From: a virus
Length of the DNA: 64,000 nt
IMG/VR virus record: IMGVR_UViG_3300043122_000207
Coordinates: 64,001 to 128,000 of that record
Reading direction: 5' to 3' (one strand)
Shown: positions 1 through 64,000 of the stretch, one piece after another
Position numbering within the stretch: position 1 is the stretch's first letter
Layout: each line of letters starts with the position of its first letter
The notes under the pieces: generated by a model
Told to the model about the DNA's origin: nothing
The model's input: the letters and a program-made list of their open reading frames with translations, nothing else
Database searches by the model: none
Position numbers and translations under genes: made by a program

Positions 1-117
1 TAAGGATAATTTTTTATCAAAAAGATCTTCATGCATTAAATCGTTTTTAGAAATTTTAGCTGGCACATAATTATCTATTGAATATCTTATTCTATCTACA
101 TCTATTTTAACTACCAA
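1..117 (-). CDS. 5' part of a CDS running off the window (MVVKIDVDRIRYSIDNYVPAK...)
   Basis: AGGAGG RBS, TTG start at 117, frame open to position 1, late-type promoter at 166-178; not in the ORF track. Confidence 0.6.
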   Translation of the reverse strand, partial: MVVKIDVDRIRYSIDNYVPAKISKNDLMHEDLFDKKLSL

Positions 118-200
118 ACTAAAAAAACACCTCCTACATTGTATGAACGATTAATTACTTATTTTCTAAAAAATTGTTGTGGGTGAGCTTATAGTTAGTT

Positions 201-1595
201 TTATCTTAATCCGAAAGTATCCAAAAGACTATTTACTGTGTTTACACCAATATCAGAAACATTTCTTTTTGCAGAATGATATAGTTCGCCGGGAGACAAC
301 CTCTTTTTAACTTCATATAATAGTTTTATTTCAGCCATCAATTCTGGATCTGGCTTATTCATATTGTACCCACAAAGGGTTCCAAGATAACCCATTAATC
401 CTGTGGTCTTAATTATCCCCGATATACTTGGTTTTTCTGGCATGTTCATTAAAGCATACAAATCTTTAACTGTCATTGTTACATCAATTTCTGTTGGTAA
501 ACCATCGATAGATACCTTTTCTGGATGACGGTTAATGTTTATTGCTGTTGCCATTCCCATATCACAATTCATCATACCCTTTGAAAAAACTCTTAAGACA
601 AATGGTGATGTGTAAGTGTTTGACATGTTTATTCTTCTGGATGAAACCAATGGTAATAGATGACAGATTGGAACGACTATGTTCATATAAACACTCAATG
701 GATCACCATGTGGTGTTGAGAATTTAAATTTAACATTATATGTTTTATCATAAGAACTATCCTTCCATACATCGGGTAGTGCAACATTTACAGCCAGTGA
801 AGAAACACCCCCGCCTAACATACCACTCAAAGCATTCATCGTGCCTGTATCCATACTCTCATTTGTGGCACCAGTATTCATTTTTTCTATATCCCTGGCA
901 ACATCAGCACCAGCTAGAAAGGAAACTTCAGATAACTTTTGTTTTCCTGGGAAATTGTTAACCATACCCTCTATAGACGATTGTCCAACCATGTTCCCAA
1001 TTATTTCACTGGATTCAACTATACCGTCATTATAGAAAGGAACATATTGCCAGAACTTAGTTGTGTCCCCTTCACCCGATGCCTTCTGTGACATAGAATA
1101 ATTTATAAATTTTGATTTAAATTCACCCCAATGCATTTCGCTGAAATGGGACACACCATCAAAAACATCTCTGGCCATTGTATCAACACCCATCATTTTG
1201 GCAGATATACCAGCTAAAATATCAACGTATCTCCAGTATTCTGCCATGGCATTTTTAAAACCAAATAACTTATCATTTTTATAGTCCTTAAGTATCTTAT
1301 TAATATTTTCTTCTCCACCATCTGATGTTAAGCTTTTAATAAAAGTAGATACCTGTCCTGTTCCTTCACCAGGTAAAAGTTTAGCCTTACCACAAGTAAA
1401 GGCAACAAAATTCCCTTCAGTAATAAATCTTTCAACGTATTCTCCACCGTAGGGGTTATTCGTTGTTTTGGTGTCGGCTAAAGTTGAGAAAATTGGAGGT
1501 GCACCTATAAGACCTTGCAAATCAATGGTACTGTAATTAGAAGATTGGTTTGCCATAGAACCTAAAAGTCTTTCTGTTTCACCTGTCTTTGACAT
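201..1595 (-). CDS. virion structural protein, baseplate hub / tail-tube-initiator-like
   Basis: Directly downstream of the tape-measure-like gene; C-terminal WKDSSY..Y.VKFKF...P..L resembles jumbo phage tube-cap/hub proteins; ATG 1595 follows a GAGGGGGG RBS. Confidence 0.5.
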   Translation of the reverse strand: MSKTGETERLLGSMANQSSNYSTIDLQGLIGAPPIFSTLADTKTTNNPYGGEYVERFITEGNFVAFTCGKAKLLPGEGTGQVSTFIKSLTSDGGEENINKILKDYKNDKLFGFKNAMAEYWRYVDILAGISAKMMGVDTMARDVFDGVSHFSEMHWGEFKSKFINYSMSQKASGEGDTTKFWQYVPFYNDGIVESSEIIGNMVGQSSIEGMVNNFPGKQKLSEVSFLAGADVARDIEKMNTGATNESMDTGTMNALSGMLGGGVSSLAVNVALPDVWKDSSYDKTYNVKFKFSTPHGDPLSVYMNIVVPICHLLPLVSSRRINMSNTYTSPFVLRVFSKGMMNCDMGMATAININRHPEKVSIDGLPTEIDVTMTVKDLYALMNMPEKPSISGIIKTTGLMGYLGTLCGYNMNKPDPELMAEIKLLYEVKKRLSPGELYHSAKRNVSDIGVNTVNSLLDTFGLR

Positions 1596-1631
1596 AATTT
1601 TTCCCCCTCTCAAAAAAGAAAAACAGGGGCT

Positions 1632-4600
1632 TTAAGTTAAGACCCCTGATGATATTTTGTTGATTGTTTCCATAAATGAATCTCTTTTATTTTTGTCTAA
1701 ATTCTGTTCATCTTTACCACCAGCATTAACATTATTTGTGTTATTGTTGCTGGTTATATTATTGGTGTTGGAGTTTTGAACTATCTCTTTACCTACTGTT
1801 GAGAACACTCCGGCCAATTTTTTAATCTCATCTATTAGAGTATCTAATTTCTCTTCAACTTTAGAATTATCAACTGATAAGTCTTTTATAGTTTCAGAAT
1901 TAGAGGAATTATTATAAGTGGTATTATTTATTTCTCTTTCGATATCCCTACCATAAGATACCCTGTCTTTTAGACTTCTTATCTTATTTAGTTGATCTGC
2001 TCTTTGTGTGTTGACCATGGATTTTATCTTATCTCTTTTTTGTCCAGTTAATAAATCAACACCTGCACCTAATCCTGCCCCAACTCTGGTTTTAAAATCA
2101 CTTAAACTAAACATCTTCTCGGGGTCCATTTTAGGTTGAGACATATAAGCTAATGAAGCATCTCTTATTATTTTGTCGTTTACTGAAATCATTTTGGTGT
2201 TGTTTTTAAGTGGATCAAATAACATCAATTTTCCACCAGATTTTTTAACCAGAACATAATGGTCATTTCCGTTTTGTGCTTTGGTTAATAACACGGATTG
2301 TGATCCTTCTGCCATATTATTCATTAGATCAGGTATATTTTCAGTATACATATCTCCTTCTAAATTATGTTTTTCGAATTGGTGTTTAAAGTAATCTATA
2401 ACAACACCGCCGTTACTTGTGTAAGGTGCAGCCTCTTTAGCTAGGACTTCAACTGGAACCTTTTTACCATAATTAGAAAGGAGCATTGATAATACAGATG
2501 GTGCACAACCACTATTAGAGAATTTCTTAGAACCGATCATTAAGTTTTTAAACTTATTGGATTTTTGGTTAACAAAATTATCTCTACCATCACCATGTGC
2601 TGCAGGGTAACCACTTGGACCCATAATAGGTTGGGTTTGACCCCTTCCTCTTTTAGCTTCGGCTTGATCATAATAACTACCAAAGTTTCCTAAAGCACCC
2701 CATACATTGGAGAATGTATTTCCAATATTACCAAAGAACCCGGTTGTGTTTTGGTATGCACTTTGCATCCAGTTAGGTGTATATCTATTTATAAAACCAC
2801 CTGCAGTCTTTTTAATAAAGTCACCAGGGTTTGTTACAATCTCTACAATTGTATCTTTAAATTCGCCCAACTTTTCAGCAATGGTTTCAAATGATTCTTT
2901 AACCTTACCTATTGTGTTATCATATATGGCATCACCCAAGTCAGTGACTTTTTTGGTAAATTCATCATAGGCTGTTTCAACCTTTGATTTTACATTATCA
3001 CCTATACCGACTATTTTGTTTTTGAATTCAGTAAATGATTCTTGAACAGGACTTACTATATTATCATCTAGTGGTTTGACTATCTTTTCATGTAAACCAT
3101 CTTTTATGGATTGAGCTGTATCGGATATCTTTAATTTAGCTTCTTCCACATTCTCTTTAACACCCTGGACTATCTCGTCAACATTAATGAATTGGTCTAC
3201 AACATCACCGGCAGTTTTTCCAGCAGCTTCTAGGAAAGAGCCAAATTTAGAATCCCAGATTGCATCTTTGATACCTATTAGTTTATCACCGATCCATCCA
3301 CCAACATCACCGATTGTTTCAATTGGGTTGGCAATTTTCTTTAAGAATTTACCTGGACCATAAGCACCAACACCAGCACCAATAAGTAATCCCAATGGAC
3401 CACCCATTGCACCACCAGCTGCACCACCTTTTATTGCACCAACTATCCCGTCATTTTCACCCATTTTCTCAAAGATACCTTTTTTAGCATCTTCGCCTTC
3501 TCCATCATTACCGACAAAGAATTCTTTGACACTTGTTGTTATTTTACTACCAAACCCAAAAATAGCATCTTTTACTCCGGTTTGGAATTTAGCTATCCTT
3601 GAACCATTTACGGCACCCATACCAGCACCCAATACTGCACCAGCTATTGTACCGACCCCTGGTCCTATAGCTGTACCTATTAATCCCCACTTAACTGCAT
3701 TCCAAACAATATTTGATACACCATCACCTGTACCACCTAGAACAGATGACATACCAGTTAGCACCTTATCTATAAATGTGGTTTCATCAACATCTTTATC
3801 AAGCATATCGCTTGCATGAATAAAACCTTTAATGGCATCCCAGACACTCATACCAGCACCAGCCGCACCAGAAGCTGCCATACCTGCACCAGCCAATATT
3901 CCTCCAGCACCGTGAGTTGCAACAGCATTGGTGGCGACACCGGCAACAGTACCACCGACAGTTCCACCTAATAATTCAGCTATGGATTCTTGTAAAACAC
4001 CATCTATTAACCCACCTTCATCTTTACTTCCTTTTTTACTTCCGAGTTTATCTTTTATTTTTCCAAGTAAAGATGTTCTTTTGGATTCATTTGAAATGTC
4101 CATTTCCTGTTGTCTATCGGCAACCGTTAAAGCCGTAGAAGAATCAAAATCAATATCTCTACCTTCATGGTTTTGTGCATTCTCAGTTTTATCTAAATCA
4201 TCTTTGGCTGCATTGTAAGCATCAGCATCGATAGCACCCACAGCACCAATAGCATCTAGATGACCACCATCAACATATACTTTCTGAACCCTTTTGGAAA
4301 ATAACTTATCTTTTATCTTTCCAGCTTTATCAGAAAATAAACTACCAACAGATAGTGCTTTATCCAAACCCCACTTACCAGCAGATTTTATTCCACCCCA
4401 TAATTTAGAGATACCACTTGCTAAATGTTCCTTAGCTGATGTGAAGAATTCTTTTCCTCTTTCTTTAAACTCGCCCATTGACTCTTTAATTGATGGGTAG
4501 ATATCTTCTTTCCATCTTTCCCAAGCTGAGGCAGATTTCTTTTTCATATCTTTCATGAATTCTATAGCAGATTCTTTCATAGATTTAGCTGCATCAGACA

Positions 4601-7600
4601 ACTTATCTTTGAATTCTAAACCATATAGATAAACTGTTTCACTTAAGTCTTTTAATTTATCTGTGTATTCGTTCCATTTGCTTTCGATATCCTCTTTAGA
4701 AGGTAACAGACCATCTATTTTATCCTTGATAGTTGATGGTAAGTTTTTCAAGAATGTAAATGGTTTGGTTATATTCTCTTTTATCTTACCTAAGTAATCA
4801 GTTATAGGTGAAATATATTGGTCTTTGAAATTGCCCATCATATTTTTAAATTTCAGCATTAAGGCATTTCTTTTTTTGAATACACCGCCAAACACACCTT
4901 CTTTATCTGGTCTTAATGAAGGGTCTAGGTCACCAAATTGACCAACCAGTAATCTTTTAATGTATTCTATATTGTATGCAACACCATTTAAAAGTTCTTC
5001 TTGTTTTCTCATTATTTTATTTGAGAACTTTTTGATAGGTGATTCTGATATCTCTTCATTTCTTTTTTGTACAGAACCACCACCGGCAGCTTTTTTGTAT
5101 TCGTTCATATCCACAACTGTATCTGACTTTTGGATATCACTTAATACACTTTCCATTGTGGTGTTTGATACTTTACTGGATAATTTATTTAAACTACCCA
5201 TGACATCTAAATCAGAAATCTTTTTAGATAGTCCACTTTTTTTAAACATACCACCGAAAAATTCCTTTATAGATTTTGAATTTTTTAATTCATTATCTCT
5301 TTCTTTAGATTCAGATGCTGTATCTGGATAGAATACAATGAAGTTTCTAGATTTAGCATATATTAGATTTTTTGGTATATCGATTCCTTTGCCTCTCATC
5401 GGATCATCTACAGCAAAATGTTTTTGCTTACCGTTTCTTACTAATATATAATGTAGGGAACCCGACTTATCTTCATATAAAGAGATAACCATTGCACCAC
5501 TTGATATGGTATTATCTAATGCTTTAAGGGATACCTCTTCTCTTGAGAATATGTTAGTTGAGATATCGAATCTGTATCCAACATCTCTGAAGAAACCAAA
5601 AGATATACCGTCATTTTTGACTTTATATTTTTTAGCTATATTTGTTAGTTCATCTGGTTTTATTTCAACATCAAGTATATTTGATACAGCCATTGCAGCT
5701 GTCAATAAACCACAACCAGATTCACCAACTGTTGAACCACCACTTAAAGGAATAGAAGAATAATCGCCGTCCTTTTGTGAGAAGAAATGAATACCTTTTC
5801 CAAATAAAGCTCTATTGGATTTACCACTATATAAACCCTTAACTCTATTTACCCCTTCTCCGTATTCTTCACCTTCATCATCTCTTTTTACTTCGTTATC
5901 TATTTCATCTAAATTTACACTGTCGGTTTGGGAGATATTTTCACTTTTAGGTTCTGTCATATCATCCCCGATACCGAGTTTACCCTTAACCCAATTTATT
6001 GGTTTTTTAAGCCACTCCCCAATTGGTGTTAGGAAAGTGTCTTTAAAACCTTTATATGCATCCATAATTGATTTATGGATTTTATCTGTTCTCTCTTTCC
6101 CAAAAAACTTCTCAGATATATTGGTTATCATTGATTTATCTTTATTTTTGGCACCAAATAATCTCTCTTTTAATTTAGAGTTGTTTGCCATCATACCTGA
6201 ACCAATACCTATTAGGGAAGTCAACATAGTACCCATAAAAGGAGAACCGGTTAAAACGGTAGAAGCTATTGCACCAATACCGATACCACCCATAGCACCA
6301 GCACCAAAATCTAACCCTTTCATTACATTGGGGTTATAATCTTTAAATAAATCCCAACCGTCATCACCAGAGGATCCTCCACCCGATTTAAGAGCTTCAA
6401 CAGCTGGATTTGAACTGGGAGAACCAGCTGCTTTAGAAAATAATTTGGATACACCTTTGGATAGTTGTTTTGTGACCTCATCTTCTATATCTTTTTCATC
6501 TTCTATATTGATATTGGGTGATTCAAAATCATCAGTTGCATCTTTAACACCAGTTAAAATCTGTCCCAATTTGTTATCCATATAGGATGAATGTATATCA
6601 TCTATACTTTGTCCACCAGATTTTATAATATTATCTAAATCATATGGGTTATTATCTTTCCATTCCTTTATTTCTTTAATGTCGTTTACCCCGATTTTAT
6701 CTAGGAACGGTAAATTTGTAACCCCCATCATAGAAGCATTAATATAATCAAGGGTATTGAATTTATCATATGACTCTTCTAAAACTTTTTTATCTTCCTC
6801 TGTCATATTGATGTCAAAATTATTACCCATCTCAGATAAATCTTTTCTATTTCTGGTTGGGTCATATTGACTTAAACTTTTATATTTTCTTTTATCATCT
6901 TCAGCTAGAGGTTCTCCATTTGAACCCATACCGTTTACACCGTAACTTTGAGATCTAAATGAACCGTCGACTAAAGTGTTAACACCAGTCATATTAGCTC
7001 TTTGGGATTGCTCAGCATAATAATCTGACATCTGAACATTATAGTCACCCATTGCATTTTGGATATCTCTGAACTCACTGGCTGAAGTTTGGTCTTTTCC
7101 AGATTTGGCTTTCATTATTGCATTTCTAATTAACTGATATTCAGATTTAGATATTTCATCTGGGGACATACCCATCATATTTATGAACTTATTGTATTTC
7201 ATAACCGACATATCGTCTAAAGTGTATGAACGGTCTAAAAGATTATCAGTTATTTTTGTCATTGTGGCTTCTAAAGCATCTGAGTCCACTTCACCAACAC
7301 GGTCTTTATCTAGGTTACTTTCTACTAGACTGGTTATTCTACCATACTGTCCTTTAAAATCTGGACGCATATCGTAAAATTCTTTTGCTACTTCAGACAC
7401 ATCTTTATATTGACCGGTATCATAATTGAATACCATCTCTTCATTACCAGAAAGTGTTGAAAGTATCTTTCTTAGGTATGTTGGTATAACTTCAGTTATT
7501 GCTTTTTTAGTTACACCATCGAAGAAAGTTCTACCTTTATTATAATTGCCAGTTTGGATGCCCCTGTTTATATCACCTTTATCTCTTAAGGCATCACCCA

Positions 7601-8708
7601 ACATCTTGACAAGTTTATTATCGGATAAGGACATCTTATTGAATAAAGAGTTCTTACCAGCTTTTGCTTGATCAAAAAGCCCATCTAATTTCTCTACAAC
7701 ATCAAATCCTAAGAAACGATTCAATCCTGCTTCAGTAACATCCTTTAAAATCATAGATGGGTTTGACATATATTCTTGCATGAAAGTGGGAGCCATAGAT
7801 GCCATCATAGCAAAAGAACCTGTTGGGTCCATTGCATTTAATAATTTATAACCAGCATCTTGAGCTGCACCTTTATAGTTTCCTTCTCTTATGAAGTCCA
7901 TCATTCCACGGTTTTTATTTTGACCACCCATCATTTGACCCATTGGGTTTTCTTCTATAACAACATTCTCTTCTAATATGGATCTTATCTCGGTCATTAA
8001 ACTCATATGGTCTTGATAGAATTTGGTTGTCTTATCTATGAAATCTTTTTGGATCTCGTCATTAAATTTAACCAGGGTTTCAAGGTTATCATTCATCGTA
8101 TCCATTTTATTATCTAATTTATCGAAGTGTATGTTGGATGCGATTTTACTATCTATATGTAAAGCCTGCATGACATCACTTAAAGATAAAGCTAAAGCTT
8201 CATTACTATCTATGACGGCATCGGGTGTTTTCATATCCATCCCGTCTTTAACAGAATTATTTTGTCTGAGTTTACCTAATAATCCTGAATCTTCATTGGT
8301 GTCTGATGATGTGTTTATGTTTGTTCTGCCGGATGCTTGTTCATCATCTACAGAAACACTACCACCCTGTGGGATATCGTCACCCTCACCGTCATCATAT
8401 ATCATATCATTAACATTTGATAAACCCATTTGTTCTTCAAATGCTTGGTCTTTTCCTTTATATACATTACCTCTTTTTAATTCTTTAAAATATTTCCTAG
8501 AGGCATTATTGATATCTCTAAACATTGAGGTATTTAATATTTGCTTTTTTACATTTCTTATCGAACCTGATTTATGGTATAATTTTTTACTATCTTGTAA
8601 AGTCTTATTTAAATTTCTACCAGCTTCCATTGTATTCGGTGCATAACTTTCTGATAAATCCTTAACCAAATACTCGAAGCTTTTTTTAAGGTTTTTTATA
8701 TAAGCCAA
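1632..8708 (-). CDS. tape-measure / tail lysin-like protein (2358 aa) with two C39 peptidase-like domains
   Basis: Very long, with Gly/Ala-rich amphipathic and Trp-spaced segments; two Q..GC..H..DP papain-fold motif sets; late-type promoter at 8745-8758. Confidence 0.75.
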   Translation of the reverse strand: MAYIKNLKKSFEYLVKDLSESYAPNTMEAGRNLNKTLQDSKKLYHKSGSIRNVKKQILNTSMFRDINNASRKYFKELKRGNVYKGKDQAFEEQMGLSNVNDMIYDDGEGDDIPQGGSVSVDDEQASGRTNINTSSDTNEDSGLLGKLRQNNSVKDGMDMKTPDAVIDSNEALALSLSDVMQALHIDSKIASNIHFDKLDNKMDTMNDNLETLVKFNDEIQKDFIDKTTKFYQDHMSLMTEIRSILEENVVIEENPMGQMMGGQNKNRGMMDFIREGNYKGAAQDAGYKLLNAMDPTGSFAMMASMAPTFMQEYMSNPSMILKDVTEAGLNRFLGFDVVEKLDGLFDQAKAGKNSLFNKMSLSDNKLVKMLGDALRDKGDINRGIQTGNYNKGRTFFDGVTKKAITEVIPTYLRKILSTLSGNEEMVFNYDTGQYKDVSEVAKEFYDMRPDFKGQYGRITSLVESNLDKDRVGEVDSDALEATMTKITDNLLDRSYTLDDMSVMKYNKFINMMGMSPDEISKSEYQLIRNAIMKAKSGKDQTSASEFRDIQNAMGDYNVQMSDYYAEQSQRANMTGVNTLVDGSFRSQSYGVNGMGSNGEPLAEDDKRKYKSLSQYDPTRNRKDLSEMGNNFDINMTEEDKKVLEESYDKFNTLDYINASMMGVTNLPFLDKIGVNDIKEIKEWKDNNPYDLDNIIKSGGQSIDDIHSSYMDNKLGQILTGVKDATDDFESPNINIEDEKDIEDEVTKQLSKGVSKLFSKAAGSPSSNPAVEALKSGGGSSGDDGWDLFKDYNPNVMKGLDFGAGAMGGIGIGAIASTVLTGSPFMGTMLTSLIGIGSGMMANNSKLKERLFGAKNKDKSMITNISEKFFGKERTDKIHKSIMDAYKGFKDTFLTPIGEWLKKPINWVKGKLGIGDDMTEPKSENISQTDSVNLDEIDNEVKRDDEGEEYGEGVNRVKGLYSGKSNRALFGKGIHFFSQKDGDYSSIPLSGGSTVGESGCGLLTAAMAVSNILDVEIKPDELTNIAKKYKVKNDGISFGFFRDVGYRFDISTNIFSREEVSLKALDNTISSGAMVISLYEDKSGSLHYILVRNGKQKHFAVDDPMRGKGIDIPKNLIYAKSRNFIVFYPDTASESKERDNELKNSKSIKEFFGGMFKKSGLSKKISDLDVMGSLNKLSSKVSNTTMESVLSDIQKSDTVVDMNEYKKAAGGGSVQKRNEEISESPIKKFSNKIMRKQEELLNGVAYNIEYIKRLLVGQFGDLDPSLRPDKEGVFGGVFKKRNALMLKFKNMMGNFKDQYISPITDYLGKIKENITKPFTFLKNLPSTIKDKIDGLLPSKEDIESKWNEYTDKLKDLSETVYLYGLEFKDKLSDAAKSMKESAIEFMKDMKKKSASAWERWKEDIYPSIKESMGEFKERGKEFFTSAKEHLASGISKLWGGIKSAGKWGLDKALSVGSLFSDKAGKIKDKLFSKRVQKVYVDGGHLDAIGAVGAIDADAYNAAKDDLDKTENAQNHEGRDIDFDSSTALTVADRQQEMDISNESKRTSLLGKIKDKLGSKKGSKDEGGLIDGVLQESIAELLGGTVGGTVAGVATNAVATHGAGGILAGAGMAASGAAGAGMSVWDAIKGFIHASDMLDKDVDETTFIDKVLTGMSSVLGGTGDGVSNIVWNAVKWGLIGTAIGPGVGTIAGAVLGAGMGAVNGSRIAKFQTGVKDAIFGFGSKITTSVKEFFVGNDGEGEDAKKGIFEKMGENDGIVGAIKGGAAGGAMGGPLGLLIGAGVGAYGPGKFLKKIANPIETIGDVGGWIGDKLIGIKDAIWDSKFGSFLEAAGKTAGDVVDQFINVDEIVQGVKENVEEAKLKISDTAQSIKDGLHEKIVKPLDDNIVSPVQESFTEFKNKIVGIGDNVKSKVETAYDEFTKKVTDLGDAIYDNTIGKVKESFETIAEKLGEFKDTIVEIVTNPGDFIKKTAGGFINRYTPNWMQSAYQNTTGFFGNIGNTFSNVWGALGNFGSYYDQAEAKRGRGQTQPIMGPSGYPAAHGDGRDNFVNQKSNKFKNLMIGSKKFSNSGCAPSVLSMLLSNYGKKVPVEVLAKEAAPYTSNGGVVIDYFKHQFEKHNLEGDMYTENIPDLMNNMAEGSQSVLLTKAQNGNDHYVLVKKSGGKLMLFDPLKNNTKMISVNDKIIRDASLAYMSQPKMDPEKMFSLSDFKTRVGAGLGAGVDLLTGQKRDKIKSMVNTQRADQLNKIRSLKDRVSYGRDIEREINNTTYNNSSNSETIKDLSVDNSKVEEKLDTLIDEIKKLAGVFSTVGKEIVQNSNTNNITSNNNTNNVNAGGKDEQNLDKNKRDSFMETINKISSGVLT

Positions 8709-8744
8709 AGTGTCTTCACCCCTTTATAAACTTATTTGTTTAAA

Positions 8745-8801
8745 CTATTTACTTTGTTCCTCTTACCTTTTTATGGTGATATGTCAAAAACAATACTGTA
8801 G
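8745..8801. promoter_or_regulatory. divergent late-type promoters
   Basis: Minus AACA-AAGTAAA-TAG (8745-8758) and plus AACA-ATACTG-TAG (8789-8801). Confidence 0.7.
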
Positions 8802-8839
8802 TGTTTTTATATTTATATAGTATTTGAGGGGGAAAAAAT

Positions 8840-9763
8840 GTGAGACATTACAAAGTAGATGAACATATAATAGAAAATCTAGAAGAAAAAAAAGAGATTG
8901 CATGTGATTTACCGATCACCGATATAGGATATTACCACATATTCAAACATAAAGAACCGATCGAATTTTTATCGGATGATGATATGTACTCTGGTTTCTC
9001 AAGAACCAATTATTTTTACCCCAATGGTCTAATGGCTTATTATGATGGCACAACTTTAAAAGCTGTAGACAGAAACAGATGTGTTTATGGGCAGAAAGGA
9101 AAAAATCCATATCAGTGGATGGCTATAGATTCCCTGCTTAGACCAGAAAAAGAATTAGTTGTTTTGACTGGTGTTGCTGGTAGTGGCAAAACATTTTTAG
9201 CATTAGCATATGCTTTAAATATGATAGACAATCCAGATTGCGAGAATAAATATAATAGAATAGTTTTATCCAGACCGAAACAAACTCTAGAAAGAAAAGA
9301 TGGTGCGGTACCTGGTGATGATGATGATAAAATCAAAGCTTATATGATGCCTTTCTATGATAATGCTAAAGCGATGGGTGCAACCCAAACCTTTAGGAGA
9401 ATGGTTGGTCGTGGTGACGATATAATGGGTATAGAATTTCAACCTTTAGAAAAAATAAAAGGAAGAAGTTATGCTAACGCCATAGTTATAATAGACGAAA
9501 GTGAAGATATGAGATATAGAGAAGTTGAGTCTTTATTAACTAGGTCCGATAATGCTAAGGTTATTTTAAGTGGTGACATAAAACAAATTGACGATAAGAC
9601 ATTCACCAAAAACAATATCCCTTTAGTATATACCATTAAAAAAACAGAGGGTCAATTATTTGCATCCCATATAAATAATCCTGTTACTTCAAGAAAAGGT
9701 GAACTCACAAAATTTGTGATAAACAATTTTTCACAAGAAGAATACAGGTCTAAAAAATACTAA
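8840..9763 (+). CDS. phoH: PhoH-family ATPase (PhoH2/YlaK-like, no obvious intact PIN domain)
   Basis: Walker A GVAGSGKT, then LSRP, VPG, KGRS, IIDESED and ILSGDIKQID PhoH motifs. Confidence 0.9.
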   Translation: MRHYKVDEHIIENLEEKKEIACDLPITDIGYYHIFKHKEPIEFLSDDDMYSGFSRTNYFYPNGLMAYYDGTTLKAVDRNRCVYGQKGKNPYQWMAIDSLLRPEKELVVLTGVAGSGKTFLALAYALNMIDNPDCENKYNRIVLSRPKQTLERKDGAVPGDDDDKIKAYMMPFYDNAKAMGATQTFRRMVGRGDDIMGIEFQPLEKIKGRSYANAIVIIDESEDMRYREVESLLTRSDNAKVILSGDIKQIDDKTFTKNNIPLVYTIKKTEGQLFASHINNPVTSRKGELTKFVINNFSQEEYRSKKY

Positions 9764-9770
9764 AAATTGT

Positions 9771-9790
9771 GGCAGGGGTCAAACCCTGCC
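9771..9790. terminator. intrinsic terminator
   Basis: GGCAGGG-GTCAAA-CCCTGCC followed by TTTA. Confidence 0.8.
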
Positions 9791-9865
9791 TTTATTTAAT
9801 CTAAAGATAAACCTACCGAAACAATTTAGATAGAAATTTAACCGTTTATTAAAGGAGGTTTATAA

Positions 9866-12028
9866 ATGGCTGATAAAGAAAACGAATTAAAAACACAATT
9901 CCAGAAAAAAATAGAAAACATTGATGAAGATTATAATAAATTAGAGGATAAACTAAATAGAAAAGTATACGGTGTCGGAACTAAAGTTAGAAACCTTGTG
10001 GATATAAGTGATGACTTACCTAATAACTTTCTAGAGGGTCTAGGTTCCTCTTCTTACCGTTCATCTAGAAAACACCTGTTAGACATCGTTGGAAAAGATA
10101 ACGACACCAGGGTGCCTTTAGAGGACGCTATGGAGGATGCACTAAACGATATTGGTGATTACATAACATCTTCTCCTACATATCAGGAGAGAATACTTTT
10201 AGAGCAAGAATACAATTACATGTGTGCACAAATGCCACAGCTTTTAAACTCAATTGAAATAAAAGTTAATAATATTTTATCACCAGATGGCACATCCAAA
10301 AGGTTTATCCAAAACGATATTGTGCGAGGAGATAGTATCATCTCCCAACAGGAGTTAAAAGATATAACAGATAGCAAAGAATTAGAGCCAATGGTAAAAG
10401 ACATATACACCAAAACATTTATAAGTGGAAATAAATATGTTTATACAGTACCCTACAGAAGAATAGCCGAAAGAATATATTCTAGGTATTTGGAAAAAGA
10501 ATCTGTAGGTGGTATGATAGCTGAAGCAGACCTTGCAGAAAAAGAATTGGATAGTTCACTTTTTAGAGAATCTATTGAAGAAGTTGTTTTTTCTGACAGT
10601 GATGAAGAATTTGTTGATTACTATGGGGAGAGTGTGACTTTTGAAACCAGTGAAGAAAACAAATCAGAAATGATGTTAACAGAAAACCCATTGATTGATG
10701 AGGCTAAAGATTCTATAGCTTATGAACTTAATAAGAAATTTGAAGAAGGTGACGATTTCTTATCTGAAAAAGATGGTGTGTTGATAGGTGAAGCTAGATC
10801 GAAGTTTAGTAAAATGACTGGGTGTCATGTCGAGGTTTTAGAAAACGAAAGATGTATTCCGGTTGTTGTTAATAGAGAAGTCATAGGTATATACTATATT
10901 GAAAAACCAGAAGTATTAAATGCTGCTGGTGGGAGGACAAGTTATAGTATCTCAAATATGACCGGCTCCAATTATATTAATGACACTAACGATGTCTTTA
11001 ATGAAAGAAACAACATGACAAAAAATATGGTAACCAAGAAATTGAGAGGTGTAATAAAAAAGAACCTCGATAAGAAATTGATAAAGAAAAATAAAAAAAT
11101 CTTGGATACAATAGAACATATACTAAAATCTTCTGAAACATCCGATTATAAAGTTAGGTATATACCAAGAAAATATATTACACCATTTATGGTTAATAAA
11201 GACAATATGGGTCTTGGTAGATCTCAATTACATCGTTCAAGAATAATGGCACACATGTGGATTTTATTAAACTATTCTAATTTAATGAATAAATTGTTTT
11301 TTGAAAAAGATAAAATGTTGGTTAATGCAAGGGCATCTGTAAGTAAAGATTTAGGTTCGGTTGCCAAAAGAGCACTAGAGGCTGTCAAAAAAATATATCC
11401 TATGCCAAACGAAATCTTGGATCTATCTAAGACACACGGTAGGATGGCTGACATAGCAAGGGTTATAATGCCACAGGCAAGAAACGGAACTAAAGCTTTA
11501 GATATAGAAAGAATGCAGGGTCAGGCTATTGAAGAAAACTACGATTTTAAAAAGGATTTAGAACACATAGCAACAGCTTTAGTTGGTGTTCCTTTTTCAA
11601 TGACAGATACTCAAGCAAATACTGATTATGCCACAAACTTAATAAGTCAAGACATACATCAAGTATCATCTTCGATAACGTACCAAATAGAATTAGAAAA
11701 ACAGATATCTGAGTTTATAACAAAGGTTGCCAGATACGAAAAAGACGATGACAGTATAATTATTAAATCAAACTTACCATTACCTAAAACTCTAACACAA
11801 GGGTTACAGGGTGACGCTTTAAATAGAATAACAGACAAAATAAATAGTATAGTTGAACATGTGGTGGAGGATAGAAATGAAGAGAAAAGGGATTATTTAA
11901 GAGAAAAGTTATTTAGAAAAGAAACAGGTTCTTCCATCGACTGGTTCCAGATAGATAAGATACTAAATAAATACAAATCAGAAACACCAGATAAAGATGA
12001 CGAAGATTCAGGTGGAGGTAGATTCTAA
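9866..12028 (+). CDS. putative portal protein
   Basis: 720 aa; has E..YMC.QMPQL..SIE....NILSPD and ALVGVPFS motifs typical of T4/phiKZ-type portals; late-type promoter upstream. Confidence 0.6.
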   Translation: MADKENELKTQFQKKIENIDEDYNKLEDKLNRKVYGVGTKVRNLVDISDDLPNNFLEGLGSSSYRSSRKHLLDIVGKDNDTRVPLEDAMEDALNDIGDYITSSPTYQERILLEQEYNYMCAQMPQLLNSIEIKVNNILSPDGTSKRFIQNDIVRGDSIISQQELKDITDSKELEPMVKDIYTKTFISGNKYVYTVPYRRIAERIYSRYLEKESVGGMIAEADLAEKELDSSLFRESIEEVVFSDSDEEFVDYYGESVTFETSEENKSEMMLTENPLIDEAKDSIAYELNKKFEEGDDFLSEKDGVLIGEARSKFSKMTGCHVEVLENERCIPVVVNREVIGIYYIEKPEVLNAAGGRTSYSISNMTGSNYINDTNDVFNERNNMTKNMVTKKLRGVIKKNLDKKLIKKNKKILDTIEHILKSSETSDYKVRYIPRKYITPFMVNKDNMGLGRSQLHRSRIMAHMWILLNYSNLMNKLFFEKDKMLVNARASVSKDLGSVAKRALEAVKKIYPMPNEILDLSKTHGRMADIARVIMPQARNGTKALDIERMQGQAIEENYDFKKDLEHIATALVGVPFSMTDTQANTDYATNLISQDIHQVSSSITYQIELEKQISEFITKVARYEKDDDSIIIKSNLPLPKTLTQGLQGDALNRITDKINSIVEHVVEDRNEEKRDYLREKLFRKETGSSIDWFQIDKILNKYKSETPDKDDEDSGGGRF

Positions 12029-12042
12029 AAACAAATATAAGA

Positions 12043-12061
12043 GGCAGGGGTTAACCCTGCC
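12043..12061. terminator. terminator between convergent genes
   Basis: GGCAGGG-GTTAA-CCCTGCC. Confidence 0.8.
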
Positions 12062-12067
12062 CTTTGT

Positions 12068-12469
12068 TTATTCTTTAAAAAAATCCTCTATATTCTTTTT
12101 CAGTTGAATTAAGAATTCAAATAATATGTTATGTTGAACACATTCTTTTATATAGTTCTTTTTAAACATGTTTTCCAATACCACCCTTCGAGTAATATAT
12201 TTATGTTCCAAATGTATGGTATATAAAATTGCTACGGTAGTGAATATCCATAGTAACCTAACATTACCTGAACCCGAATTAATACTCATAAATGTAGTAT
12301 ATAAGCATAACAACATTAAAGTTATCATTCTCAACATACCCTTTAAATCGTATGTGTCCCTTATGATATAAATTTTTTTTCCCTCATAAACGGTTCCGAC
12401 TCTACCTATTGTTTTCTCTAAGACAAAAACTTTTTTATCGGGATTAGTCTTACATTTCCATTTTTCCAT
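12068..12469 (-). CDS. hypothetical membrane protein with two TM segments
   Basis: Two hydrophobic stretches; start overlaps the tmk stop (translational coupling). Confidence 0.6.
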   Translation of the reverse strand: MEKWKCKTNPDKKVFVLEKTIGRVGTVYEGKKIYIIRDTYDLKGMLRMITLMLLCLYTTFMSINSGSGNVRLLWIFTTVAILYTIHLEHKYITRRVVLENMFKKNYIKECVQHNILFEFLIQLKKNIEDFFKE

Positions 12470-13197
12470 TAAATACCACCTTCACTAGTGCCCCCATACG
12501 TTATCCAAGCTGGATTAGGTAATACACCTTTTCTTTTTATTGATTCACATATTTCCCCGAGTATGGTTTCTCTATTCTTTAACTGTCCATTTTCACTACA
12601 TTTGATTATGTCCCATTTTTGTCTTTTTACAACAAATAAAGAATTCTCATGGGTTTTTTTCATGTATGCTTTATCAACTTCATGTATATCTTTATCCTTG
12701 GTGCCAGTGATTTTATTTTTTCTATTCTCTATAAGTTTTTCTCTGATATCATAATCCATATGAAGGAAAATTGTGATATCTGGTTTTGGTAAACCTAGTT
12801 TATTATACTCTAAATCATATTCCCAATCTAAAAATTTTTCTTTTTCATTTAAGGTTTCGAATTTAGAACTCTGGTGTATCATATTGGAAGAAACATATCT
12901 ATCCATTATTATAATATATCCTTCATCAACATATTTTTTCCATGTGTTTTTAAAGGATATAAACCTATCCGAGGCATAAAATAAAGATGCAGGGTAACCA
13001 CCGATATCTTCAGCCTCTTTAGAAATTTCACCATTTAAATACATTTTAACTAAATGTGAAGAATCATTATCATAGAAAGGGAAGGATAATCTTTTCACCT
13101 TCTCATATCTACCATTTAAATAATCATATAATAATCTGGTCTGTGTTTCTTTCCCTACACCATCTACACCATCAATCGCTATTATTTTGGATTCCAT
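12469..13197 (-). CDS. tmk: thymidylate (dTMP) kinase
   Basis: IAIDGVDGVGKETQ P-loop, LFYASDR, IIMDRYVSSN and PKPDITIFL motifs. Confidence 0.93.
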   Translation of the reverse strand: MESKIIAIDGVDGVGKETQTRLLYDYLNGRYEKVKRLSFPFYDNDSSHLVKMYLNGEISKEAEDIGGYPASLFYASDRFISFKNTWKKYVDEGYIIIMDRYVSSNMIHQSSKFETLNEKEKFLDWEYDLEYNKLGLPKPDITIFLHMDYDIREKLIENRKNKITGTKDKDIHEVDKAYMKKTHENSLFVVKRQKWDIIKCSENGQLKNRETILGEICESIKRKGVLPNPAWITYGGTSEGGI

Positions 13198-13210
13198 TTA
13201 AACCACTCCT

Positions 13211-14650
13211 TTAATAAAAGTCTATAACATTGGTAACATGTCTTCTTTTTTTGCTATCTCTAATAGTTATTAAACCTAATGGATCAATGACCGGTGCAAT
13301 AAGGTTTGATGTTTGTGTTATAACTGGTGTGGTATTTAAGAAATCCAAAACAAAATCCGGTATATAGGTTATATCGTATGGTAGTGCTATTTTTTTTATA
13401 TCCCTGTATCTCTTCTGGATGGAAGATAAATTATCAAGTCTAAATCTTTTTAATTCAGATTCCTTTGCACCTCTCTCAATTAGTTTCTTTTTAATCTTTA
13501 AACCTTTTCTTTTCATAAATTCATTGGAAACTAAACGGAATGTATCTGTATAAATGTCTAATACATCCATAGCCATTTTCTCTATACCCTGATCATATAC
13601 ATCGTTGATTTTAAGATATAAATATTCACCGTCATTTATGACCATGATATTATTATCCATCATGTCTACTACTTTCTTTGTTTTATAAAGGTCATATTGG
13701 CTCCTAAACTTAGAGTTAAATTTCTGTACTATGACATCCAGTAAATCTTGATCTAAATCTATATCGTCAGATATCTTTAAAAAAACAGAGTTATTTTTTA
13801 CTGAGACTTCACCGCGATACATTAAACCAGATTTACCTTTTTCTTTTAATTCTATGAAATCCAACTCTTCATAATTGAAATTTATTCTATCTGATATGTC
13901 AACTCTGTATCCATTTAATTTATCTTCGTTTGATTCTATCATTCTATCTATTATGTGATAGGATAGTTTCTTAAACATCTCAGGGTAATCTCTTTTCATA
14001 CCCTCTATATCTGTCATATCTAAATAAGCTGTATAAAAGGTTGCTGGTGCCTCTATCTCATCATCTAAACCTAAATCATTCCATAACTTTATTGCAGTAA
14101 CTCTGTGGTCTGAGATAGGGAAGTCTTCGAACACACCATTTAGCTTATGGACATCAAAGAATTCTTGTGCAGTTTCACCCTTCATCATTTCTAAAACTTC
14201 ATTATCTATATCTCTTAATTTATTTAGTATCCTGTCTAACTTTATATCCTTTTCTCTCATGATATCATTTTCAACTATGTCCTCAACATTACTGCATAAC
14301 TTCTGGTTAAAATTTGATTTAGTAAAAGATAAACCCTTAACGTCCAAGTCAGCAACTTCAAAAACATTTCCTTCTTTAAGTTTATTTAATCCTATATAAT
14401 TTTTCTTTCTAGATGTTAAAACGAATCTTTTATAGAGGTACTCGTTTTTCATATTGATTCTTGATTTATATCTTTCCAAAACATTAGTGTGGTCCTTATA
14501 TCTTTCCAAAGAATAATCCACACAACTTACAGCAACCATTGTGGAAAGATTAGAAAGAGTAAACCATATCTCGTCTTCAGACAAATTTTTGTATCCTTTG
14601 TTATAAAGATCGTTTATATCATTATTCAGTTCATCTATAGCAACCATATT
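13211..14650 (-). CDS. family B DNA polymerase subunit, exon 3
   Basis: Follows intron 2; KNEYLYKRFVLTSRKKNYIG and DVKGLSFTKS match PolB KKRY/KG motifs; 1440 nt in frame. Confidence 0.85.
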   Translation of the reverse strand, partial: NMVAIDELNNDINDLYNKGYKNLSEDEIWFTLSNLSTMVAVSCVDYSLERYKDHTNVLERYKSRINMKNEYLYKRFVLTSRKKNYIGLNKLKEGNVFEVADLDVKGLSFTKSNFNQKLCSNVEDIVENDIMREKDIKLDRILNKLRDIDNEVLEMMKGETAQEFFDVHKLNGVFEDFPISDHRVTAIKLWNDLGLDDEIEAPATFYTAYLDMTDIEGMKRDYPEMFKKLSYHIIDRMIESNEDKLNGYRVDISDRINFNYEELDFIELKEKGKSGLMYRGEVSVKNNSVFLKISDDIDLDQDLLDVIVQKFNSKFRSQYDLYKTKKVVDMMDNNIMVINDGEYLYLKINDVYDQGIEKMAMDVLDIYTDTFRLVSNEFMKRKGLKIKKKLIERGAKESELKRFRLDNLSSIQKRYRDIKKIALPYDITYIPDFVLDFLNTTPVITQTSNLIAPVIDPLGLITIRDSKKRRHVTNVIDFY

Positions 14651-15701
14651 CGTTTATACCCTCGGTCTCCCGATATTTAGAAACTTGGGACTAGACTATA
14701 TCATGATCATATAACCTTAAAGGTTACTTAGATCCCTTCCATTTCCCTCACGGTACTCTACTCAGTTATCATCAGTCAGTCACCCAACTGAATCCCTTTT
14801 CGATAGTCGTTGAACCTTTAGTCGAGATATCTTAAAAATTATAGTTTTCGGAAATATTAACATATGATTCTTTCTCTCTTATTCTTTTTACAAATTTCCA
14901 GAACTTTTGTCTTTCTAATGTTTCTGAAGTATCAAAGTTTAACGTGTCGGCTATTTCTCGGGTTGTAAGATTTTTTTCTAATAAATCACAAACTGACACC
15001 ACCATGCTTTTCCAATTGTACTTATATTTGTTTTTTCTATGGTGTATATCATAATTTGCATATATGCCCTTATGAATGGTACCAGTTTTAATTTTTTGTA
15101 TAGTGGTTAACTCCACTTTATCTTTGAATTTTGGATATAAATCCATCGGATTTAACCCTTTTTCTAACCCTCTACAAATATAATGTACATCGTCATCAGT
15201 CAATACACCTTGATCTTTATGTTGTGTGAATGTCCCTTGTTTTATCGAATGGTGTATATTTTCTTTTTGTGTCAACCATCTCAAATTATAGATATTATTG
15301 TTACCCCTATCTAAGTCTATGTGATCGACCACATAGTCATTTGGGTTATCTATTGGGTCATAGGTGTTTAACATCACCCGATGCACGTAGAAATTTCTTT
15401 TATTATTGTTTTCATCTATAGGTAATCTCACATACTTATAGCCGGCATTCTTTATATTTTCTTTCAATACTTCACCAGTATTGTAATTTTCTATAATTCC
15501 GTGTTCTGAAATAATGTAATTCCCGTATATTTTGTACCCATCGACAAATTCAATATCTTTATAAATGATAAACAAATCACTCCTTTGTCGATATCTCGAT
15601 TACTTGGCTGCTGATTGTCTTATAACTTTTCAGCTATAACAGTTCCCAGCAATTAGAAAGGTTTTTCACATAATGTTTCCACTATGTGCTCCTATAAATT
15701 A
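14651..15701 (-). mobile_element. group I intron 2 in the DNA polymerase gene (1051 nt)
   Basis: Minus-strand core elements: P AATTGCTGGGAA (15643-15654), Q AATCAGCAGCC (15606-15616), R GTTCAACGACTA (14804-14815), S ATGATATAGTCT (14693-14704). P1: exon CUCU pairs with GGAG, ending in U-G. Terminal G at 14651; splicing gives IDTDS|NMVA. Confidence 0.9.
14832..15575 (-). CDS. intron-encoded HNH homing endonuclease (NUMOD4-HNH-HTH), sense to the intron
   Basis: YVHRVML...VVDHIDLDRGNNNIYNLRWLTQKENIHH; AAGGAG RBS; flanked by the 10-bp stem TCGAGATATC/GATATCTCGA (P6 loop). Confidence 0.9.
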   Translation of the reverse strand: MFIIYKDIEFVDGYKIYGNYIISEHGIIENYNTGEVLKENIKNAGYKYVRLPIDENNNKRNFYVHRVMLNTYDPIDNPNDYVVDHIDLDRGNNNIYNLRWLTQKENIHHSIKQGTFTQHKDQGVLTDDDVHYICRGLEKGLNPMDLYPKFKDKVELTTIQKIKTGTIHKGIYANYDIHHRKNKYKYNWKSMVVSVCDLLEKNLTTREIADTLNFDTSETLERQKFWKFVKRIREKESYVNISENYNF

Positions 15702-16430
15702 AGAGTCTGTATCAATCAATAAAATCAAACTTCTCATTATATTTTTAATTGTACCCTGTGTATTCGTGGTGATTTTGTTTGCCTCTTCAATAAGATCCCC
15801 GCCATACCAGTAATATCCACACAATATCTGTTCTGTCATATCCTGTAATTTATCGATTTGTTTTTTAACAGATTCCGGTGGTTCATAAGGGTCAACAAAA
15901 ACACTACCTTCATCTTCTTTTCTATTTTTATCAATTGTATCTAGGGACTCTTTAAATAAACTTTTAACTTCGTCAATATTTAAAAAGGCGTCTATATTAT
16001 TTTTATAATATATTTTTATTAAAGATTCTAAAGATATCTTATTTATTTTTCTAAAGACACCATCGTATGCATAGTAGTTTTCATCAATACCAATATGCTC
16101 CATTACTTTTTGTATATAAATTCCTTTTAACTTTGAATCTCTTTCTTTTTCGTTGTTCCAACTAATACCATTTTCTTTAGCTCTCCTTACAACATTAGCA
16201 AACAATACCCCATAATAATCGTCATCTTCTTTTATTATTTCATCCAATGTGTAAATTAGTGCATCATATTTTTTAGGGAAATAACCACCCAAAGCAGCTT
16301 CAACAGTTAAAGCAGAAATAGATATTATACTTCTACCTTTAGAAGTTATTGCTGCACCCAAATCAGGAGAAAACAATTTACAGTACATATTAATTAAAAC
16401 ACCGTATAAGGTGTTCATAATAATTTTTGT
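15702..16430 (-). CDS. family B DNA polymerase subunit, exon 2
   Basis: KIIMNTLYG (motif B), AAITSKGRSIIS and LIDTDS (motif C); 729 nt in frame. Confidence 0.88.
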
Positions 16431-16446
16431 CACTGTTGCTATTCAT

Positions 16447-16460
16447 AACAAATAGCTTAG
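16447..16460 (+). promoter_or_regulatory. late-type promoter for the antisense intron endonuclease
   Basis: AACA-AATAGCT-TAG matches the window-wide motif; it lies 45 nt before the TTG and upstream of an AGGGGG RBS. Confidence 0.65.
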
Positions 16461-16505
16461 TGGACTATATCATATCCGTACATTCTTAAACAGGGGGCGA
16501 TTCAT

Positions 16506-17441
16506 TTGAAAAATGTAAAAATTAATACTGAGGAAACTTTATTTGATTATCACATTGATAAGGATGGTTTCATTTATGGACAATACGATAGACCTTTAAC
16601 TATATATAAAAATGGTAAAGGTGAGTTTGTCAAAATGTATCATGAGGGGTCTTCAAAATCTTTTCATATACATGAGCTAATTGCGTATACTTTTTTGGAA
16701 TATGAAAAGAGTGAAGACACAATAATATCTTATTACCCTAATAAAAAAACCAAACTGAACAACGTGAAGATATCCAATGTTTTCGATTACGTTGAAAATA
16801 GACATGGTTTCAAAAAACCCAAATTTTTAAAATACGATGATAAAAAATACACCAAATATATCGTGGATATAGATGGTCGTGTATTCAACACCGAAACATA
16901 TAAAATATTATCTGAGCATCAAACCCCTCAGGGATATGTCTTTGTGACATTAAATTTAAAGACAAGAATGATGCATCGTATTTTATATAGCACATACGTT
17001 GAACCCATGGATCCTGATCTAGTTATAAACCATAAAGACGGCATTAAGTCAAACAATACCCTCAGTAACTTAGAGTAGGTGACCACAAGAGAAAACTCAA
17101 TGCACGCTATCAATACTGGGTTAATTGAGACATTTGGGCCCGAAACAATAGAACCTATTTTGACCTTATACTATGGTGGGGAGGGAAGAAAACATATCTC
17201 AGAAAGATTAGGTATCAATTATAATACGGTTAGGTATATAATAGAAAAACATGCCAACCATTCTCCCGACTTTATTAACAGAACTTCTTTCAATTTATTA
17301 GAAGTTGAAAAAATATTCAAATTAAAAGAAAAAGGCTATTCATATTCTGAAATCTCAAAAAGAATCGATCACAAAAATATTTCCACCATAGGGTATACAT
17401 TGAATAATAAAAATTTCCAAAGAATGTTTAAAAATGATTAG
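16506..17441 (+). pseudogene. HNH homing endonuclease antisense to intron 1, interrupted by an in-frame TAG
   Basis: ORFs 16506-17078 and 17079-17441 share a frame; INHKDGIKSNNTLSNLE*VTTRENSMHA has TAG (17076-17078) at the conserved W; C-terminal HTH repeats. Confidence 0.85.
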
Positions 17442-17784
17442 GATTTGCCTGTTTCCATTTAATCACATGGGTTTTTAGTGAACCTTTCGAGGGCTGTACT
17501 ATATCTAAAAAGATACCCTAGTCTCTGAACCCACACCATGATGACCTATATAAAAGTCATTTTAGATGTTCGGCTGCTGATTATCCATTATAACTCTCCT
17601 TAGGGCACCATCCTTAATTGGGTGGTGTTTTTATTTCACCATAGAGAATCCCCTAACTTGTTTCTGACTTTCGTCACCTTTGTATGGGTTTTCACCGCAT
17701 ATTTTGGTACAGGGGCGTTAAGAACTCCCAGCATTTAAGGCAATTTTAACCACACTGTTTCCAGTATGGTAGGACACACTTTTT

Positions 17785-18210
17785 ATCCTTTTGTCTTAAA
17801 TCATACAACTTACCAAGTATGGGGTCATCACCTTCTGTTAAGTAGTAATTACCCAACTTCTTTATCTCAGCTCTATCATCAAACAATCTCATCTCACCAC
17901 TAACAACTGGTGGTGTTTTGATATCTTGGTTTAAAAAGAATGTGCCATTTTCAACCATAAGATAAGGGGTTGAATAAACATCTTCAATAAAATCCAACGC
18001 ATCCAATTTATAGTTTTTACCTCGAACTGTATTGATTAATTCTACGCTTCTATTTACAAACTTATCTTTAAATAATCCGTATAATTTTGTGTCATCTTCT
18101 AATTCTAATTTTCTAGAAACATCCTCTATCCAAGCGTCTCTAAAAACATCTTCATTCTCGAAATTTTTTGCAAATTCCAAATACCCTCTTGACCATCTAC
18201 TCATTGACAA
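17785..18210 (-). CDS. family B DNA polymerase subunit, exon 1
   Basis: AAGGAG RBS; ...ENGTFF...YDLRQKD leads into motif B after splicing; 426 nt; spliced product 864 aa. Confidence 0.85.
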
Positions 18211-18222
18211 TCATCTCCTTAG

Positions 18223-18252
18223 AACAATATTTTAGCTCACATTAAATTGTTT
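18223..18252. promoter_or_regulatory. adjacent divergent AACA-type promoters (DNA polymerase and 18247 gene)
   Basis: Plus AACA-ATATTT-TAG (18223-18235); minus AACA-ATTTAA-TG. Confidence 0.55.
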
Positions 18253-18720
18253 ACGATGATAAAAAATTATCTAGGAGGTCATTATATAATGGAATTGCTA
18301 TCTACAAATGAAATAGAGAAACAATTGGACGCAAAAGAAAAAGGTTTCACCAGTCTTAATAGTGTAGACGATATTCTTCTTTCTCTTCTTCTTATCAAAA
18401 AAGGTGTACCTATGACAGCTCAACTTTCTAAGAAGGTAAAAAAGAATACTGAGTTTGAAATCCCCACAATCGAAGGTCTTGTTTCAAAAGAAGACGAAGA
18501 ACATAAAACATATGATATTGAACTTTTAAAACTTACTGCATTTTTAATAGCCCAAAAACGCGGCGATGAAAACGTAAAGGTTATTGAAGAACAGTATAGT
18601 GAATTTAAATCTATGATGGATAACCTTTATGAAGACTATGCTGAAGATGCGGCTGTAACTTTAAATGAGGTTATTGAAAAAGCAGAAAAAATTGAGAAAC
18701 TCGATAAATTAGATGTATAA
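18247..18720 (+). CDS. hypothetical acidic protein (likely start ATG 18289)
   Basis: AGGAGG RBS before MELLST, late-type promoter at 18223-18235, terminator at 18726. Confidence 0.7.
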   Translation: MFTMIKNYLGGHYIMELLSTNEIEKQLDAKEKGFTSLNSVDDILLSLLLIKKGVPMTAQLSKKVKKNTEFEIPTIEGLVSKEDEEHKTYDIELLKLTAFLIAQKRGDENVKVIEEQYSEFKSMMDNLYEDYAEDAAVTLNEVIEKAEKIEKLDKLDV

Positions 18721-18725
18721 AAATC

Positions 18726-18745
18726 ATGTGGGGTAAAACCCACAT
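18726..18745 (+). terminator. intrinsic terminator
   Basis: ATGTGGG-GTAAAA-CCCACAT followed by a T-run. Confidence 0.85.
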
Positions 18746-18812
18746 TTTTTTTATTTGTCACCAACAACCATTTAGACCACATCCAAATGATGTAGATGCT
18801 ATATGTCTACGA

Positions 18813-18823
18813 TTATATATTAT
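18813..18823 (+). promoter_or_regulatory. early-type promoter motif TTATATATTAT
   Basis: Exact copies at 18813, 21157, 27886, 38750, 41344, 46143 and 47751, each upstream of an RBS. Confidence 0.7.
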
Positions 18824-18840
18824 TAAAATGAAAGAAGGAG

Positions 18841-19203
18841 ATGAAGGAAATGTTGATACTGAAAAAATATTCAGTAGTAGAGGAGATTTTGGAGAAGGTT
18901 TTACAGAATGTAAATAGCTATAAAGCAGGACACCCAGAACTGATGATCAATGATAAATTAAAATTGGAGGTGAATATAGAAAGTGAATCTAAAAAATTTT
19001 ATGGCTTTTCAATACAGATAAAAAAGGGAGAGAAAGTATTGGACACCATAATGATAACTAATGATGAAAGGTCTAATATATTCGATGTATTTAAAAAGGA
19101 GGAATACGATAAAGAGAGTATATTGACCACAAATAGTATAAAGGAGATTGTCAGATTTTCAACAGAATATCTTATAGAAAAATTAAACAAGTTTAAGTTT
19201 TAA
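18841..19203 (+). CDS. hypothetical early protein
   Basis: Follows the TTATATATTAT motif and an AAGGAG RBS. Confidence 0.65.
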   Translation: MKEMLILKKYSVVEEILEKVLQNVNSYKAGHPELMINDKLKLEVNIESESKKFYGFSIQIKKGEKVLDTIMITNDERSNIFDVFKKEEYDKESILTTNSIKEIVRFSTEYLIEKLNKFKF

Positions 19204-19207
19204 GGAG

Positions 19208-20113
19208 ATGGTTTTTATGGAGCCTAAAAAGAAAAATTTTTATATTAACCTAGGACGAGGAGGTGTTAATTATTTAGTAGATTATATAAACACTAATTAC
19301 GATGAGATAACTTTTGAATACTTAGATAATAAATTAAACGAAACGGTTATCACACATGATAAATTGGATTTAGAAAATGTCATAAGTTATTTATCGGATT
19401 ATGATAAATTTATAAACCACTATGGTAATGTGCCAAGGAATACTTTGATGCCTAATTTATCTTCCTTAGAGAACCCTGATATTAGAGCAAGAATAAAAAA
19501 TCTTTTATTATCAGATCTTTTGGGAAAGGTTCATGCTGTTTACAGGGATCTGTTTTTCAAAGGTTTGGAATCGTTCATCTTTGAAATGAAAAGGAAAGGA
19601 AGAGTATCTTGGGCGTATTTATATCACCCAGAGTTTGGAGAGTATTTGGGGGATTATAACTTAGGAGATTTCAAAAGATTTTTACCTAGAATTAAAGAGT
19701 TAATCAATGAGTGGTTCTTTTATATAGAAGGAGCTAGTAATTACCCAGGAACAAGTTACAATCATCCTGATGATTACGAGGTCAATAATCTTGAATTTAA
19801 ATTTATTGTCGATGAATATGCTGGCAAATATTCTGATAATAAAGAAAATTTAATGCATGTTATTAATGAATTGATACACCCAGAATATCTTGATACTTTC
19901 ATAGAGACAAAAAATCTAATTTATTTGGGCTCTGAAAACATGAAAGAAATAATAGATATCTATAGTGAATTTTTAAGATTATTGATTTTTAGTTCTGAAA
20001 CTATCGATTATAAGACACCGCTCAAAAAGGAACTCATGAGAGAGTTTGGGGTTATGGAGATTGGAGATACACAAACTTTCAATCACAATAGGAGAGTGAT
20101 TTATCATGGATAA
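19208..20113 (+). CDS. hypothetical protein, possibly a distant member of the 46.7-52.8 kb paralogue family
   Basis: GRGGVNYLVDYIN resembles the family motif GxxFLxxYIN. Confidence 0.6.
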   Translation: MVFMEPKKKNFYINLGRGGVNYLVDYINTNYDEITFEYLDNKLNETVITHDKLDLENVISYLSDYDKFINHYGNVPRNTLMPNLSSLENPDIRARIKNLLLSDLLGKVHAVYRDLFFKGLESFIFEMKRKGRVSWAYLYHPEFGEYLGDYNLGDFKRFLPRIKELINEWFFYIEGASNYPGTSYNHPDDYEVNNLEFKFIVDEYAGKYSDNKENLMHVINELIHPEYLDTFIETKNLIYLGSENMKEIIDIYSEFLRLLIFSSETIDYKTPLKKELMREFGVMEIGDTQTFNHNRRVIYHG

Positions 20114-20204
20114 ATCAAATATTTTACTTGGTGTATTAGCCTTTGTTTATTGTGTATACCTAATAAAGAAAGGTTACTTTGGAGAATCCAGTAAGTGGAA
20201 ATAA
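20106..20204 (+). CDS. 32-aa single-TM peptide MDKSNILLGVLAFVYCVYLIKKGYFGESSKWK
   Basis: AGGAG RBS; start overlaps the upstream gene end; fills the gap before 20230; not in the ORF track. Confidence 0.6.
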   Translation: MDKSNILLGVLAFVYCVYLIKKGYFGESSKWK

Positions 20205-20229
20205 CAAAAAATAAAAAGGAGATGTTAAT

Positions 20230-21111
20230 ATGAAATTAAACAATTTAAAGTTAGAGATCAATGGTGAGGTTATCAGTATAGATGAAGCTGAAGTTAGACC
20301 TGAAGAAATAAATAAACTCTGGTCTTTGAATTCAGAAAACTTTAAGGTTGATTTGGGTAATAGACCATTCACACCCAAAGAGGTCCAACAATTATTGAAT
20401 GCAAAATTTAATAAGGAAGTTAACACTGTAACAGAAAAACCAAAGGCCGAAGTTAAGCAGACCAATACGAATACGAATGATAGAAGTGTCGTTGATAAAA
20501 CTGGTGTTATGGTCCCAAGAGAAATAAGAAACACAAATCTTTTGGAATTCTTTGACGGACAGTACACCAAAAAAGAAATAGAATCAATGAACAATGAAGA
20601 GTTGGTCAATGCTTATGAAAAAAAGAAACATATGGTTGAAAATGGATCAACTGAAGATAGCTATGACACAGAAGAAGATGATACTTTAGATATAGGTAAT
20701 ATAATATCTTCAGCAAAAAAGAATAACAAGAAAGAAGAGAAAATGGATTTAGAAAAAATGGATGTTTTAGATATATCATTCTATGATTTTCATAACACTA
20801 TCGAAAACATTTATAAAGGATTAAGAGAAGATTTAAATGTAAGAGAAATCGTATTAGAAAAATTCAATTACGATATGACTCTTGGTATGAGAATAGATAA
20901 CTATGAGGAAATGGAAGATGTTATGGATCCTACTGAAATCAAACAGTTGAAGGAATATGTTTATGAAACACTGATAAACAATATCAATCATGACTTGTTT
21001 GATATGAAAGATTACAGTATATACATCCAAGCACAAGATTCCAATTATGATATGGACTTACAACCGAAATCACAAGTTTTATTTTCCATACTACCATACG
21101 ATGAAGAATAA
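20230..21111 (+). CDS. hypothetical acidic protein
   Basis: AAGGAG RBS, followed by a terminator at 21123. Confidence 0.7.
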   Translation: MKLNNLKLEINGEVISIDEAEVRPEEINKLWSLNSENFKVDLGNRPFTPKEVQQLLNAKFNKEVNTVTEKPKAEVKQTNTNTNDRSVVDKTGVMVPREIRNTNLLEFFDGQYTKKEIESMNNEELVNAYEKKKHMVENGSTEDSYDTEEDDTLDIGNIISSAKKNNKKEEKMDLEKMDVLDISFYDFHNTIENIYKGLREDLNVREIVLEKFNYDMTLGMRIDNYEEMEDVMDPTEIKQLKEYVYETLINNINHDLFDMKDYSIYIQAQDSNYDMDLQPKSQVLFSILPYDEE

Positions 21112-21200
21112 TAAAAATAATCGCAGGTGTTTAAAACCACCTGCTTTTTTTTATGATTATATATTATATATGAGAACAGATAAAAATAATTTAAAAGGAG

Positions 21201-21542
21201 TTGATAAATATGGATAATAAACCAAGAGAATATTCTGAGAATGAAATAAGAGAAAATTTTTTAAGAAATGTTTGGTCTATAGTGGACTATTGGAAAAACG
21301 AGGAATTAGAGAATGATACAATGGAAAACCGTATCGAAGGTGTTGTCTTTAGTATTCTAGCTATGTTGGATGGTGCCAACATCAATCTACCCAGCTTCAT
21401 AGTGGCGCCGTCACCACATAAAGATGATAAAGAATACTCTATTAAAAATAACCATAACTATTACCCATATAATGATTCGGATAATATTAAGGGGAATATT
21501 GCTGGGTGTTTACACGAATTGTTTGATAGATATAAAAAATAA
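21201..21542 (+). CDS. hypothetical early phage protein
   Basis: Early motif at 21157 and AAGGAG RBS. Confidence 0.65.
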   Translation: MINMDNKPREYSENEIRENFLRNVWSIVDYWKNEELENDTMENRIEGVVFSILAMLDGANINLPSFIVAPSPHKDDKEYSIKNNHNYYPYNDSDNIKGNIAGCLHELFDRYKK

Positions 21543-21585
21543 ATGTTATCAACAATTGAATAGTCCGAAAATATAAAAATATGAG

Positions 21586-23421
21586 GTGAGGGTTAAGATG
21601 TTAGATATAGTTAATAATGGAGAAGAGATTGTAAGAGAACTTAAATTAAACATAAAAAATTATAAGCAAAAAAAGAAGTTCAGTTTAAATGATAAGGAAT
21701 TTAAATTAACTATCGCTAGAGCGGGTTTAAATGCACTTGTTTTTGATGTATTGCCCAAAGAATTGAGAGTTGAAAAATTCTTATTTTTAAAACCTGGCTC
21801 CAGCAGTAACCTAACAGAATACAAACAAGAAATCATTGATGAGTGTTTTAAACTTGGGAAAACAGTCGATGAAACCAAAGACTTAATATACGATGTTCAA
21901 GAAAAGGTAAATGAATATACATTGATATTTAATTTTAGGTTATCTGTCGATATATCATTATATGATTTTATAAAGATGATGAAAAAGTCTGATAGAATGA
22001 GAGAAATTTTAAGTGGTAATAACTTTAATGAAGAAATGAATGCCTTCGAAATAATGAGAAAGAAGGAGAAGTTATCTAAAGAAATTGAAGATTTTATTTT
22101 AAAAGAGAAGATAGATCCTATGTATACATTTCTTACTGCTGAAGCTGCTATGCGTAAACCACAGTTTCATGATATAGTGGTTGGTGTTGGTATAAGACCA
22201 AATAATAAGGATAGTGTTTACCCATTCCTTATTAATGAAAACTGGCTTAATGGGCTCACTAATAAAGATTCCTTTTGGGCTGAAAACGATTCAGCAAGAA
22301 ATGCTTTGATAATTCAGAAACTGGATATAAGAAAAACTGGTACATTCAACAAACGTTCTACTATGTTGGCTCAACCAAATTATTTAAATCCAGATCCTGA
22401 TTATTGTTGTGACACTATACATTTTGTAGAAGAGAAGATAGAAGATGAAAGGGATTTCCAAAGGTTTATAGATTTGTACCATCAAGTTGATGGTAAACCC
22501 CAATTGATAACAGAAGATGACACACATTTGATTGGAAAGAAGATATTATTAAGACAACCTTATACATGTAACAGTGACGATGGTGTCTGTCACTACTGTA
22601 TAGGTGAGAAATTATATTTTGATAACCTAGAGGGTTACCATGGTGGAGAAAGAAACTTTGGTGTGGCTATCTCTAAAAAGAAAGTTGCCCCAAAAGTTCA
22701 GGGACACCTTTCTGCTAAGCATAACATTGTGGCTAAGTTATTTGATAAAGATGGTAAACCCCTAACAAGGATCAATGGTGAAAAGAACTGGCACGATTAT
22801 TTTGATTTAAAATATATCAATAAGTTAGTTTTTAAAGAAGGGTTCAAAAAGAATATTGATGAAATCAGATTAATTAAAATAAAAGATAAAGGTAAAAGGA
22901 AAGCTAGATTTAGAAGGAAAATGGAAATAAAGATGGAAAACGGAGACACTATGGAATTTAAAACTAACTCTGTATTCTATACTGAAAAACCAAATATAGA
23001 TTATGATACTGGGTTGGTTGATGATATTGAAAAGATTCATATTGAGATTATAAATAATCCGGTGTCCTCTGGTTATCATGAACTTGATAAGGTATTTAAT
23101 AAAAACAACGGTAATATTCAAAAGGCAATGAAAGAATTGAAACACTTAATGAAAAAAGAGAAAGCTATTATCCCTTATCTTTTAATAAGAAACATAATAA
23201 GAAAAGAGGGACAAAATGAAGAGAGACCAGATTATTCAAAGGAAAATCCAAAAGAAGAAATACTAACGATGCAGACTGCTATAAGAAACTTTAAAGAACT
23301 TGGTCTTAAACTCAATATTGGTTTCTTTAAATCTATGCTTTCTGATTTGAGAAATTATGAAAAGACAAAACCTTCTAAATTCGATATACTATTCGAAAGT
23401 AGGAGAAAAGACAAACAATAA
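21586..23421 (+). CDS. RNA polymerase beta-prime C-terminal subunit (probably non-virion RNAP)
   Basis: NWLNGLT, SARNALI..K...KTG...KR bridge helix, Zn site CCDT...RQPYTC....VCHYCIGE, and trigger loop QGHLSAKH. Confidence 0.85.
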   Translation: MRVKMLDIVNNGEEIVRELKLNIKNYKQKKKFSLNDKEFKLTIARAGLNALVFDVLPKELRVEKFLFLKPGSSSNLTEYKQEIIDECFKLGKTVDETKDLIYDVQEKVNEYTLIFNFRLSVDISLYDFIKMMKKSDRMREILSGNNFNEEMNAFEIMRKKEKLSKEIEDFILKEKIDPMYTFLTAEAAMRKPQFHDIVVGVGIRPNNKDSVYPFLINENWLNGLTNKDSFWAENDSARNALIIQKLDIRKTGTFNKRSTMLAQPNYLNPDPDYCCDTIHFVEEKIEDERDFQRFIDLYHQVDGKPQLITEDDTHLIGKKILLRQPYTCNSDDGVCHYCIGEKLYFDNLEGYHGGERNFGVAISKKKVAPKVQGHLSAKHNIVAKLFDKDGKPLTRINGEKNWHDYFDLKYINKLVFKEGFKKNIDEIRLIKIKDKGKRKARFRRKMEIKMENGDTMEFKTNSVFYTEKPNIDYDTGLVDDIEKIHIEIINNPVSSGYHELDKVFNKNNGNIQKAMKELKHLMKKEKAIIPYLLIRNIIRKEGQNEERPDYSKENPKEEILTMQTAIRNFKELGLKLNIGFFKSMLSDLRNYEKTKPSKFDILFESRRKDKQ

Positions 23422-23438
23422 GAAATGGGGTTTTATAA

Positions 23439-23687
23439 ATGCCATACAAAAAGAAAAAAGAATTACCAGACAGTGTAAAAGAGAACTTACCCAAACATGC
23501 ACAGGATGTTTATATAGCAGCATTCAATAGTTCTTTTGATGATAATGGAGATGAAGCTGAATCACACGCTATAGCTTGGTCTGCTGTCAAAAGAATATAT
23601 AAAAAGAATAAGGATGATGATTGGGTTAAAAAATCAAAAAGCAAAAAGATTAAAGAGTCTGTAGAAATATTCATGGATATACCGTAA
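23439..23687 (+). CDS. chaB: ChaB-family protein
   Basis: ELPDSVKENLPKHAQDVYIAAFNS...AHAIAWSAVKR-type ChaB signature. Confidence 0.9.
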   Translation: MPYKKKKELPDSVKENLPKHAQDVYIAAFNSSFDDNGDEAESHAIAWSAVKRIYKKNKDDDWVKKSKSKKIKESVEIFMDIP

Positions 23688-23691
23688 TTTA

Positions 23692-23715
23692 AAACAAGGG
23701 GTAAAACCCTTGTTT
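23692..23715 (+). terminator. intrinsic terminator
   Basis: AAACAAGGG-GTAAAA-CCCTTGTTT followed by a T-run. Confidence 0.85.
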
Positions 23716-23789
23716 TTTTTATTTAAAATTATGGTGTTGAAACAAGTCTATAGACTTTTAAATGTCTGGAAGGTGGTGAATTATAAACC

Positions 23790-25265
23790 ATGTCAAAAGA
23801 AATGAAAATATTAGAGTATGGTGCAAGTTATAAAATAATAAACCCTAATAAAGGTATAGAAGATCTTTTAGAGAATTTAGAAACTATAGACTATCATACT
23901 AGAGAAAAAGTACCTTTGGGGTATTTTTACAATAGAGAAAAAGATGCCTATTCGGTACCAAAAGGTATAGGTAAGTCTGAACTTTTTAAATATTTGAAAA
24001 CAAATAAAACCCAAATGGGTGGGTTTTTAGATGTGGGGGATAAACTTGGTTTTAAAATGAAAAATAACCCATTTAAAAAACAGTCTAAGATAATCAATAA
24101 TGTTCATGACAATTTTAAAAGAGGAGACACACAAGCTATTGTGGATATGCCAACTGGTAGAGGTAAGACATTTGCTGCCATTTACCTAACCCATAAGCTA
24201 AATAGAAAACCCATTATATTCGTTAAAAACGGTAGACAGTGTAAACAGTGGGCAAAAGGTTTTGTAGAGCATACCCATATAGATGAGGATAGGATATATA
24301 TAGCCAGAGGTAAAACCAGGGTACACTATCTATTTGAAAATGGTGATGACTATGATGTGTTTATAACAACACACAGGACAGTCTCAAACTTTATAAGAGA
24401 TAACGGTTATAAAAAATTAAACCAATGGTTTCTAGCTATGGGTGTTAACCTAAAGATATTTGATGAGTTTGATTTGGCTGTAGAAAATATGTTCAGAATA
24501 GATTGTCATTCCTCTTTTAGATATAACTTATATTTAACAGCTACACCTTTTAAATCTGGATATTACGATAACCAAGTTTTTAAATACGCATTTAATAGAG
24601 TATACCAATTGGGTAAAGATTTATATGCAAATGAAACACCCAATAGAGATGCTCATATCGTATTTTTGAAATCTGATCCAGAGAAAAAGGAGAAGAAAAA
24701 ATGTTACACATATAAAAATACTGGACAAAGGTGGGAACCTTTCTTTGACCCTGATAAATATCACCAGTATATAATTAAAAAGAAAAAAGTTTTAAAAAGC
24801 TTTTTAGATATTCCTTTAAAACACATCAAAAAAGAATTAAAAAATAATCCAGAAAGAAAACATATATTCTTTACTGGTAAAATAGAAAACTGCGAATTAA
24901 TAAAAGGTTTATTGATAAAGGATTATAATATCGATCCCTCGATAATTGGGATATATAATTCTGACGTTGATAAAAAAGAAAAAGATGAAGCTTTAAATAA
25001 ATCGGTAATAATTTCTATCTCTTCTAGTATGGGTAGAGCATTAGATATTAAAAACCTAGAAACACTGGTTGATATGGAAACCTATAGGAGTGCATCTATA
25101 TTTGTGCAGCTAATAGGTCGTGTCGGTCGTGTGGGGGGATTAAGAGGAAGATGGTATAAAATGTTTGATACATCTTTTTATAGAAATTATTTTTATTATA
25201 AAGAATTAAAAAAATATATTCATAGCGAATTCGATGAAGTTGAATATCAAAAATTAGAAAAATAA
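23790..25265 (+). CDS. superfamily 2 (UvsW-like) helicase
   Basis: MPTGRGKT, IFDEFD, LTATP, MGRALDI and QLIGRVGR motifs. Confidence 0.9.
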   Translation: MSKEMKILEYGASYKIINPNKGIEDLLENLETIDYHTREKVPLGYFYNREKDAYSVPKGIGKSELFKYLKTNKTQMGGFLDVGDKLGFKMKNNPFKKQSKIINNVHDNFKRGDTQAIVDMPTGRGKTFAAIYLTHKLNRKPIIFVKNGRQCKQWAKGFVEHTHIDEDRIYIARGKTRVHYLFENGDDYDVFITTHRTVSNFIRDNGYKKLNQWFLAMGVNLKIFDEFDLAVENMFRIDCHSSFRYNLYLTATPFKSGYYDNQVFKYAFNRVYQLGKDLYANETPNRDAHIVFLKSDPEKKEKKKCYTYKNTGQRWEPFFDPDKYHQYIIKKKKVLKSFLDIPLKHIKKELKNNPERKHIFFTGKIENCELIKGLLIKDYNIDPSIIGIYNSDVDKKEKDEALNKSVIISISSSMGRALDIKNLETLVDMETYRSASIFVQLIGRVGRVGGLRGRWYKMFDTSFYRNYFYYKELKKYIHSEFDEVEYQKLEK

Positions 25266-25282
25266 CTTGGAGATGGATATAT

Positions 25283-26119
25283 ATGAAAACTAAATTTGAT
25301 AACATCCATGATTTAGAAAATATAGAAAAGTATTATTTTTTTGCTGATGATATACTTTTTTCTACACAATTTACTCTTCTTTATTCTTTGACAAGTTTCA
25401 TGCTAGATATAGAAAATTTTTTTGAAGCTTTAGAAAATATCGAAGAGTTTAATAATCTATCAGAAGAAGAAAAAAATAAAAGAGACCATGATCCAAACGA
25501 TATTGATATAGAACTGCCAGAAGATGATGATTTGGTAGAACTATTTAAAGACTACGCCAGTGGTGATGATAGGTTAGAAAAAATATATGATCAATGTAGT
25601 GAATTATTAAATGATATAAAGGGGAAACTCGGAATAGAAAACCCTGATGAAATTCATGAGAAAATACTATTGAGAGAGGATGAGGTCTTCATTACTTTAG
25701 AGGACCTCTTTAGTATTTATGATGGGTTTCCGTTACAATTAAAAACTATAACATCCGGTGTATGCGATGGTATGGTGTCGTTTCCCAATCAATTTAAAAA
25801 AACACATAAGATAGTTTTTAAAAACAAACTGGAATATAATATATATAAAAATATTGTCTCACCAGTAAACACTTTGGAATTGGAATACGATATAGTTTTA
25901 GATTTCTTATATATAGATGATTTAGAAGAAGATATATCGGAAGAATTGAAAACAGAAGATGAAGCTTTAATATATATATCAACAGTTGATAAAGAAATAA
26001 TTGAAAAATATTTAGAAGAATATTTTTCAAATGTATTAATACTTCTACCAACCAATTATGGTTTTATAAATAAAGATGATTTCCCCACAAACAGAATACT
26101 AGAAACCGGAGTTTGGTAA
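25283..26119 (+). CDS. hypothetical protein with degenerate HAD / 5'-deoxyribonucleotidase-like motifs
   Basis: FFADDILFST resembles HAD motif I and LYIDD resembles motif IV. Confidence 0.35.
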   Translation: MKTKFDNIHDLENIEKYYFFADDILFSTQFTLLYSLTSFMLDIENFFEALENIEEFNNLSEEEKNKRDHDPNDIDIELPEDDDLVELFKDYASGDDRLEKIYDQCSELLNDIKGKLGIENPDEIHEKILLREDEVFITLEDLFSIYDGFPLQLKTITSGVCDGMVSFPNQFKKTHKIVFKNKLEYNIYKNIVSPVNTLELEYDIVLDFLYIDDLEEDISEELKTEDEALIYISTVDKEIIEKYLEEYFSNVLILLPTNYGFINKDDFPTNRILETGVW

Positions 26120-26178
26120 AAACTATATTGTACAACAAAAATGTAGACAGAAAATTAAATTACTAAGGGAGGAATAAA

Positions 26179-27831
26179 ATGAGTACATTTAAAAACTTCA
26201 ATGCAACAGGAAACGAAATAGACACTAAAGAAAAAATCGGTGAGATTCTAAAAGAGATGAGTGGTATATTAGCTAAATCTTACTCTCCTTTCGGGAGCAG
26301 TTCTATCATTATTGATGAACACAAGGTGACTAAGGATGGTTACAGTATACTGAATTCTTTAAAACCAGAAAGTGAACTTGCAGTCTGGGTCACTAATATG
26401 GTGAGGAGCTTAACAAATAAAACATTATTAACTTCTGGTGATGGTAAGACAACAGCTGTACTTCTTGCTGAGGCACTTTTTGAAAACTTAAATGAAGTCT
26501 TTGAAGAAAGTTACCGTGGCAAAACACCACAAGATTTTATAGGTGATGTGAACGGTTTAGGACATGCTTTAATAGACTCTTTGGATAAAATTAAGTATGT
26601 TCCAGAAAATAAAGAAGAGTTTTTGAATATAGCTTACACTTCTTTAAATAACGATAAAGAATTAACCAATTATGTTAAAGAAGCACTAGAAGTTTTTGAT
26701 GACCCAAAGGATATGAACATAGTCGCATCTATTAATGAAGGGTCTGATAAAATCAAAGTTGATGTTTCAAAAGGTATGGACATTAGGTCTTCTTTAATGT
26801 TTGGTATTGGTAGTGCTTTAAATAATGCCGTACTTAAAGAATGTAAAGTATTTGTGGCTGGAGAAAAAATAGAATCAGTAGAACAAATCGAAAAAATATA
26901 CGATGTCTTAGATTATGTTTCTGATACCAATTCTAAACTCATGTTTATTGCACCAGAATATTCTGCAACAGCAACAAGAAAAATTAAACAAAGATTACAG
27001 AAAATGAATATGGAACAAAAAAATCTGGGTGTATTCTTTTTAAGTGTGGACAGAGGTGGTACCATGGATGGACGAGACCATTATGGAGATGTCATGGCAT
27101 ACCTTGGTACTGTTGTGCTTAATCTACACGATGCTGAAGACTTTATGGATACATTTAAAGAAAACTTCAATAAATTATCGGTCGCTGACATTAAAGTGGG
27201 GACATATAGCACAACTTTCATGATTAAAAAACGAAATAATGACCTACTATACAATGATAGGATTAGTTTGATAGAAAGACAAATGGAAAACGGTAGTCTT
27301 GAAGATAGAAAGAAAGCAACTTATAGATATAATAAAATGACAAGTAAGGTTGCTGATATCAAAGTTGGTGGTAATATTCCAGAAGAAGCTAGAAGGATTT
27401 ATTCTATGTTTATGGATGCCACACTGGCTATGAATTATGCTAAAGAAGGTATTGTGTCTGGTATGAACACAGCAATGATTAAAACAATCAATTCATTTGA
27501 ATATAAAGATGAAGGTATTGCTGAAATCGCAAATGCAATTAAAGATTCCTATAAAAAATTATTTGATGTCATTGTTGATATGTCTAGAAGAGATGTCTCA
27601 GATGATATTGTAGAAGAGATCACTCATTTAGACCCTGAAGATAAAAAGAGCATACTAAAGACATATGATGTTAAAGATGAGGAATTAACTTATACCATAA
27701 CAAATCCTTTCCAATCTGAAAAGGTTATTTTATTAGCGGCATTAGAGATTGTAAAGATTTTTATTACAGCTAATCAGATTATCTTCTCAGATGTGTATGT
27801 TACAAACTATTTCGATAAAACAGGAATGTAG
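26179..27831 (+). CDS. phage chaperonin (GroEL-like)
   Basis: SYSPFG, VTKDGYSIL, SGDGKTTAVLLA, IKVGG and GIVSG motifs; 550 aa. Confidence 0.92.
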   Translation: MSTFKNFNATGNEIDTKEKIGEILKEMSGILAKSYSPFGSSSIIIDEHKVTKDGYSILNSLKPESELAVWVTNMVRSLTNKTLLTSGDGKTTAVLLAEALFENLNEVFEESYRGKTPQDFIGDVNGLGHALIDSLDKIKYVPENKEEFLNIAYTSLNNDKELTNYVKEALEVFDDPKDMNIVASINEGSDKIKVDVSKGMDIRSSLMFGIGSALNNAVLKECKVFVAGEKIESVEQIEKIYDVLDYVSDTNSKLMFIAPEYSATATRKIKQRLQKMNMEQKNLGVFFLSVDRGGTMDGRDHYGDVMAYLGTVVLNLHDAEDFMDTFKENFNKLSVADIKVGTYSTTFMIKKRNNDLLYNDRISLIERQMENGSLEDRKKATYRYNKMTSKVADIKVGGNIPEEARRIYSMFMDATLAMNYAKEGIVSGMNTAMIKTINSFEYKDEGIAEIANAIKDSYKKLFDVIVDMSRRDVSDDIVEEITHLDPEDKKSILKTYDVKDEELTYTITNPFQSEKVILLAALEIVKIFITANQIIFSDVYVTNYFDKTGM

Positions 27832-27934
27832 TATATAAATCCCAGGGTGTAAAAACCCTGGGGTAAACTACTATATAAATTATAATTATATATTATAAAA
27901 GTGAAAGGAAACACTACATAATAAAAAAAGGGAG

Positions 27935-28225
27935 ATGAAGAGAATGAAAAACATAATTATTTTGATAGTCATGGTTAGTTTACTTTTTGGTCTAGGTGGT
28001 ATTGTTTATGAATCTATGTCTTATGAAATAGGTTTTAACGACACTGTTCAGTTTACAGTAGGACCAAATGATACAATTTGGGAGGCATTAAATACTATTA
28101 AGGGTCGAGAAAATATAGATGGACATATGTTGGTTTCCTTAATAAAGGAAATGAATAATTTAGAAAACAGTATGTTGAGAGTCGGACAAACTCTCATCAT
28201 ACCTGAGGAGGTATATAGAAAATAG
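27935..28225 (+). CDS. membrane-anchored LysM protein, YneA-like
   Basis: N-terminal TM followed by VGPNDTIWE...IKEMNNLENSMLRVGQTLIIP. Confidence 0.75.
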   Translation: MKRMKNIIILIVMVSLLFGLGGIVYESMSYEIGFNDTVQFTVGPNDTIWEALNTIKGRENIDGHMLVSLIKEMNNLENSMLRVGQTLIIPEEVYRK

Positions 28226-28341
28226 GGATTATAATCTCCCTATTTTTTTGTGAATATTATAAAACTCCCAACATATATATGAAGAGATTTAACATTGAGA
28301 TAGTCGTCGTATTCTACTTTTTATGGGTGGTGAAAAAATAA

Positions 28342-28737
28342 ATGGAACAAACTCAGTTTGATTTTTCTAAAAACTCCAATTTAAAAGAACTGGATGAGGA
28401 TAAAAGAGATAACATACATAGGTGTCTGGTTATTTCTGAGGCAACATCCAATAATCTCGATAATGTTTTAAAAGAAGCTATTGAAGAAGATGACATAAAT
28501 AAAGAGGATAAAAAAGAACTTAAAGAACTTATTAAAATAGTCAATAACTTCTATAGTAAATTGGAGACTTTAAATATCAATTTAGAAAAAAAGAGGAGAG
28601 GGTTAATAAGTTTAGAAATGAAGAAAAAGATATATCATTTCTATATGTCTGGTTTATTTTCACAACACCAGTTAGGTAGAATATTTGGTGTTAGTCAGTC
28701 TACGGTTTCTAGGGTAGTAAAACAACTATCCAAATAA
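28342..28737 (+). CDS. helix-turn-helix DNA-binding protein
   Basis: C-terminal SQHQLGRIFGVSQSTVSRVVK; AACA-TTGAGA-TAG at 28291. Confidence 0.75.
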   Translation: MEQTQFDFSKNSNLKELDEDKRDNIHRCLVISEATSNNLDNVLKEAIEEDDINKEDKKELKELIKIVNNFYSKLETLNINLEKKRRGLISLEMKKKIYHFYMSGLFSQHQLGRIFGVSQSTVSRVVKQLSK

Positions 28738-28759
28738 TATAAAAATGGAGATGGTTTAG

Positions 28760-29050
28760 ATGAAAACTAAAAACTATATTTTCGATTATTTAACAGATTC
28801 TTTAGGGTTTGGGGGAAAAGAAGACAAATTTAAAGAATACCAGTTAAGAAAGATTGCTAAAGCAGCTAAAGATTTAGACGAAGCCTTTTATGCCTGTGAG
28901 CTACATATTAGCCATGGTTACAGTATACACAAGTTAGAGACCATGTTAATGAATGGTGATAAAGAAGACTATGTGAGTGTCAGTGAAGAATACAAAAAAT
29001 TAACAGAAAATGATAGATACGATGACTTTGAAAAAAAACTTCAAGAATAA
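28760..29050 (+). CDS. hypothetical protein
   Basis: GGAG RBS; terminator at 29074. Confidence 0.65.
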   Translation: MKTKNYIFDYLTDSLGFGGKEDKFKEYQLRKIAKAAKDLDEAFYACELHISHGYSIHKLETMLMNGDKEDYVSVSEEYKKLTENDRYDDFEKKLQE

Positions 29051-29170
29051 TTAAGAAATCGACACAATATAAAGGTGGGGTTTGTAACCCCACCCTTTAT
29101 TTACGTTTTGAAAGGCTAATCAACAATTCGTTTAGAGAACTAATAAAAATAAAAGAAGGAGGTAAATAAC

Positions 29171-29749
29171 TTGAACGAGAATGCTTATAGAAAAATAGTT
29201 GGTAGAAAACCCCATAATGACATCATTAGGGTTTTGATTATACCAGGACATAGTATAGACAAACCTGGTGCATATAATGATAAGTTGGGTATTAGTGAAC
29301 ACGATGTAGTGATGGATATAGCAACCAAAATGTTAAAGAAAGAAAAAGACAAGTCATTAAGTCTCATATTGACTTCAAGAAATTCTTATTCTAAATTACC
29401 TGATGAATTAAATTATTTAAGACCAGATTTTATTATTTCCTTACATCTTAATGCATTTAATTCCGAAGCACAGGGGACAGAAACCCTTTATTACGAGAAA
29501 TCCTCAGCCTCTGAACTATTAGCAGAATTAACACAAAAAGAACTCCTAAGACTAGGTTATAATGATAGAGGAATTAAAGCCAAAAAGAGATCTGATAGAG
29601 GTGGTCACATGTTGATAAACACAGCTAAACCTTGTGTTATTGTGGAACCATTTTTTATAGACTCTATAGAAACTGAAGAAGAAATGAATGAAAACGCTGA
29701 AATTGTAAGCGACCTATTGCTGAGTGCTATCTATAAAAACTTTACTTAA
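29171..29749 (+). CDS. N-acetylmuramoyl-L-alanine amidase (amidase_3) endolysin
   Basis: IIPGHS, SEH, ISLHLNA, GTETLY and IVEPFFIDS motifs. Confidence 0.9.
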   Translation: MNENAYRKIVGRKPHNDIIRVLIIPGHSIDKPGAYNDKLGISEHDVVMDIATKMLKKEKDKSLSLILTSRNSYSKLPDELNYLRPDFIISLHLNAFNSEAQGTETLYYEKSSASELLAELTQKELLRLGYNDRGIKAKKRSDRGGHMLINTAKPCVIVEPFFIDSIETEEEMNENAEIVSDLLLSAIYKNFT

Positions 29750-29779
29750 ATATCCCAATATAAAGAGGGGAGGTATAAT

Positions 29780-30139
29780 GTGGCCACAGCAGAAAAGATC
29801 CTTTCAAACGAAGGAATTTTGAAACTCTTTGGGAGTGCTGATATTATACCACTTACTTTATTTATTTTTTTTACAATTTTTATTTTTTTATTGGTGATAA
29901 TGTTAATAAATAATAGAAACCAACTTAAGATAAATAAAGAATGGTCTAATGCTATAAATGATCTTTCTTTAGCCATTAATCTTGATATGGAAAAAGACAA
30001 AAGCACTCTAAAGGAGATAGAAAAGACCAACGATAAATTAGACAAATTAAGCTTACAACTCGAAACACATAATAAACAAATGGAAGAAAATGGGGAAAAC
30101 CAAGCCACCAAAACTATTAATAAAGAGGGGGGCGATTAA
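29780..30139 (+). CDS. holin-like protein (BhlA/UviB-like)
   Basis: Single N-terminal TM plus coiled coil, directly after the amidase. Confidence 0.55.
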   Translation: MATAEKILSNEGILKLFGSADIIPLTLFIFFTIFIFLLVIMLINNRNQLKINKEWSNAINDLSLAINLDMEKDKSTLKEIEKTNDKLDKLSLQLETHNKQMEENGENQATKTINKEGGD

Positions 30140-30145
30140 AGAAAA

Positions 30146-30415
30146 ATGCTTGAACTTATGATACTAACCCTAATCACGATACTGATGGGTATATCGTGGG
30201 TTTGGCTTTTTAACTTATCTCCATTTACAGTTTCACTAGCTATAAGTTCAGTCATATGGTTATTTACAACGACATTTGTTTCCATATTTTTTCTGATTTT
30301 CTTTTACACTGTTTTAAACGTGATTTATGGGTGGAAAAAAATGATGAATGAAAGAATAGCCATAATCAAAGAAACTGATGCACTTACTAAAAGAATAACT
30401 AAGGAGAATTTATAA
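30146..30415 (+). CDS. small membrane protein (two or three TM)
   Basis: Strongly hydrophobic; GGGGG RBS; stop overlaps the next start. Confidence 0.6.
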   Translation: MLELMILTLITILMGISWVWLFNLSPFTVSLAISSVIWLFTTTFVSIFFLIFFYTVLNVIYGWKKMMNERIAIIKETDALTKRITKENL

Positions 30416-30864
30416 TGAAATATAATCTCCTACTTTATTTACTTGTATCGGTCCCTGAGCAATTCGTCATAGTATACTTTGTAACAAAAAGACAGAATAA
30501 ATGGAATAGGTTGATCAAGGAAGATAAGCAGATTTTGGTTGGGCTAACATTCATTTTTTGTTTGTTTTATTTTCCTCTGTCAAATCTGGATATTCATTTA
30601 CAATTGCTATTAATAACACCTTTTATATTGAACACAATAATGCTTACCAATCTATTACACAGTTATTACGATGTAGAGGTATTAAAGACTGTAAGATCTA
30701 TAGTGCACATCTATGCCGTTAAAGCTTTATTTATAATGGTGAGCATCACAACTATAATAATATTCGATAAAGGTTTTACAACATTAAATATTTTAGGAAT
30801 AAGCTGGCTTGTTTATTTCCCATTACTAGTTACTTATGTTTATTATATTCGATTTCATAGATAA
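30415..30864 (+). CDS. polytopic membrane protein
   Basis: About five hydrophobic segments; terminator at 30868. Confidence 0.65.
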   Translation: MKYNLLLYLLVSVPEQFVIVYFVTKRQNKWNRLIKEDKQILVGLTFIFCLFYFPLSNLDIHLQLLLITPFILNTIMLTNLLHSYYDVEVLKTVRSIVHIYAVKALFIMVSITTIIIFDKGFTTLNILGISWLVYFPLLVTYVYYIRFHR

Positions 30865-30895
30865 AATGAGGAGGGTTAACACCCTCCCCTTATTT

Positions 30896-31360
30896 TTATT
30901 CTAAATTTTCAGAAACTATATCATACATCATAGAATATTTATTAACTGCTTCTTTGATCTTTACCATATCATCCAGATGTATATCATCTATTTCGATATG
31001 GTTTGTGTTGTTTTCTGATAATTTCACACCATCATTTTCGTCAATTTCTACTATTAGATGTCTGGATTCTGCGTTGTTGATATCCGCATCCAAAACGAAA
31101 CTTGTTTGTGATGCTTCATCTATAGTTCCATTTGCTTTTTCAATACTGGTTAATGAATGGTGTATATGTTTTCCTGTCTTGTGGATTTTATTTTTGATAT
31201 CGTGTTTTAATTCTTCTAAGTTATCTATATTAAAATCGTTTACATTTACAGGAATCGTTTCAAGTTCTTTTTTTGTTCCCTCTTTTATTAATCTGTCTTC
31301 TTTCTGGTTAAAATAAAGTTCTTTCTCATCTTCTGCGTTCAATACTAGATACATTTCCAT
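30896..31360 (-). CDS. hypothetical protein
   Basis: GGAAGG RBS; last gene of the leftward 33.4-30.9 kb operon. Confidence 0.65.
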   Translation of the reverse strand: MEMYLVLNAEDEKELYFNQKEDRLIKEGTKKELETIPVNVNDFNIDNLEELKHDIKNKIHKTGKHIHHSLTSIEKANGTIDEASQTSFVLDADINNAESRHLIVEIDENDGVKLSENNTNHIEIDDIHLDDMVKIKEAVNKYSMMYDIVSENLE

Positions 31361-31381
31361 TTTAAGGCACCTTCCCTATTT

Positions 31382-32059
31382 TTATAATTTCATATATTTT
31401 TCTAGTGGAGAAGGTGCTTCTTTACTGTCATCTTTAACGAGGGATACAGACATCATTGTCTTGGGATCTTCATATGTCATAGCCGCAAATGTGGACTGTT
31501 GGGCTACAAGATTTTTATAAGATAATAGAACATAGTCTTCTTTTCCTGTTGTGCGTAATGGTTTAGACGGATCTTTAGCATCTCTTATATAGTTTGCCAA
31601 TAATAATTCTATATCTCTTTCTGAAACATTTAATCTTTCATTTAAATTCATATTGTTTAATATGATATCAAGATACAAATCTGGATCTATTTTGTTCGTT
31701 AATTTTCCTGAGGACAGTAAATCAAACATCTTCTCCACATTAGTTATATCGGAGATAACTTTTTGTCCCATACAAAAGGGATGAGATTTTTGATGTTTCA
31801 TATCGTATTTTAAAGTGTATGTTCCTTCTTCTTTATTTCTTTCCACTTCCACTGGCTTAGTAGTAAAAACTGTTGCTAAAACCAATGCTCTCTCATCCAC
31901 TACTTTTTTGTTCTCATCTTCAACTATGATTAAAGGACCAAAACCAAAAATACTCATTATTTCTTTATCCTCTAATATGTTTTCTTCGTTCAATATCATT
32001 TCTATAATAGGTTCATTCACACACCAATTTCCATCTATTAATTTAAGATGTTTTTCCAT
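31382..32059 (-). CDS. putative stand-alone RNAP beta-prime extreme C-terminal fragment
   Basis: DIELLLANYIRD and QSTFAAMTYEDP resemble beta-prime HIE.IVRQM and SFLSAASFQET. Confidence 0.45.
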   Translation of the reverse strand: MEKHLKLIDGNWCVNEPIIEMILNEENILEDKEIMSIFGFGPLIIVEDENKKVVDERALVLATVFTTKPVEVERNKEEGTYTLKYDMKHQKSHPFCMGQKVISDITNVEKMFDLLSSGKLTNKIDPDLYLDIILNNMNLNERLNVSERDIELLLANYIRDAKDPSKPLRTTGKEDYVLLSYKNLVAQQSTFAAMTYEDPKTMMSVSLVKDDSKEAPSPLEKYMKL

Positions 32060-32070
32060 TCATTCCCCTC

Positions 32071-32715
32071 CTACTCTTTTTTAGAGGTGTACTGATTGTA
32101 GAGTTCGATTATTTTTTTAAATACCTTTTTACCATAAGTATCAACCATGGAGTTTAAAAATAGTTTAATAAATTTATATCTTGTTTCTAAGTTCTCGTTT
32201 ACACTTTCTTCTTTTGTGATCAGGTAACAGAATGCACCAAATGTTTTTTCTTCTCTTCTTGACTCTGCTATTGAATTAATATTAGCCTTTACCAATTTAG
32301 TAAACATTTTATAATCTACACCTTTTTCGTTGCATGTGTTCTGAATGAAGGCTAAAAATAAAGCATTATGTTCTTTTATCTTATCATAATTATCTAAGAA
32401 TGATAAATCAAGTGTATCAAGATATGACACTATACCTTGGACATACTCATCACTAACATTTCTTTCTTTAACACTTTCTACTACACCCATTGCTTTATCG
32501 TATACTTCATCAGTTACCTCTTTTTTATCTTCATCTTCAAAAGCTTCTTTCATATTTTTCTCATATTCAAGAACCCACTCTTTTATATATTCGTTTAATT
32601 CATAAAAGTTAGCATCCTGATATTCCATTGTGTTTTCATCTTTTAAATCTTTATTAATCTGCTCCATCATTTCTTTTTCGTCATTATAAACAGCTAATTC
32701 TTCCATTTTATCCAT
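32071..32715 (-). CDS. hypothetical protein
   Basis: AAGGG RBS, in operon. Confidence 0.65.
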   Translation of the reverse strand: MDKMEELAVYNDEKEMMEQINKDLKDENTMEYQDANFYELNEYIKEWVLEYEKNMKEAFEDEDKKEVTDEVYDKAMGVVESVKERNVSDEYVQGIVSYLDTLDLSFLDNYDKIKEHNALFLAFIQNTCNEKGVDYKMFTKLVKANINSIAESRREEKTFGAFCYLITKEESVNENLETRYKFIKLFLNSMVDTYGKKVFKKIIELYNQYTSKKE

Positions 32716-32722
32716 CCCCTTA

Positions 32723-33358
32723 TTAGTTATTTTGTAATTCTCTATTTTTTAATCTTAATCTAACCTTTTCTGATATATTCACAAGATAATGAATGTCATC
32801 CCCATAAACAGTTGACACCAATAGATGGTACGGAGAGATGTCATCTTTTATTTCGATATAATCCTCAATAAAAGAAAGCTGATCATTTGGAATAAATTCA
32901 GATAGGTCATCCATAAGACAGTCAGAAACTATATATGATAGACTATTTCTTATAACTGATTCTTTTCTACTCACACCATATATATTTGCTGTATGATCTA
33001 CATCTTCTCTTTTAACACGGTCACGATACTGTTCATAAAGTCTGTCCTCATTAAACATTATATAACTTGCAACTATATCAGCTACATTGTTTAACCTCTT
33101 TGATACTAAAAAACGGTAAACTTTCGATATTATTTTTGGGTCATTACTATTGATGTTTATCCCAAAAAATCTTTCTATTACAGATTTAATTGAGATAATC
33201 TCATTTACGACTTCTTTTGATTTTGTGATATTGTCATCACGATACCTTTCTATATGGTAATTATAATCACCAACCCTTTCATTGTCTGGAAAACAGTTTT
33301 CGTCAATATAAGTATATTCTAAATTATTTAATTGTCTGGCTATCATATTCACTAACAT
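32723..33358 (-). CDS. hypothetical protein
   Basis: AAGGAGGG RBS; divergent from the sheath gene. Confidence 0.65.
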   Translation of the reverse strand: MLVNMIARQLNNLEYTYIDENCFPDNERVGDYNYHIERYRDDNITKSKEVVNEIISIKSVIERFFGININSNDPKIISKVYRFLVSKRLNNVADIVASYIMFNEDRLYEQYRDRVKREDVDHTANIYGVSRKESVIRNSLSYIVSDCLMDDLSEFIPNDQLSFIEDYIEIKDDISPYHLLVSTVYGDDIHYLVNISEKVRLRLKNRELQNN

Positions 33359-33452
33359 AACAATCCCTCCTTTTATTTTTGCTTCAAATCATTGTTTCAA
33401 TTATGAAAAAATATTTTATCCATAGGGTTATCTTATATAAGCGTCACAATTT

Positions 33453-33466
33453 AACAATTTTTATAG
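33453..33466 (+). promoter_or_regulatory. late-type promoter of the sheath/tube operon
   Basis: AACA-ATTTTTA-TAG. Other copies: 166 (-), 9820, 23741, 26134, 28291, 29122, 37532, 41317, 43968, 54201 (-), 54241, 61371 (-), 61404. Confidence 0.75.
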
Positions 33467-33494
33467 TCAATAATTGAAAGGAGGAATAACATAA

Positions 33495-35492
33495 ATGGAA
33501 CTAATTTATGGTGAGAATTTTCAATACTCATTTCCACATACCACATATTATGAAGTAGATAGAACAAGACAGGACGATCCATTGCCTGCTTTACCTGATA
33601 CAGCAACTCTGGTTATGTTTATTTTGTCGGGAGAGGGTTTAGATGATGGATTTTTAGAATTTAGTGGATCCACAGCTTTAAGAGACTTTGATGAAGCCTT
33701 TGGTGATTTAAACACAAAGAAATATGGTCTTATGATGGAATTTGCTAGAAAACATATTATAGCTGGTGGTCGTTTAATTGCAAGAAGACTAACAGCTGAA
33801 GATGCAGCTTTAGCCAATGCATTATATGAACTAGAAATTTCTGAGAAAACAGATGTTACCTTTTACTTAGATGATACTGGTGCAGTTTTTGAAAGTCAAA
33901 ATGATGCTGGTGATCTAGAAGAGGTGGTTGTTAGTTCATATGAATTCAACACATTAATCAAACATATAGCTTCAGTCCAAAACTCTGGGGAACTGGATGT
34001 TACAGCAGCCTTAGATATGGACGATAGTTTACCAGCAGCTGGTTCACCAGCAGTTCTTCCTATTTACGGTTTTTCCGTTCTAGGTAGAGGTAAATTCGGT
34101 AACGCTTATCAGATAATTCTTAACGATACTATTAAAGATGCACAAGGGTATCCTCTTAAAAATTATATGTTAGCCGATATGAAAACGGGTAATGTTATCG
34201 ATGACTATGAGGTTTCTCATGTACCTGATTTAACTGATAATGATATTCCGGTAGCTTTTGACACCGTAATTAATAATTACAGTGCTAAATTGGGTGTAAC
34301 AATGTATGAGGATAATTACGAACTGTTTAACGATCTTTTTGAAGATATGATTGATGAGGTCATCACAAACCTTAATGCACTCACTACAACTAATCCTATC
34401 ACAAACTTAGTTGATCGTTTAAACGAATTAAAAACATTCGTTTCATTATTAGATGAATCATTCCTTAATAATCTTGACTTATTTAGTGATTCAATATTCC
34501 CTGAAGAGGAAGGTATTAACCTAAATCTTATCTTCCCAAATAATATTGATACAAATATTACTTTGGCTGAAGGTAGTGACGGGGAACTGGCTAAAATGAA
34601 AAGATTTGATTGGGAATACCAAAATGCAACTGGCGATAAGGTTGTAGAAAAGTTATTTGCAGATGCTTGGTCAGGTGCTATTGACCCTGTGTTATTTGAT
34701 ATTCAGAAAGTATCTGGTGATATCATTCTTGACCCTGGATATCCAACCACAGTAAAAGAGGCTATTTCAGGACTTGTTAAAAAATCAAGATTGGATATGT
34801 TATATCTTGCTGGTGTTCCAGTCACAGCAAAAACAATCGACATGTTAGAAACATGGAATATGACATTCAATCCAGAAAATCAGCAAATGATGAAACTTGG
34901 TGAAACAGTACCTTATAGATCAGATGATAATGGTAAAATATATAGGGTTCCTATTTCTATTTTGCTATATCTGAACTTAATTGATCATTATATGAATGGT
35001 TTTAAAGAACCGTTTGCTGGAGACAATGTATATATTAGTGGAATTGAATCCGATAACATTCTGCCGTCTATCAATACACTTGATGACAAACAAAGAATGG
35101 ACGATATGAACTTTAATATAGTTTCAAGAGATTCTGACGGGATTTTCTTAAATGGTCAGATGACAAATATCATCGGTCAATACTCTAAATTAAAAGAAGC
35201 ATTCAACATTATGATTAAAGGTAGAATCATAAAATATTATGTGCCTTTATTAGAAGCTAGAAAACATAAACTGGATACTCCTCAAAATATCGAATCTGTT
35301 CGTAGAGAACTAGAAGAATTAATGAACGATAGATTTGGTGGAAAGTGTGCTAAGATCCAGGTTGAAGCTTATTTTAAAAATGAACAAGAAGAAGCTCGTG
35401 GCGATGTTACTATGGCACTCTATTGGTGGCCTAATGGGTCTATTAAACGTTATAGAGCGTATCTATACACAATGCCAAAGGAGAAGCTATAA
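33495..35492 (+). CDS. tail sheath protein
   Basis: 665 aa; GGRLIARRLTAEDA, LAEGSDG and ILDPGYPTTVKEAI; directly precedes the tube gene; late-type promoter at 33453. Confidence 0.85.
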   Translation: MELIYGENFQYSFPHTTYYEVDRTRQDDPLPALPDTATLVMFILSGEGLDDGFLEFSGSTALRDFDEAFGDLNTKKYGLMMEFARKHIIAGGRLIARRLTAEDAALANALYELEISEKTDVTFYLDDTGAVFESQNDAGDLEEVVVSSYEFNTLIKHIASVQNSGELDVTAALDMDDSLPAAGSPAVLPIYGFSVLGRGKFGNAYQIILNDTIKDAQGYPLKNYMLADMKTGNVIDDYEVSHVPDLTDNDIPVAFDTVINNYSAKLGVTMYEDNYELFNDLFEDMIDEVITNLNALTTTNPITNLVDRLNELKTFVSLLDESFLNNLDLFSDSIFPEEEGINLNLIFPNNIDTNITLAEGSDGELAKMKRFDWEYQNATGDKVVEKLFADAWSGAIDPVLFDIQKVSGDIILDPGYPTTVKEAISGLVKKSRLDMLYLAGVPVTAKTIDMLETWNMTFNPENQQMMKLGETVPYRSDDNGKIYRVPISILLYLNLIDHYMNGFKEPFAGDNVYISGIESDNILPSINTLDDKQRMDDMNFNIVSRDSDGIFLNGQMTNIIGQYSKLKEAFNIMIKGRIIKYYVPLLEARKHKLDTPQNIESVRRELEELMNDRFGGKCAKIQVEAYFKNEQEEARGDVTMALYWWPNGSIKRYRAYLYTMPKEKL

Positions 35493-35524
35493 TATATAAA
35501 TTTATAAAGAGAGGTGAGATTTAA

Positions 35525-36346
35525 ATGGCCAAAGATGAAGCCAGCACAGCTTATCAAAATACTATTAATGGTTCATCACTTAAAGGCGATCAGTTTAATG
35601 CCGGTGGTGTAAACAATCATTTTTTAGCTAATTATAAAGAAGACGATATTGCAAATAGGATATATACTGATCTTTTGCAGCTTGATATGGTTAACCTTAA
35701 AAAGTTAACACCCTACCAACCAGGTAGAGGATACTTTATCCCAACCAGAATGCCCAAGTTTATGGAGGATCAATTTGAAGATCAAACTAAATTCTTTAAA
35801 ACTTTATTGATTGGGTATTGTGTTGGGTTTGATGGTATCACAGATCCTACTATGAACTTCTCAGAAGTTACTAGTGGTGTTGAATCTCAGACCATGGATG
35901 TTGCAAATAATGTTACAGGTTTGACAAGAGAAGTGACAATGAGATTCCCTGCTGAACTTAGAGGGCAATTCCTAACCCGTTATCAGTACAACTGGATGAC
36001 AGGTATTATGGATCCTTATACAGATAGAGGGAGATATCATGGTGCTGATTTAGAATACACCAACGCTAACCATACAATGAGTGGTGTTTATTTTACATTA
36101 GACCCAAGTGAATCCGCTATTGAATTTTCAGCTTATCTATTAAACATGATGCCTAAAAATGCACAGCTTAGTATCAATAACAAAAACAAAGGTGAGAACA
36201 CGCCACCAGAAATTACCACACCTTACAGTTGTCAGTTTATTACTAATAATAAAATGATAACCGATAAGTGTTATGAGTTCTTAGAAGAAATGAACGGTGA
36301 AATTGGTGGAGTAACATCTAAAGCAGATAACATTGAATTTCCTTAA
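35525..36346 (+). CDS. tail tube protein
   Basis: Follows the sheath gene; WMTGIMDPYT, YFTLDP and LLNMMPK motifs of phiKZ-type tubes. Confidence 0.75.
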   Translation: MAKDEASTAYQNTINGSSLKGDQFNAGGVNNHFLANYKEDDIANRIYTDLLQLDMVNLKKLTPYQPGRGYFIPTRMPKFMEDQFEDQTKFFKTLLIGYCVGFDGITDPTMNFSEVTSGVESQTMDVANNVTGLTREVTMRFPAELRGQFLTRYQYNWMTGIMDPYTDRGRYHGADLEYTNANHTMSGVYFTLDPSESAIEFSAYLLNMMPKNAQLSINNKNKGENTPPEITTPYSCQFITNNKMITDKCYEFLEEMNGEIGGVTSKADNIEFP

Positions 36347-36387
36347 ATAAAAATTAAGCAGGGGCTCACACCCCTGCCTTTTTATTT

Positions 36388-37485
36388 TTAATATACAAAT
36401 CTATTGTCACTATCATAAACTACTTTTATATCTCTTCTTGCTGCACGGGCTACAGAATAAAAAACCCTTTTATTATTTATGTCGTTATTTTTCATTTCAA
36501 AAAATAAAGTATCGTAAGATTTATCCACTACCATCTTTGGTGGTACAACGTAAGAATAATATAACCTAACACCACCAGCCATATACTCGTCATAATCTAA
36601 ACCATATAAAACATTAATAAAGTTCATGTCGATCCAAAGTTCCACTTCTTTTCCTTTGAAATCAAAGACACCATAGAAACACCCATCATTATTCATTCTG
36701 GCATCCTTTACTATCAATTCTTCTCCAAGTTGTATCTCTATCTCATTTCCTTTTGAATCTTTTGTTTTGATTGGTTGGTATGCAATCATTCTCTCGCCTT
36801 TTCTTGGTTCAGCACCATGGTAATCAAATATGTAACTTCTTATCTTTTTATTGGTGTCCCCAACATAGAATTTTGAAACAACAGCAACATCATAATCAAA
36901 AATCTCTTCAAGTTCTGGTTTTTTATCTGATACAACATAAGATCTGTTATTTATATTTTCTAATTCTTCCATTGTACCGTTTCTTATTCTATTGGCAAAA
37001 TAAACTAACTCCTGAGAATACTTTGGGAGTTTATTTATTTTATCTAAGTAAAGATCACAATTTCTAATATGTTTTATTACATCCCCGTTTGAAAAATAAT
37101 CAACTAAAAAAGAATCCCCTATATCGACAACCGATGTTTTAAAATTTCTTTTGATTTCATGTATGTGTTCTACACCGGTGAAATTAGAAGACCATATGAA
37201 AGTTAAGTCGGCAGTGGTGTCGTTTTCTTTTAACTCATATTGCATTCCACTTTCTTTTTTCTTTAATACATAGTAATCTGTTATCCTTTCATAATCCACA
37301 TCGTAGTGATCTAGAATCCTTTCTTGCTCTACACCTGAAGCTAAAACTTTAACACCTTTATTGGAATATAAACCCATTAATGGTTCTATTACTGTCTCAT
37401 AAACATTCACACCATGTATTGCATCTACCGTCATAACTCTATTATTAGAATTTATTGTTTTTTCATATTTTTTTACGATATCCAT
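36388..37485 (-). CDS. RecD/Dda-like SF1 helicase fold with degenerate ATPase motifs
   Basis: PRKGERMIAY..IQLGEELIV and C-terminal VFYSVARAARRDI are present, but there is no GxxGxGKT; likely start MDIVKK after an AGGC RBS. Confidence 0.55.
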   Translation of the reverse strand: MDIVKKYEKTINSNNRVMTVDAIHGVNVYETVIEPLMGLYSNKGVKVLASGVEQERILDHYDVDYERITDYYVLKKKESGMQYELKENDTTADLTFIWSSNFTGVEHIHEIKRNFKTSVVDIGDSFLVDYFSNGDVIKHIRNCDLYLDKINKLPKYSQELVYFANRIRNGTMEELENINNRSYVVSDKKPELEEIFDYDVAVVSKFYVGDTNKKIRSYIFDYHGAEPRKGERMIAYQPIKTKDSKGNEIEIQLGEELIVKDARMNNDGCFYGVFDFKGKEVELWIDMNFINVLYGLDYDEYMAGGVRLYYSYVVPPKMVVDKSYDTLFFEMKNNDINNKRVFYSVARAARRDIKVVYDSDNRFVY

Positions 37486-37599
37486 AATTTTGAGCCTCCC
37501 ACTGATAATATTGAAATATAATACCGCATGAAACAATTAAATTAGTACATTATTTTGTTTCCGACATTTGGAGGTACAAAAGTATTAGGAGGTTTTTAA

Positions 37600-38358
37600 A
37601 TGTTTAATAACGAGTATTTTGAGCCAACCAGCATAGAAAAATGTATATTACTCACACCTAGAGCACATATAACTTCAAAGGAATTTGAGATAAGTATACC
37701 TAGGCTGATGCCAAAGTTAGAAAAATTACCACCAATAACAAAGAACGAACCAACAAACGAAAGTTCTCATGTTTTGAATAAAACAAGCATGGCTAAAAAT
37801 GTTTCGACAGCTAATTTTTTAAAAGCAAAAGCCATGACAGATTATAGAAGTTGGATGTTTGGACAGATATATAAGATGACACACTCACATTGTATAACAG
37901 AAACTGAAGTTGTGCCTGTTGGTGGTAGTTATGCAAAACCACCATTTAAAGAAAGAGTAGATGAAATGGAAACATCAGAAGTAACTTCACCAAGTCCGAC
38001 AATCAAAACTTCCCCACCAGCTATTAGGAACGCTGTCGTTAAGGATCTTCCAGATTTTGTTTTTAAACCATTCGAACAAAACGGCGTAAGTAGACCTATA
38101 AACTTTCCTTTTTCTTCAATGGATTTGAAGCACGACCATCTTGTGGATTCAAGAGGGGATGGACACCCACCACAACCACATAGAAAACATGTACATCCAA
38201 TCATAAAACCTTTCCAATTTTTCAATGTGAAATATGAGGGTTTGAATGATAGGGTTATAAAATATGGACATGAAATGATAGGGTGTTTTGTTTCGGGTGA
38301 TTTGAACGATTTCAGAATAATGCATATACCCGATATTATACCAATGAAAGGGGATTAA
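37600..38358 (+). CDS. baseplate spike-like protein
   Basis: Three HxH motifs (THSH, KHDH, KHVH); next to the gp53-like gene; late-type promoter at 37532. Confidence 0.45.
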   Translation: MFNNEYFEPTSIEKCILLTPRAHITSKEFEISIPRLMPKLEKLPPITKNEPTNESSHVLNKTSMAKNVSTANFLKAKAMTDYRSWMFGQIYKMTHSHCITETEVVPVGGSYAKPPFKERVDEMETSEVTSPSPTIKTSPPAIRNAVVKDLPDFVFKPFEQNGVSRPINFPFSSMDLKHDHLVDSRGDGHPPQPHRKHVHPIIKPFQFFNVKYEGLNDRVIKYGHEMIGCFVSGDLNDFRIMHIPDIIPMKGD

Positions 38359-38361
38359 TAA

Positions 38362-38736
38362 ATGTATTTAAATAAAGAGGATTTTTCAAGTTATACTGAA
38401 TATATAAATTTATTGGACGAAAGTATATTCAATTTCGATAATTGTAAAATAAAGAAATTAAAGGACGAACATATTTTAGACCTGTGTTCTGATATCATCC
38501 AAAAGAACAAAATGGTTTTAACATTCGATAGAGATGAAGTTAAAACCTTTGATAACAAACCAAAAATATTATCCAATACACTTTATGGTACACCGGATCT
38601 TTGGTTTATACTCATGAAATTAAATGGGGTTTCACATCCCGATGACTTTGATTGTACGAGTGATGTGTTTATAATGAATCCAGAGAATATCCCGGAGTTA
38701 TTAGCAGTGTATGATAATTTAAAACACACACTCTAG
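38362..38736 (+). CDS. baseplate wedge subunit, T4 gp53-like (LysM-type)
   Basis: PKILSNTLYGTPDLWFILMKLNGVSHP. Confidence 0.7.
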   Translation: MYLNKEDFSSYTEYINLLDESIFNFDNCKIKKLKDEHILDLCSDIIQKNKMVLTFDRDEVKTFDNKPKILSNTLYGTPDLWFILMKLNGVSHPDDFDCTSDVFIMNPENIPELLAVYDNLKHTL

Positions 38737-38802
38737 TATTTTTCTTCAATTATATATTATTATATTAGAACGGTAATAATAATATTAATTAGGAGATGAT
38801 TA

Positions 38803-39321
38803 TTGATGAATGCAGTTTATAGTTTTTTAAGAGTTTTAAATGATCCAAAAGAAATAGAAAATATTGAAGATGAAGAAGTTTTAGAAATAGCTAAGAATAT
38901 CAATTTTAATATAGTGAAACATTTAAATGAGTCCAGACATTCTAAAATATTGAGGGAAAATGACGAGGAGCTAATTAAAGAGGTAATAAAAAAAGCAAAC
39001 AGTAAGGATAATATTGAGATGCTTTTGGATTCATTAAAGATACAGTGTTTAATGGGTAAGGAATTATATATGCTCATAAAAAATATAATGGACTCAATAG
39101 ATAATAAAGAAAGTGTAGTAAAATTCTTAATCCAAATATTACATGAGGTCGATGAATCACATTTACGTGATTTTCTATCCTTAATAAAAGATAAGAATGA
39201 GAATACGCTTTTAAAAGAGCTCATTAAGATGGCTGAATTGATTTTGGATACCAAAACCATTAAGAATAAATTTTCTCGCAATCTTAACACTATAATAGAG
39301 GAATGTAAGGTACATGATTGA
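38803..39321 (+). CDS. hypothetical helical early protein
   Basis: Early motif at 38750 and AGGAG RBS. Confidence 0.65.
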   Translation: MMNAVYSFLRVLNDPKEIENIEDEEVLEIAKNINFNIVKHLNESRHSKILRENDEELIKEVIKKANSKDNIEMLLDSLKIQCLMGKELYMLIKNIMDSIDNKESVVKFLIQILHEVDESHLRDFLSLIKDKNENTLLKELIKMAELILDTKTIKNKFSRNLNTIIEECKVHD

Positions 39322-40198
39322 GAAATTGGGAGGTGAAGAAATGGTAAATGTAAAAGATTATATGTATTTTAAAAATTTATACGATGTTACAAACGATCCT
39401 AAAGTTTTTAGAGAAATAGGAGACGGGTTATATGAACTTATTGAAAAGACACCATTTTTCTTTGAGGTGTTTCGTCATGAGGATCTAATACATGAATATA
39501 TAGAAGAGATAATAGATGTTTTAAATTTTAAAAATAAAAAATCATGGATGGATTGTGACGAAGACTGCGGTAAGTGCCATATATATTGTGAGAAGGCTAT
39601 AGATATCATGTATCTACCTTTTTATAGGGGGTATCCGAAAGATAAAAAACTTTTGGATGAATTGATAGCAAGTTTTAATGATAATATGTTAATCGAGCAA
39701 TGTCCTAATCTAGCCATCTATTATTTGAATGAAGTTCCAGGTGAATTTGTTAAACTCTTAAATGAAAAGATGGTTTTAAATACACTTGTAGAAACCGTTG
39801 CAATATGGGTTGGTCAAGTTATAGAATGGTTGGGTTCACCAGTTGATTACCTTATGATGTATAAAAATATGCAGGGTATAACAGCTGAAAGTGACGACAA
39901 ATTCAATGAAGAAAGATTCGTGGTTGATAAGGATACGCCTATTGATTACGAGAAATACAGAGTTGTACCTATACTTTGTGATGAATTCTATCAAACATAT
40001 AAGGAACATATGTTGGAACTTATGTTTGAGTGGCTTTTAGATTATAAGTCAAGGGACTACATTATTTCTTATATAAATGATAATTTTGAAAAATTTGTGC
40101 GTTCCTTAACAGACATGTTACCATATTATGTGGATTCTAAAACAGACAATAAAATTTTAGCAAAGGATATAACAGAGAAATTGAGAGGAGGATATTGA
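39314..40198 (+). CDS. hypothetical protein with a Cys cluster (CDEDCGKCHIYC)
   Basis: ORF in operon; GGAGG RBS before MVNVK. Confidence 0.65.
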   Translation: MIEKLGGEEMVNVKDYMYFKNLYDVTNDPKVFREIGDGLYELIEKTPFFFEVFRHEDLIHEYIEEIIDVLNFKNKKSWMDCDEDCGKCHIYCEKAIDIMYLPFYRGYPKDKKLLDELIASFNDNMLIEQCPNLAIYYLNEVPGEFVKLLNEKMVLNTLVETVAIWVGQVIEWLGSPVDYLMMYKNMQGITAESDDKFNEERFVVDKDTPIDYEKYRVVPILCDEFYQTYKEHMLELMFEWLLDYKSRDYIISYINDNFEKFVRSLTDMLPYYVDSKTDNKILAKDITEKLRGGY

Positions 40199-41301
40199 TG
40201 CTGACATTGAGGGATGTGGAGAAGATAAGAGATTTAGTGGAAAGATACCAGTTAAGTGGTAACCCTTTCCATAAAGCTGTGATTTATTTTGAGTACGGTA
40301 TAGAGGGAGCTTTATATTTAAAAGAGTATTCAGTTGCAGCTACACTGATTAAAAAGAATCCTGGTTTAATAAATAAAGAATCAGCTAGGAAATTAAAATT
40401 CAGAGAAGAAATATTTAAGATGTTGGTTAATGATTTTAGAGCATCTAAAGAAAAGATAACAAAATCCACCTCTGATACAGAAGGACTGGAAATGATTATA
40501 GATATCTGTAAGGAGATAGAACCAACACATAACACAAAGAAATTAGATATGTCTTTTGTGTTTGATATTTATAGATTATATGCTGAATGTCCATTCTTTG
40601 AGGATTATGATTTTCTTACGGATGTTGCTTTCAAAGGCTTTATGGACACAACAGAATTCGTGGATAATTTATTTTATAAGTCCACGTTACACACTGCTGT
40701 GTTTGAATTATCTCAGACAATGATTAACATGGCACCATACATGGGAGTCTATCTAGATTTACTTGTGGCTTTAATGCATATTTTTGTGAGACTTTACTAT
40801 GGTGATGATATAATCGATAGAGGAGAAAGAAAGGTTTTAATGGAAGAGATAAAAGATTCCATTTGTGAATGTACTACAACAGTGGATACAGACACCATAT
40901 TGAAAACTATCGTTTATATTAAGTCAATGGAAAGAACATCTAAATTCTATATCGATAAATTTGAATACGAACTACCTTCAGATAGGGATGAAGAATCAGC
41001 CCAGATGGAGATAATTGATAATCTTTATGATTATTTGGAAAAGAGAATAGATAATGAATATGAAGATATCAAATACGATGATATTGAAATTATCGATGTG
41101 GTTCAAGAACTCACTCATGAAAATGGTTTAAGAAGAGTGGCAGTATATAAATATATCAAAGACAACATACTTGATTTCAATGTTGAAGGTTTCTACGATG
41201 TTCAAAAAGAAGTCTATCTTTTAGATTTAATTGATAATGACACAAATACCAATGTCAGCGAAGATATGGACATCGAGGAGAACAACGAAGATTTAAAATA
41301 A
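40195..41301 (+). CDS. hypothetical acidic helical protein
   Basis: Coupled to the upstream gene, GGAGG RBS. Confidence 0.65.
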   Translation: MMLTLRDVEKIRDLVERYQLSGNPFHKAVIYFEYGIEGALYLKEYSVAATLIKKNPGLINKESARKLKFREEIFKMLVNDFRASKEKITKSTSDTEGLEMIIDICKEIEPTHNTKKLDMSFVFDIYRLYAECPFFEDYDFLTDVAFKGFMDTTEFVDNLFYKSTLHTAVFELSQTMINMAPYMGVYLDLLVALMHIFVRLYYGDDIIDRGERKVLMEEIKDSICECTTTVDTDTILKTIVYIKSMERTSKFYIDKFEYELPSDRDEESAQMEIIDNLYDYLEKRIDNEYEDIKYDDIEIIDVVQELTHENGLRRVAVYKYIKDNILDFNVEGFYDVQKEVYLLDLIDNDTNTNVSEDMDIEENNEDLK

Positions 41302-41406
41302 ATTTCCTTAGCCTATAACAAAAAAATAGATAAGGAAATATAATTATATATTATTAGAGTGAAGCAAGTTGAATATTAAAAAAAAAATTAAAAAGGAGAT
41401 GGTCAA

Positions 41407-42192
41407 ATGAAAAAAGATATTGATAATTTTGAAAATGACAACAATGGTAATGAAAGAGACAATAATCAAAGTAGGGGGAATAAAAAAATGAGCAACGAGA
41501 GACCAAAGAAAACAAGTCTAAAAGATAGTTTCAACGACAGAGATTTCAGCCCACAACACAGTGGTGTTAATTTGGGTTCAGTGAAGGAATATGACGAACC
41601 TGAATTATTAGTTACTAATTTAAGCTATCAAGCAATCTCAGATTTCCTGCTTGAGAACATACAGGAAATTAAACCTGAAAAGGTTAACTGGGAAAGGTTT
41701 GATATCGAATCACTTGCTAGTCAAATTCAAGTTGACAGTGAGGCTGCTATTGATACCATTTGTAAAATTAGTGGTGCAAACTATCGTGATGGTAGATTCA
41801 CAGATTTCTTCGATGCTATTCCTATTTTAGTATTTAAGAAATTGGATGTTGTTGAGAAGCTATCTGTAGATGAAGATTTGGGAGCACTGTCTAGAGAAGA
41901 ATATGAAATTGATTTCTCTAAGATTAAGCAGAAGAATCGTAGATTTTTCCCAAGCCACGGTATGGTTGCTAGTGTGGATAAGGTTAATGAATTGGTGTCA
42001 GTTAATGTTAACATCATTTCAGTGATTGTTTCTGCATTAGGTTATGATCCTGCTAGATTCGGTAGACCTAGTGAAAGAAACAAGTTATTCTTATATACAA
42101 AACAGCAACCACAATCCAGGAACTTTAAAATTGCTATTGCAAATAATAAGTTTCTAGATGATAGATTATTTGATTTACTACAAAGAATTTAA
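41407..42192 (+). CDS. hypothetical protein with both promoter motifs upstream
   Basis: Both motif types upstream, AAGGAG RBS, own terminator at 42235. Confidence 0.7.
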   Translation: MKKDIDNFENDNNGNERDNNQSRGNKKMSNERPKKTSLKDSFNDRDFSPQHSGVNLGSVKEYDEPELLVTNLSYQAISDFLLENIQEIKPEKVNWERFDIESLASQIQVDSEAAIDTICKISGANYRDGRFTDFFDAIPILVFKKLDVVEKLSVDEDLGALSREEYEIDFSKIKQKNRRFFPSHGMVASVDKVNELVSVNVNIISVIVSALGYDPARFGRPSERNKLFLYTKQQPQSRNFKIAIANNKFLDDRLFDLLQRI

Positions 42193-42293
42193 GTATATCA
42201 AATAGTTTAATTTATTATAATAAATTAAATAATTCTGGGGATTCAGTTCCCCAGATTATTTTTTTAGCCAAAAGATGAAAGGGGTGTTGAATC

Positions 42294-43061
42294 GTGGATG
42301 TATACAGAAAAAATTTCTTTAAGAATTTAGGTATATCAGAAGACAAATATAATTTTATTGCAAAGCACATAAGTAACTATGATGATGAGATATCCAGAGA
42401 ATATATAAAATCTAAAAGACTCAGCCCTAAAACAGTAAATAAAATAGATATTGAAAAAATAATATATAGATTAGGGTTTGAAGAATTTTTAAAAGATTTT
42501 AAAATGTATCTTTGGTCTGTTGAAATACCTTCATTAAGGAAGCTGGATGACGTTGTTTTAAAAGAAAGGGTAAAGTCAACTTTATTTTATTACTTGGAGA
42601 CTGAGGTTAGACTTGTCGTTTCTATTTTACACAATAGAGGTATGGATGATATAATCCAACTTGAAAAAGAAAATAATATGCAACATACAAAAACATGGTA
42701 TGATTTGTACCATGATGATCTTGGGTTTTTAAATCAAAATAATAAAATGGATTTTCTCTATAAAATAAAGGATAAAGATGTAAGAGAAGAGGTTGATTTA
42801 TTTTATAGATTCTTCCAAAGAGAAGAGGTTCTATTTTTGTTCCATAAATTCAATAGATATTCTCCAGCAGAAATGAATGCACTATATTTAGATAATGAAA
42901 ATTTAAATGATATACTAGAAATCTATTATCATTTTATAGAAACTTTAATGGACAGGGGATCTGGTATTCATATGAAAGAAGTTGAAGAAATTGTGAAAGA
43001 AGATTATCTAAAAGAAAATAAAGTAAAATATATTTTGAGTGGTGGTCACAATGGATATTGA
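42294..43061 (+). CDS. hypothetical protein
   Basis: AAGGGG RBS, GTG start. Confidence 0.65.
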   Translation: MDVYRKNFFKNLGISEDKYNFIAKHISNYDDEISREYIKSKRLSPKTVNKIDIEKIIYRLGFEEFLKDFKMYLWSVEIPSLRKLDDVVLKERVKSTLFYYLETEVRLVVSILHNRGMDDIIQLEKENNMQHTKTWYDLYHDDLGFLNQNNKMDFLYKIKDKDVREEVDLFYRFFQREEVLFLFHKFNRYSPAEMNALYLDNENLNDILEIYYHFIETLMDRGSGIHMKEVEEIVKEDYLKENKVKYILSGGHNGY

Positions 43062-43908
43062 TTTATCTAGAAGAATAATGTTTGATCTTTTAAAATTTAA
43101 AGATAATGAAAACATCCATATGGATGAATACAATACAGTAATAATTAATCTAAATAGTGTCTTCTCTACAACATTTTATGAGAGTATGATTAATGAATTT
43201 CTGGTAGATGAAGATAAGATGTCAGAATATGTGTCTTCAGTTAGTGAGATGTTTAAATTGGTTTTAACATCACTTAGAACCAAAAGGGTAATACTTATAT
43301 ATTCAAATGAGGTTTCTAACTTTGTTAAAATATACCCTAAATGGAGACACAACAGATACGATAATAAAAAGAAGAATGAATTTGCAAAGATGATTTTCGA
43401 ACATTTTGTGGATATATTCAACCAATTGAAAAAAGCAAGTCCACTTATAGAAATCATTAATACCAAACAGTTTGACCCGGCTGTTTTCACACACGCTTTC
43501 ATATTACTAAGAGATTACAAAAAAGAAATACTTTTGATTTCAAGAGATAGGTTGGATTTCTTAAACTTAATAAATGAAAACGTGACAATGTTTGATGGGC
43601 AAGAAACATATACAAAAGAAAACTTCTGTGAAAATACAGTTAAGAAATTACCCAATATAGATATAGAGTTCTTAAAATATTATTATACTATCCGGGGTAT
43701 AAAAAAATATGATTATCCAGGTGTGAGGGGTAAAGGAAGAAAGAGGACTATTAAATATATTGAAAGTAATCTTGATAGAATAGTGGATGGTGAAGATGAA
43801 AAGATACACCCATATATAAAGATATTCGATTTTGATTTATTTATTGAAAACTTAGATGAAGAAGAATACCAGACACTTTTAGATATTGTAAATAAGTCTA
43901 AATTCTAA
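43039..43908 (+). CDS. RNase H / 5'-3' exonuclease (FEN/T4 rnh-like)
   Basis: IINLNS, LLISRDRLDFLNL and H3TH-like RGIKKYDYPGVRGKGRKRT. Confidence 0.75.
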   Translation: MVVTMDIDLSRRIMFDLLKFKDNENIHMDEYNTVIINLNSVFSTTFYESMINEFLVDEDKMSEYVSSVSEMFKLVLTSLRTKRVILIYSNEVSNFVKIYPKWRHNRYDNKKKNEFAKMIFEHFVDIFNQLKKASPLIEIINTKQFDPAVFTHAFILLRDYKKEILLISRDRLDFLNLINENVTMFDGQETYTKENFCENTVKKLPNIDIEFLKYYYTIRGIKKYDYPGVRGKGRKRTIKYIESNLDRIVDGEDEKIHPYIKIFDFDLFIENLDEEEYQTLLDIVNKSKF

Positions 43909-44015
43909 TAGGTTGGTTAAATTTAAAGAGGGGTGTACCCTCTTTTTTTGTGAATTAAGCAGTATTCAACAACTATATTAGATATCGATTACTTTTATTT
44001 AAGGAGGAAAAATAG

Positions 44016-45083
44016 ATGATTGTAGAACAGCAAATAGGTGAGATTCTCGGTACCATTTTATCTTCTAAGGTTTCTCTATCTATCAAAAAAACATTATTTA
44101 ATACCATATCAAAAAACACTAGCATCACACGTTCTGCTCAGGGTAGTTCTATTGTGTTTCCTGTTATCGCCACAGATGACATCACAAAAGATGTTACCAT
44201 GGAATTAGCGAAATCAGCAGAAGTTAAAATTGCATATGATATTAAAAGAATTTTAGAAAGAGACATTGCATCTGGACCAGATAAGGTAAATTATCAATCC
44301 GTAGTAGAAATGCTTCCTTTTGACAACTCTGGTGCTGTTGATTTGGCAACACTTAATGGTTTAAAAAATAGTGAATTAGATGCTAAGATCACATTAGAGA
44401 GAGAGGCTATTGATTACGTAGCTTCCAGAATTAAAGACGTCAATGTTGAAGTTTATTCAGAAGCTAAATCTTATCTTATTAAAGAAAGAGGTTCTGAACC
44501 AACAAATATTGAAATAGAAGTTAAATATGTTACCGGTGGTAATAAAAATGAAATTAAATCAATAAGATACAATATGGCTATTCAAGCTGTACCTAGATAT
44601 GTGCCAGCGACTACATTAAGGATGAAGTTATCAACATATGATACAAAGAGATTTTTTAAAAGGTTCGTTTCTTTAACAAATCCAGAAAAACATTTCGTTA
44701 AAGATTTTTTAATTGACTATGATGTTATGAAAGAGATGGCTAAAGAAAGAACTAAGAAAAACAGTGTGTTTAAAGAGATAGAGCAAGCCAGACTCAAAAA
44801 AGACATGGGGTTACAAAAATACCCATTCTCAGTATTTCTGGTCACAAAAGATTTTGTAGATAAGTTAGAGTCTTCTGAAAAAATGGACATGTATAATGAA
44901 AGCCAGATGATTATGAAAAAACTGATGGCAATGGGTATCTATATTTATGATACAGATACCGATTTAGTAGAAATCAAATACGATGGAGATAAAGTTTTTA
45001 CAAAATATCCATTTGATGAAGTTGCTAAAGACACCAGTAGATACGAAAAGGAATTAAAACAGTTAGTTAGACTAAATAAATAA
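44016..45083 (+). CDS. putative virion (head) structural protein
   Basis: Late-type promoter at 43968, AAGGAGG RBS. Confidence 0.5.
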   Translation: MIVEQQIGEILGTILSSKVSLSIKKTLFNTISKNTSITRSAQGSSIVFPVIATDDITKDVTMELAKSAEVKIAYDIKRILERDIASGPDKVNYQSVVEMLPFDNSGAVDLATLNGLKNSELDAKITLEREAIDYVASRIKDVNVEVYSEAKSYLIKERGSEPTNIEIEVKYVTGGNKNEIKSIRYNMAIQAVPRYVPATTLRMKLSTYDTKRFFKRFVSLTNPEKHFVKDFLIDYDVMKEMAKERTKKNSVFKEIEQARLKKDMGLQKYPFSVFLVTKDFVDKLESSEKMDMYNESQMIMKKLMAMGIYIYDTDTDLVEIKYDGDKVFTKYPFDEVAKDTSRYEKELKQLVRLNK

Positions 45084-45092
45084 TAAAGGAGG

Positions 45093-46088
45093 TTGACATA
45101 TATGGCTGTCACTAATGAAGATGCTTATACATTGTATGCGAGTGAGTTGTCTGAAAAAAGTTATAGAAACTATTATTCAACATTAGTAAAAGAATCCCCC
45201 AGTGATTTTGGTAAGAAAGGTAATACTTCGGATTCTGTTGTTGGGAAAGTTTCAGTGAAACTCATTTCGGCAATCACTAAAAAGATGAAGAAGATAAAGG
45301 TACATGAGATTATGGAGTCCAAAGGTGATATTAAAAAAATAAACTATTATAAAGATTTCACACGTTTAAATAAACTTTTAGAATCATATCAAAAGGGTAT
45401 GAAGAATAAATCCAAATATGCAAATATTTATTTAGACACTTTCGATTTCATGATGAAACACAGAAGAGATTTCAGAAAATCTTTTAAGAACAACGAGGAA
45501 AATGTTATGTCCTTATTTTATGCAGGACTTATTCTTTATATGATAGAGATGGCAACAGTTTTATCATCTGCTCTTTTAGAGTGGGCTAAAGAAGGTGAAG
45601 ATTTAGATAAAACGATTGGTAATAAAAAGGAATTCAAAACTCCTTTCATTAAAACTGAAGATATATTGAGTGATGATGGTTTAAAGAAATTCTTTAAGAT
45701 TGATTTCTCTAAAGAATTGATTGGTGAATCTGATATTTTTAACGGTGAATTTATCACTATGTATTCAGAGGCTTCTTTAAACGATACACTTAGAATTTTT
45801 TCTATGGGACTTGCATATTTATTATATAAGATAACAGCTTTTTTAAGATACATAGTATATCTTTTCTTCTATGCTAAATTTTCTCTGGAAAAGAAAATTG
45901 AAAAGATTAATGACACATTAGATTTATATAGTGAAAAGGATAGTGAGAAAAGAAAAAGAGCAATGGATGAAGCCTCTAAAGAAGATAGACAATATAAGGT
46001 TTCAACTATTGAAGCAGTAAGTGATACAGAAAAACAGATCAAAAAAGATAAAGTTGAAGTTGAAGATGAAGACGGTTTTAGTCTTTAA
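45093..46088 (+). CDS. putative virion (head) structural protein
   Basis: Co-transcribed with 44016; AAGGAGG RBS, TTG start. Confidence 0.5.
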   Translation: MTYMAVTNEDAYTLYASELSEKSYRNYYSTLVKESPSDFGKKGNTSDSVVGKVSVKLISAITKKMKKIKVHEIMESKGDIKKINYYKDFTRLNKLLESYQKGMKNKSKYANIYLDTFDFMMKHRRDFRKSFKNNEENVMSLFYAGLILYMIEMATVLSSALLEWAKEGEDLDKTIGNKKEFKTPFIKTEDILSDDGLKKFFKIDFSKELIGESDIFNGEFITMYSEASLNDTLRIFSMGLAYLLYKITAFLRYIVYLFFYAKFSLEKKIEKINDTLDLYSEKDSEKRKRAMDEASKEDRQYKVSTIEAVSDTEKQIKKDKVEVEDEDGFSL

Positions 46089-46095
46089 AATATAC

Positions 46096-46115
46096 GGTAG
46101 GGGTAAAACCCTACC
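46096..46115 (+). terminator. intrinsic terminator
   Basis: GGTAGGG-GTAAAA-CCCTACC followed by TT. Confidence 0.8.
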
Positions 46116-46177
46116 TTATTTATTTTTATTATTTTATAACAGTTATATATTATAAGGATAGAAGGAGATGATTATAA

Positions 46178-46492
46178 ATGGAAAAGAGAGCTAAATTTAT
46201 TAAAGAGTATATTGAAAAGGTTGAAAATTTTAGGAATGCAGTAGAGGATTTAGATGGAATCAGAAATGAAATAAGAGAAGAGAATAGAGAACTTTATGAT
46301 ATCATTGATCAAATTGACAGGGTGGTTAGATTATCTAATGACGATTTGGATTTCAGTTTTGATGAAGTGTTTGAACACACTATTAAAAAATGTAGTCTAG
46401 TAAAGATGATAGGTGTTGATAATTTTAATGAGAAGGCAATATGGGACTTGGGCAATACACTATTAGATGAATCAAGAAGGGGTGACGAATAA
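46178..46492 (+). CDS. hypothetical early protein
   Basis: Early motif at 46143, AAGGAG RBS. Confidence 0.65.
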   Translation: MEKRAKFIKEYIEKVENFRNAVEDLDGIRNEIREENRELYDIIDQIDRVVRLSNDDLDFSFDEVFEHTIKKCSLVKMIGVDNFNEKAIWDLGNTLLDESRRGDE

Positions 46493-46726
46493 ATGTACAC
46501 TGTTAGCTTGAGATTTGATGGTAAGGATAATAATGAAAAAGAAATAGTTGTTCACTCTAATGTCAAACCTGAATTAAAATGGGCGTTGAAAGTAAACCAC
46601 AAAAATATAATCTATATTCTTAGAATTGATGATGTGGTGTTGGATACAACAGCCAATACCGATTACATTATATGCAAGTGTAATGTTTTAAAAAAGATAT
46701 ATGATGGTGGTGAGAAAAATGAATAG
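46493..46726 (+). CDS. hypothetical protein
   Basis: Coupled in operon. Confidence 0.6.
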   Translation: MYTVSLRFDGKDNNEKEIVVHSNVKPELKWALKVNHKNIIYILRIDDVVLDTTANTDYIICKCNVLKKIYDGGEKNE

Positions 46727-47678
46727 AGATATTAATGTTCGGGATATAGATAATATGAGTGACCTTTCTTTTTATAAAGCTATTGGTACTTGGGGTGGGA
46801 GTTTCTTAGTTTATTATATCAATAATGCTGAACCAAATGAAGAATATGTAAGAAGACTTTCTATGATTAATTTAGTGAGTGAAGATATAATACTTTCCCA
46901 CAAGGAGTTAGAAGTGTTCCATCACCGCTCTAAAGATATATTGCCTGACGGTTTTTCTATTTTAGATGCACTGAGTGTTTTTAAAAATATGGATAAGATA
47001 AAGGTGATTGATTCTATAGGGGATGTTAGTTTCTTGAATAATTTCAATTTTCCTATTAAGGTTGATTTGATAGTAAAAGAAGACATACCAAAATACTTAG
47101 AGTATCTATTTACAGAAAACAAAAATGAATTGCTGGAAGATTTATTTTTAGAGACTATACTAAAAGAAATTTCTAACAATGAAAAAATATACCAATTCGC
47201 ATATGAGATTTTCGAATTTTATGATTACAATATAAATGGGTTTGGTTTACAAGAAAATCCAGGGTATTTTGATTTAGAAAATAAATATAAGGATAAAGAT
47301 TTAAAGATAACGAAAAAAGAAGCAGAAGAAATAGATTTTGATGGTGTTGTCGTATTAGAGGGTTTATCTAAACCTTATATGAAAGATATAGTTGGATGGT
47401 ATATACATGTGCTAGAGGAAGTAGAAGATTTAAAAATAATAAATAAATATAAATTTCTAGGTGGGGATATGGATGATTTGACTAATAAATTATATAGAGC
47501 TATAGTGGATAATCTCATATATTACCATGAAGATGATAATATTAGTTTTTATGATGGTTATACAGATGAGTCTCTATCCATTCATATCGGTATTTCTCCT
47601 ATATTCTATTATGAGAAAGATGAAAGTTTCGAAAATAAAGGTGACTTGATAGATGCAATAATGGGTTATGTATCATAA
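46701..47678 (+). CDS. paralogue-family protein (unknown function)
   Basis: Shares the N-terminal GxxFLxxYIN domain and C-terminal FYYEKD with 51132. Confidence 0.7.
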   Translation: MMVVRKMNRDINVRDIDNMSDLSFYKAIGTWGGSFLVYYINNAEPNEEYVRRLSMINLVSEDIILSHKELEVFHHRSKDILPDGFSILDALSVFKNMDKIKVIDSIGDVSFLNNFNFPIKVDLIVKEDIPKYLEYLFTENKNELLEDLFLETILKEISNNEKIYQFAYEIFEFYDYNINGFGLQENPGYFDLENKYKDKDLKITKKEAEEIDFDGVVVLEGLSKPYMKDIVGWYIHVLEEVEDLKIINKYKFLGGDMDDLTNKLYRAIVDNLIYYHEDDNISFYDGYTDESLSIHIGISPIFYYEKDESFENKGDLIDAIMGYVS

Positions 47679-47823
47679 GCTGGGTTTACACTCAGCTTTT
47701 TTTTATTTTTCAGTAACAATCTTTTGAAGGATTGTACAAATTCCTTTTGATTATATATTATATAGACGAAACAAATAAAATATTAAAAGGAAAACAATTT
47801 ATTTATCATAATAAGGAGATGAT

Positions 47824-49194
47824 ATGGAGATGGGTAGAAAAGGACTTAGTTTTTCATTTTTGAATTTAGAAAAATTAGTTAAAAAAGACATTAAGAATGA
47901 AACTGGTTTTATGTTGGATACCAGTATAAACTACCTTTATTTGTACAAAGAGGAAATGTTAATGAGTGATTCTATTTATTCTAGAAAGTTTGGAATAAGT
48001 GAATCAGACCCTAAAAGTATACTGGCTTATCTTTACACATGTAAATGTGAGAATTTATTAGGTCAGAATAATAAAGGGAGAGTTTGTCCTGAGTGTGGTT
48101 ATAAAGTAAAAAAACAAGAGTTCCCAATAACGATAAGAGCTTGGGGTAAAATAGCACCACATAAAATAATGACTTATGCAGGTTTACTACACTTTAGAAC
48201 TGTACTTGGGAGAAAGAACTTTAAGAAATTTTTGAATGGGAAGTTAAAAACAGAGGACGGAAGTAAAATAAAGGTTACAGAATTATATGAGAAATTTGAT
48301 ATAGTTTTAAAGAAGGTAGGTAAATCATCTAAATCAGACACCACTAAATTTCTTTTAAAACACAAAGAAGATTTCTTCACATCGTATATACCTGTGATAA
48401 GTAAGAAAACAAGGTATTTACACAGGAGCGAGAATATCGTTCCCCATTATACAATTCATGATATGAATAGTATATACACATCAATATCTGGTGACATACA
48501 AACTCTAAGGGATTACTGTGATAGAGAAAATACCCCAAAGATTACAGAAAATACTGTTAGAGCTATACAGAGAAAATACTGGGATTTAAACGACAACTTA
48601 ATAACAGAAATAGTCGGTGGGGGTAAAGAAAAGATATTACGTAACGAGATATTCGCAACAAGATTACCCTTTACTTCACGTTGTGTGATTGTGCCACATG
48701 TCACCAAACATATTGATGCGATAACTGTACCTTATGATGTCTTTAGAGGTATATTTAGAAGAGAGATATTTGATGTTCTAGTCAATAATGGGATGCCAGT
48801 AGATAGAGCTTATAGGTTTATTGATATTAATATCGATCTAAGAGAAGACGATAAGAAAGTTCTTGATGAGATACTGGAAAAAGATATCGAGAACAATTAT
48901 GTTCTCGTCAATAGACAACCGACATTAAAATTTGAATCCACCAAATCATTGAGGATATCAAGTCTCGAAGATGAAAATGTATTAAGGATACCTTCTGTTC
49001 TGCTTGAAGGATACAATGGTGATCATGACGGTGATGCACTTACTATGACACACCAAGATAGAGATTTATATATGGACATCCATGTGTATATGCAACCTAA
49101 AGTACACATAGTAGATTATAAAAGGAAAGTTAATGAGGGGTTAAGTCTAATAAAATCTCAGTCATTAATATTTAAATCTAGTTTAGAAGAGTAG
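47824..49194 (+). CDS. RNA polymerase beta-prime N-terminal (catalytic) subunit, probably non-virion RNAP
   Basis: Zn finger CKC...CPECG, FTSRCVIVP, VLVNRQPTL and catalytic YNGDHDGD. Confidence 0.9.
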   Translation: MEMGRKGLSFSFLNLEKLVKKDIKNETGFMLDTSINYLYLYKEEMLMSDSIYSRKFGISESDPKSILAYLYTCKCENLLGQNNKGRVCPECGYKVKKQEFPITIRAWGKIAPHKIMTYAGLLHFRTVLGRKNFKKFLNGKLKTEDGSKIKVTELYEKFDIVLKKVGKSSKSDTTKFLLKHKEDFFTSYIPVISKKTRYLHRSENIVPHYTIHDMNSIYTSISGDIQTLRDYCDRENTPKITENTVRAIQRKYWDLNDNLITEIVGGGKEKILRNEIFATRLPFTSRCVIVPHVTKHIDAITVPYDVFRGIFRREIFDVLVNNGMPVDRAYRFIDINIDLREDDKKVLDEILEKDIENNYVLVNRQPTLKFESTKSLRISSLEDENVLRIPSVLLEGYNGDHDGDALTMTHQDRDLYMDIHVYMQPKVHIVDYKRKVNEGLSLIKSQSLIFKSSLEE

Positions 49195-49196
49195 GT

Positions 49197-49571
49197 GTGG
49201 TTATGTATATATACGATCATAAAGATCTATTGGGGTGTATGAACCCCAACGATATCCTACCAAAAACAAGGGTTAGGTTATTGATGGAAAATGATTTTTT
49301 GTATTATTTGTACGCTCCTTGTAGTGGAGAGAGTGTTAAAATCTTTTATTATAGAAAAATGGAAAAGATAAAAGACGAGAATGATGCAAGGAAATTGATT
49401 AACCATATTATGAATATGCGTAAAGATAACCTTCATAGAATCTTGGGGGATGAAATCTTTTTGAATGATTTGATTGAAGGGTTAACATTTGATCTTGATG
49501 TGAATATAGAAAAATATAACTTGATAGATTATATTGCATATGAAAAATATAGATATCATAATGGAGGATGA
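49197..49571 (+). CDS. short paralogue-family-like protein
   Basis: RILGDEIFLNDLIEGLTFDL matches the second family motif. Confidence 0.55.
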   Translation: MVMYIYDHKDLLGCMNPNDILPKTRVRLLMENDFLYYLYAPCSGESVKIFYYRKMEKIKDENDARKLINHIMNMRKDNLHRILGDEIFLNDLIEGLTFDLDVNIEKYNLIDYIAYEKYRYHNGG

Positions 49572-50443
49572 TTTCAATGTATAATTCTGGTGAGGTTTTG
49601 ACAGACAAAGAATATAGAAATTTATATGGGATGTATGGGTTTGATTTTATAGCAGATTATATAAATAAATGTCAAAATGAAAAAGAAGTTGGAAGAAGGG
49701 TGCATTCTTTAAAAAGGAATTTCGAAAAATTAAAAGAATGTAACAGGTATCTTTCTTTTCAAAAGATGCTTTTAGTTGATAATGGTGATGTGAAATCCCA
49801 TTACAAAAAAAGTTGTTCGAGAATCCATAACGAATTGGTCGGTTTATTTGATAAACTTGACAAAGAAAAAATAATAAAAATTATAGGGGATAAAAAATTC
49901 TTAGATATATTTCTACACGCTATCATTATAGATATGCGTTCTTTTAAAGGTGATTCGCTTCCAGAATATTTTAAAATGTTGGATGATAAGATATCTAAAA
50001 AAATAATCTATGAGTTTATCTATTCGAATTTTATTGGGAATAAGAAAATCAAATCAACATTATATGGTCTTTATAAGAAATTATTTGAAAACAAATATAA
50101 ACCTGAACTCGATAGTGAAAGAATCGGTGGAGGGATGTTACCCCTCGGGAAAGGTGGTTTCAATAAAATACTAGAGAGTTTGGATGGTGATAATTTCAAA
50201 GACTTTATAAATGAGATAATTCCAACTATAAAATATTATGGTTTGGTAGTCAACAAAGATGAACTTATAGAAAAACTGATAATAAAAATGTTGAGAAATT
50301 TCATACACATTGAAGGGGTTGATAAAGAAAAATACAACCTTTTGACATCACCGTTATTTGTGATAGAGACAAGTGATAAAAACATAGACATTGTGTATCA
50401 GAACCTGTATGAAAAGTTGATGGAAAGTAAATATTATGACTGA
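49568..50443 (+). CDS. paralogue-family protein
   Basis: GMYGFDFIADYINK...KLDKEKIIKIIGDKKF...IDM...LPEY. Confidence 0.7.
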   Translation: MISMYNSGEVLTDKEYRNLYGMYGFDFIADYINKCQNEKEVGRRVHSLKRNFEKLKECNRYLSFQKMLLVDNGDVKSHYKKSCSRIHNELVGLFDKLDKEKIIKIIGDKKFLDIFLHAIIIDMRSFKGDSLPEYFKMLDDKISKKIIYEFIYSNFIGNKKIKSTLYGLYKKLFENKYKPELDSERIGGGMLPLGKGGFNKILESLDGDNFKDFINEIIPTIKYYGLVVNKDELIEKLIIKMLRNFIHIEGVDKEKYNLLTSPLFVIETSDKNIDIVYQNLYEKLMESKYYD

Positions 50444-50461
50444 ACCTAAGGTGTGGTGTGA

Positions 50462-51124
50462 ATGTACCAAAAAATAAAGATAACCGAATATGATATAAGA
50501 AAAGCTAATATCAACGTCTTATTTTCTGGTGGTTTAATATCAGAAGAAAAATATACAGAGTTAAAAAATTCTGATAAAAAAACAAGAGTGGTCAAAGTTG
50601 GGATGATGTTTAGAGACGACAAGGAATTATATAATGCTTTTACAAAAAGGTTAAAAAGATTTGTGAAAACATTTATTGAAGATAATGGTTTAGAAGATAA
50701 CATTTATGAAGTTGTAAAGGATGCGGTTTGGGTTTATGGTCGCTATCCTACAAAAAGAAAATACAATGATTATATAGAGTTTGTAAAAAAGAGAATCGCA
50801 ACATCTGTTTTACCTTTAGGGATACAGAGTGTGGTTTTCTATTATAACTCATTAGAAGGAGATTTCTTCCAGAGAGGTTTGGGGGATGTTACTCTGGACG
50901 AATATCCTTTTTTAAATAAAGTTAAAATGTTTATGGCATTAAAAGAAAGTAACCAATATAAAACTCTTTATGAAAGACTACACAAATATGAATTAAAATA
51001 TTTGAGAGGAGAGTTGAATAGAAAACATCGAAAGAGCATCTTAAAAAAGAAATATCAAGAGGGTGTGGTAAAAGAAGATGACAATTACAGAATAATAAAA
51101 ATAATGGTTAATAAACTGTTATAA
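50462..51124 (+). CDS. small PolB palm-like protein
   Basis: ITEYDIRKANI (motif A-like) and EVVKDAVWV (motif C-like) in 220 aa. Confidence 0.45.
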   Translation: MYQKIKITEYDIRKANINVLFSGGLISEEKYTELKNSDKKTRVVKVGMMFRDDKELYNAFTKRLKRFVKTFIEDNGLEDNIYEVVKDAVWVYGRYPTKRKYNDYIEFVKKRIATSVLPLGIQSVVFYYNSLEGDFFQRGLGDVTLDEYPFLNKVKMFMALKESNQYKTLYERLHKYELKYLRGELNRKHRKSILKKKYQEGVVKEDDNYRIIKIMVNKLL

Positions 51125-51131
51125 AGGGAGT

Positions 51132-52121
51132 GTGTGTATAATGGGAAATTTTCCAAACACATTAAGAAGAAGAGATGATATAGGAGGATTAGATGTTATC
51201 AATGTCGATAATATATCTAATTTAGAATTTTCTAAATTAATTGGAGAGTATGGGTATGTATTTTTATTAAAGTATATTAATGAAGCCAAAACTAATAAAG
51301 AGTATTGTGAAAGGATAAAAAATCTAAAGATTTCTTTTCCTTATGATCGACTATATGGGTCAGACAATGATAAAGATAAGATAGTCAGAACTTTCTTTGA
51401 ATCGATTTTCTTTTATAAACATTTGGATAAAAGGAAACTGATAGATGCTATGGGTAATGAAGATTTTGTATATCGATTTGCAAACCTTATAGCTCTAGAT
51501 ATCATATATTCTACAGATGAAAATGGGATCTTAGTTAATCTACCAGAGTACATCGAATATATTAAAAACTCTGATCTTTTATTAAGTTGCGTTGAAAATA
51601 TAGTGATTAACGATTCGGTTTTTATTGAACGTATAATGGATAAAGCTAAAAACATTTGGGGTTACCTTTTTAAAGAAAGTCATTTAGAAAGTAATGATAA
51701 GGCTTTATTTGATAAATCAACAGGGGAGTTAATAAACCACCCCAATTATGATGAACATGGTATTGGTATTTATGATGAGGACACACTTTACCTGTCACCG
51801 TTGACAGATATCGATATGGCCAATATTGCAAAAATGCTTAAGGATTTTAGGGGTATACTTTATCAACACCCTCTATATCCCTTCATAAGACATATTGCAG
51901 AAACGAATGATTATTTCAATGATGAATATTCTTTGGATGTGTTCTTTATGGATTCAACCCTACACGGGTTAATATACTTCTACGATCCTGAAGGTGAGAT
52001 GTCTAATTTAAGAAGTCAAGGTTGGTTACTAGATTATATTTTTTATTATGAAAAAGATGATAGGTTCACAAATTATGATGACCTATTCTATTATATAATA
52101 GAAATGGTTGATATGCCATAA
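51132..52121 (+). CDS. paralogue-family protein
   Basis: IGEYGYVFLLKYINE...HLDKRKLIDAMGNEDF...LDI...LPEY...FYYEKD. Confidence 0.7.
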   Translation: MCIMGNFPNTLRRRDDIGGLDVINVDNISNLEFSKLIGEYGYVFLLKYINEAKTNKEYCERIKNLKISFPYDRLYGSDNDKDKIVRTFFESIFFYKHLDKRKLIDAMGNEDFVYRFANLIALDIIYSTDENGILVNLPEYIEYIKNSDLLLSCVENIVINDSVFIERIMDKAKNIWGYLFKESHLESNDKALFDKSTGELINHPNYDEHGIGIYDEDTLYLSPLTDIDMANIAKMLKDFRGILYQHPLYPFIRHIAETNDYFNDEYSLDVFFMDSTLHGLIYFYDPEGEMSNLRSQGWLLDYIFYYEKDDRFTNYDDLFYYIIEMVDMP

Positions 52122-52126
52122 ACTAT

Positions 52127-52150
52127 AAAGCAGGGGTAAAACCCTGCTTT
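52127..52150 (+). terminator. intrinsic terminator
   Basis: AAAGCAGGG-GTAAAA-CCCTGCTTT. Confidence 0.85.
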
Positions 52151-52195
52151 TTTAAGTGTCAAACTTCATTTAAACAAAACAAACTAATAAAGGGG

Positions 52196-52774
52196 ATGTT
52201 AAATATGTTAAAGAAATTAATTATATTTTTACTTACTATTTTTGGTGTAAACACTAAGTCAGAAGAAATGAGTTTAGATATGGAGTTCAACAATTTAAGC
52301 GAGGAGGAATTTAATAAAAAAATACAACTGAAAGGGTTTGGGTGGTTGTGTGAATATATAAATAAATCTAATATGGATGATAGTTATATAGAGAGAGTAA
52401 AAAATATTAGACGATATTTTGAAATAACAACAGCCAGTGAAGACCCACTGATGTATATGGAGAATTTTAAAAAGTTGAATTATGTTAAACTAATAAATGT
52501 ACTTGGTAAAGATGGATTTTATAAAACATTTAAAAAAGAAATTATAATGGATATACACTATCAAATAACCGAGTATAGTATACCAGCTTATTTCCCAATA
52601 ATAAGAACAGACAACATATTAAAAGACATGTCAGATTATCTATATAGATATTATCTTAAAACAAAAGAAAAGGAATGTCTCACAACTAAAGAGTTTATCA
52701 ATTCAATGAATGGTGAACATTTATTGAGAAAAGAAAAGAATATGCTTGCAATGAATCCAATGGTTGTATCATAA
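52196..52774 (+). CDS. paralogue-family protein with a short N-terminal hydrophobic segment
   Basis: KGFGWLCEYINK...KKLNYVKLINVLGKDGF...MDI...IPAY. Confidence 0.7.
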   Translation: MLNMLKKLIIFLLTIFGVNTKSEEMSLDMEFNNLSEEEFNKKIQLKGFGWLCEYINKSNMDDSYIERVKNIRRYFEITTASEDPLMYMENFKKLNYVKLINVLGKDGFYKTFKKEIIMDIHYQITEYSIPAYFPIIRTDNILKDMSDYLYRYYLKTKEKECLTTKEFINSMNGEHLLRKEKNMLAMNPMVVS

Positions 52775-52793
52775 GAGAGGGTGGACAAAATAA

Positions 52794-53201
52794 ATGGACG
52801 AAAGACATATAGATAGTATGCTTAGATTTTATAAAAAACACAATCCAAGAAAAGAAGCTGAAGATGATGATGTGGAGAAGTTTTATATGTATAAAATAAA
52901 CACTTTAAAGGGTTACTTTATAAGATTCAATTTCTTTTCTGGTTACACCGAATATATCGATGTTGATGCTATAAAGTTAGCCACACTATCTTTAGACTAC
53001 TTCCTTTTTGGGGAGGAGATAATAGGAAAGAGGCTAAAAAATTTAGCTGACACTTTAGAAAGCAACAGAAGAAAAGAGAGATTAAATAACTTCGATAAGT
53101 TTTTAATGATTTTGGGTCTTAAAAAGTTGAAAAATAAGAAGTCGATATTTGACAATTATGATTATGGTTCCTTTATCAAAGGAGTTTATGAAAGAATGTA
53201 A
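52794..53201 (+). CDS. hypothetical protein
   Basis: GAGGG RBS, terminator at 53208. Confidence 0.6.
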   Translation: MDERHIDSMLRFYKKHNPRKEAEDDDVEKFYMYKINTLKGYFIRFNFFSGYTEYIDVDAIKLATLSLDYFLFGEEIIGKRLKNLADTLESNRRKERLNNFDKFLMILGLKKLKNKKSIFDNYDYGSFIKGVYERM

Positions 53202-53231
53202 TAAAGGGCGAGGGTTAAACCCTCGCTTTTT

Positions 53232-53771
53232 TTATTCGAATTCTTTATATATCTTACTCCCTTGGATACCTTTATTTTTTTGGTATTTACCTTTATCATA
53301 TGTTTTTAATATAGGCCCCATTAACGGTTCATAATATATTTGACATATCTCTATATCAGGGTATAAAAACACTGGCTCTGTACAACTGAGCTCAAGTGTC
53401 CAATACCCCTCAAAGCCGTTATCCCCAAATCCTGCAGTTGCATGGATATCAATACCCAATCTACCGATAGAACTTCTTCCTTCTAATCCTGGTACCAAAT
53501 TGTGCGTTTTAGTGTACTCTCTTGTTCTACCTAGATATAATTTATTGGGTTTCATCAAAAAACCATTTTTTTTGTCTATTTTGAAGGTTTTTGTTTTCAT
53601 TTCTTTTCTCATGTCAAGTGGTTCTCCATTAATAGAATTTTCATAAACAGTTAATTCATTGTGTAACCTAAGATTATAACTGTTTGGGTTTAATCTCTCT
53701 AAATCAAAATCCTCTATATAAATATCACCTTCATCAATTCTATCTAAAATTCCACCATCCGATAATTTCAT
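53232..53771 (-). CDS. dcd: dCTP deaminase
   Basis: NPNSYNLRL, LEGRSSIGRLG, AGFGDNGFEGYWTLEL and ICQIYY. Confidence 0.93.
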   Translation of the reverse strand: MKLSDGGILDRIDEGDIYIEDFDLERLNPNSYNLRLHNELTVYENSINGEPLDMRKEMKTKTFKIDKKNGFLMKPNKLYLGRTREYTKTHNLVPGLEGRSSIGRLGIDIHATAGFGDNGFEGYWTLELSCTEPVFLYPDIEICQIYYEPLMGPILKTYDKGKYQKNKGIQGSKIYKEFE

Positions 53772-53789
53772 TAGTCTCCTCCTCTAATA

Positions 53790-54029
53790 TTAAATTAAGC
53801 CGTTAACATACATTGGGCAATTTTCTTTATCATTCGGTGATAACCTAGCATCACCAATATAATTACATTCATTTTTTTCCCCATTGTAAACACATTCTTG
53901 AACATTACATTTTATATCGTCATTAGTTTTGTTTTTCATTTTGTCCATCTCCTTTTTATTGAGTCTTTTAACCTTATCTTTCATAAGCAACATTCTCATT
54001 TCTAATTCTATATCCATTTTTATCACCAT
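53790..54029 (-). CDS. small Cys-rich protein (DUF1540-like Zn motif)
   Basis: IKCNVQECVYN...EC...CP; the track ORF N-terminus runs through a terminator, so the real start is probably MVIKM. Confidence 0.55.
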   Translation of the reverse strand: MVIKMDIELEMRMLLMKDKVKRLNKKEMDKMKNKTNDDIKCNVQECVYNGEKNECNYIGDARLSPNDKENCPMYVNGLI

Positions 54030-54274
54030 TTCATTGTTATCAAAACAAAAAAATGTGTGGGGTTTTAACCCCACATCTTATAAGGAATTAATATGGAGAA
54101 AACAAGGCAAGGGATTAAGAGAAATACATAATGATCTCATCTAAGACACTTGGGATAGTTTCAATAAGTTCACAGTGTATTTTTATTTCTTAATCTACCT
54201 CTAGTATATTGTTATAGTAAAAATATTTTTATTTTATAGTAACAAGCTTATAGAAAATAATGGGAGGTAATATA

Positions 54275-55123
54275 ATGAATGTAAATATAGTTGGTAATGG
54301 AAAAGTTCATCTTTTATCCGGTGGTGGTAAATGTTTTACTGATGTTGTGGCTAGGTTTGTTGGGTCAGAAAGAAATGTTGAAGAAATAATAGGGAGCGAT
54401 TATAATAAAGAAATTATAAAAAACATTTTAGAATCTGGACATTTAGCATGTACCGAATTTGATCATTTTATATTTGGAGTTGAAGGATATGCAAGAGTAA
54501 CAGAAGTCCAGTTGATAAGGAAACGGTTGGCTTCATACATGATAAAATCTGGAAGAGTTGAAAAGAATGGGAAAAGAAAATTCGATGTTGTTGTTCCCGA
54601 AGATATCCTTTATCATAATACAGAATATAATTTAAAACCAGAGGATATATTTGTGGACGGTATACCTCTAGATGAAATTTTATATGATGCTGGTTATGAT
54701 AATGTAGGGAGAGAGGATATTACATTTGATTTTGATGGGTATGACCTATTATCTATGATGGAGAAGTGGTATGATGAAGGTGTTGAGTTGGGTCTTCCTG
54801 AAGAGAATTTAAGATATTTGAAACCACAAGCTACAGAATTTAAAGGTGTATTCAGTATGAATGCACATGGTCTTTTAGATTGGTTTAAAATCAGATGTTG
54901 TATGACAGCTCAAGATGGTGTTAGAGATATGGCTAATAAAACAAAAGATATCTGTAAGGATGTATTCCCAGATTTATTTAAGGATGCCGGTGCAAGTTGT
55001 GTTTCTTTAGGGTATTGTCCAGAAAACAGCAGACAACATGGAGCATGTAGTATCATAACCCATGAAGAAGTAAAAGAAATGATAAAGGAATCTAAAAGGT
55101 GTAATACAAAATGGGTGAAGTAG
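54275..55123 (+). CDS. thyX: flavin-dependent thymidylate synthase ThyX (RKR variant)
   Basis: SGHLACTEF, EVQLIRKRLASYMIKSGR, LRYLKPQAT, MNAHGLLDWFKIRCC..AQ and CVSLGYCPE. Confidence 0.85.
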   Translation: MNVNIVGNGKVHLLSGGGKCFTDVVARFVGSERNVEEIIGSDYNKEIIKNILESGHLACTEFDHFIFGVEGYARVTEVQLIRKRLASYMIKSGRVEKNGKRKFDVVVPEDILYHNTEYNLKPEDIFVDGIPLDEILYDAGYDNVGREDITFDFDGYDLLSMMEKWYDEGVELGLPEENLRYLKPQATEFKGVFSMNAHGLLDWFKIRCCMTAQDGVRDMANKTKDICKDVFPDLFKDAGASCVSLGYCPENSRQHGACSIITHEEVKEMIKESKRCNTKWVK

Positions 55124-55329
55124 TTAATTTAAACCAATTTAGAAAAGACTATAATAAAGATAGGTATGCAGTTTTTGCTTTTAGTTGGGGTGCAGCAACC
55201 AAAGATATGAAAAAAGATAAATGGTTAACTATTGTTTTTGATGCTGAGACAGCTTTAGATGTAAGTGAACGAGATGTGGTAATTGACGATGGCGGAATAA
55301 GATTCATAAAAAATAAGAGGAGAAATTAA
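55111..55329 (+). CDS. hypothetical protein
   Basis: Overlaps the thyX end. Confidence 0.55.
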   Translation: MGEVVNLNQFRKDYNKDRYAVFAFSWGAATKDMKKDKWLTIVFDAETALDVSERDVVIDDGGIRFIKNKRRN

Positions 55330-55342
55330 AGGGGGATGAACC

Positions 55343-55531
55343 ATGTTTAAATTAAAATTTGAATCATCAAAAGAGAATGAGGTTTATACTAGACATGAGT
55401 TTTCTTGGGGGTATGGTATCTACAATGAAAAGGAAAAGAAATGGTGGGAAGTTTCTTTTGGTGATGAACCAGTATATGTGGGTCACTTAAATGTGTCAGT
55501 CGATGAAAAAGGTTTACTAATTCGCAACTAA
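55343..55531 (+). CDS. hypothetical protein
   Basis: AGGGGG RBS; terminator at 55533. Confidence 0.6.
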   Translation: MFKLKFESSKENEVYTRHEFSWGYGIYNEKEKKWWEVSFGDEPVYVGHLNVSVDEKGLLIRN

Positions 55532-55532
55532 T

Positions 55533-55562
55533 AAAAACCCAGGGGTAAAACCCTGGGTTTTT
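55533..55562. terminator. bidirectional terminator
   Basis: AAAAACCCAGGG-GTAAAA-CCCTGGGTTTTT between convergent genes. Related hairpins: 1624, 21123, 27841, 28222, 29074, 30868, 36358, 42235, 43925, 47678, 53208, 54054, 60000, 62908. Confidence 0.85.
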
Positions 55563-55565
55563 TTA

Positions 55566-55775
55566 TTAAACAAATTTTCTCAGTAACTTAATCTTTTTAT
55601 TAGCTAATTCTTCATCTGGAGATGTGTAACTTTTACCTGACTTCTTATATCTACGCCAAAGCTCAATCAATTCTTGTGCATTATTTCTTTCATCCTTTTC
55701 TAGCTCCTCAATTCTTTGTAAAATCTTATCTCTTTCTATTTCTCTTGAAGATTTAATAAATACACCATTAACCAT
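55566..55775 (-). CDS. small hypothetical protein
   Basis: AGGGG RBS; downstream of the RNAP beta gene. Confidence 0.55.
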   Translation of the reverse strand: MVNGVFIKSSREIERDKILQRIEELEKDERNNAQELIELWRRYKKSGKSYTSPDEELANKKIKLLRKFV

Positions 55776-55802
55776 TACTATCATCCCCTAATTATTTTTT
55801 TT

Positions 55803-58800
55803 TTATTCGATGTCCATATCTTCTTTACACTGTTTTATAAGTTTTCTCATTGCACCTGTTAGGAGCCCTGAAATAAAAACAGAGTTAGTCATTCTTTTCA
55901 TAGGTGAATTTGGTGATAAAACCACATCAACATTTCTGCCAGTTTCAACACCTGTTGGCATCTTCTCGTCATCGTAAACTCTGGCATTAATGGCTTTTAA
56001 AGAGGTATAGTTTGTACCCTTATCACCAGTGGAGAAGATATCATAACTTTCCACATAATACTCAAATAAAACTTCATCTTTATTAAGTTTTATACCATTT
56101 ATTTTATCACCAACCTTTACCTTAGCATTTTTCTTACCGAAAAGAATTTTACTTTCAGTTGAACCATGTTCTTCCAACTGTTTAGCATTAGATTGTTTGT
56201 TATTTAATAAAAAATCATCTATTTTTCTTATATGGTATTGTATACTGTTTGAATATTCGTCAAGATTAGAAGTTCTATAAACTCTCATATCAACTATTCT
56301 ACCACCACGTTTTACTTTCTTTTCGTGTTGATTTAATTCTGATGACTCTACATTTAAAAACTCATCAACCTCTTCATCACCAGTCATGGATTCGAAAACC
56401 ATTAACGGTTCTCCAGATCTCACCTCTTTGAATTCTGCAACAGACTCATGTATTTTAGCATCATTTTTTAAAAGAACAGCATATTTTTTAATAACCTTTG
56501 TTGCTAATCTTTTTGTAAGTGATCTAGAAACCATAGTGGAATCCTCATAAGTCTCTGGTGCTGAATGTAATGCTAGAGTAACTATTGGACCAGGAGTAAA
56601 ATGAAGTGAATATCCGTCTGTTTTAAAGAAGTTTTTATTATATGCTAAAACATCGCCGGCTTTTATTTTCTTACCAACTTTAATTTTTGGCATCAACTTC
56701 ATTTCGTTAGATATATACATGCTTTTAGCTGAATTCTTTTCTACAGAATTTATAGGGAAACTATCTTCTGTTCCGTCAGAGTATTCCACGGTAATATAAT
56801 TTCCAGATATATTAGATACCACGCCGTCTTTTTTAGATTTTCTAACAAACTCATTTGACATATGTGCTAAAGCTTCATCTGCACCAGTGGAGACCATTAG
56901 GGGGTCTGCATCTTCAACACCCATAAGGTGGTTTGTCTGACTTAAATTCATAGCAGTTCTCGGTGCATCATCTTTTGAGGTGGTCATAGGAGTTAAAACT
57001 TCCGATATAGATAGGAGTGTTTTAGAATCAAGATCATCCACATCCTCCATATCTACGTTTTCAAAAAACCCTCTAGCAGATAATATCTTTGGGTCTACAC
57101 CAAAATGCTTTACAACACCAATGGAACCTGAGTAAGCAGAAGCCATAGAGAATTTACCATAGAAACTAGGATCATACAATCTCTTATCTGCTGTGTATGC
57201 TCTATCTAAGTTCAACCCAGATAGACCTTTCATTGAAGCAGATGAATATTTATCTATCTCTCTAGCTGGATTAACAGTAGAGTATTCCTCAAGGTTTGGT
57301 AATTCATATAACTTTTTAATTACAGCATTTTTATCAATTGAGAAAGTAGATTTAGTATTACCTCTTTTTTTAGCAACAGAGAATTTTTCATATTCATCAG
57401 CTAAAACATTAGCCATTGTCGCAGTTATTAATTCCTGATATCTAACCCTTGAATTTCTTATATCGATGTCCTTTTCATTTACAGCTGTGGATAATAGATA
57501 ATTAGCATAAATTAAAAGATCGGTGAATTCAGTGGGTAAGGAAAAATGAACCAATATATTTTTGGTTATTGCATCTATCATCGTATTATTGTAGTTATCA
57601 ATATATACTGGGAAATTATGACTACCCATTTCATCTTCTAATATATTTGCCATAACATCTTTATCTTCTAAGTCTGCTAGTTCGTATCCAGAAAGATCCA
57701 TTCTCTGCAAGTAACTCATAATAGATATATTAGCCATTGAATCATATTTATAAATTAAATATGTGTCTTCAAATTCAATTAGACCTTCTTTAAATTTATC
57801 TATCTTTGGTTTCTTTTCTTTAGTTTCTAACCTATAATCAATATCCATTTTTTCCATTAAAGAATCTAAGCCCATAAGATAAGTTAATATAAGAACTAAG
57901 GGTGCATCTTTACCCAGTATCTTTACAGAAGTATAAACGATAGTTTTTGGCACTGTGTTTTTTTCTTCAATATACTTATGGAGTTTTGGGATATATTCCT
58001 CTGAAACTTTTATCAGAAATTCTGATAAAACCATACCCTTATAATCACCATCGGTGGTTATGGTTTCTGTCTCTTTATTTAGGATTATCTCGTTACCTTC
58101 TATCTCACCTAGAACAATTTCATTTTCATTATCGTTTTCATACAACTGTTTTGATTTTTCATAATCGAATATAAGGTTAACGCTATTTGTGTTTACTTCT
58201 GATAAATATCTTGATATACCATTATATTCTCTAGTGGTTTCCCCTGTATTGAAGTTGGTTTCAAAAGCTGATTCAAAATTAATTATATCAGACTTATTTT
58301 CATCTTCAAACTTTTTAAAACCTCTGACAAATTTAGAATAAATAGGAGATAGGTATTTTCCACCTTTATATGTCATCCGTAATTTATTTCTATTTGAGGT
58401 TATAATAACGTACTCTTCATTTTTTGTTATGGGGTTACTCATGATCTGTCCTATGATATTTTTTTTAGAACCACCAAGATACACAAATTTATCATAAACC
58501 AATTTTGGTAATGTTATTTTCACATTGTGCCTATTACCCTCTAAATCTTTGAATTTCATTTTGATATCTTCAGTATAGTTTAACTCATCTGATGAGTCTT
58601 CTGTTTCTATTTTTTGAATGTATAAGGGGACATCTGTATTAGAGAAAGATTGTGCTATTTCTGTAATATCAAATTTCTTTAATTTTTCATCATATGTTTT
58701 ATTGAAGTTAACAAAAGAGTTCTCATTGTATTTATCTATGGCTGTTATATCATATGAATCTTTTGGTACATCTATATCCTTTATTTCTTCTAGAAGTTCA

Positions 58801-59926
58801 GAATACGACATATCATCTATTTCCACATTCATAACATCCTCGATATATTTTCTTTCTTTCTCACCCATTTCAGATACTCTCTCTAGGGCTTTAGTCCTTA
58901 CTTCCTTCAATATTTTAGATATCTCTTTTGCTTTTTCCGGTTCATCAGTCATATTAATTACTTTATCTAAAACTTCTTCCTCTATTAGCGGTACATCTTT
59001 TTTCTCTTCTTTATCTTCTTTTTCTTCTTTTTCTATTTCTCCTTCGGGGTCTATCTCTTCATCAGGAGAATCTTCATCTTCTAATGTATCTACAACAGCG
59101 TCAGTTACTTCGTGTTTTATCCTGTCGTTATCGTTTTCTTTAGTTTCTTCGTCATCATCGTCTGAAGTTTTAAGTCTTCTAAAACGCAACAGTATATCTT
59201 TTAAAAGATCACTCACATCAGAGTTACTCTCTTTAAGATATTCATCCAACCTCTCATCAAATGATAATTTAAATAATCCCTTTTCTGAAGTAAAGACAAT
59301 GGTTGTGTCTTTGAATACATCTTTTAAGTATTTTAAATCAGGATTATATTTTAAAACATAAAGAAAAAGGTATAGTAAATTGGGGGTTGTATAATCTGAT
59401 TTTTTGATATCCCCAACATTCACAATATCAGTATCAGATATATCGAATAAAATGTATTTGTCATCGTATTCTTCTGCTGAATTTATTATATCCTTTATGA
59501 TTGTCTTATAATATTCATCTACAAATTTGTAATTTTTTATATCTTTAGAAAAAATCATTTCATTTATTAACGATACATCATAAAAAAGATTTCTTTTAGA
59601 GTATTGAGATAAATTCCTATACATATATTTTATCTCGGGACAATTATCTTTAACATAATCGTATACTTTTTTCAAATCATTTTTCATATACACTCTCTGT
59701 GAAAGAATTTTTTCTTTATAAATTCTATCAACATAAATAGCTTTAACTCTTCTTAAGTGTAAATGATATGGTGAATTCTGTTGGGAATCATTTATGTACT
59801 TTAATGTATCATCAAAATTAGTGAACATAGGTATTATAAATCTACCTTTTGTATATGGTTTCTTTCTACTTAGAGCATAGATTCTTCTGCCTATTTTCAT
59901 CGTTGATAAGTCTTCCAAAAATATCA
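55803..59926 (-). CDS. RNA polymerase beta subunit, large N-terminal part (virion RNAP-like)
   Basis: FVYLGGSKK, DPSFYGKF..S..GSIG, SKDDAPRTAMNLSQTNH, YEDS, STGDKG and VDVVLSPNSPMKRM; GAGG RBS before MIFLED. Confidence 0.9.
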
Positions 59927-60023
59927 TATAAACACCTCTCTTTAATTCATTGTGGTCTAATTGGATTGTTCTCGACGTTTTATATCGTAGAGAAAGAAAG
60001 GTGGGTTTTAAACCCACCGTGTG

Positions 60024-60578
60024 TTATTTTAATATAAGGTAAGTTATTCCAACACCTATACCAAAGTATAAGTATTTATTTATTTTGGATTGAATTCTCA
60101 ATCTTGTATTTTCTCTTTCTAATGATTCGTTTATCTCATCTAAATTTACGATAGTCTCATCCTGTGTTTCGGTTATGTCTTCTAATTTCATGGTGTACTG
60201 ATCATTAGCTATACGTTCTTCTTTTAATGATTCCTTTAACAATCGGTTTTCTTCCATTAAAGCACCAACCAATTCCATATAGTAATCTTTAATGGTGGTT
60301 AAATCGGCATTTTGTTTTTCCAGTGTATTTATGGTTCCTTTAAGTTCGTTAACTCTTTTATCATGTATCTCACGTTCTTCTTCTAGCATAGATTTTAATT
60401 CTTCATTATTTGTTTCTAATACACCGATTTCATTTCTTAATTTCACAATTTCCTCGGCTATCTTTTTCTCTTCCTCTTCGTTTAGTTCACCATGTGCAAA
60501 AACAACAGGACTAATTTGTATCGTCATTAAGAATACTATCAAAAGTATCGCTAACTTCTTCATCTGTGAGTTCAACAT
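60024..60578 (-). CDS. exported coiled-coil protein with a C-terminal hydrophobic tail (spanin-like candidate)
   Basis: Signal peptide ...VVFA, long heptad coil, C-terminal YLYFGIGVGITYLILK; overlaps the upstream gene by 68 nt. Confidence 0.5.
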   Translation of the reverse strand: MLNSQMKKLAILLIVFLMTIQISPVVFAHGELNEEEEKKIAEEIVKLRNEIGVLETNNEELKSMLEEEREIHDKRVNELKGTINTLEKQNADLTTIKDYYMELVGALMEENRLLKESLKEERIANDQYTMKLEDITETQDETIVNLDEINESLERENTRLRIQSKINKYLYFGIGVGITYLILK

Positions 60579-61032
60579 CCTCTTCCCTCACTTTCTTTAA
60601 TTCCTCTTCCTGTTCCTTTATTTTTTTGTCATTTTTTTCTCTTATTTCTTCAACTCTCTCAGCTGTTTCTTCAGCTAATTCTTTTTCTTTATCTATAATT
60701 TTTCCCCGTTCTTTAACCTGTTTTCTTAATCGATCTATCTTATCTTGGTCCTCTTTTATTATGCCCGTTTTTTTAGCTGCCTCTTTTAATTCTTTTTGGT
60801 TTTCTTTTATAATAGTTTCTTTTTCTTCCTTTTTCTTTTTAGCTTCTTTTTTTAGTTCTTTAGTCTTTTCTTTCTTTTCCTCTACTTTCTTTTTTCTTTT
60901 CTCTCTCATTTTTTTACCATCACTATTTAATGACACACTAATTATGATGGACAAAACAATGGTTAACCCATAAAGAATATATTCTTTGTATTCAGAGAGT
61001 TTAGCAAGAAATAATTTAAATTTAGTTTTCAT
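60511..61032 (-). CDS. N-terminal TM coiled-coil protein (i-spanin-like candidate)
   Basis: YILYGLTIVLSIIISVSL TM followed by a K/E-rich coil. Confidence 0.5.
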   Translation of the reverse strand: MKTKFKLFLAKLSEYKEYILYGLTIVLSIIISVSLNSDGKKMREKRKKKVEEKKEKTKELKKEAKKKKEEKETIIKENQKELKEAAKKTGIIKEDQDKIDRLRKQVKERGKIIDKEKELAEETAERVEEIREKNDKKIKEQEEELKKVREEDVELTDEEVSDTFDSILNDDTN

Positions 61033-61045
61033 TTTTTCTCACCTC

Positions 61046-61354
61046 CTATTTTTTCTTATTTTTTAAATATTCGTGTGCTTCTTCTTTGAAATATTTAGCA
61101 CCCGTACCTACAACTATCAAAGAAGAAATCCATTTAAGAGAATTGAAAAATGAAGTATCTTCTATAAGTCCCTCTTTCAGGAAAAGAAATAAAAAAAATA
61201 CTATTGCAGTTAAAATAACATCATTTCTTATATCATCTTTTCCTAGTGTGGAAATTATAACTCTTTTGAGTATACTAACCCAGCTTGTGTTTTCATTATA
61301 GTTTTCTATAGGGTTTTCTTCAACCTTCTTTTTTTCTTCATCCATTATGTTCAC
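61046..61354 (-). CDS. holin-like two-TM protein
   Basis: Two TM segments with a basic C-terminus; first gene of the operon after the promoter at 61371-61384. Confidence 0.5.
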   Translation of the reverse strand: MNIMDEEKKKVEENPIENYNENTSWVSILKRVIISTLGKDDIRNDVILTAIVFFLFLFLKEGLIEDTSFFNSLKWISSLIVVGTGAKYFKEEAHEYLKNKKK

Positions 61355-61370
61355 CCTTTCCTTTTATACA

Positions 61371-61417
61371 CTATAGTGTTTGTTTCCTTTGACCCCCAAA
61401 TGAAACAATTATAATAG
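61371..61417. promoter_or_regulatory. divergent late-type promoters
   Basis: Minus AACA-AACACTA-TAG (61371-61384) and plus AACA-ATTATAA-TAG (61404-61417). Confidence 0.7.
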
Positions 61418-61429
61418 TTTTATAAAGGA

Positions 61430-62899
61430 GTGATGAATTTGAAAATAAAAAAAGATATCTTCGAGAGTGATTATGAATATAAGTCAACAGCACTCATAGA
61501 TTTAGCCTACATATACGGTGAAATAGTTTCTATATTTAAATATTCAGTATTAGATGATTTGGATGACATTTTAAACTTCAAATATGACAATATAAATACC
61601 CGAATAGCAATTAAAGAGAATTTAATCAAAACACCAAAAAGTTTATTGACTAATCCTAAACCTATATTGAATTTAAATGTTAGTATAGATACATCTTACG
61701 AGGGTGGTGTATTATCACCTCTTTTATACAATACAGATTTAAGCCACATAATGGATGTGAGAACATTTACAGATCCATTTATACTAACACACAACAGAGG
61801 AGACAATGCCAAAAATATAGCTGTATCTTTTTCTTTTAAAAGAATTAAGTTGACGGTTGAGGCCAATGTAATAGATGACTATAGATCTAAGTTGATAAAT
61901 GTGTATCACTATTGGAGAGCTAAAAGATACCCCGGAAGGTTATATAGGAAGACAGTGGTTATACCTTTCCCAATACCCAAAGATGTTTATTTAGAGTATT
62001 GTGATGCACACGATATAAATCCAGATAATATAGAAGAAGCTTACCACCATATCAAAAGACAATCCTTTTTCCCTGTTGAACTTAAAAAGAATCTCGGTAA
62101 CGGAAACCAAGAGATATTTTTAAAATATGAAACATTTTTAGATTATACTGGTATGGGTTCCAATCTAACAGATGGAATGAGAAAGGGTTCCATCACAACA
62201 GATTTCATGTTAACAAGACCTTTTGAAATAGAAATAAATGTTCCTTCTATGTGTTTTCTAAAATTGGATAGACCTAGAATGTTTGTGACCAATGATGCTG
62301 AAGCACCAGATGACGCTTTAGAAATTGGTGTTAGAGATTGGGTTAGATACGACTGGAAAGTTTATGAGGATGAGGATTATAAACAGATAATCAATGCAGA
62401 CTGGAAATTCGATAGAGCAGAGGAAACTATAGATTGCAAAAATCTATTATATGACAATTTCGATAACTTCTATGGATTTTTGACAAATAGAAAAGGTAAA
62501 AAGATTATTAAACCAGAAGAATATGATGTACCTTATGATATTGGTTTCAATGTAAATGAAAACACAGTAAGACTTTTGGTTGGTCAAGAGAGTGATGATT
62601 ATGAAATAAATTATAAAAACAATACAATCACCTTTTTATCTACAGGTAATCTCTTAGTGGACGGTGATAATGAATATACAGTTAGATTCGAATATGCGAT
62701 GAATGTTGAAAATTATATAAAGATCAAATATTTTAAAGATGAGGAAGAAAATATGGATAGGTCCTTTATTATAGATTCACAAAATTTATTGATAGAAGAA
62801 AAGAGTGCAGATTTCGGTGCAAACTATAATATAGGTATGTATGTTAAATTAGGTTTCTATAACGAATGGTTAGAGAATGTCAAATATAACGAAAAGTAA
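61430..62899 (+). CDS. putative virion structural (baseplate) protein
   Basis: Late-type promoter at 61404; AAGGAG RBS. Confidence 0.5.
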   Translation: MMNLKIKKDIFESDYEYKSTALIDLAYIYGEIVSIFKYSVLDDLDDILNFKYDNINTRIAIKENLIKTPKSLLTNPKPILNLNVSIDTSYEGGVLSPLLYNTDLSHIMDVRTFTDPFILTHNRGDNAKNIAVSFSFKRIKLTVEANVIDDYRSKLINVYHYWRAKRYPGRLYRKTVVIPFPIPKDVYLEYCDAHDINPDNIEEAYHHIKRQSFFPVELKKNLGNGNQEIFLKYETFLDYTGMGSNLTDGMRKGSITTDFMLTRPFEIEINVPSMCFLKLDRPRMFVTNDAEAPDDALEIGVRDWVRYDWKVYEDEDYKQIINADWKFDRAEETIDCKNLLYDNFDNFYGFLTNRKGKKIIKPEEYDVPYDIGFNVNENTVRLLVGQESDDYEINYKNNTITFLSTGNLLVDGDNEYTVRFEYAMNVENYIKIKYFKDEEENMDRSFIIDSQNLLIEEKSADFGANYNIGMYVKLGFYNEWLENVKYNEK

Positions 62900-63084
62900 T
62901 TTAAAACCCCAGGGCATTGCGCCCTGGGTAAAATAAATATTTAAAAGGAGTTGATACTTAGGTTATATTTTTTATTTAATTAGGAGATGATATAACCTAA
63001 ATATCGGTGGCAAGTACAGAACAGTTTTTCTGACTTGCAATTATCGTGAAAAAGCTTTACTTATTAAAGGAGAGTATTCATATT

Positions 63085-63183
63085 ATGCAAAAAACATTTA
63101 TATTAAAAAGATTGCAAGAATATACTAGGCAATACAAAGTCTCATTTGTATTTACAGGAGCTGAATCATTTTATATTTATTAA
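63085..63183 (+). CDS. 32-aa ORF MQKTFILKRLQEYTRQYKVSFVFTGAESFYIY
   Basis: AAAGGAG lies about 13 nt upstream (long spacing); preceded by two hairpins. Confidence 0.3.
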   Translation: MQKTFILKRLQEYTRQYKVSFVFTGAESFYIY

Positions 63184-63341
63184 CTGAATAAAGGAAGCTA
63201 TTATTTATATTAAAGGGTGCTCAGAGGCAGAAAAGATAAAACAAGAATTATTTGTCATAATATATTGTAAGAAAGTTATATTTTTGTATTGGTTGTACGC
63301 CCAGTATACAACCAAGAAATCGTTAGAATGTTATCATAAAC

Positions 63342-63992
63342 TTAAGTCACCCTTAGCAGCTTAAGTTTAGATAAAGACCGTTTACCTTGTATTACTGTTG
63401 TATATCCTGCAATCCTATATTTATTGTTAGACAATTTACCCTCTAACTTGAAATAAGTGTATGGTTTTACATCTAATGGTAAATTACCTAAATAAACATC
63501 CATGAGTTCGGTATCAAACTTAGTTTTTTTGTGGTGTTTAAATCTATTACTTTTCATTTCTAAAACATTTATCTCATCGTATGGTCTTGGTCCAACAGGA
63601 CCTGTAAGTTCAGGATCTATATTAGAGACTATTGATTCTACATTGCCAAAACGTTCCAATATAAGTTCGTTTTTAATATCGTTTTCCTCAAGAACATAAT
63701 AAGTCCAATCATCTCTCATATCTAAAGAGTTTTGCTTTGGTCCTTCATCTGCTGCTATAGTTTTTATCTTGATAGTTTTTTCATATTCATCTGTGCTTTT
63801 TAATTTTATACCATGATCGTTTTTCTTATTTAGGATATAAACAACACCGTCATCAATAAAGATATTGTAACTGGTATCATAAATACCCATTTCGTTATCC
63901 AAATATCTAACGAATTGGTAAAACCCCATTGGTGCTATCAAATCCTGTTTATAACTTGTCGTATTATCGGGTGGAGATATAATGAGTTTCAT
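63342..63992 (-). CDS. putative tail/baseplate structural protein
   Basis: DLIAPMGFYQFVRYLDNEMGIY and a hub-like C-terminal beta region. Confidence 0.45.
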   Translation of the reverse strand: MKLIISPPDNTTSYKQDLIAPMGFYQFVRYLDNEMGIYDTSYNIFIDDGVVYILNKKNDHGIKLKSTDEYEKTIKIKTIAADEGPKQNSLDMRDDWTYYVLEENDIKNELILERFGNVESIVSNIDPELTGPVGPRPYDEINVLEMKSNRFKHHKKTKFDTELMDVYLGNLPLDVKPYTYFKLEGKLSNNKYRIAGYTTVIQGKRSLSKLKLLRVT

Positions 63993-64000
63993 ATCACCAT

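Follow-up and report, generated by a model that had tools for sequence, protein, structure and literature searches.

How is a homing endonuclease gene expressed when it lies backwards in the group I intron that carries it, and does its RNA serve only the spread of the intron or also the host gene? The question is raised by a DNA polymerase gene in a viral contig of 146 kb (IMG/VR record IMGVR_UViG_3300043122_000207, 82% complete, read with code 11), of which we analysed the 64,000 nucleotides from 64,001 to 128,000, referred to here as the window. The same genome encodes phiKZ-type RNA polymerase beta subunits and GroEL, and the nearest cultured-phage relatives of the polymerase are in Fusobacterium phage JD-Fnp, Staphylococcus phages SA1, S6 and PALS_2 and Bacillus phages AR9 and PBS1, so that the virus is an AR9/phiKZ-related phage. 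The polymerase is of the divergent family B found in AR9/phiKZ-type phages, and its minus-strand gene is in three exons separated by two introns (Table 1). In intron 2 the HNH ORF (14832-15575) is intact, sense and situated between Q and R, and there is no AACA-type promoter. Intron 1 has its HNH gene on the opposite strand, and we think it probable, from the sequence and its relatives, that it is a mobile group I intron with a selfish, self-contained antisense homing cassette, which is now decaying in the lineage represented by the window.

Table 1. Features of the polymerase locus, with positions numbered from the first nucleotide of the window
Feature	Position	Strand	Comment
DNA polymerase exon 1	17785..18204	-	ends ...LRQKD; 78% nt identity to intronless L013
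Group I intron 1	17784 to 16431 (1,354 nt)	-	splits polymerase motif B (QKD^TKIIMN)
DNA polymerase exon 2	15702..16430	-	TKIIMNTLYG ... IDTDS
Group I intron 2	14651..15701	-	at polymerase motif C (DTDS^NM)
DNA polymerase exon 3	13211..14650	-	Pfam divDNApol
P1 of intron 1	17771..17789	-	U.G pair at 5' splice site; guide also forms P10 with exon 2
P3 3' strand and P8 5' strand	17449-17445 and 17444-17441	-	
P8 3' strand (16477-16474), J8/7 and P7 3' strand (S element)	16463..16477	-	
P9.0	16461-59 paired with 16434-32	-	invariant across three homologues
P9 hairpin	16456-51 paired with 16443-38	-	
Omega-G	16431	-	preceded by P9.0
Predicted nvRNAP-type phage promoter AACA-N7-TAG	16447..16460	+	predicted start 16459-16460
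RBS AGGGGG	16492..16497	+	8 nt upstream of TTG start
HNH homing endonuclease gene	16506..17441	+	in L8, antisense to intron; 311 codons in relatives
In-frame TAG, codon 191	17076..17078	+	CAG (Gln) in intact alleles
Predicted intrinsic terminator (8-bp hairpin and U-tract)	17606..17636	+	in insertion of ribozyme P5 region
Near-identical tract	16420..18317	.	same, bar the nonsense SNP, between strains with flanks 12-17% apart; candidate homing co-conversion tract

With regard to the ribozyme, intron 1 is real, and it would be spliced out at the ends given in Table 1. It has an IA-like core with P7.1-type extras and a long P5 extension, the P, Q, R and S elements are present, and there is pairing for P1, P10, P2, P3, P4, P6, P7, P8, P9.0 and P9. 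The intron begins after the exon U of the P1 U.G pair and ends in G, and the boundaries proposed in an earlier sequence-only reading of this DNA are correct to the base. Joining of the exons gives ...LRQKD/TKIIMNTLYG..., as in the intronless homologue P0013 (862 aa, from L013), which reads LRQKDTKVVMNTLYG across the site, and removal of both introns in silico restores the host frame and gives exactly 862 aa, the length of P0013. The R, S and P3 elements had been proposed to fold into one intron around the ORF, and the core helices do pair, with compensatory changes in homologues: P2 and P3 are altered on both sides in L012 and L268, and P1 and P10 of L268 are changed compensatorily in a way that fits its different exons. 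The Rfam model Intron_gpI (RF00028) gives no match to intron 1 of the window or of L012, and weakly matches the homologous L268 intron (E 3e-5, below the gathering score).

L012 and L268 have introns at the same codon and serve as our controls. In L012 the polymerase is 54% identical to that of the window, and the 5' half of the intron, at the same site, is 77% identical. Its homing endonuclease gene (HEG) has been deleted internally, and what is left is the RBS as a GGGG remnant, the TTG and the final codons (MFKNT-stop). The intron retains the P9 stem but not the AACA, and the terminator hairpin discussed below is weaker and again forms on the antisense strand only. L268, which is more distant, has a short L8 with no HEG and has no P9 hairpin, and the terminator hairpin is absent as a clean gap. 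The control for loss of the promoter is one genome (L012) and one distant homologue (L268). The introns at neighbouring polymerase sites in the related phages L015, L264, L265 and L267 either have a sense HNH gene between Q and R or have none, and the antisense layout is thus specific to the intron 1 lineage. One of these sense genes, in L264 (5542-5787), is a decayed remnant with an 81-aa C-terminal piece, and its relative in L265 has a full ORF of 223 aa.

Some other intron arrangements were seen during the comparison. L012 (5198-6011) and L268 (417-1264) each have two introns only 18 nt apart in motif B, one before TK/LK and one after MN, with an exon of six codons between them. In L029, a contig of 218 kb, a region of about 1 kb (about 6700-7700, minus strand) has a tandem series of at least five group I-like introns, all short and lacking an ORF, with very small exons between them; two of these introns are near-identical copies. 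A motif containing GACTATATC is present directly upstream of the RBS in L155, L157, L161, L166, L170 and about 15 more viral contigs, before genes that begin MAGVHFTGP or MANTTFSGP; it looks like a conserved structured leader and not an intron.

The HNH gene had been described as a plus-strand gene filling L8, and both strand and placement hold: the coding region sits between the two strands of P8, one of which is overlapped by a single base of its stop codon. On the intron strand, every frame of L8 is interrupted by 16-22 stops. However the gene is not open in the window, as it had been taken to be, as codon 191 is TAG. The TTG start is supported by distant homologues, which align from residue 15. 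The protein has an I-HmuI-like HNH core and C-terminal HTH motifs (Pfam HNH_3, PHROG 59). The intact allele P0005 matches HNH_3 with an E value of 4.9e-9, and the sole match of known structure is I-HmuI itself (PDB 1u3e, E 5.5e-7), with N175, H176, N184 and N197 aligning with the catalytic residues (His general base and Asn ligands) and N197 with the last Asn of the HNH motif. An AlphaFold2 model was set aside (pLDDT 38.5). We found no close relatives of the HEG or the polymerase in IMG/VR or GTDB, nor in JGI metagenomes when searching these by exact DNA pattern.

The TAG falls inside the catalytic beta-beta-alpha motif and removes N197 and the HTH region, and the allele in the window is probably dead. 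Sequencing error can be set aside, as the TAG recurs in independent assemblies (L001 and L010). CAG and a 311-aa product are present in six other contigs (L004-L009, from JGI, ENA and Logan; intact alleles P0005 and P0008). The simplest reading is that the allele in the window is a recent C-to-T nonsense mutant and that CAG is ancestral, as all other haplotypes, with at least three flank types, carry CAG. The activity of the intact allele is itself not assured, as it has Gln in place of the Trp found at this position in 258 of 335 homologous motifs (77%). We also considered whether TAG is read as a residue under an alternative code, and rejected it, TAG terminating 23 of 163 long ORFs and recoding barely shifting the coding density. 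Provision of HNH activity in trans by a free-standing gene was likewise rejected, the 82%-complete record holding only the two intron HNH genes.

Upstream of the gene, the AACA-N7-TAG and the AGGGGG that had been pointed out are both present. Among the spaced motifs found before genes in an unbiased genome-wide search, AACA-N6/7-TAG shows the strongest enrichment (23 and 20 hits, with about 1 expected for each), and of 71 such sites in the genome 45 are within 90 nt of a start. The chance of finding it in a given stretch of 60 nt is about 1.4%, and as it is the commonest of the upstream motifs we take its presence in the intron to be more than chance. The site is 45 nt from the TTG, the median distance for the genome being 35. 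With a matrix from whose training it was left out, the site comes 46th of 292,686 positions, at the low end of the training sites. It has N7 spacing and a GC-richer spacer and so departs from the strict AACA-6N form; the N7-TAG form accounts for 17 of the 35 upstream sites of the genome. The late consensus of AR9, mapped by dRNA-seq, is AACA-6N-TA/G, with 17 variants in spacing or sequence (PMC5312081), and by analogy the intron promoter may be late and used by the nvRNAP. There also appears to be a late site of the AR9 type for the polymerase gene, and the HEG and polymerase transcripts may therefore not differ in timing. A sigma-70 promoter scan gave results at chance level. AR9 late promoters require uracils in the template strand, and the presence of uracil or thymine in the DNA of this phage is for that reason of importance.

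It had also been suggested that the promoter lies in the P9 hairpin and that the same bases make both a helix and a promoter. The overlap is only partial: most of the AACA falls in the P9 loop, the spacer, which is nonspecific, coincides with the 5' strand of P9, and two of the TAG bases belong to P9.0. The P9 hairpins directly after P7 in AR9 (L031) and in L072 also read AACA-N7-TAG antisense, with no long antisense ORF, and are possible cryptic late promoters. That of AR9 is palindromic, with AACA-N7-TAG on both strands and no ORF in L8, and an antisense AACA-N7-TAG can thus arise by accident. We looked for an operator of the I-TevI style over the promoter of the HEG, but the best match (11/14) is equalled in 21-78% of shuffles.

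Some observations on the genome touch on these promoters. A second upstream motif, TTATATATTAT, has 17 exact copies genome-wide and resembles the AR9/MarsHill early promoter; examples in the window are at 21150-21200, 27890-27930 and 41360-41400. A dCTP deaminase gene adjoins a thymidylate-synthase-like ORF at 53232-55123 of the window, and there is a thymidylate kinase gene at 12469-13197.

The terminator-like hairpin, which the sequence-only reading did not mention, starts 165 nt past the HEG stop. Its predicted folding energy is -12.6 kcal/mol for the plus strand as against -7.9 for the ribozyme strand, the plus-strand fold being the stronger because a U.G pair becomes a C.A mismatch on the ribozyme strand. 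The bias is the opposite of that in the five ribozyme hairpins tested, all of which fold better on the ribozyme strand. The genome has 48 terminator sites of this class, 32 of them within 200 nt of a stop. A hairpin of this kind arose in 5.7% of shuffles of the region, which is borderline, and in none of 10 other intron segments. The tool used for the sigma-70 scan missed this terminator, probably as a G.U extension consumes the U-tract. The predicted unit of promoter, RBS, HEG and terminator would extend from about 16460 to 17635, about 1.17 kb. Expression of the HEG from its own plus-strand promoter, independently of splicing as had been proposed, is well supported indirectly, by the agreement of the promoter with the commonest motif of the genome and its typical distance, by the terminator-like hairpin on the plus strand, and by the loss of AACA together with the HEG in L012.

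The evidence for mobility comes from the population. Over most of 9.5-23.7 kb there is a difference of 12-17% between the window and the strains that carry the intact allele, and these strains lack intron 2. Exon 2 differs between the lineages at 116 of 711 nt. Intron 1 is identical across all ten contigs compared, one SNP excepted. On the exon 2 side the shared tract ends 11 nt beyond the insertion site in every intact-allele (B-type) haplotype, and on the exon 1 side it extends to 18317 in some haplotypes and to 18125 in three others. Asymmetric co-conversion is documented for intron homing (PMC2988022; PMC3984707), and the shared tract is likely to reflect homing with co-conversion on one side. 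The tract is however not decisive proof of homing, as other near-identical blocks emerge in a longer comparison. The population is strongly mosaic, and in it (window 9451-33419 against L004-L011 and L289) blocks of about 85% identity alternate with blocks of 99.9% identity, with breakpoints that vary by sample, and 23689-33419 is also 99.9% identical between the two lineages. As the strains are mosaic and have these other near-identical blocks, the tract could have been retained passively between imported blocks. There was no close intron-less allele in the collection searched.

The mechanism that we propose is as follows. The minus-strand polymerase pre-mRNA would splice out intron 1, with the 960-nt L8 as a passive loop. 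The phage multisubunit RNA polymerase would start a plus-strand RNA at about 16459-60 from AACA-N7-TAG, the TAG being supplied free by the conserved P9.0 strand and the AACA being accommodated in the unconstrained P9 loop. This RNA would span the RBS and the HEG and end at the 17606-36 hairpin and U-tract, giving a transcript of about 1.17 kb, for which we rely on motif statistics, strand asymmetry and the comparative series. The intact 311-aa protein would be an I-HmuI-like nicking enzyme that cuts intron-less polymerase alleles near the insertion site, after which the intron would be copied with co-conversion mostly on the exon 1 side, as suggested by homology for the endonuclease and by the shared tract for the copying. 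The C-to-T change at codon 191 would be the first step in decay of the HEG, and L012, with its internal deletion and loss of AACA, would be a later stage. The overlap of the HEG RNA with the intron RNA would then be a side effect and not a regulatory device of the host gene.

There are other ways to account for the locus. The HEG could be silent or leaky, with the promoter- and terminator-like sites being by-products of ribozyme hairpins and the tract being retained backbone. The palindromic P9 of AR9, with its antisense motif and no gene in L8, fits this, as do the shuffle fraction for the terminator, the big near-identical blocks elsewhere between strains and the absence of the conserved Trp from both alleles. 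However the polymerase mRNA offers no means of translating a gene that is antisense to it, and the HEG would have needed a transcript of its own in order to have spread. Furthermore the promoter, RBS, ORF and terminator are in order, the hairpin folds better on the antisense strand, AACA was lost with the HEG in L012, and all B-type haplotypes have the tract edge 11 nt away from the insertion site. We therefore regard a silent HEG as unlikely. In the case of the TAG allele, it could be that it still functions, by read-through or by re-initiation at GTG to give a split HNH, or that TAG is ancestral and CAG a pseudo-revertant. There is an in-frame GTG directly after the TAG, the TAG lineage is present in several samples, and the conserved Trp codon could have become CAG in two steps, TGG to TAG to CAG. 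However this genome uses TAG as an ordinary stop, a search of the window gave no tRNA genes, the break is inside the catalytic motif, and the distribution of CAG over all other haplotypes goes against an ancestral TAG. We give these possibilities very little weight indeed.

The sequence-only reading went further and proposed that the HEG transcript modulates splicing of the polymerase late in infection. The antisense RNA could act on the intron RNA in cis or in trans, or there could be an effect of convergent transcription, in either case to the advantage of the phage, and if this were so the reverse strand of the ribozyme would be a built-in antisense switch, with an RNA of about 1.2 kb throttling the splicing of the polymerase mRNA. 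The predicted RNA (16460-17635) is complementary to most of the catalytic core (P7, P8, P3, P6 and P4), and the promoter and terminator are intact in the nonsense allele. Late antisense promoters exist in AR9 (PMC5312081), and antisense interference is a recognised concern for the antisense HEGs of nuclear introns (PMC9548176). However L012 lost the AACA once its HEG was deleted, as expected for a selfish cassette, and L268 and the intron-less L013 manage without any of these signals. As the nonsense mutation is so recent (1 change in 1.9 kb), the persistence of intact signals cannot be taken to imply selection. In addition the RNA covers neither splice site and the polymerase seems to use the same promoter class. 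We found no support for modulation, the promoter decaying with the HEG, and both the regulatory role and the switch that it would imply seem to us improbable.

The selfish antisense cassette can be compared with several known systems. The SPO1 and SP82 introns (I-HmuI and I-HmuII), that of Bastille (I-BasI) and that of Pf-WMP3 (I-PfoP3I) likewise have an HNH gene in a group I intron of a phage DNA polymerase gene. The I-HmuI gene is located in L8, and the HEGs of these introns are on the intron strand. In contrast, the HEG discussed here is antisense, its predicted promoter and terminator both lying on the strand opposite to the ribozyme, and the host gene is a divergent family B polymerase of a phiKZ/AR9-type phage. 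No antisense ORF is reported in PMC3428280. In AR9 the HNH gene g190 is in an intron of g189 (virion RNAP beta) and has a mapped promoter inside the intron (PMC5312081). However g190 shares the strand of its host gene, is located between Q and R and is served by a promoter of the early class, unlike the antisense L8 gene described here. The T4 td, nrdB and nrdD introns have I-TevI, I-TevIII and I-TevII genes with their own middle or late promoters, asymmetric co-conversion and, for I-TevIII, a defunct allele (PMC2988022). Intron 1 resembles them in having an HEG with its own promoter, here predicted, in asymmetric co-conversion, here a candidate, and in defunct alleles. The T4 genes are sense, with translation from the long transcript blocked by an RBS hairpin and autorepression at an operator, whereas here separation would be by choice of strand, and there is no significant operator-like match. 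In the phiKZ-related phage PhiPA3, gp210 is an HNH intron endonuclease of an essential gene and attacks intron-less alleles of co-infecting phages, according to the accessible parts of the reports (PMC12908238, PMC11620839; Birkholz et al. 2024). Its host is an RNAP gene and its activity is demonstrated, and those parts describe no antisense layout; here the host is a DNA polymerase gene and the activity is predicted.

The nearest likeness in layout is to nuclear introns. The Didymium rDNA introns Dir.S956-2 (I-DirII) and Dsq.L2066 (I-DsqI) have antisense HEGs with a separate internal promoter (PMC3073962, PMC9548176), and as in intron 1 the HEG is opposite to the ribozyme strand and inside a peripheral loop. 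However in Didymium the host is a eukaryotic rRNA, the enzymes are of the His-Cys box family and there are Pol II transcripts with spliceosomal introns, whereas here we have a phage mRNA, an HNH enzyme and bacterial-type signals. Intron 1 works like the I-DirII and I-DsqI introns but belongs outside that group. It is a variant of known mobile introns.

It had been stated that the known phage intron HEGs are sense and that antisense HEGs are known mainly from nuclear rDNA introns. This agrees with the published cases that we found, as a literature search lying largely outside subscription journals gave, for antisense HEGs in phage introns, only the nuclear cases and the free-standing T4 segD. 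However the layout is not unique among phages. L225, an unrelated phage contig, has an antisense HNH ORF (1752-2348, plus strand) just upstream of S in a group I intron (1708-2577, minus strand; Rfam E 1.7e-10), the host gene being capsid-like. There is also an open frame on the L225 intron strand that continues for 560 codons into the downstream exon, and there is a LAGLIDADG ORF (2673-3140) just upstream. Two pattern scans for introns with an antisense promoter or RBS gave, among the matches listed, mostly chance hits and are not a census. The reviews of phage and bacterial group I introns that we searched describe only sense HEGs, and in at least one recent survey of phages (PMC11878797) translation around introns was limited to the forward frames, so that backwards HEGs may be systematically missed.

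Intron 1 illustrates how an antisense gene could gain its signals without harm to the ribozyme, as the predicted promoter would take up two bases of P9.0 and a free loop and the predicted terminator is in a peripheral insertion. The four natural stages of the allele, with no HEG, with an intact HEG, with a nonsense mutation and with a deletion, provide a test set for the life cycle of the HEG and for any effect of an antisense RNA on group I splicing.
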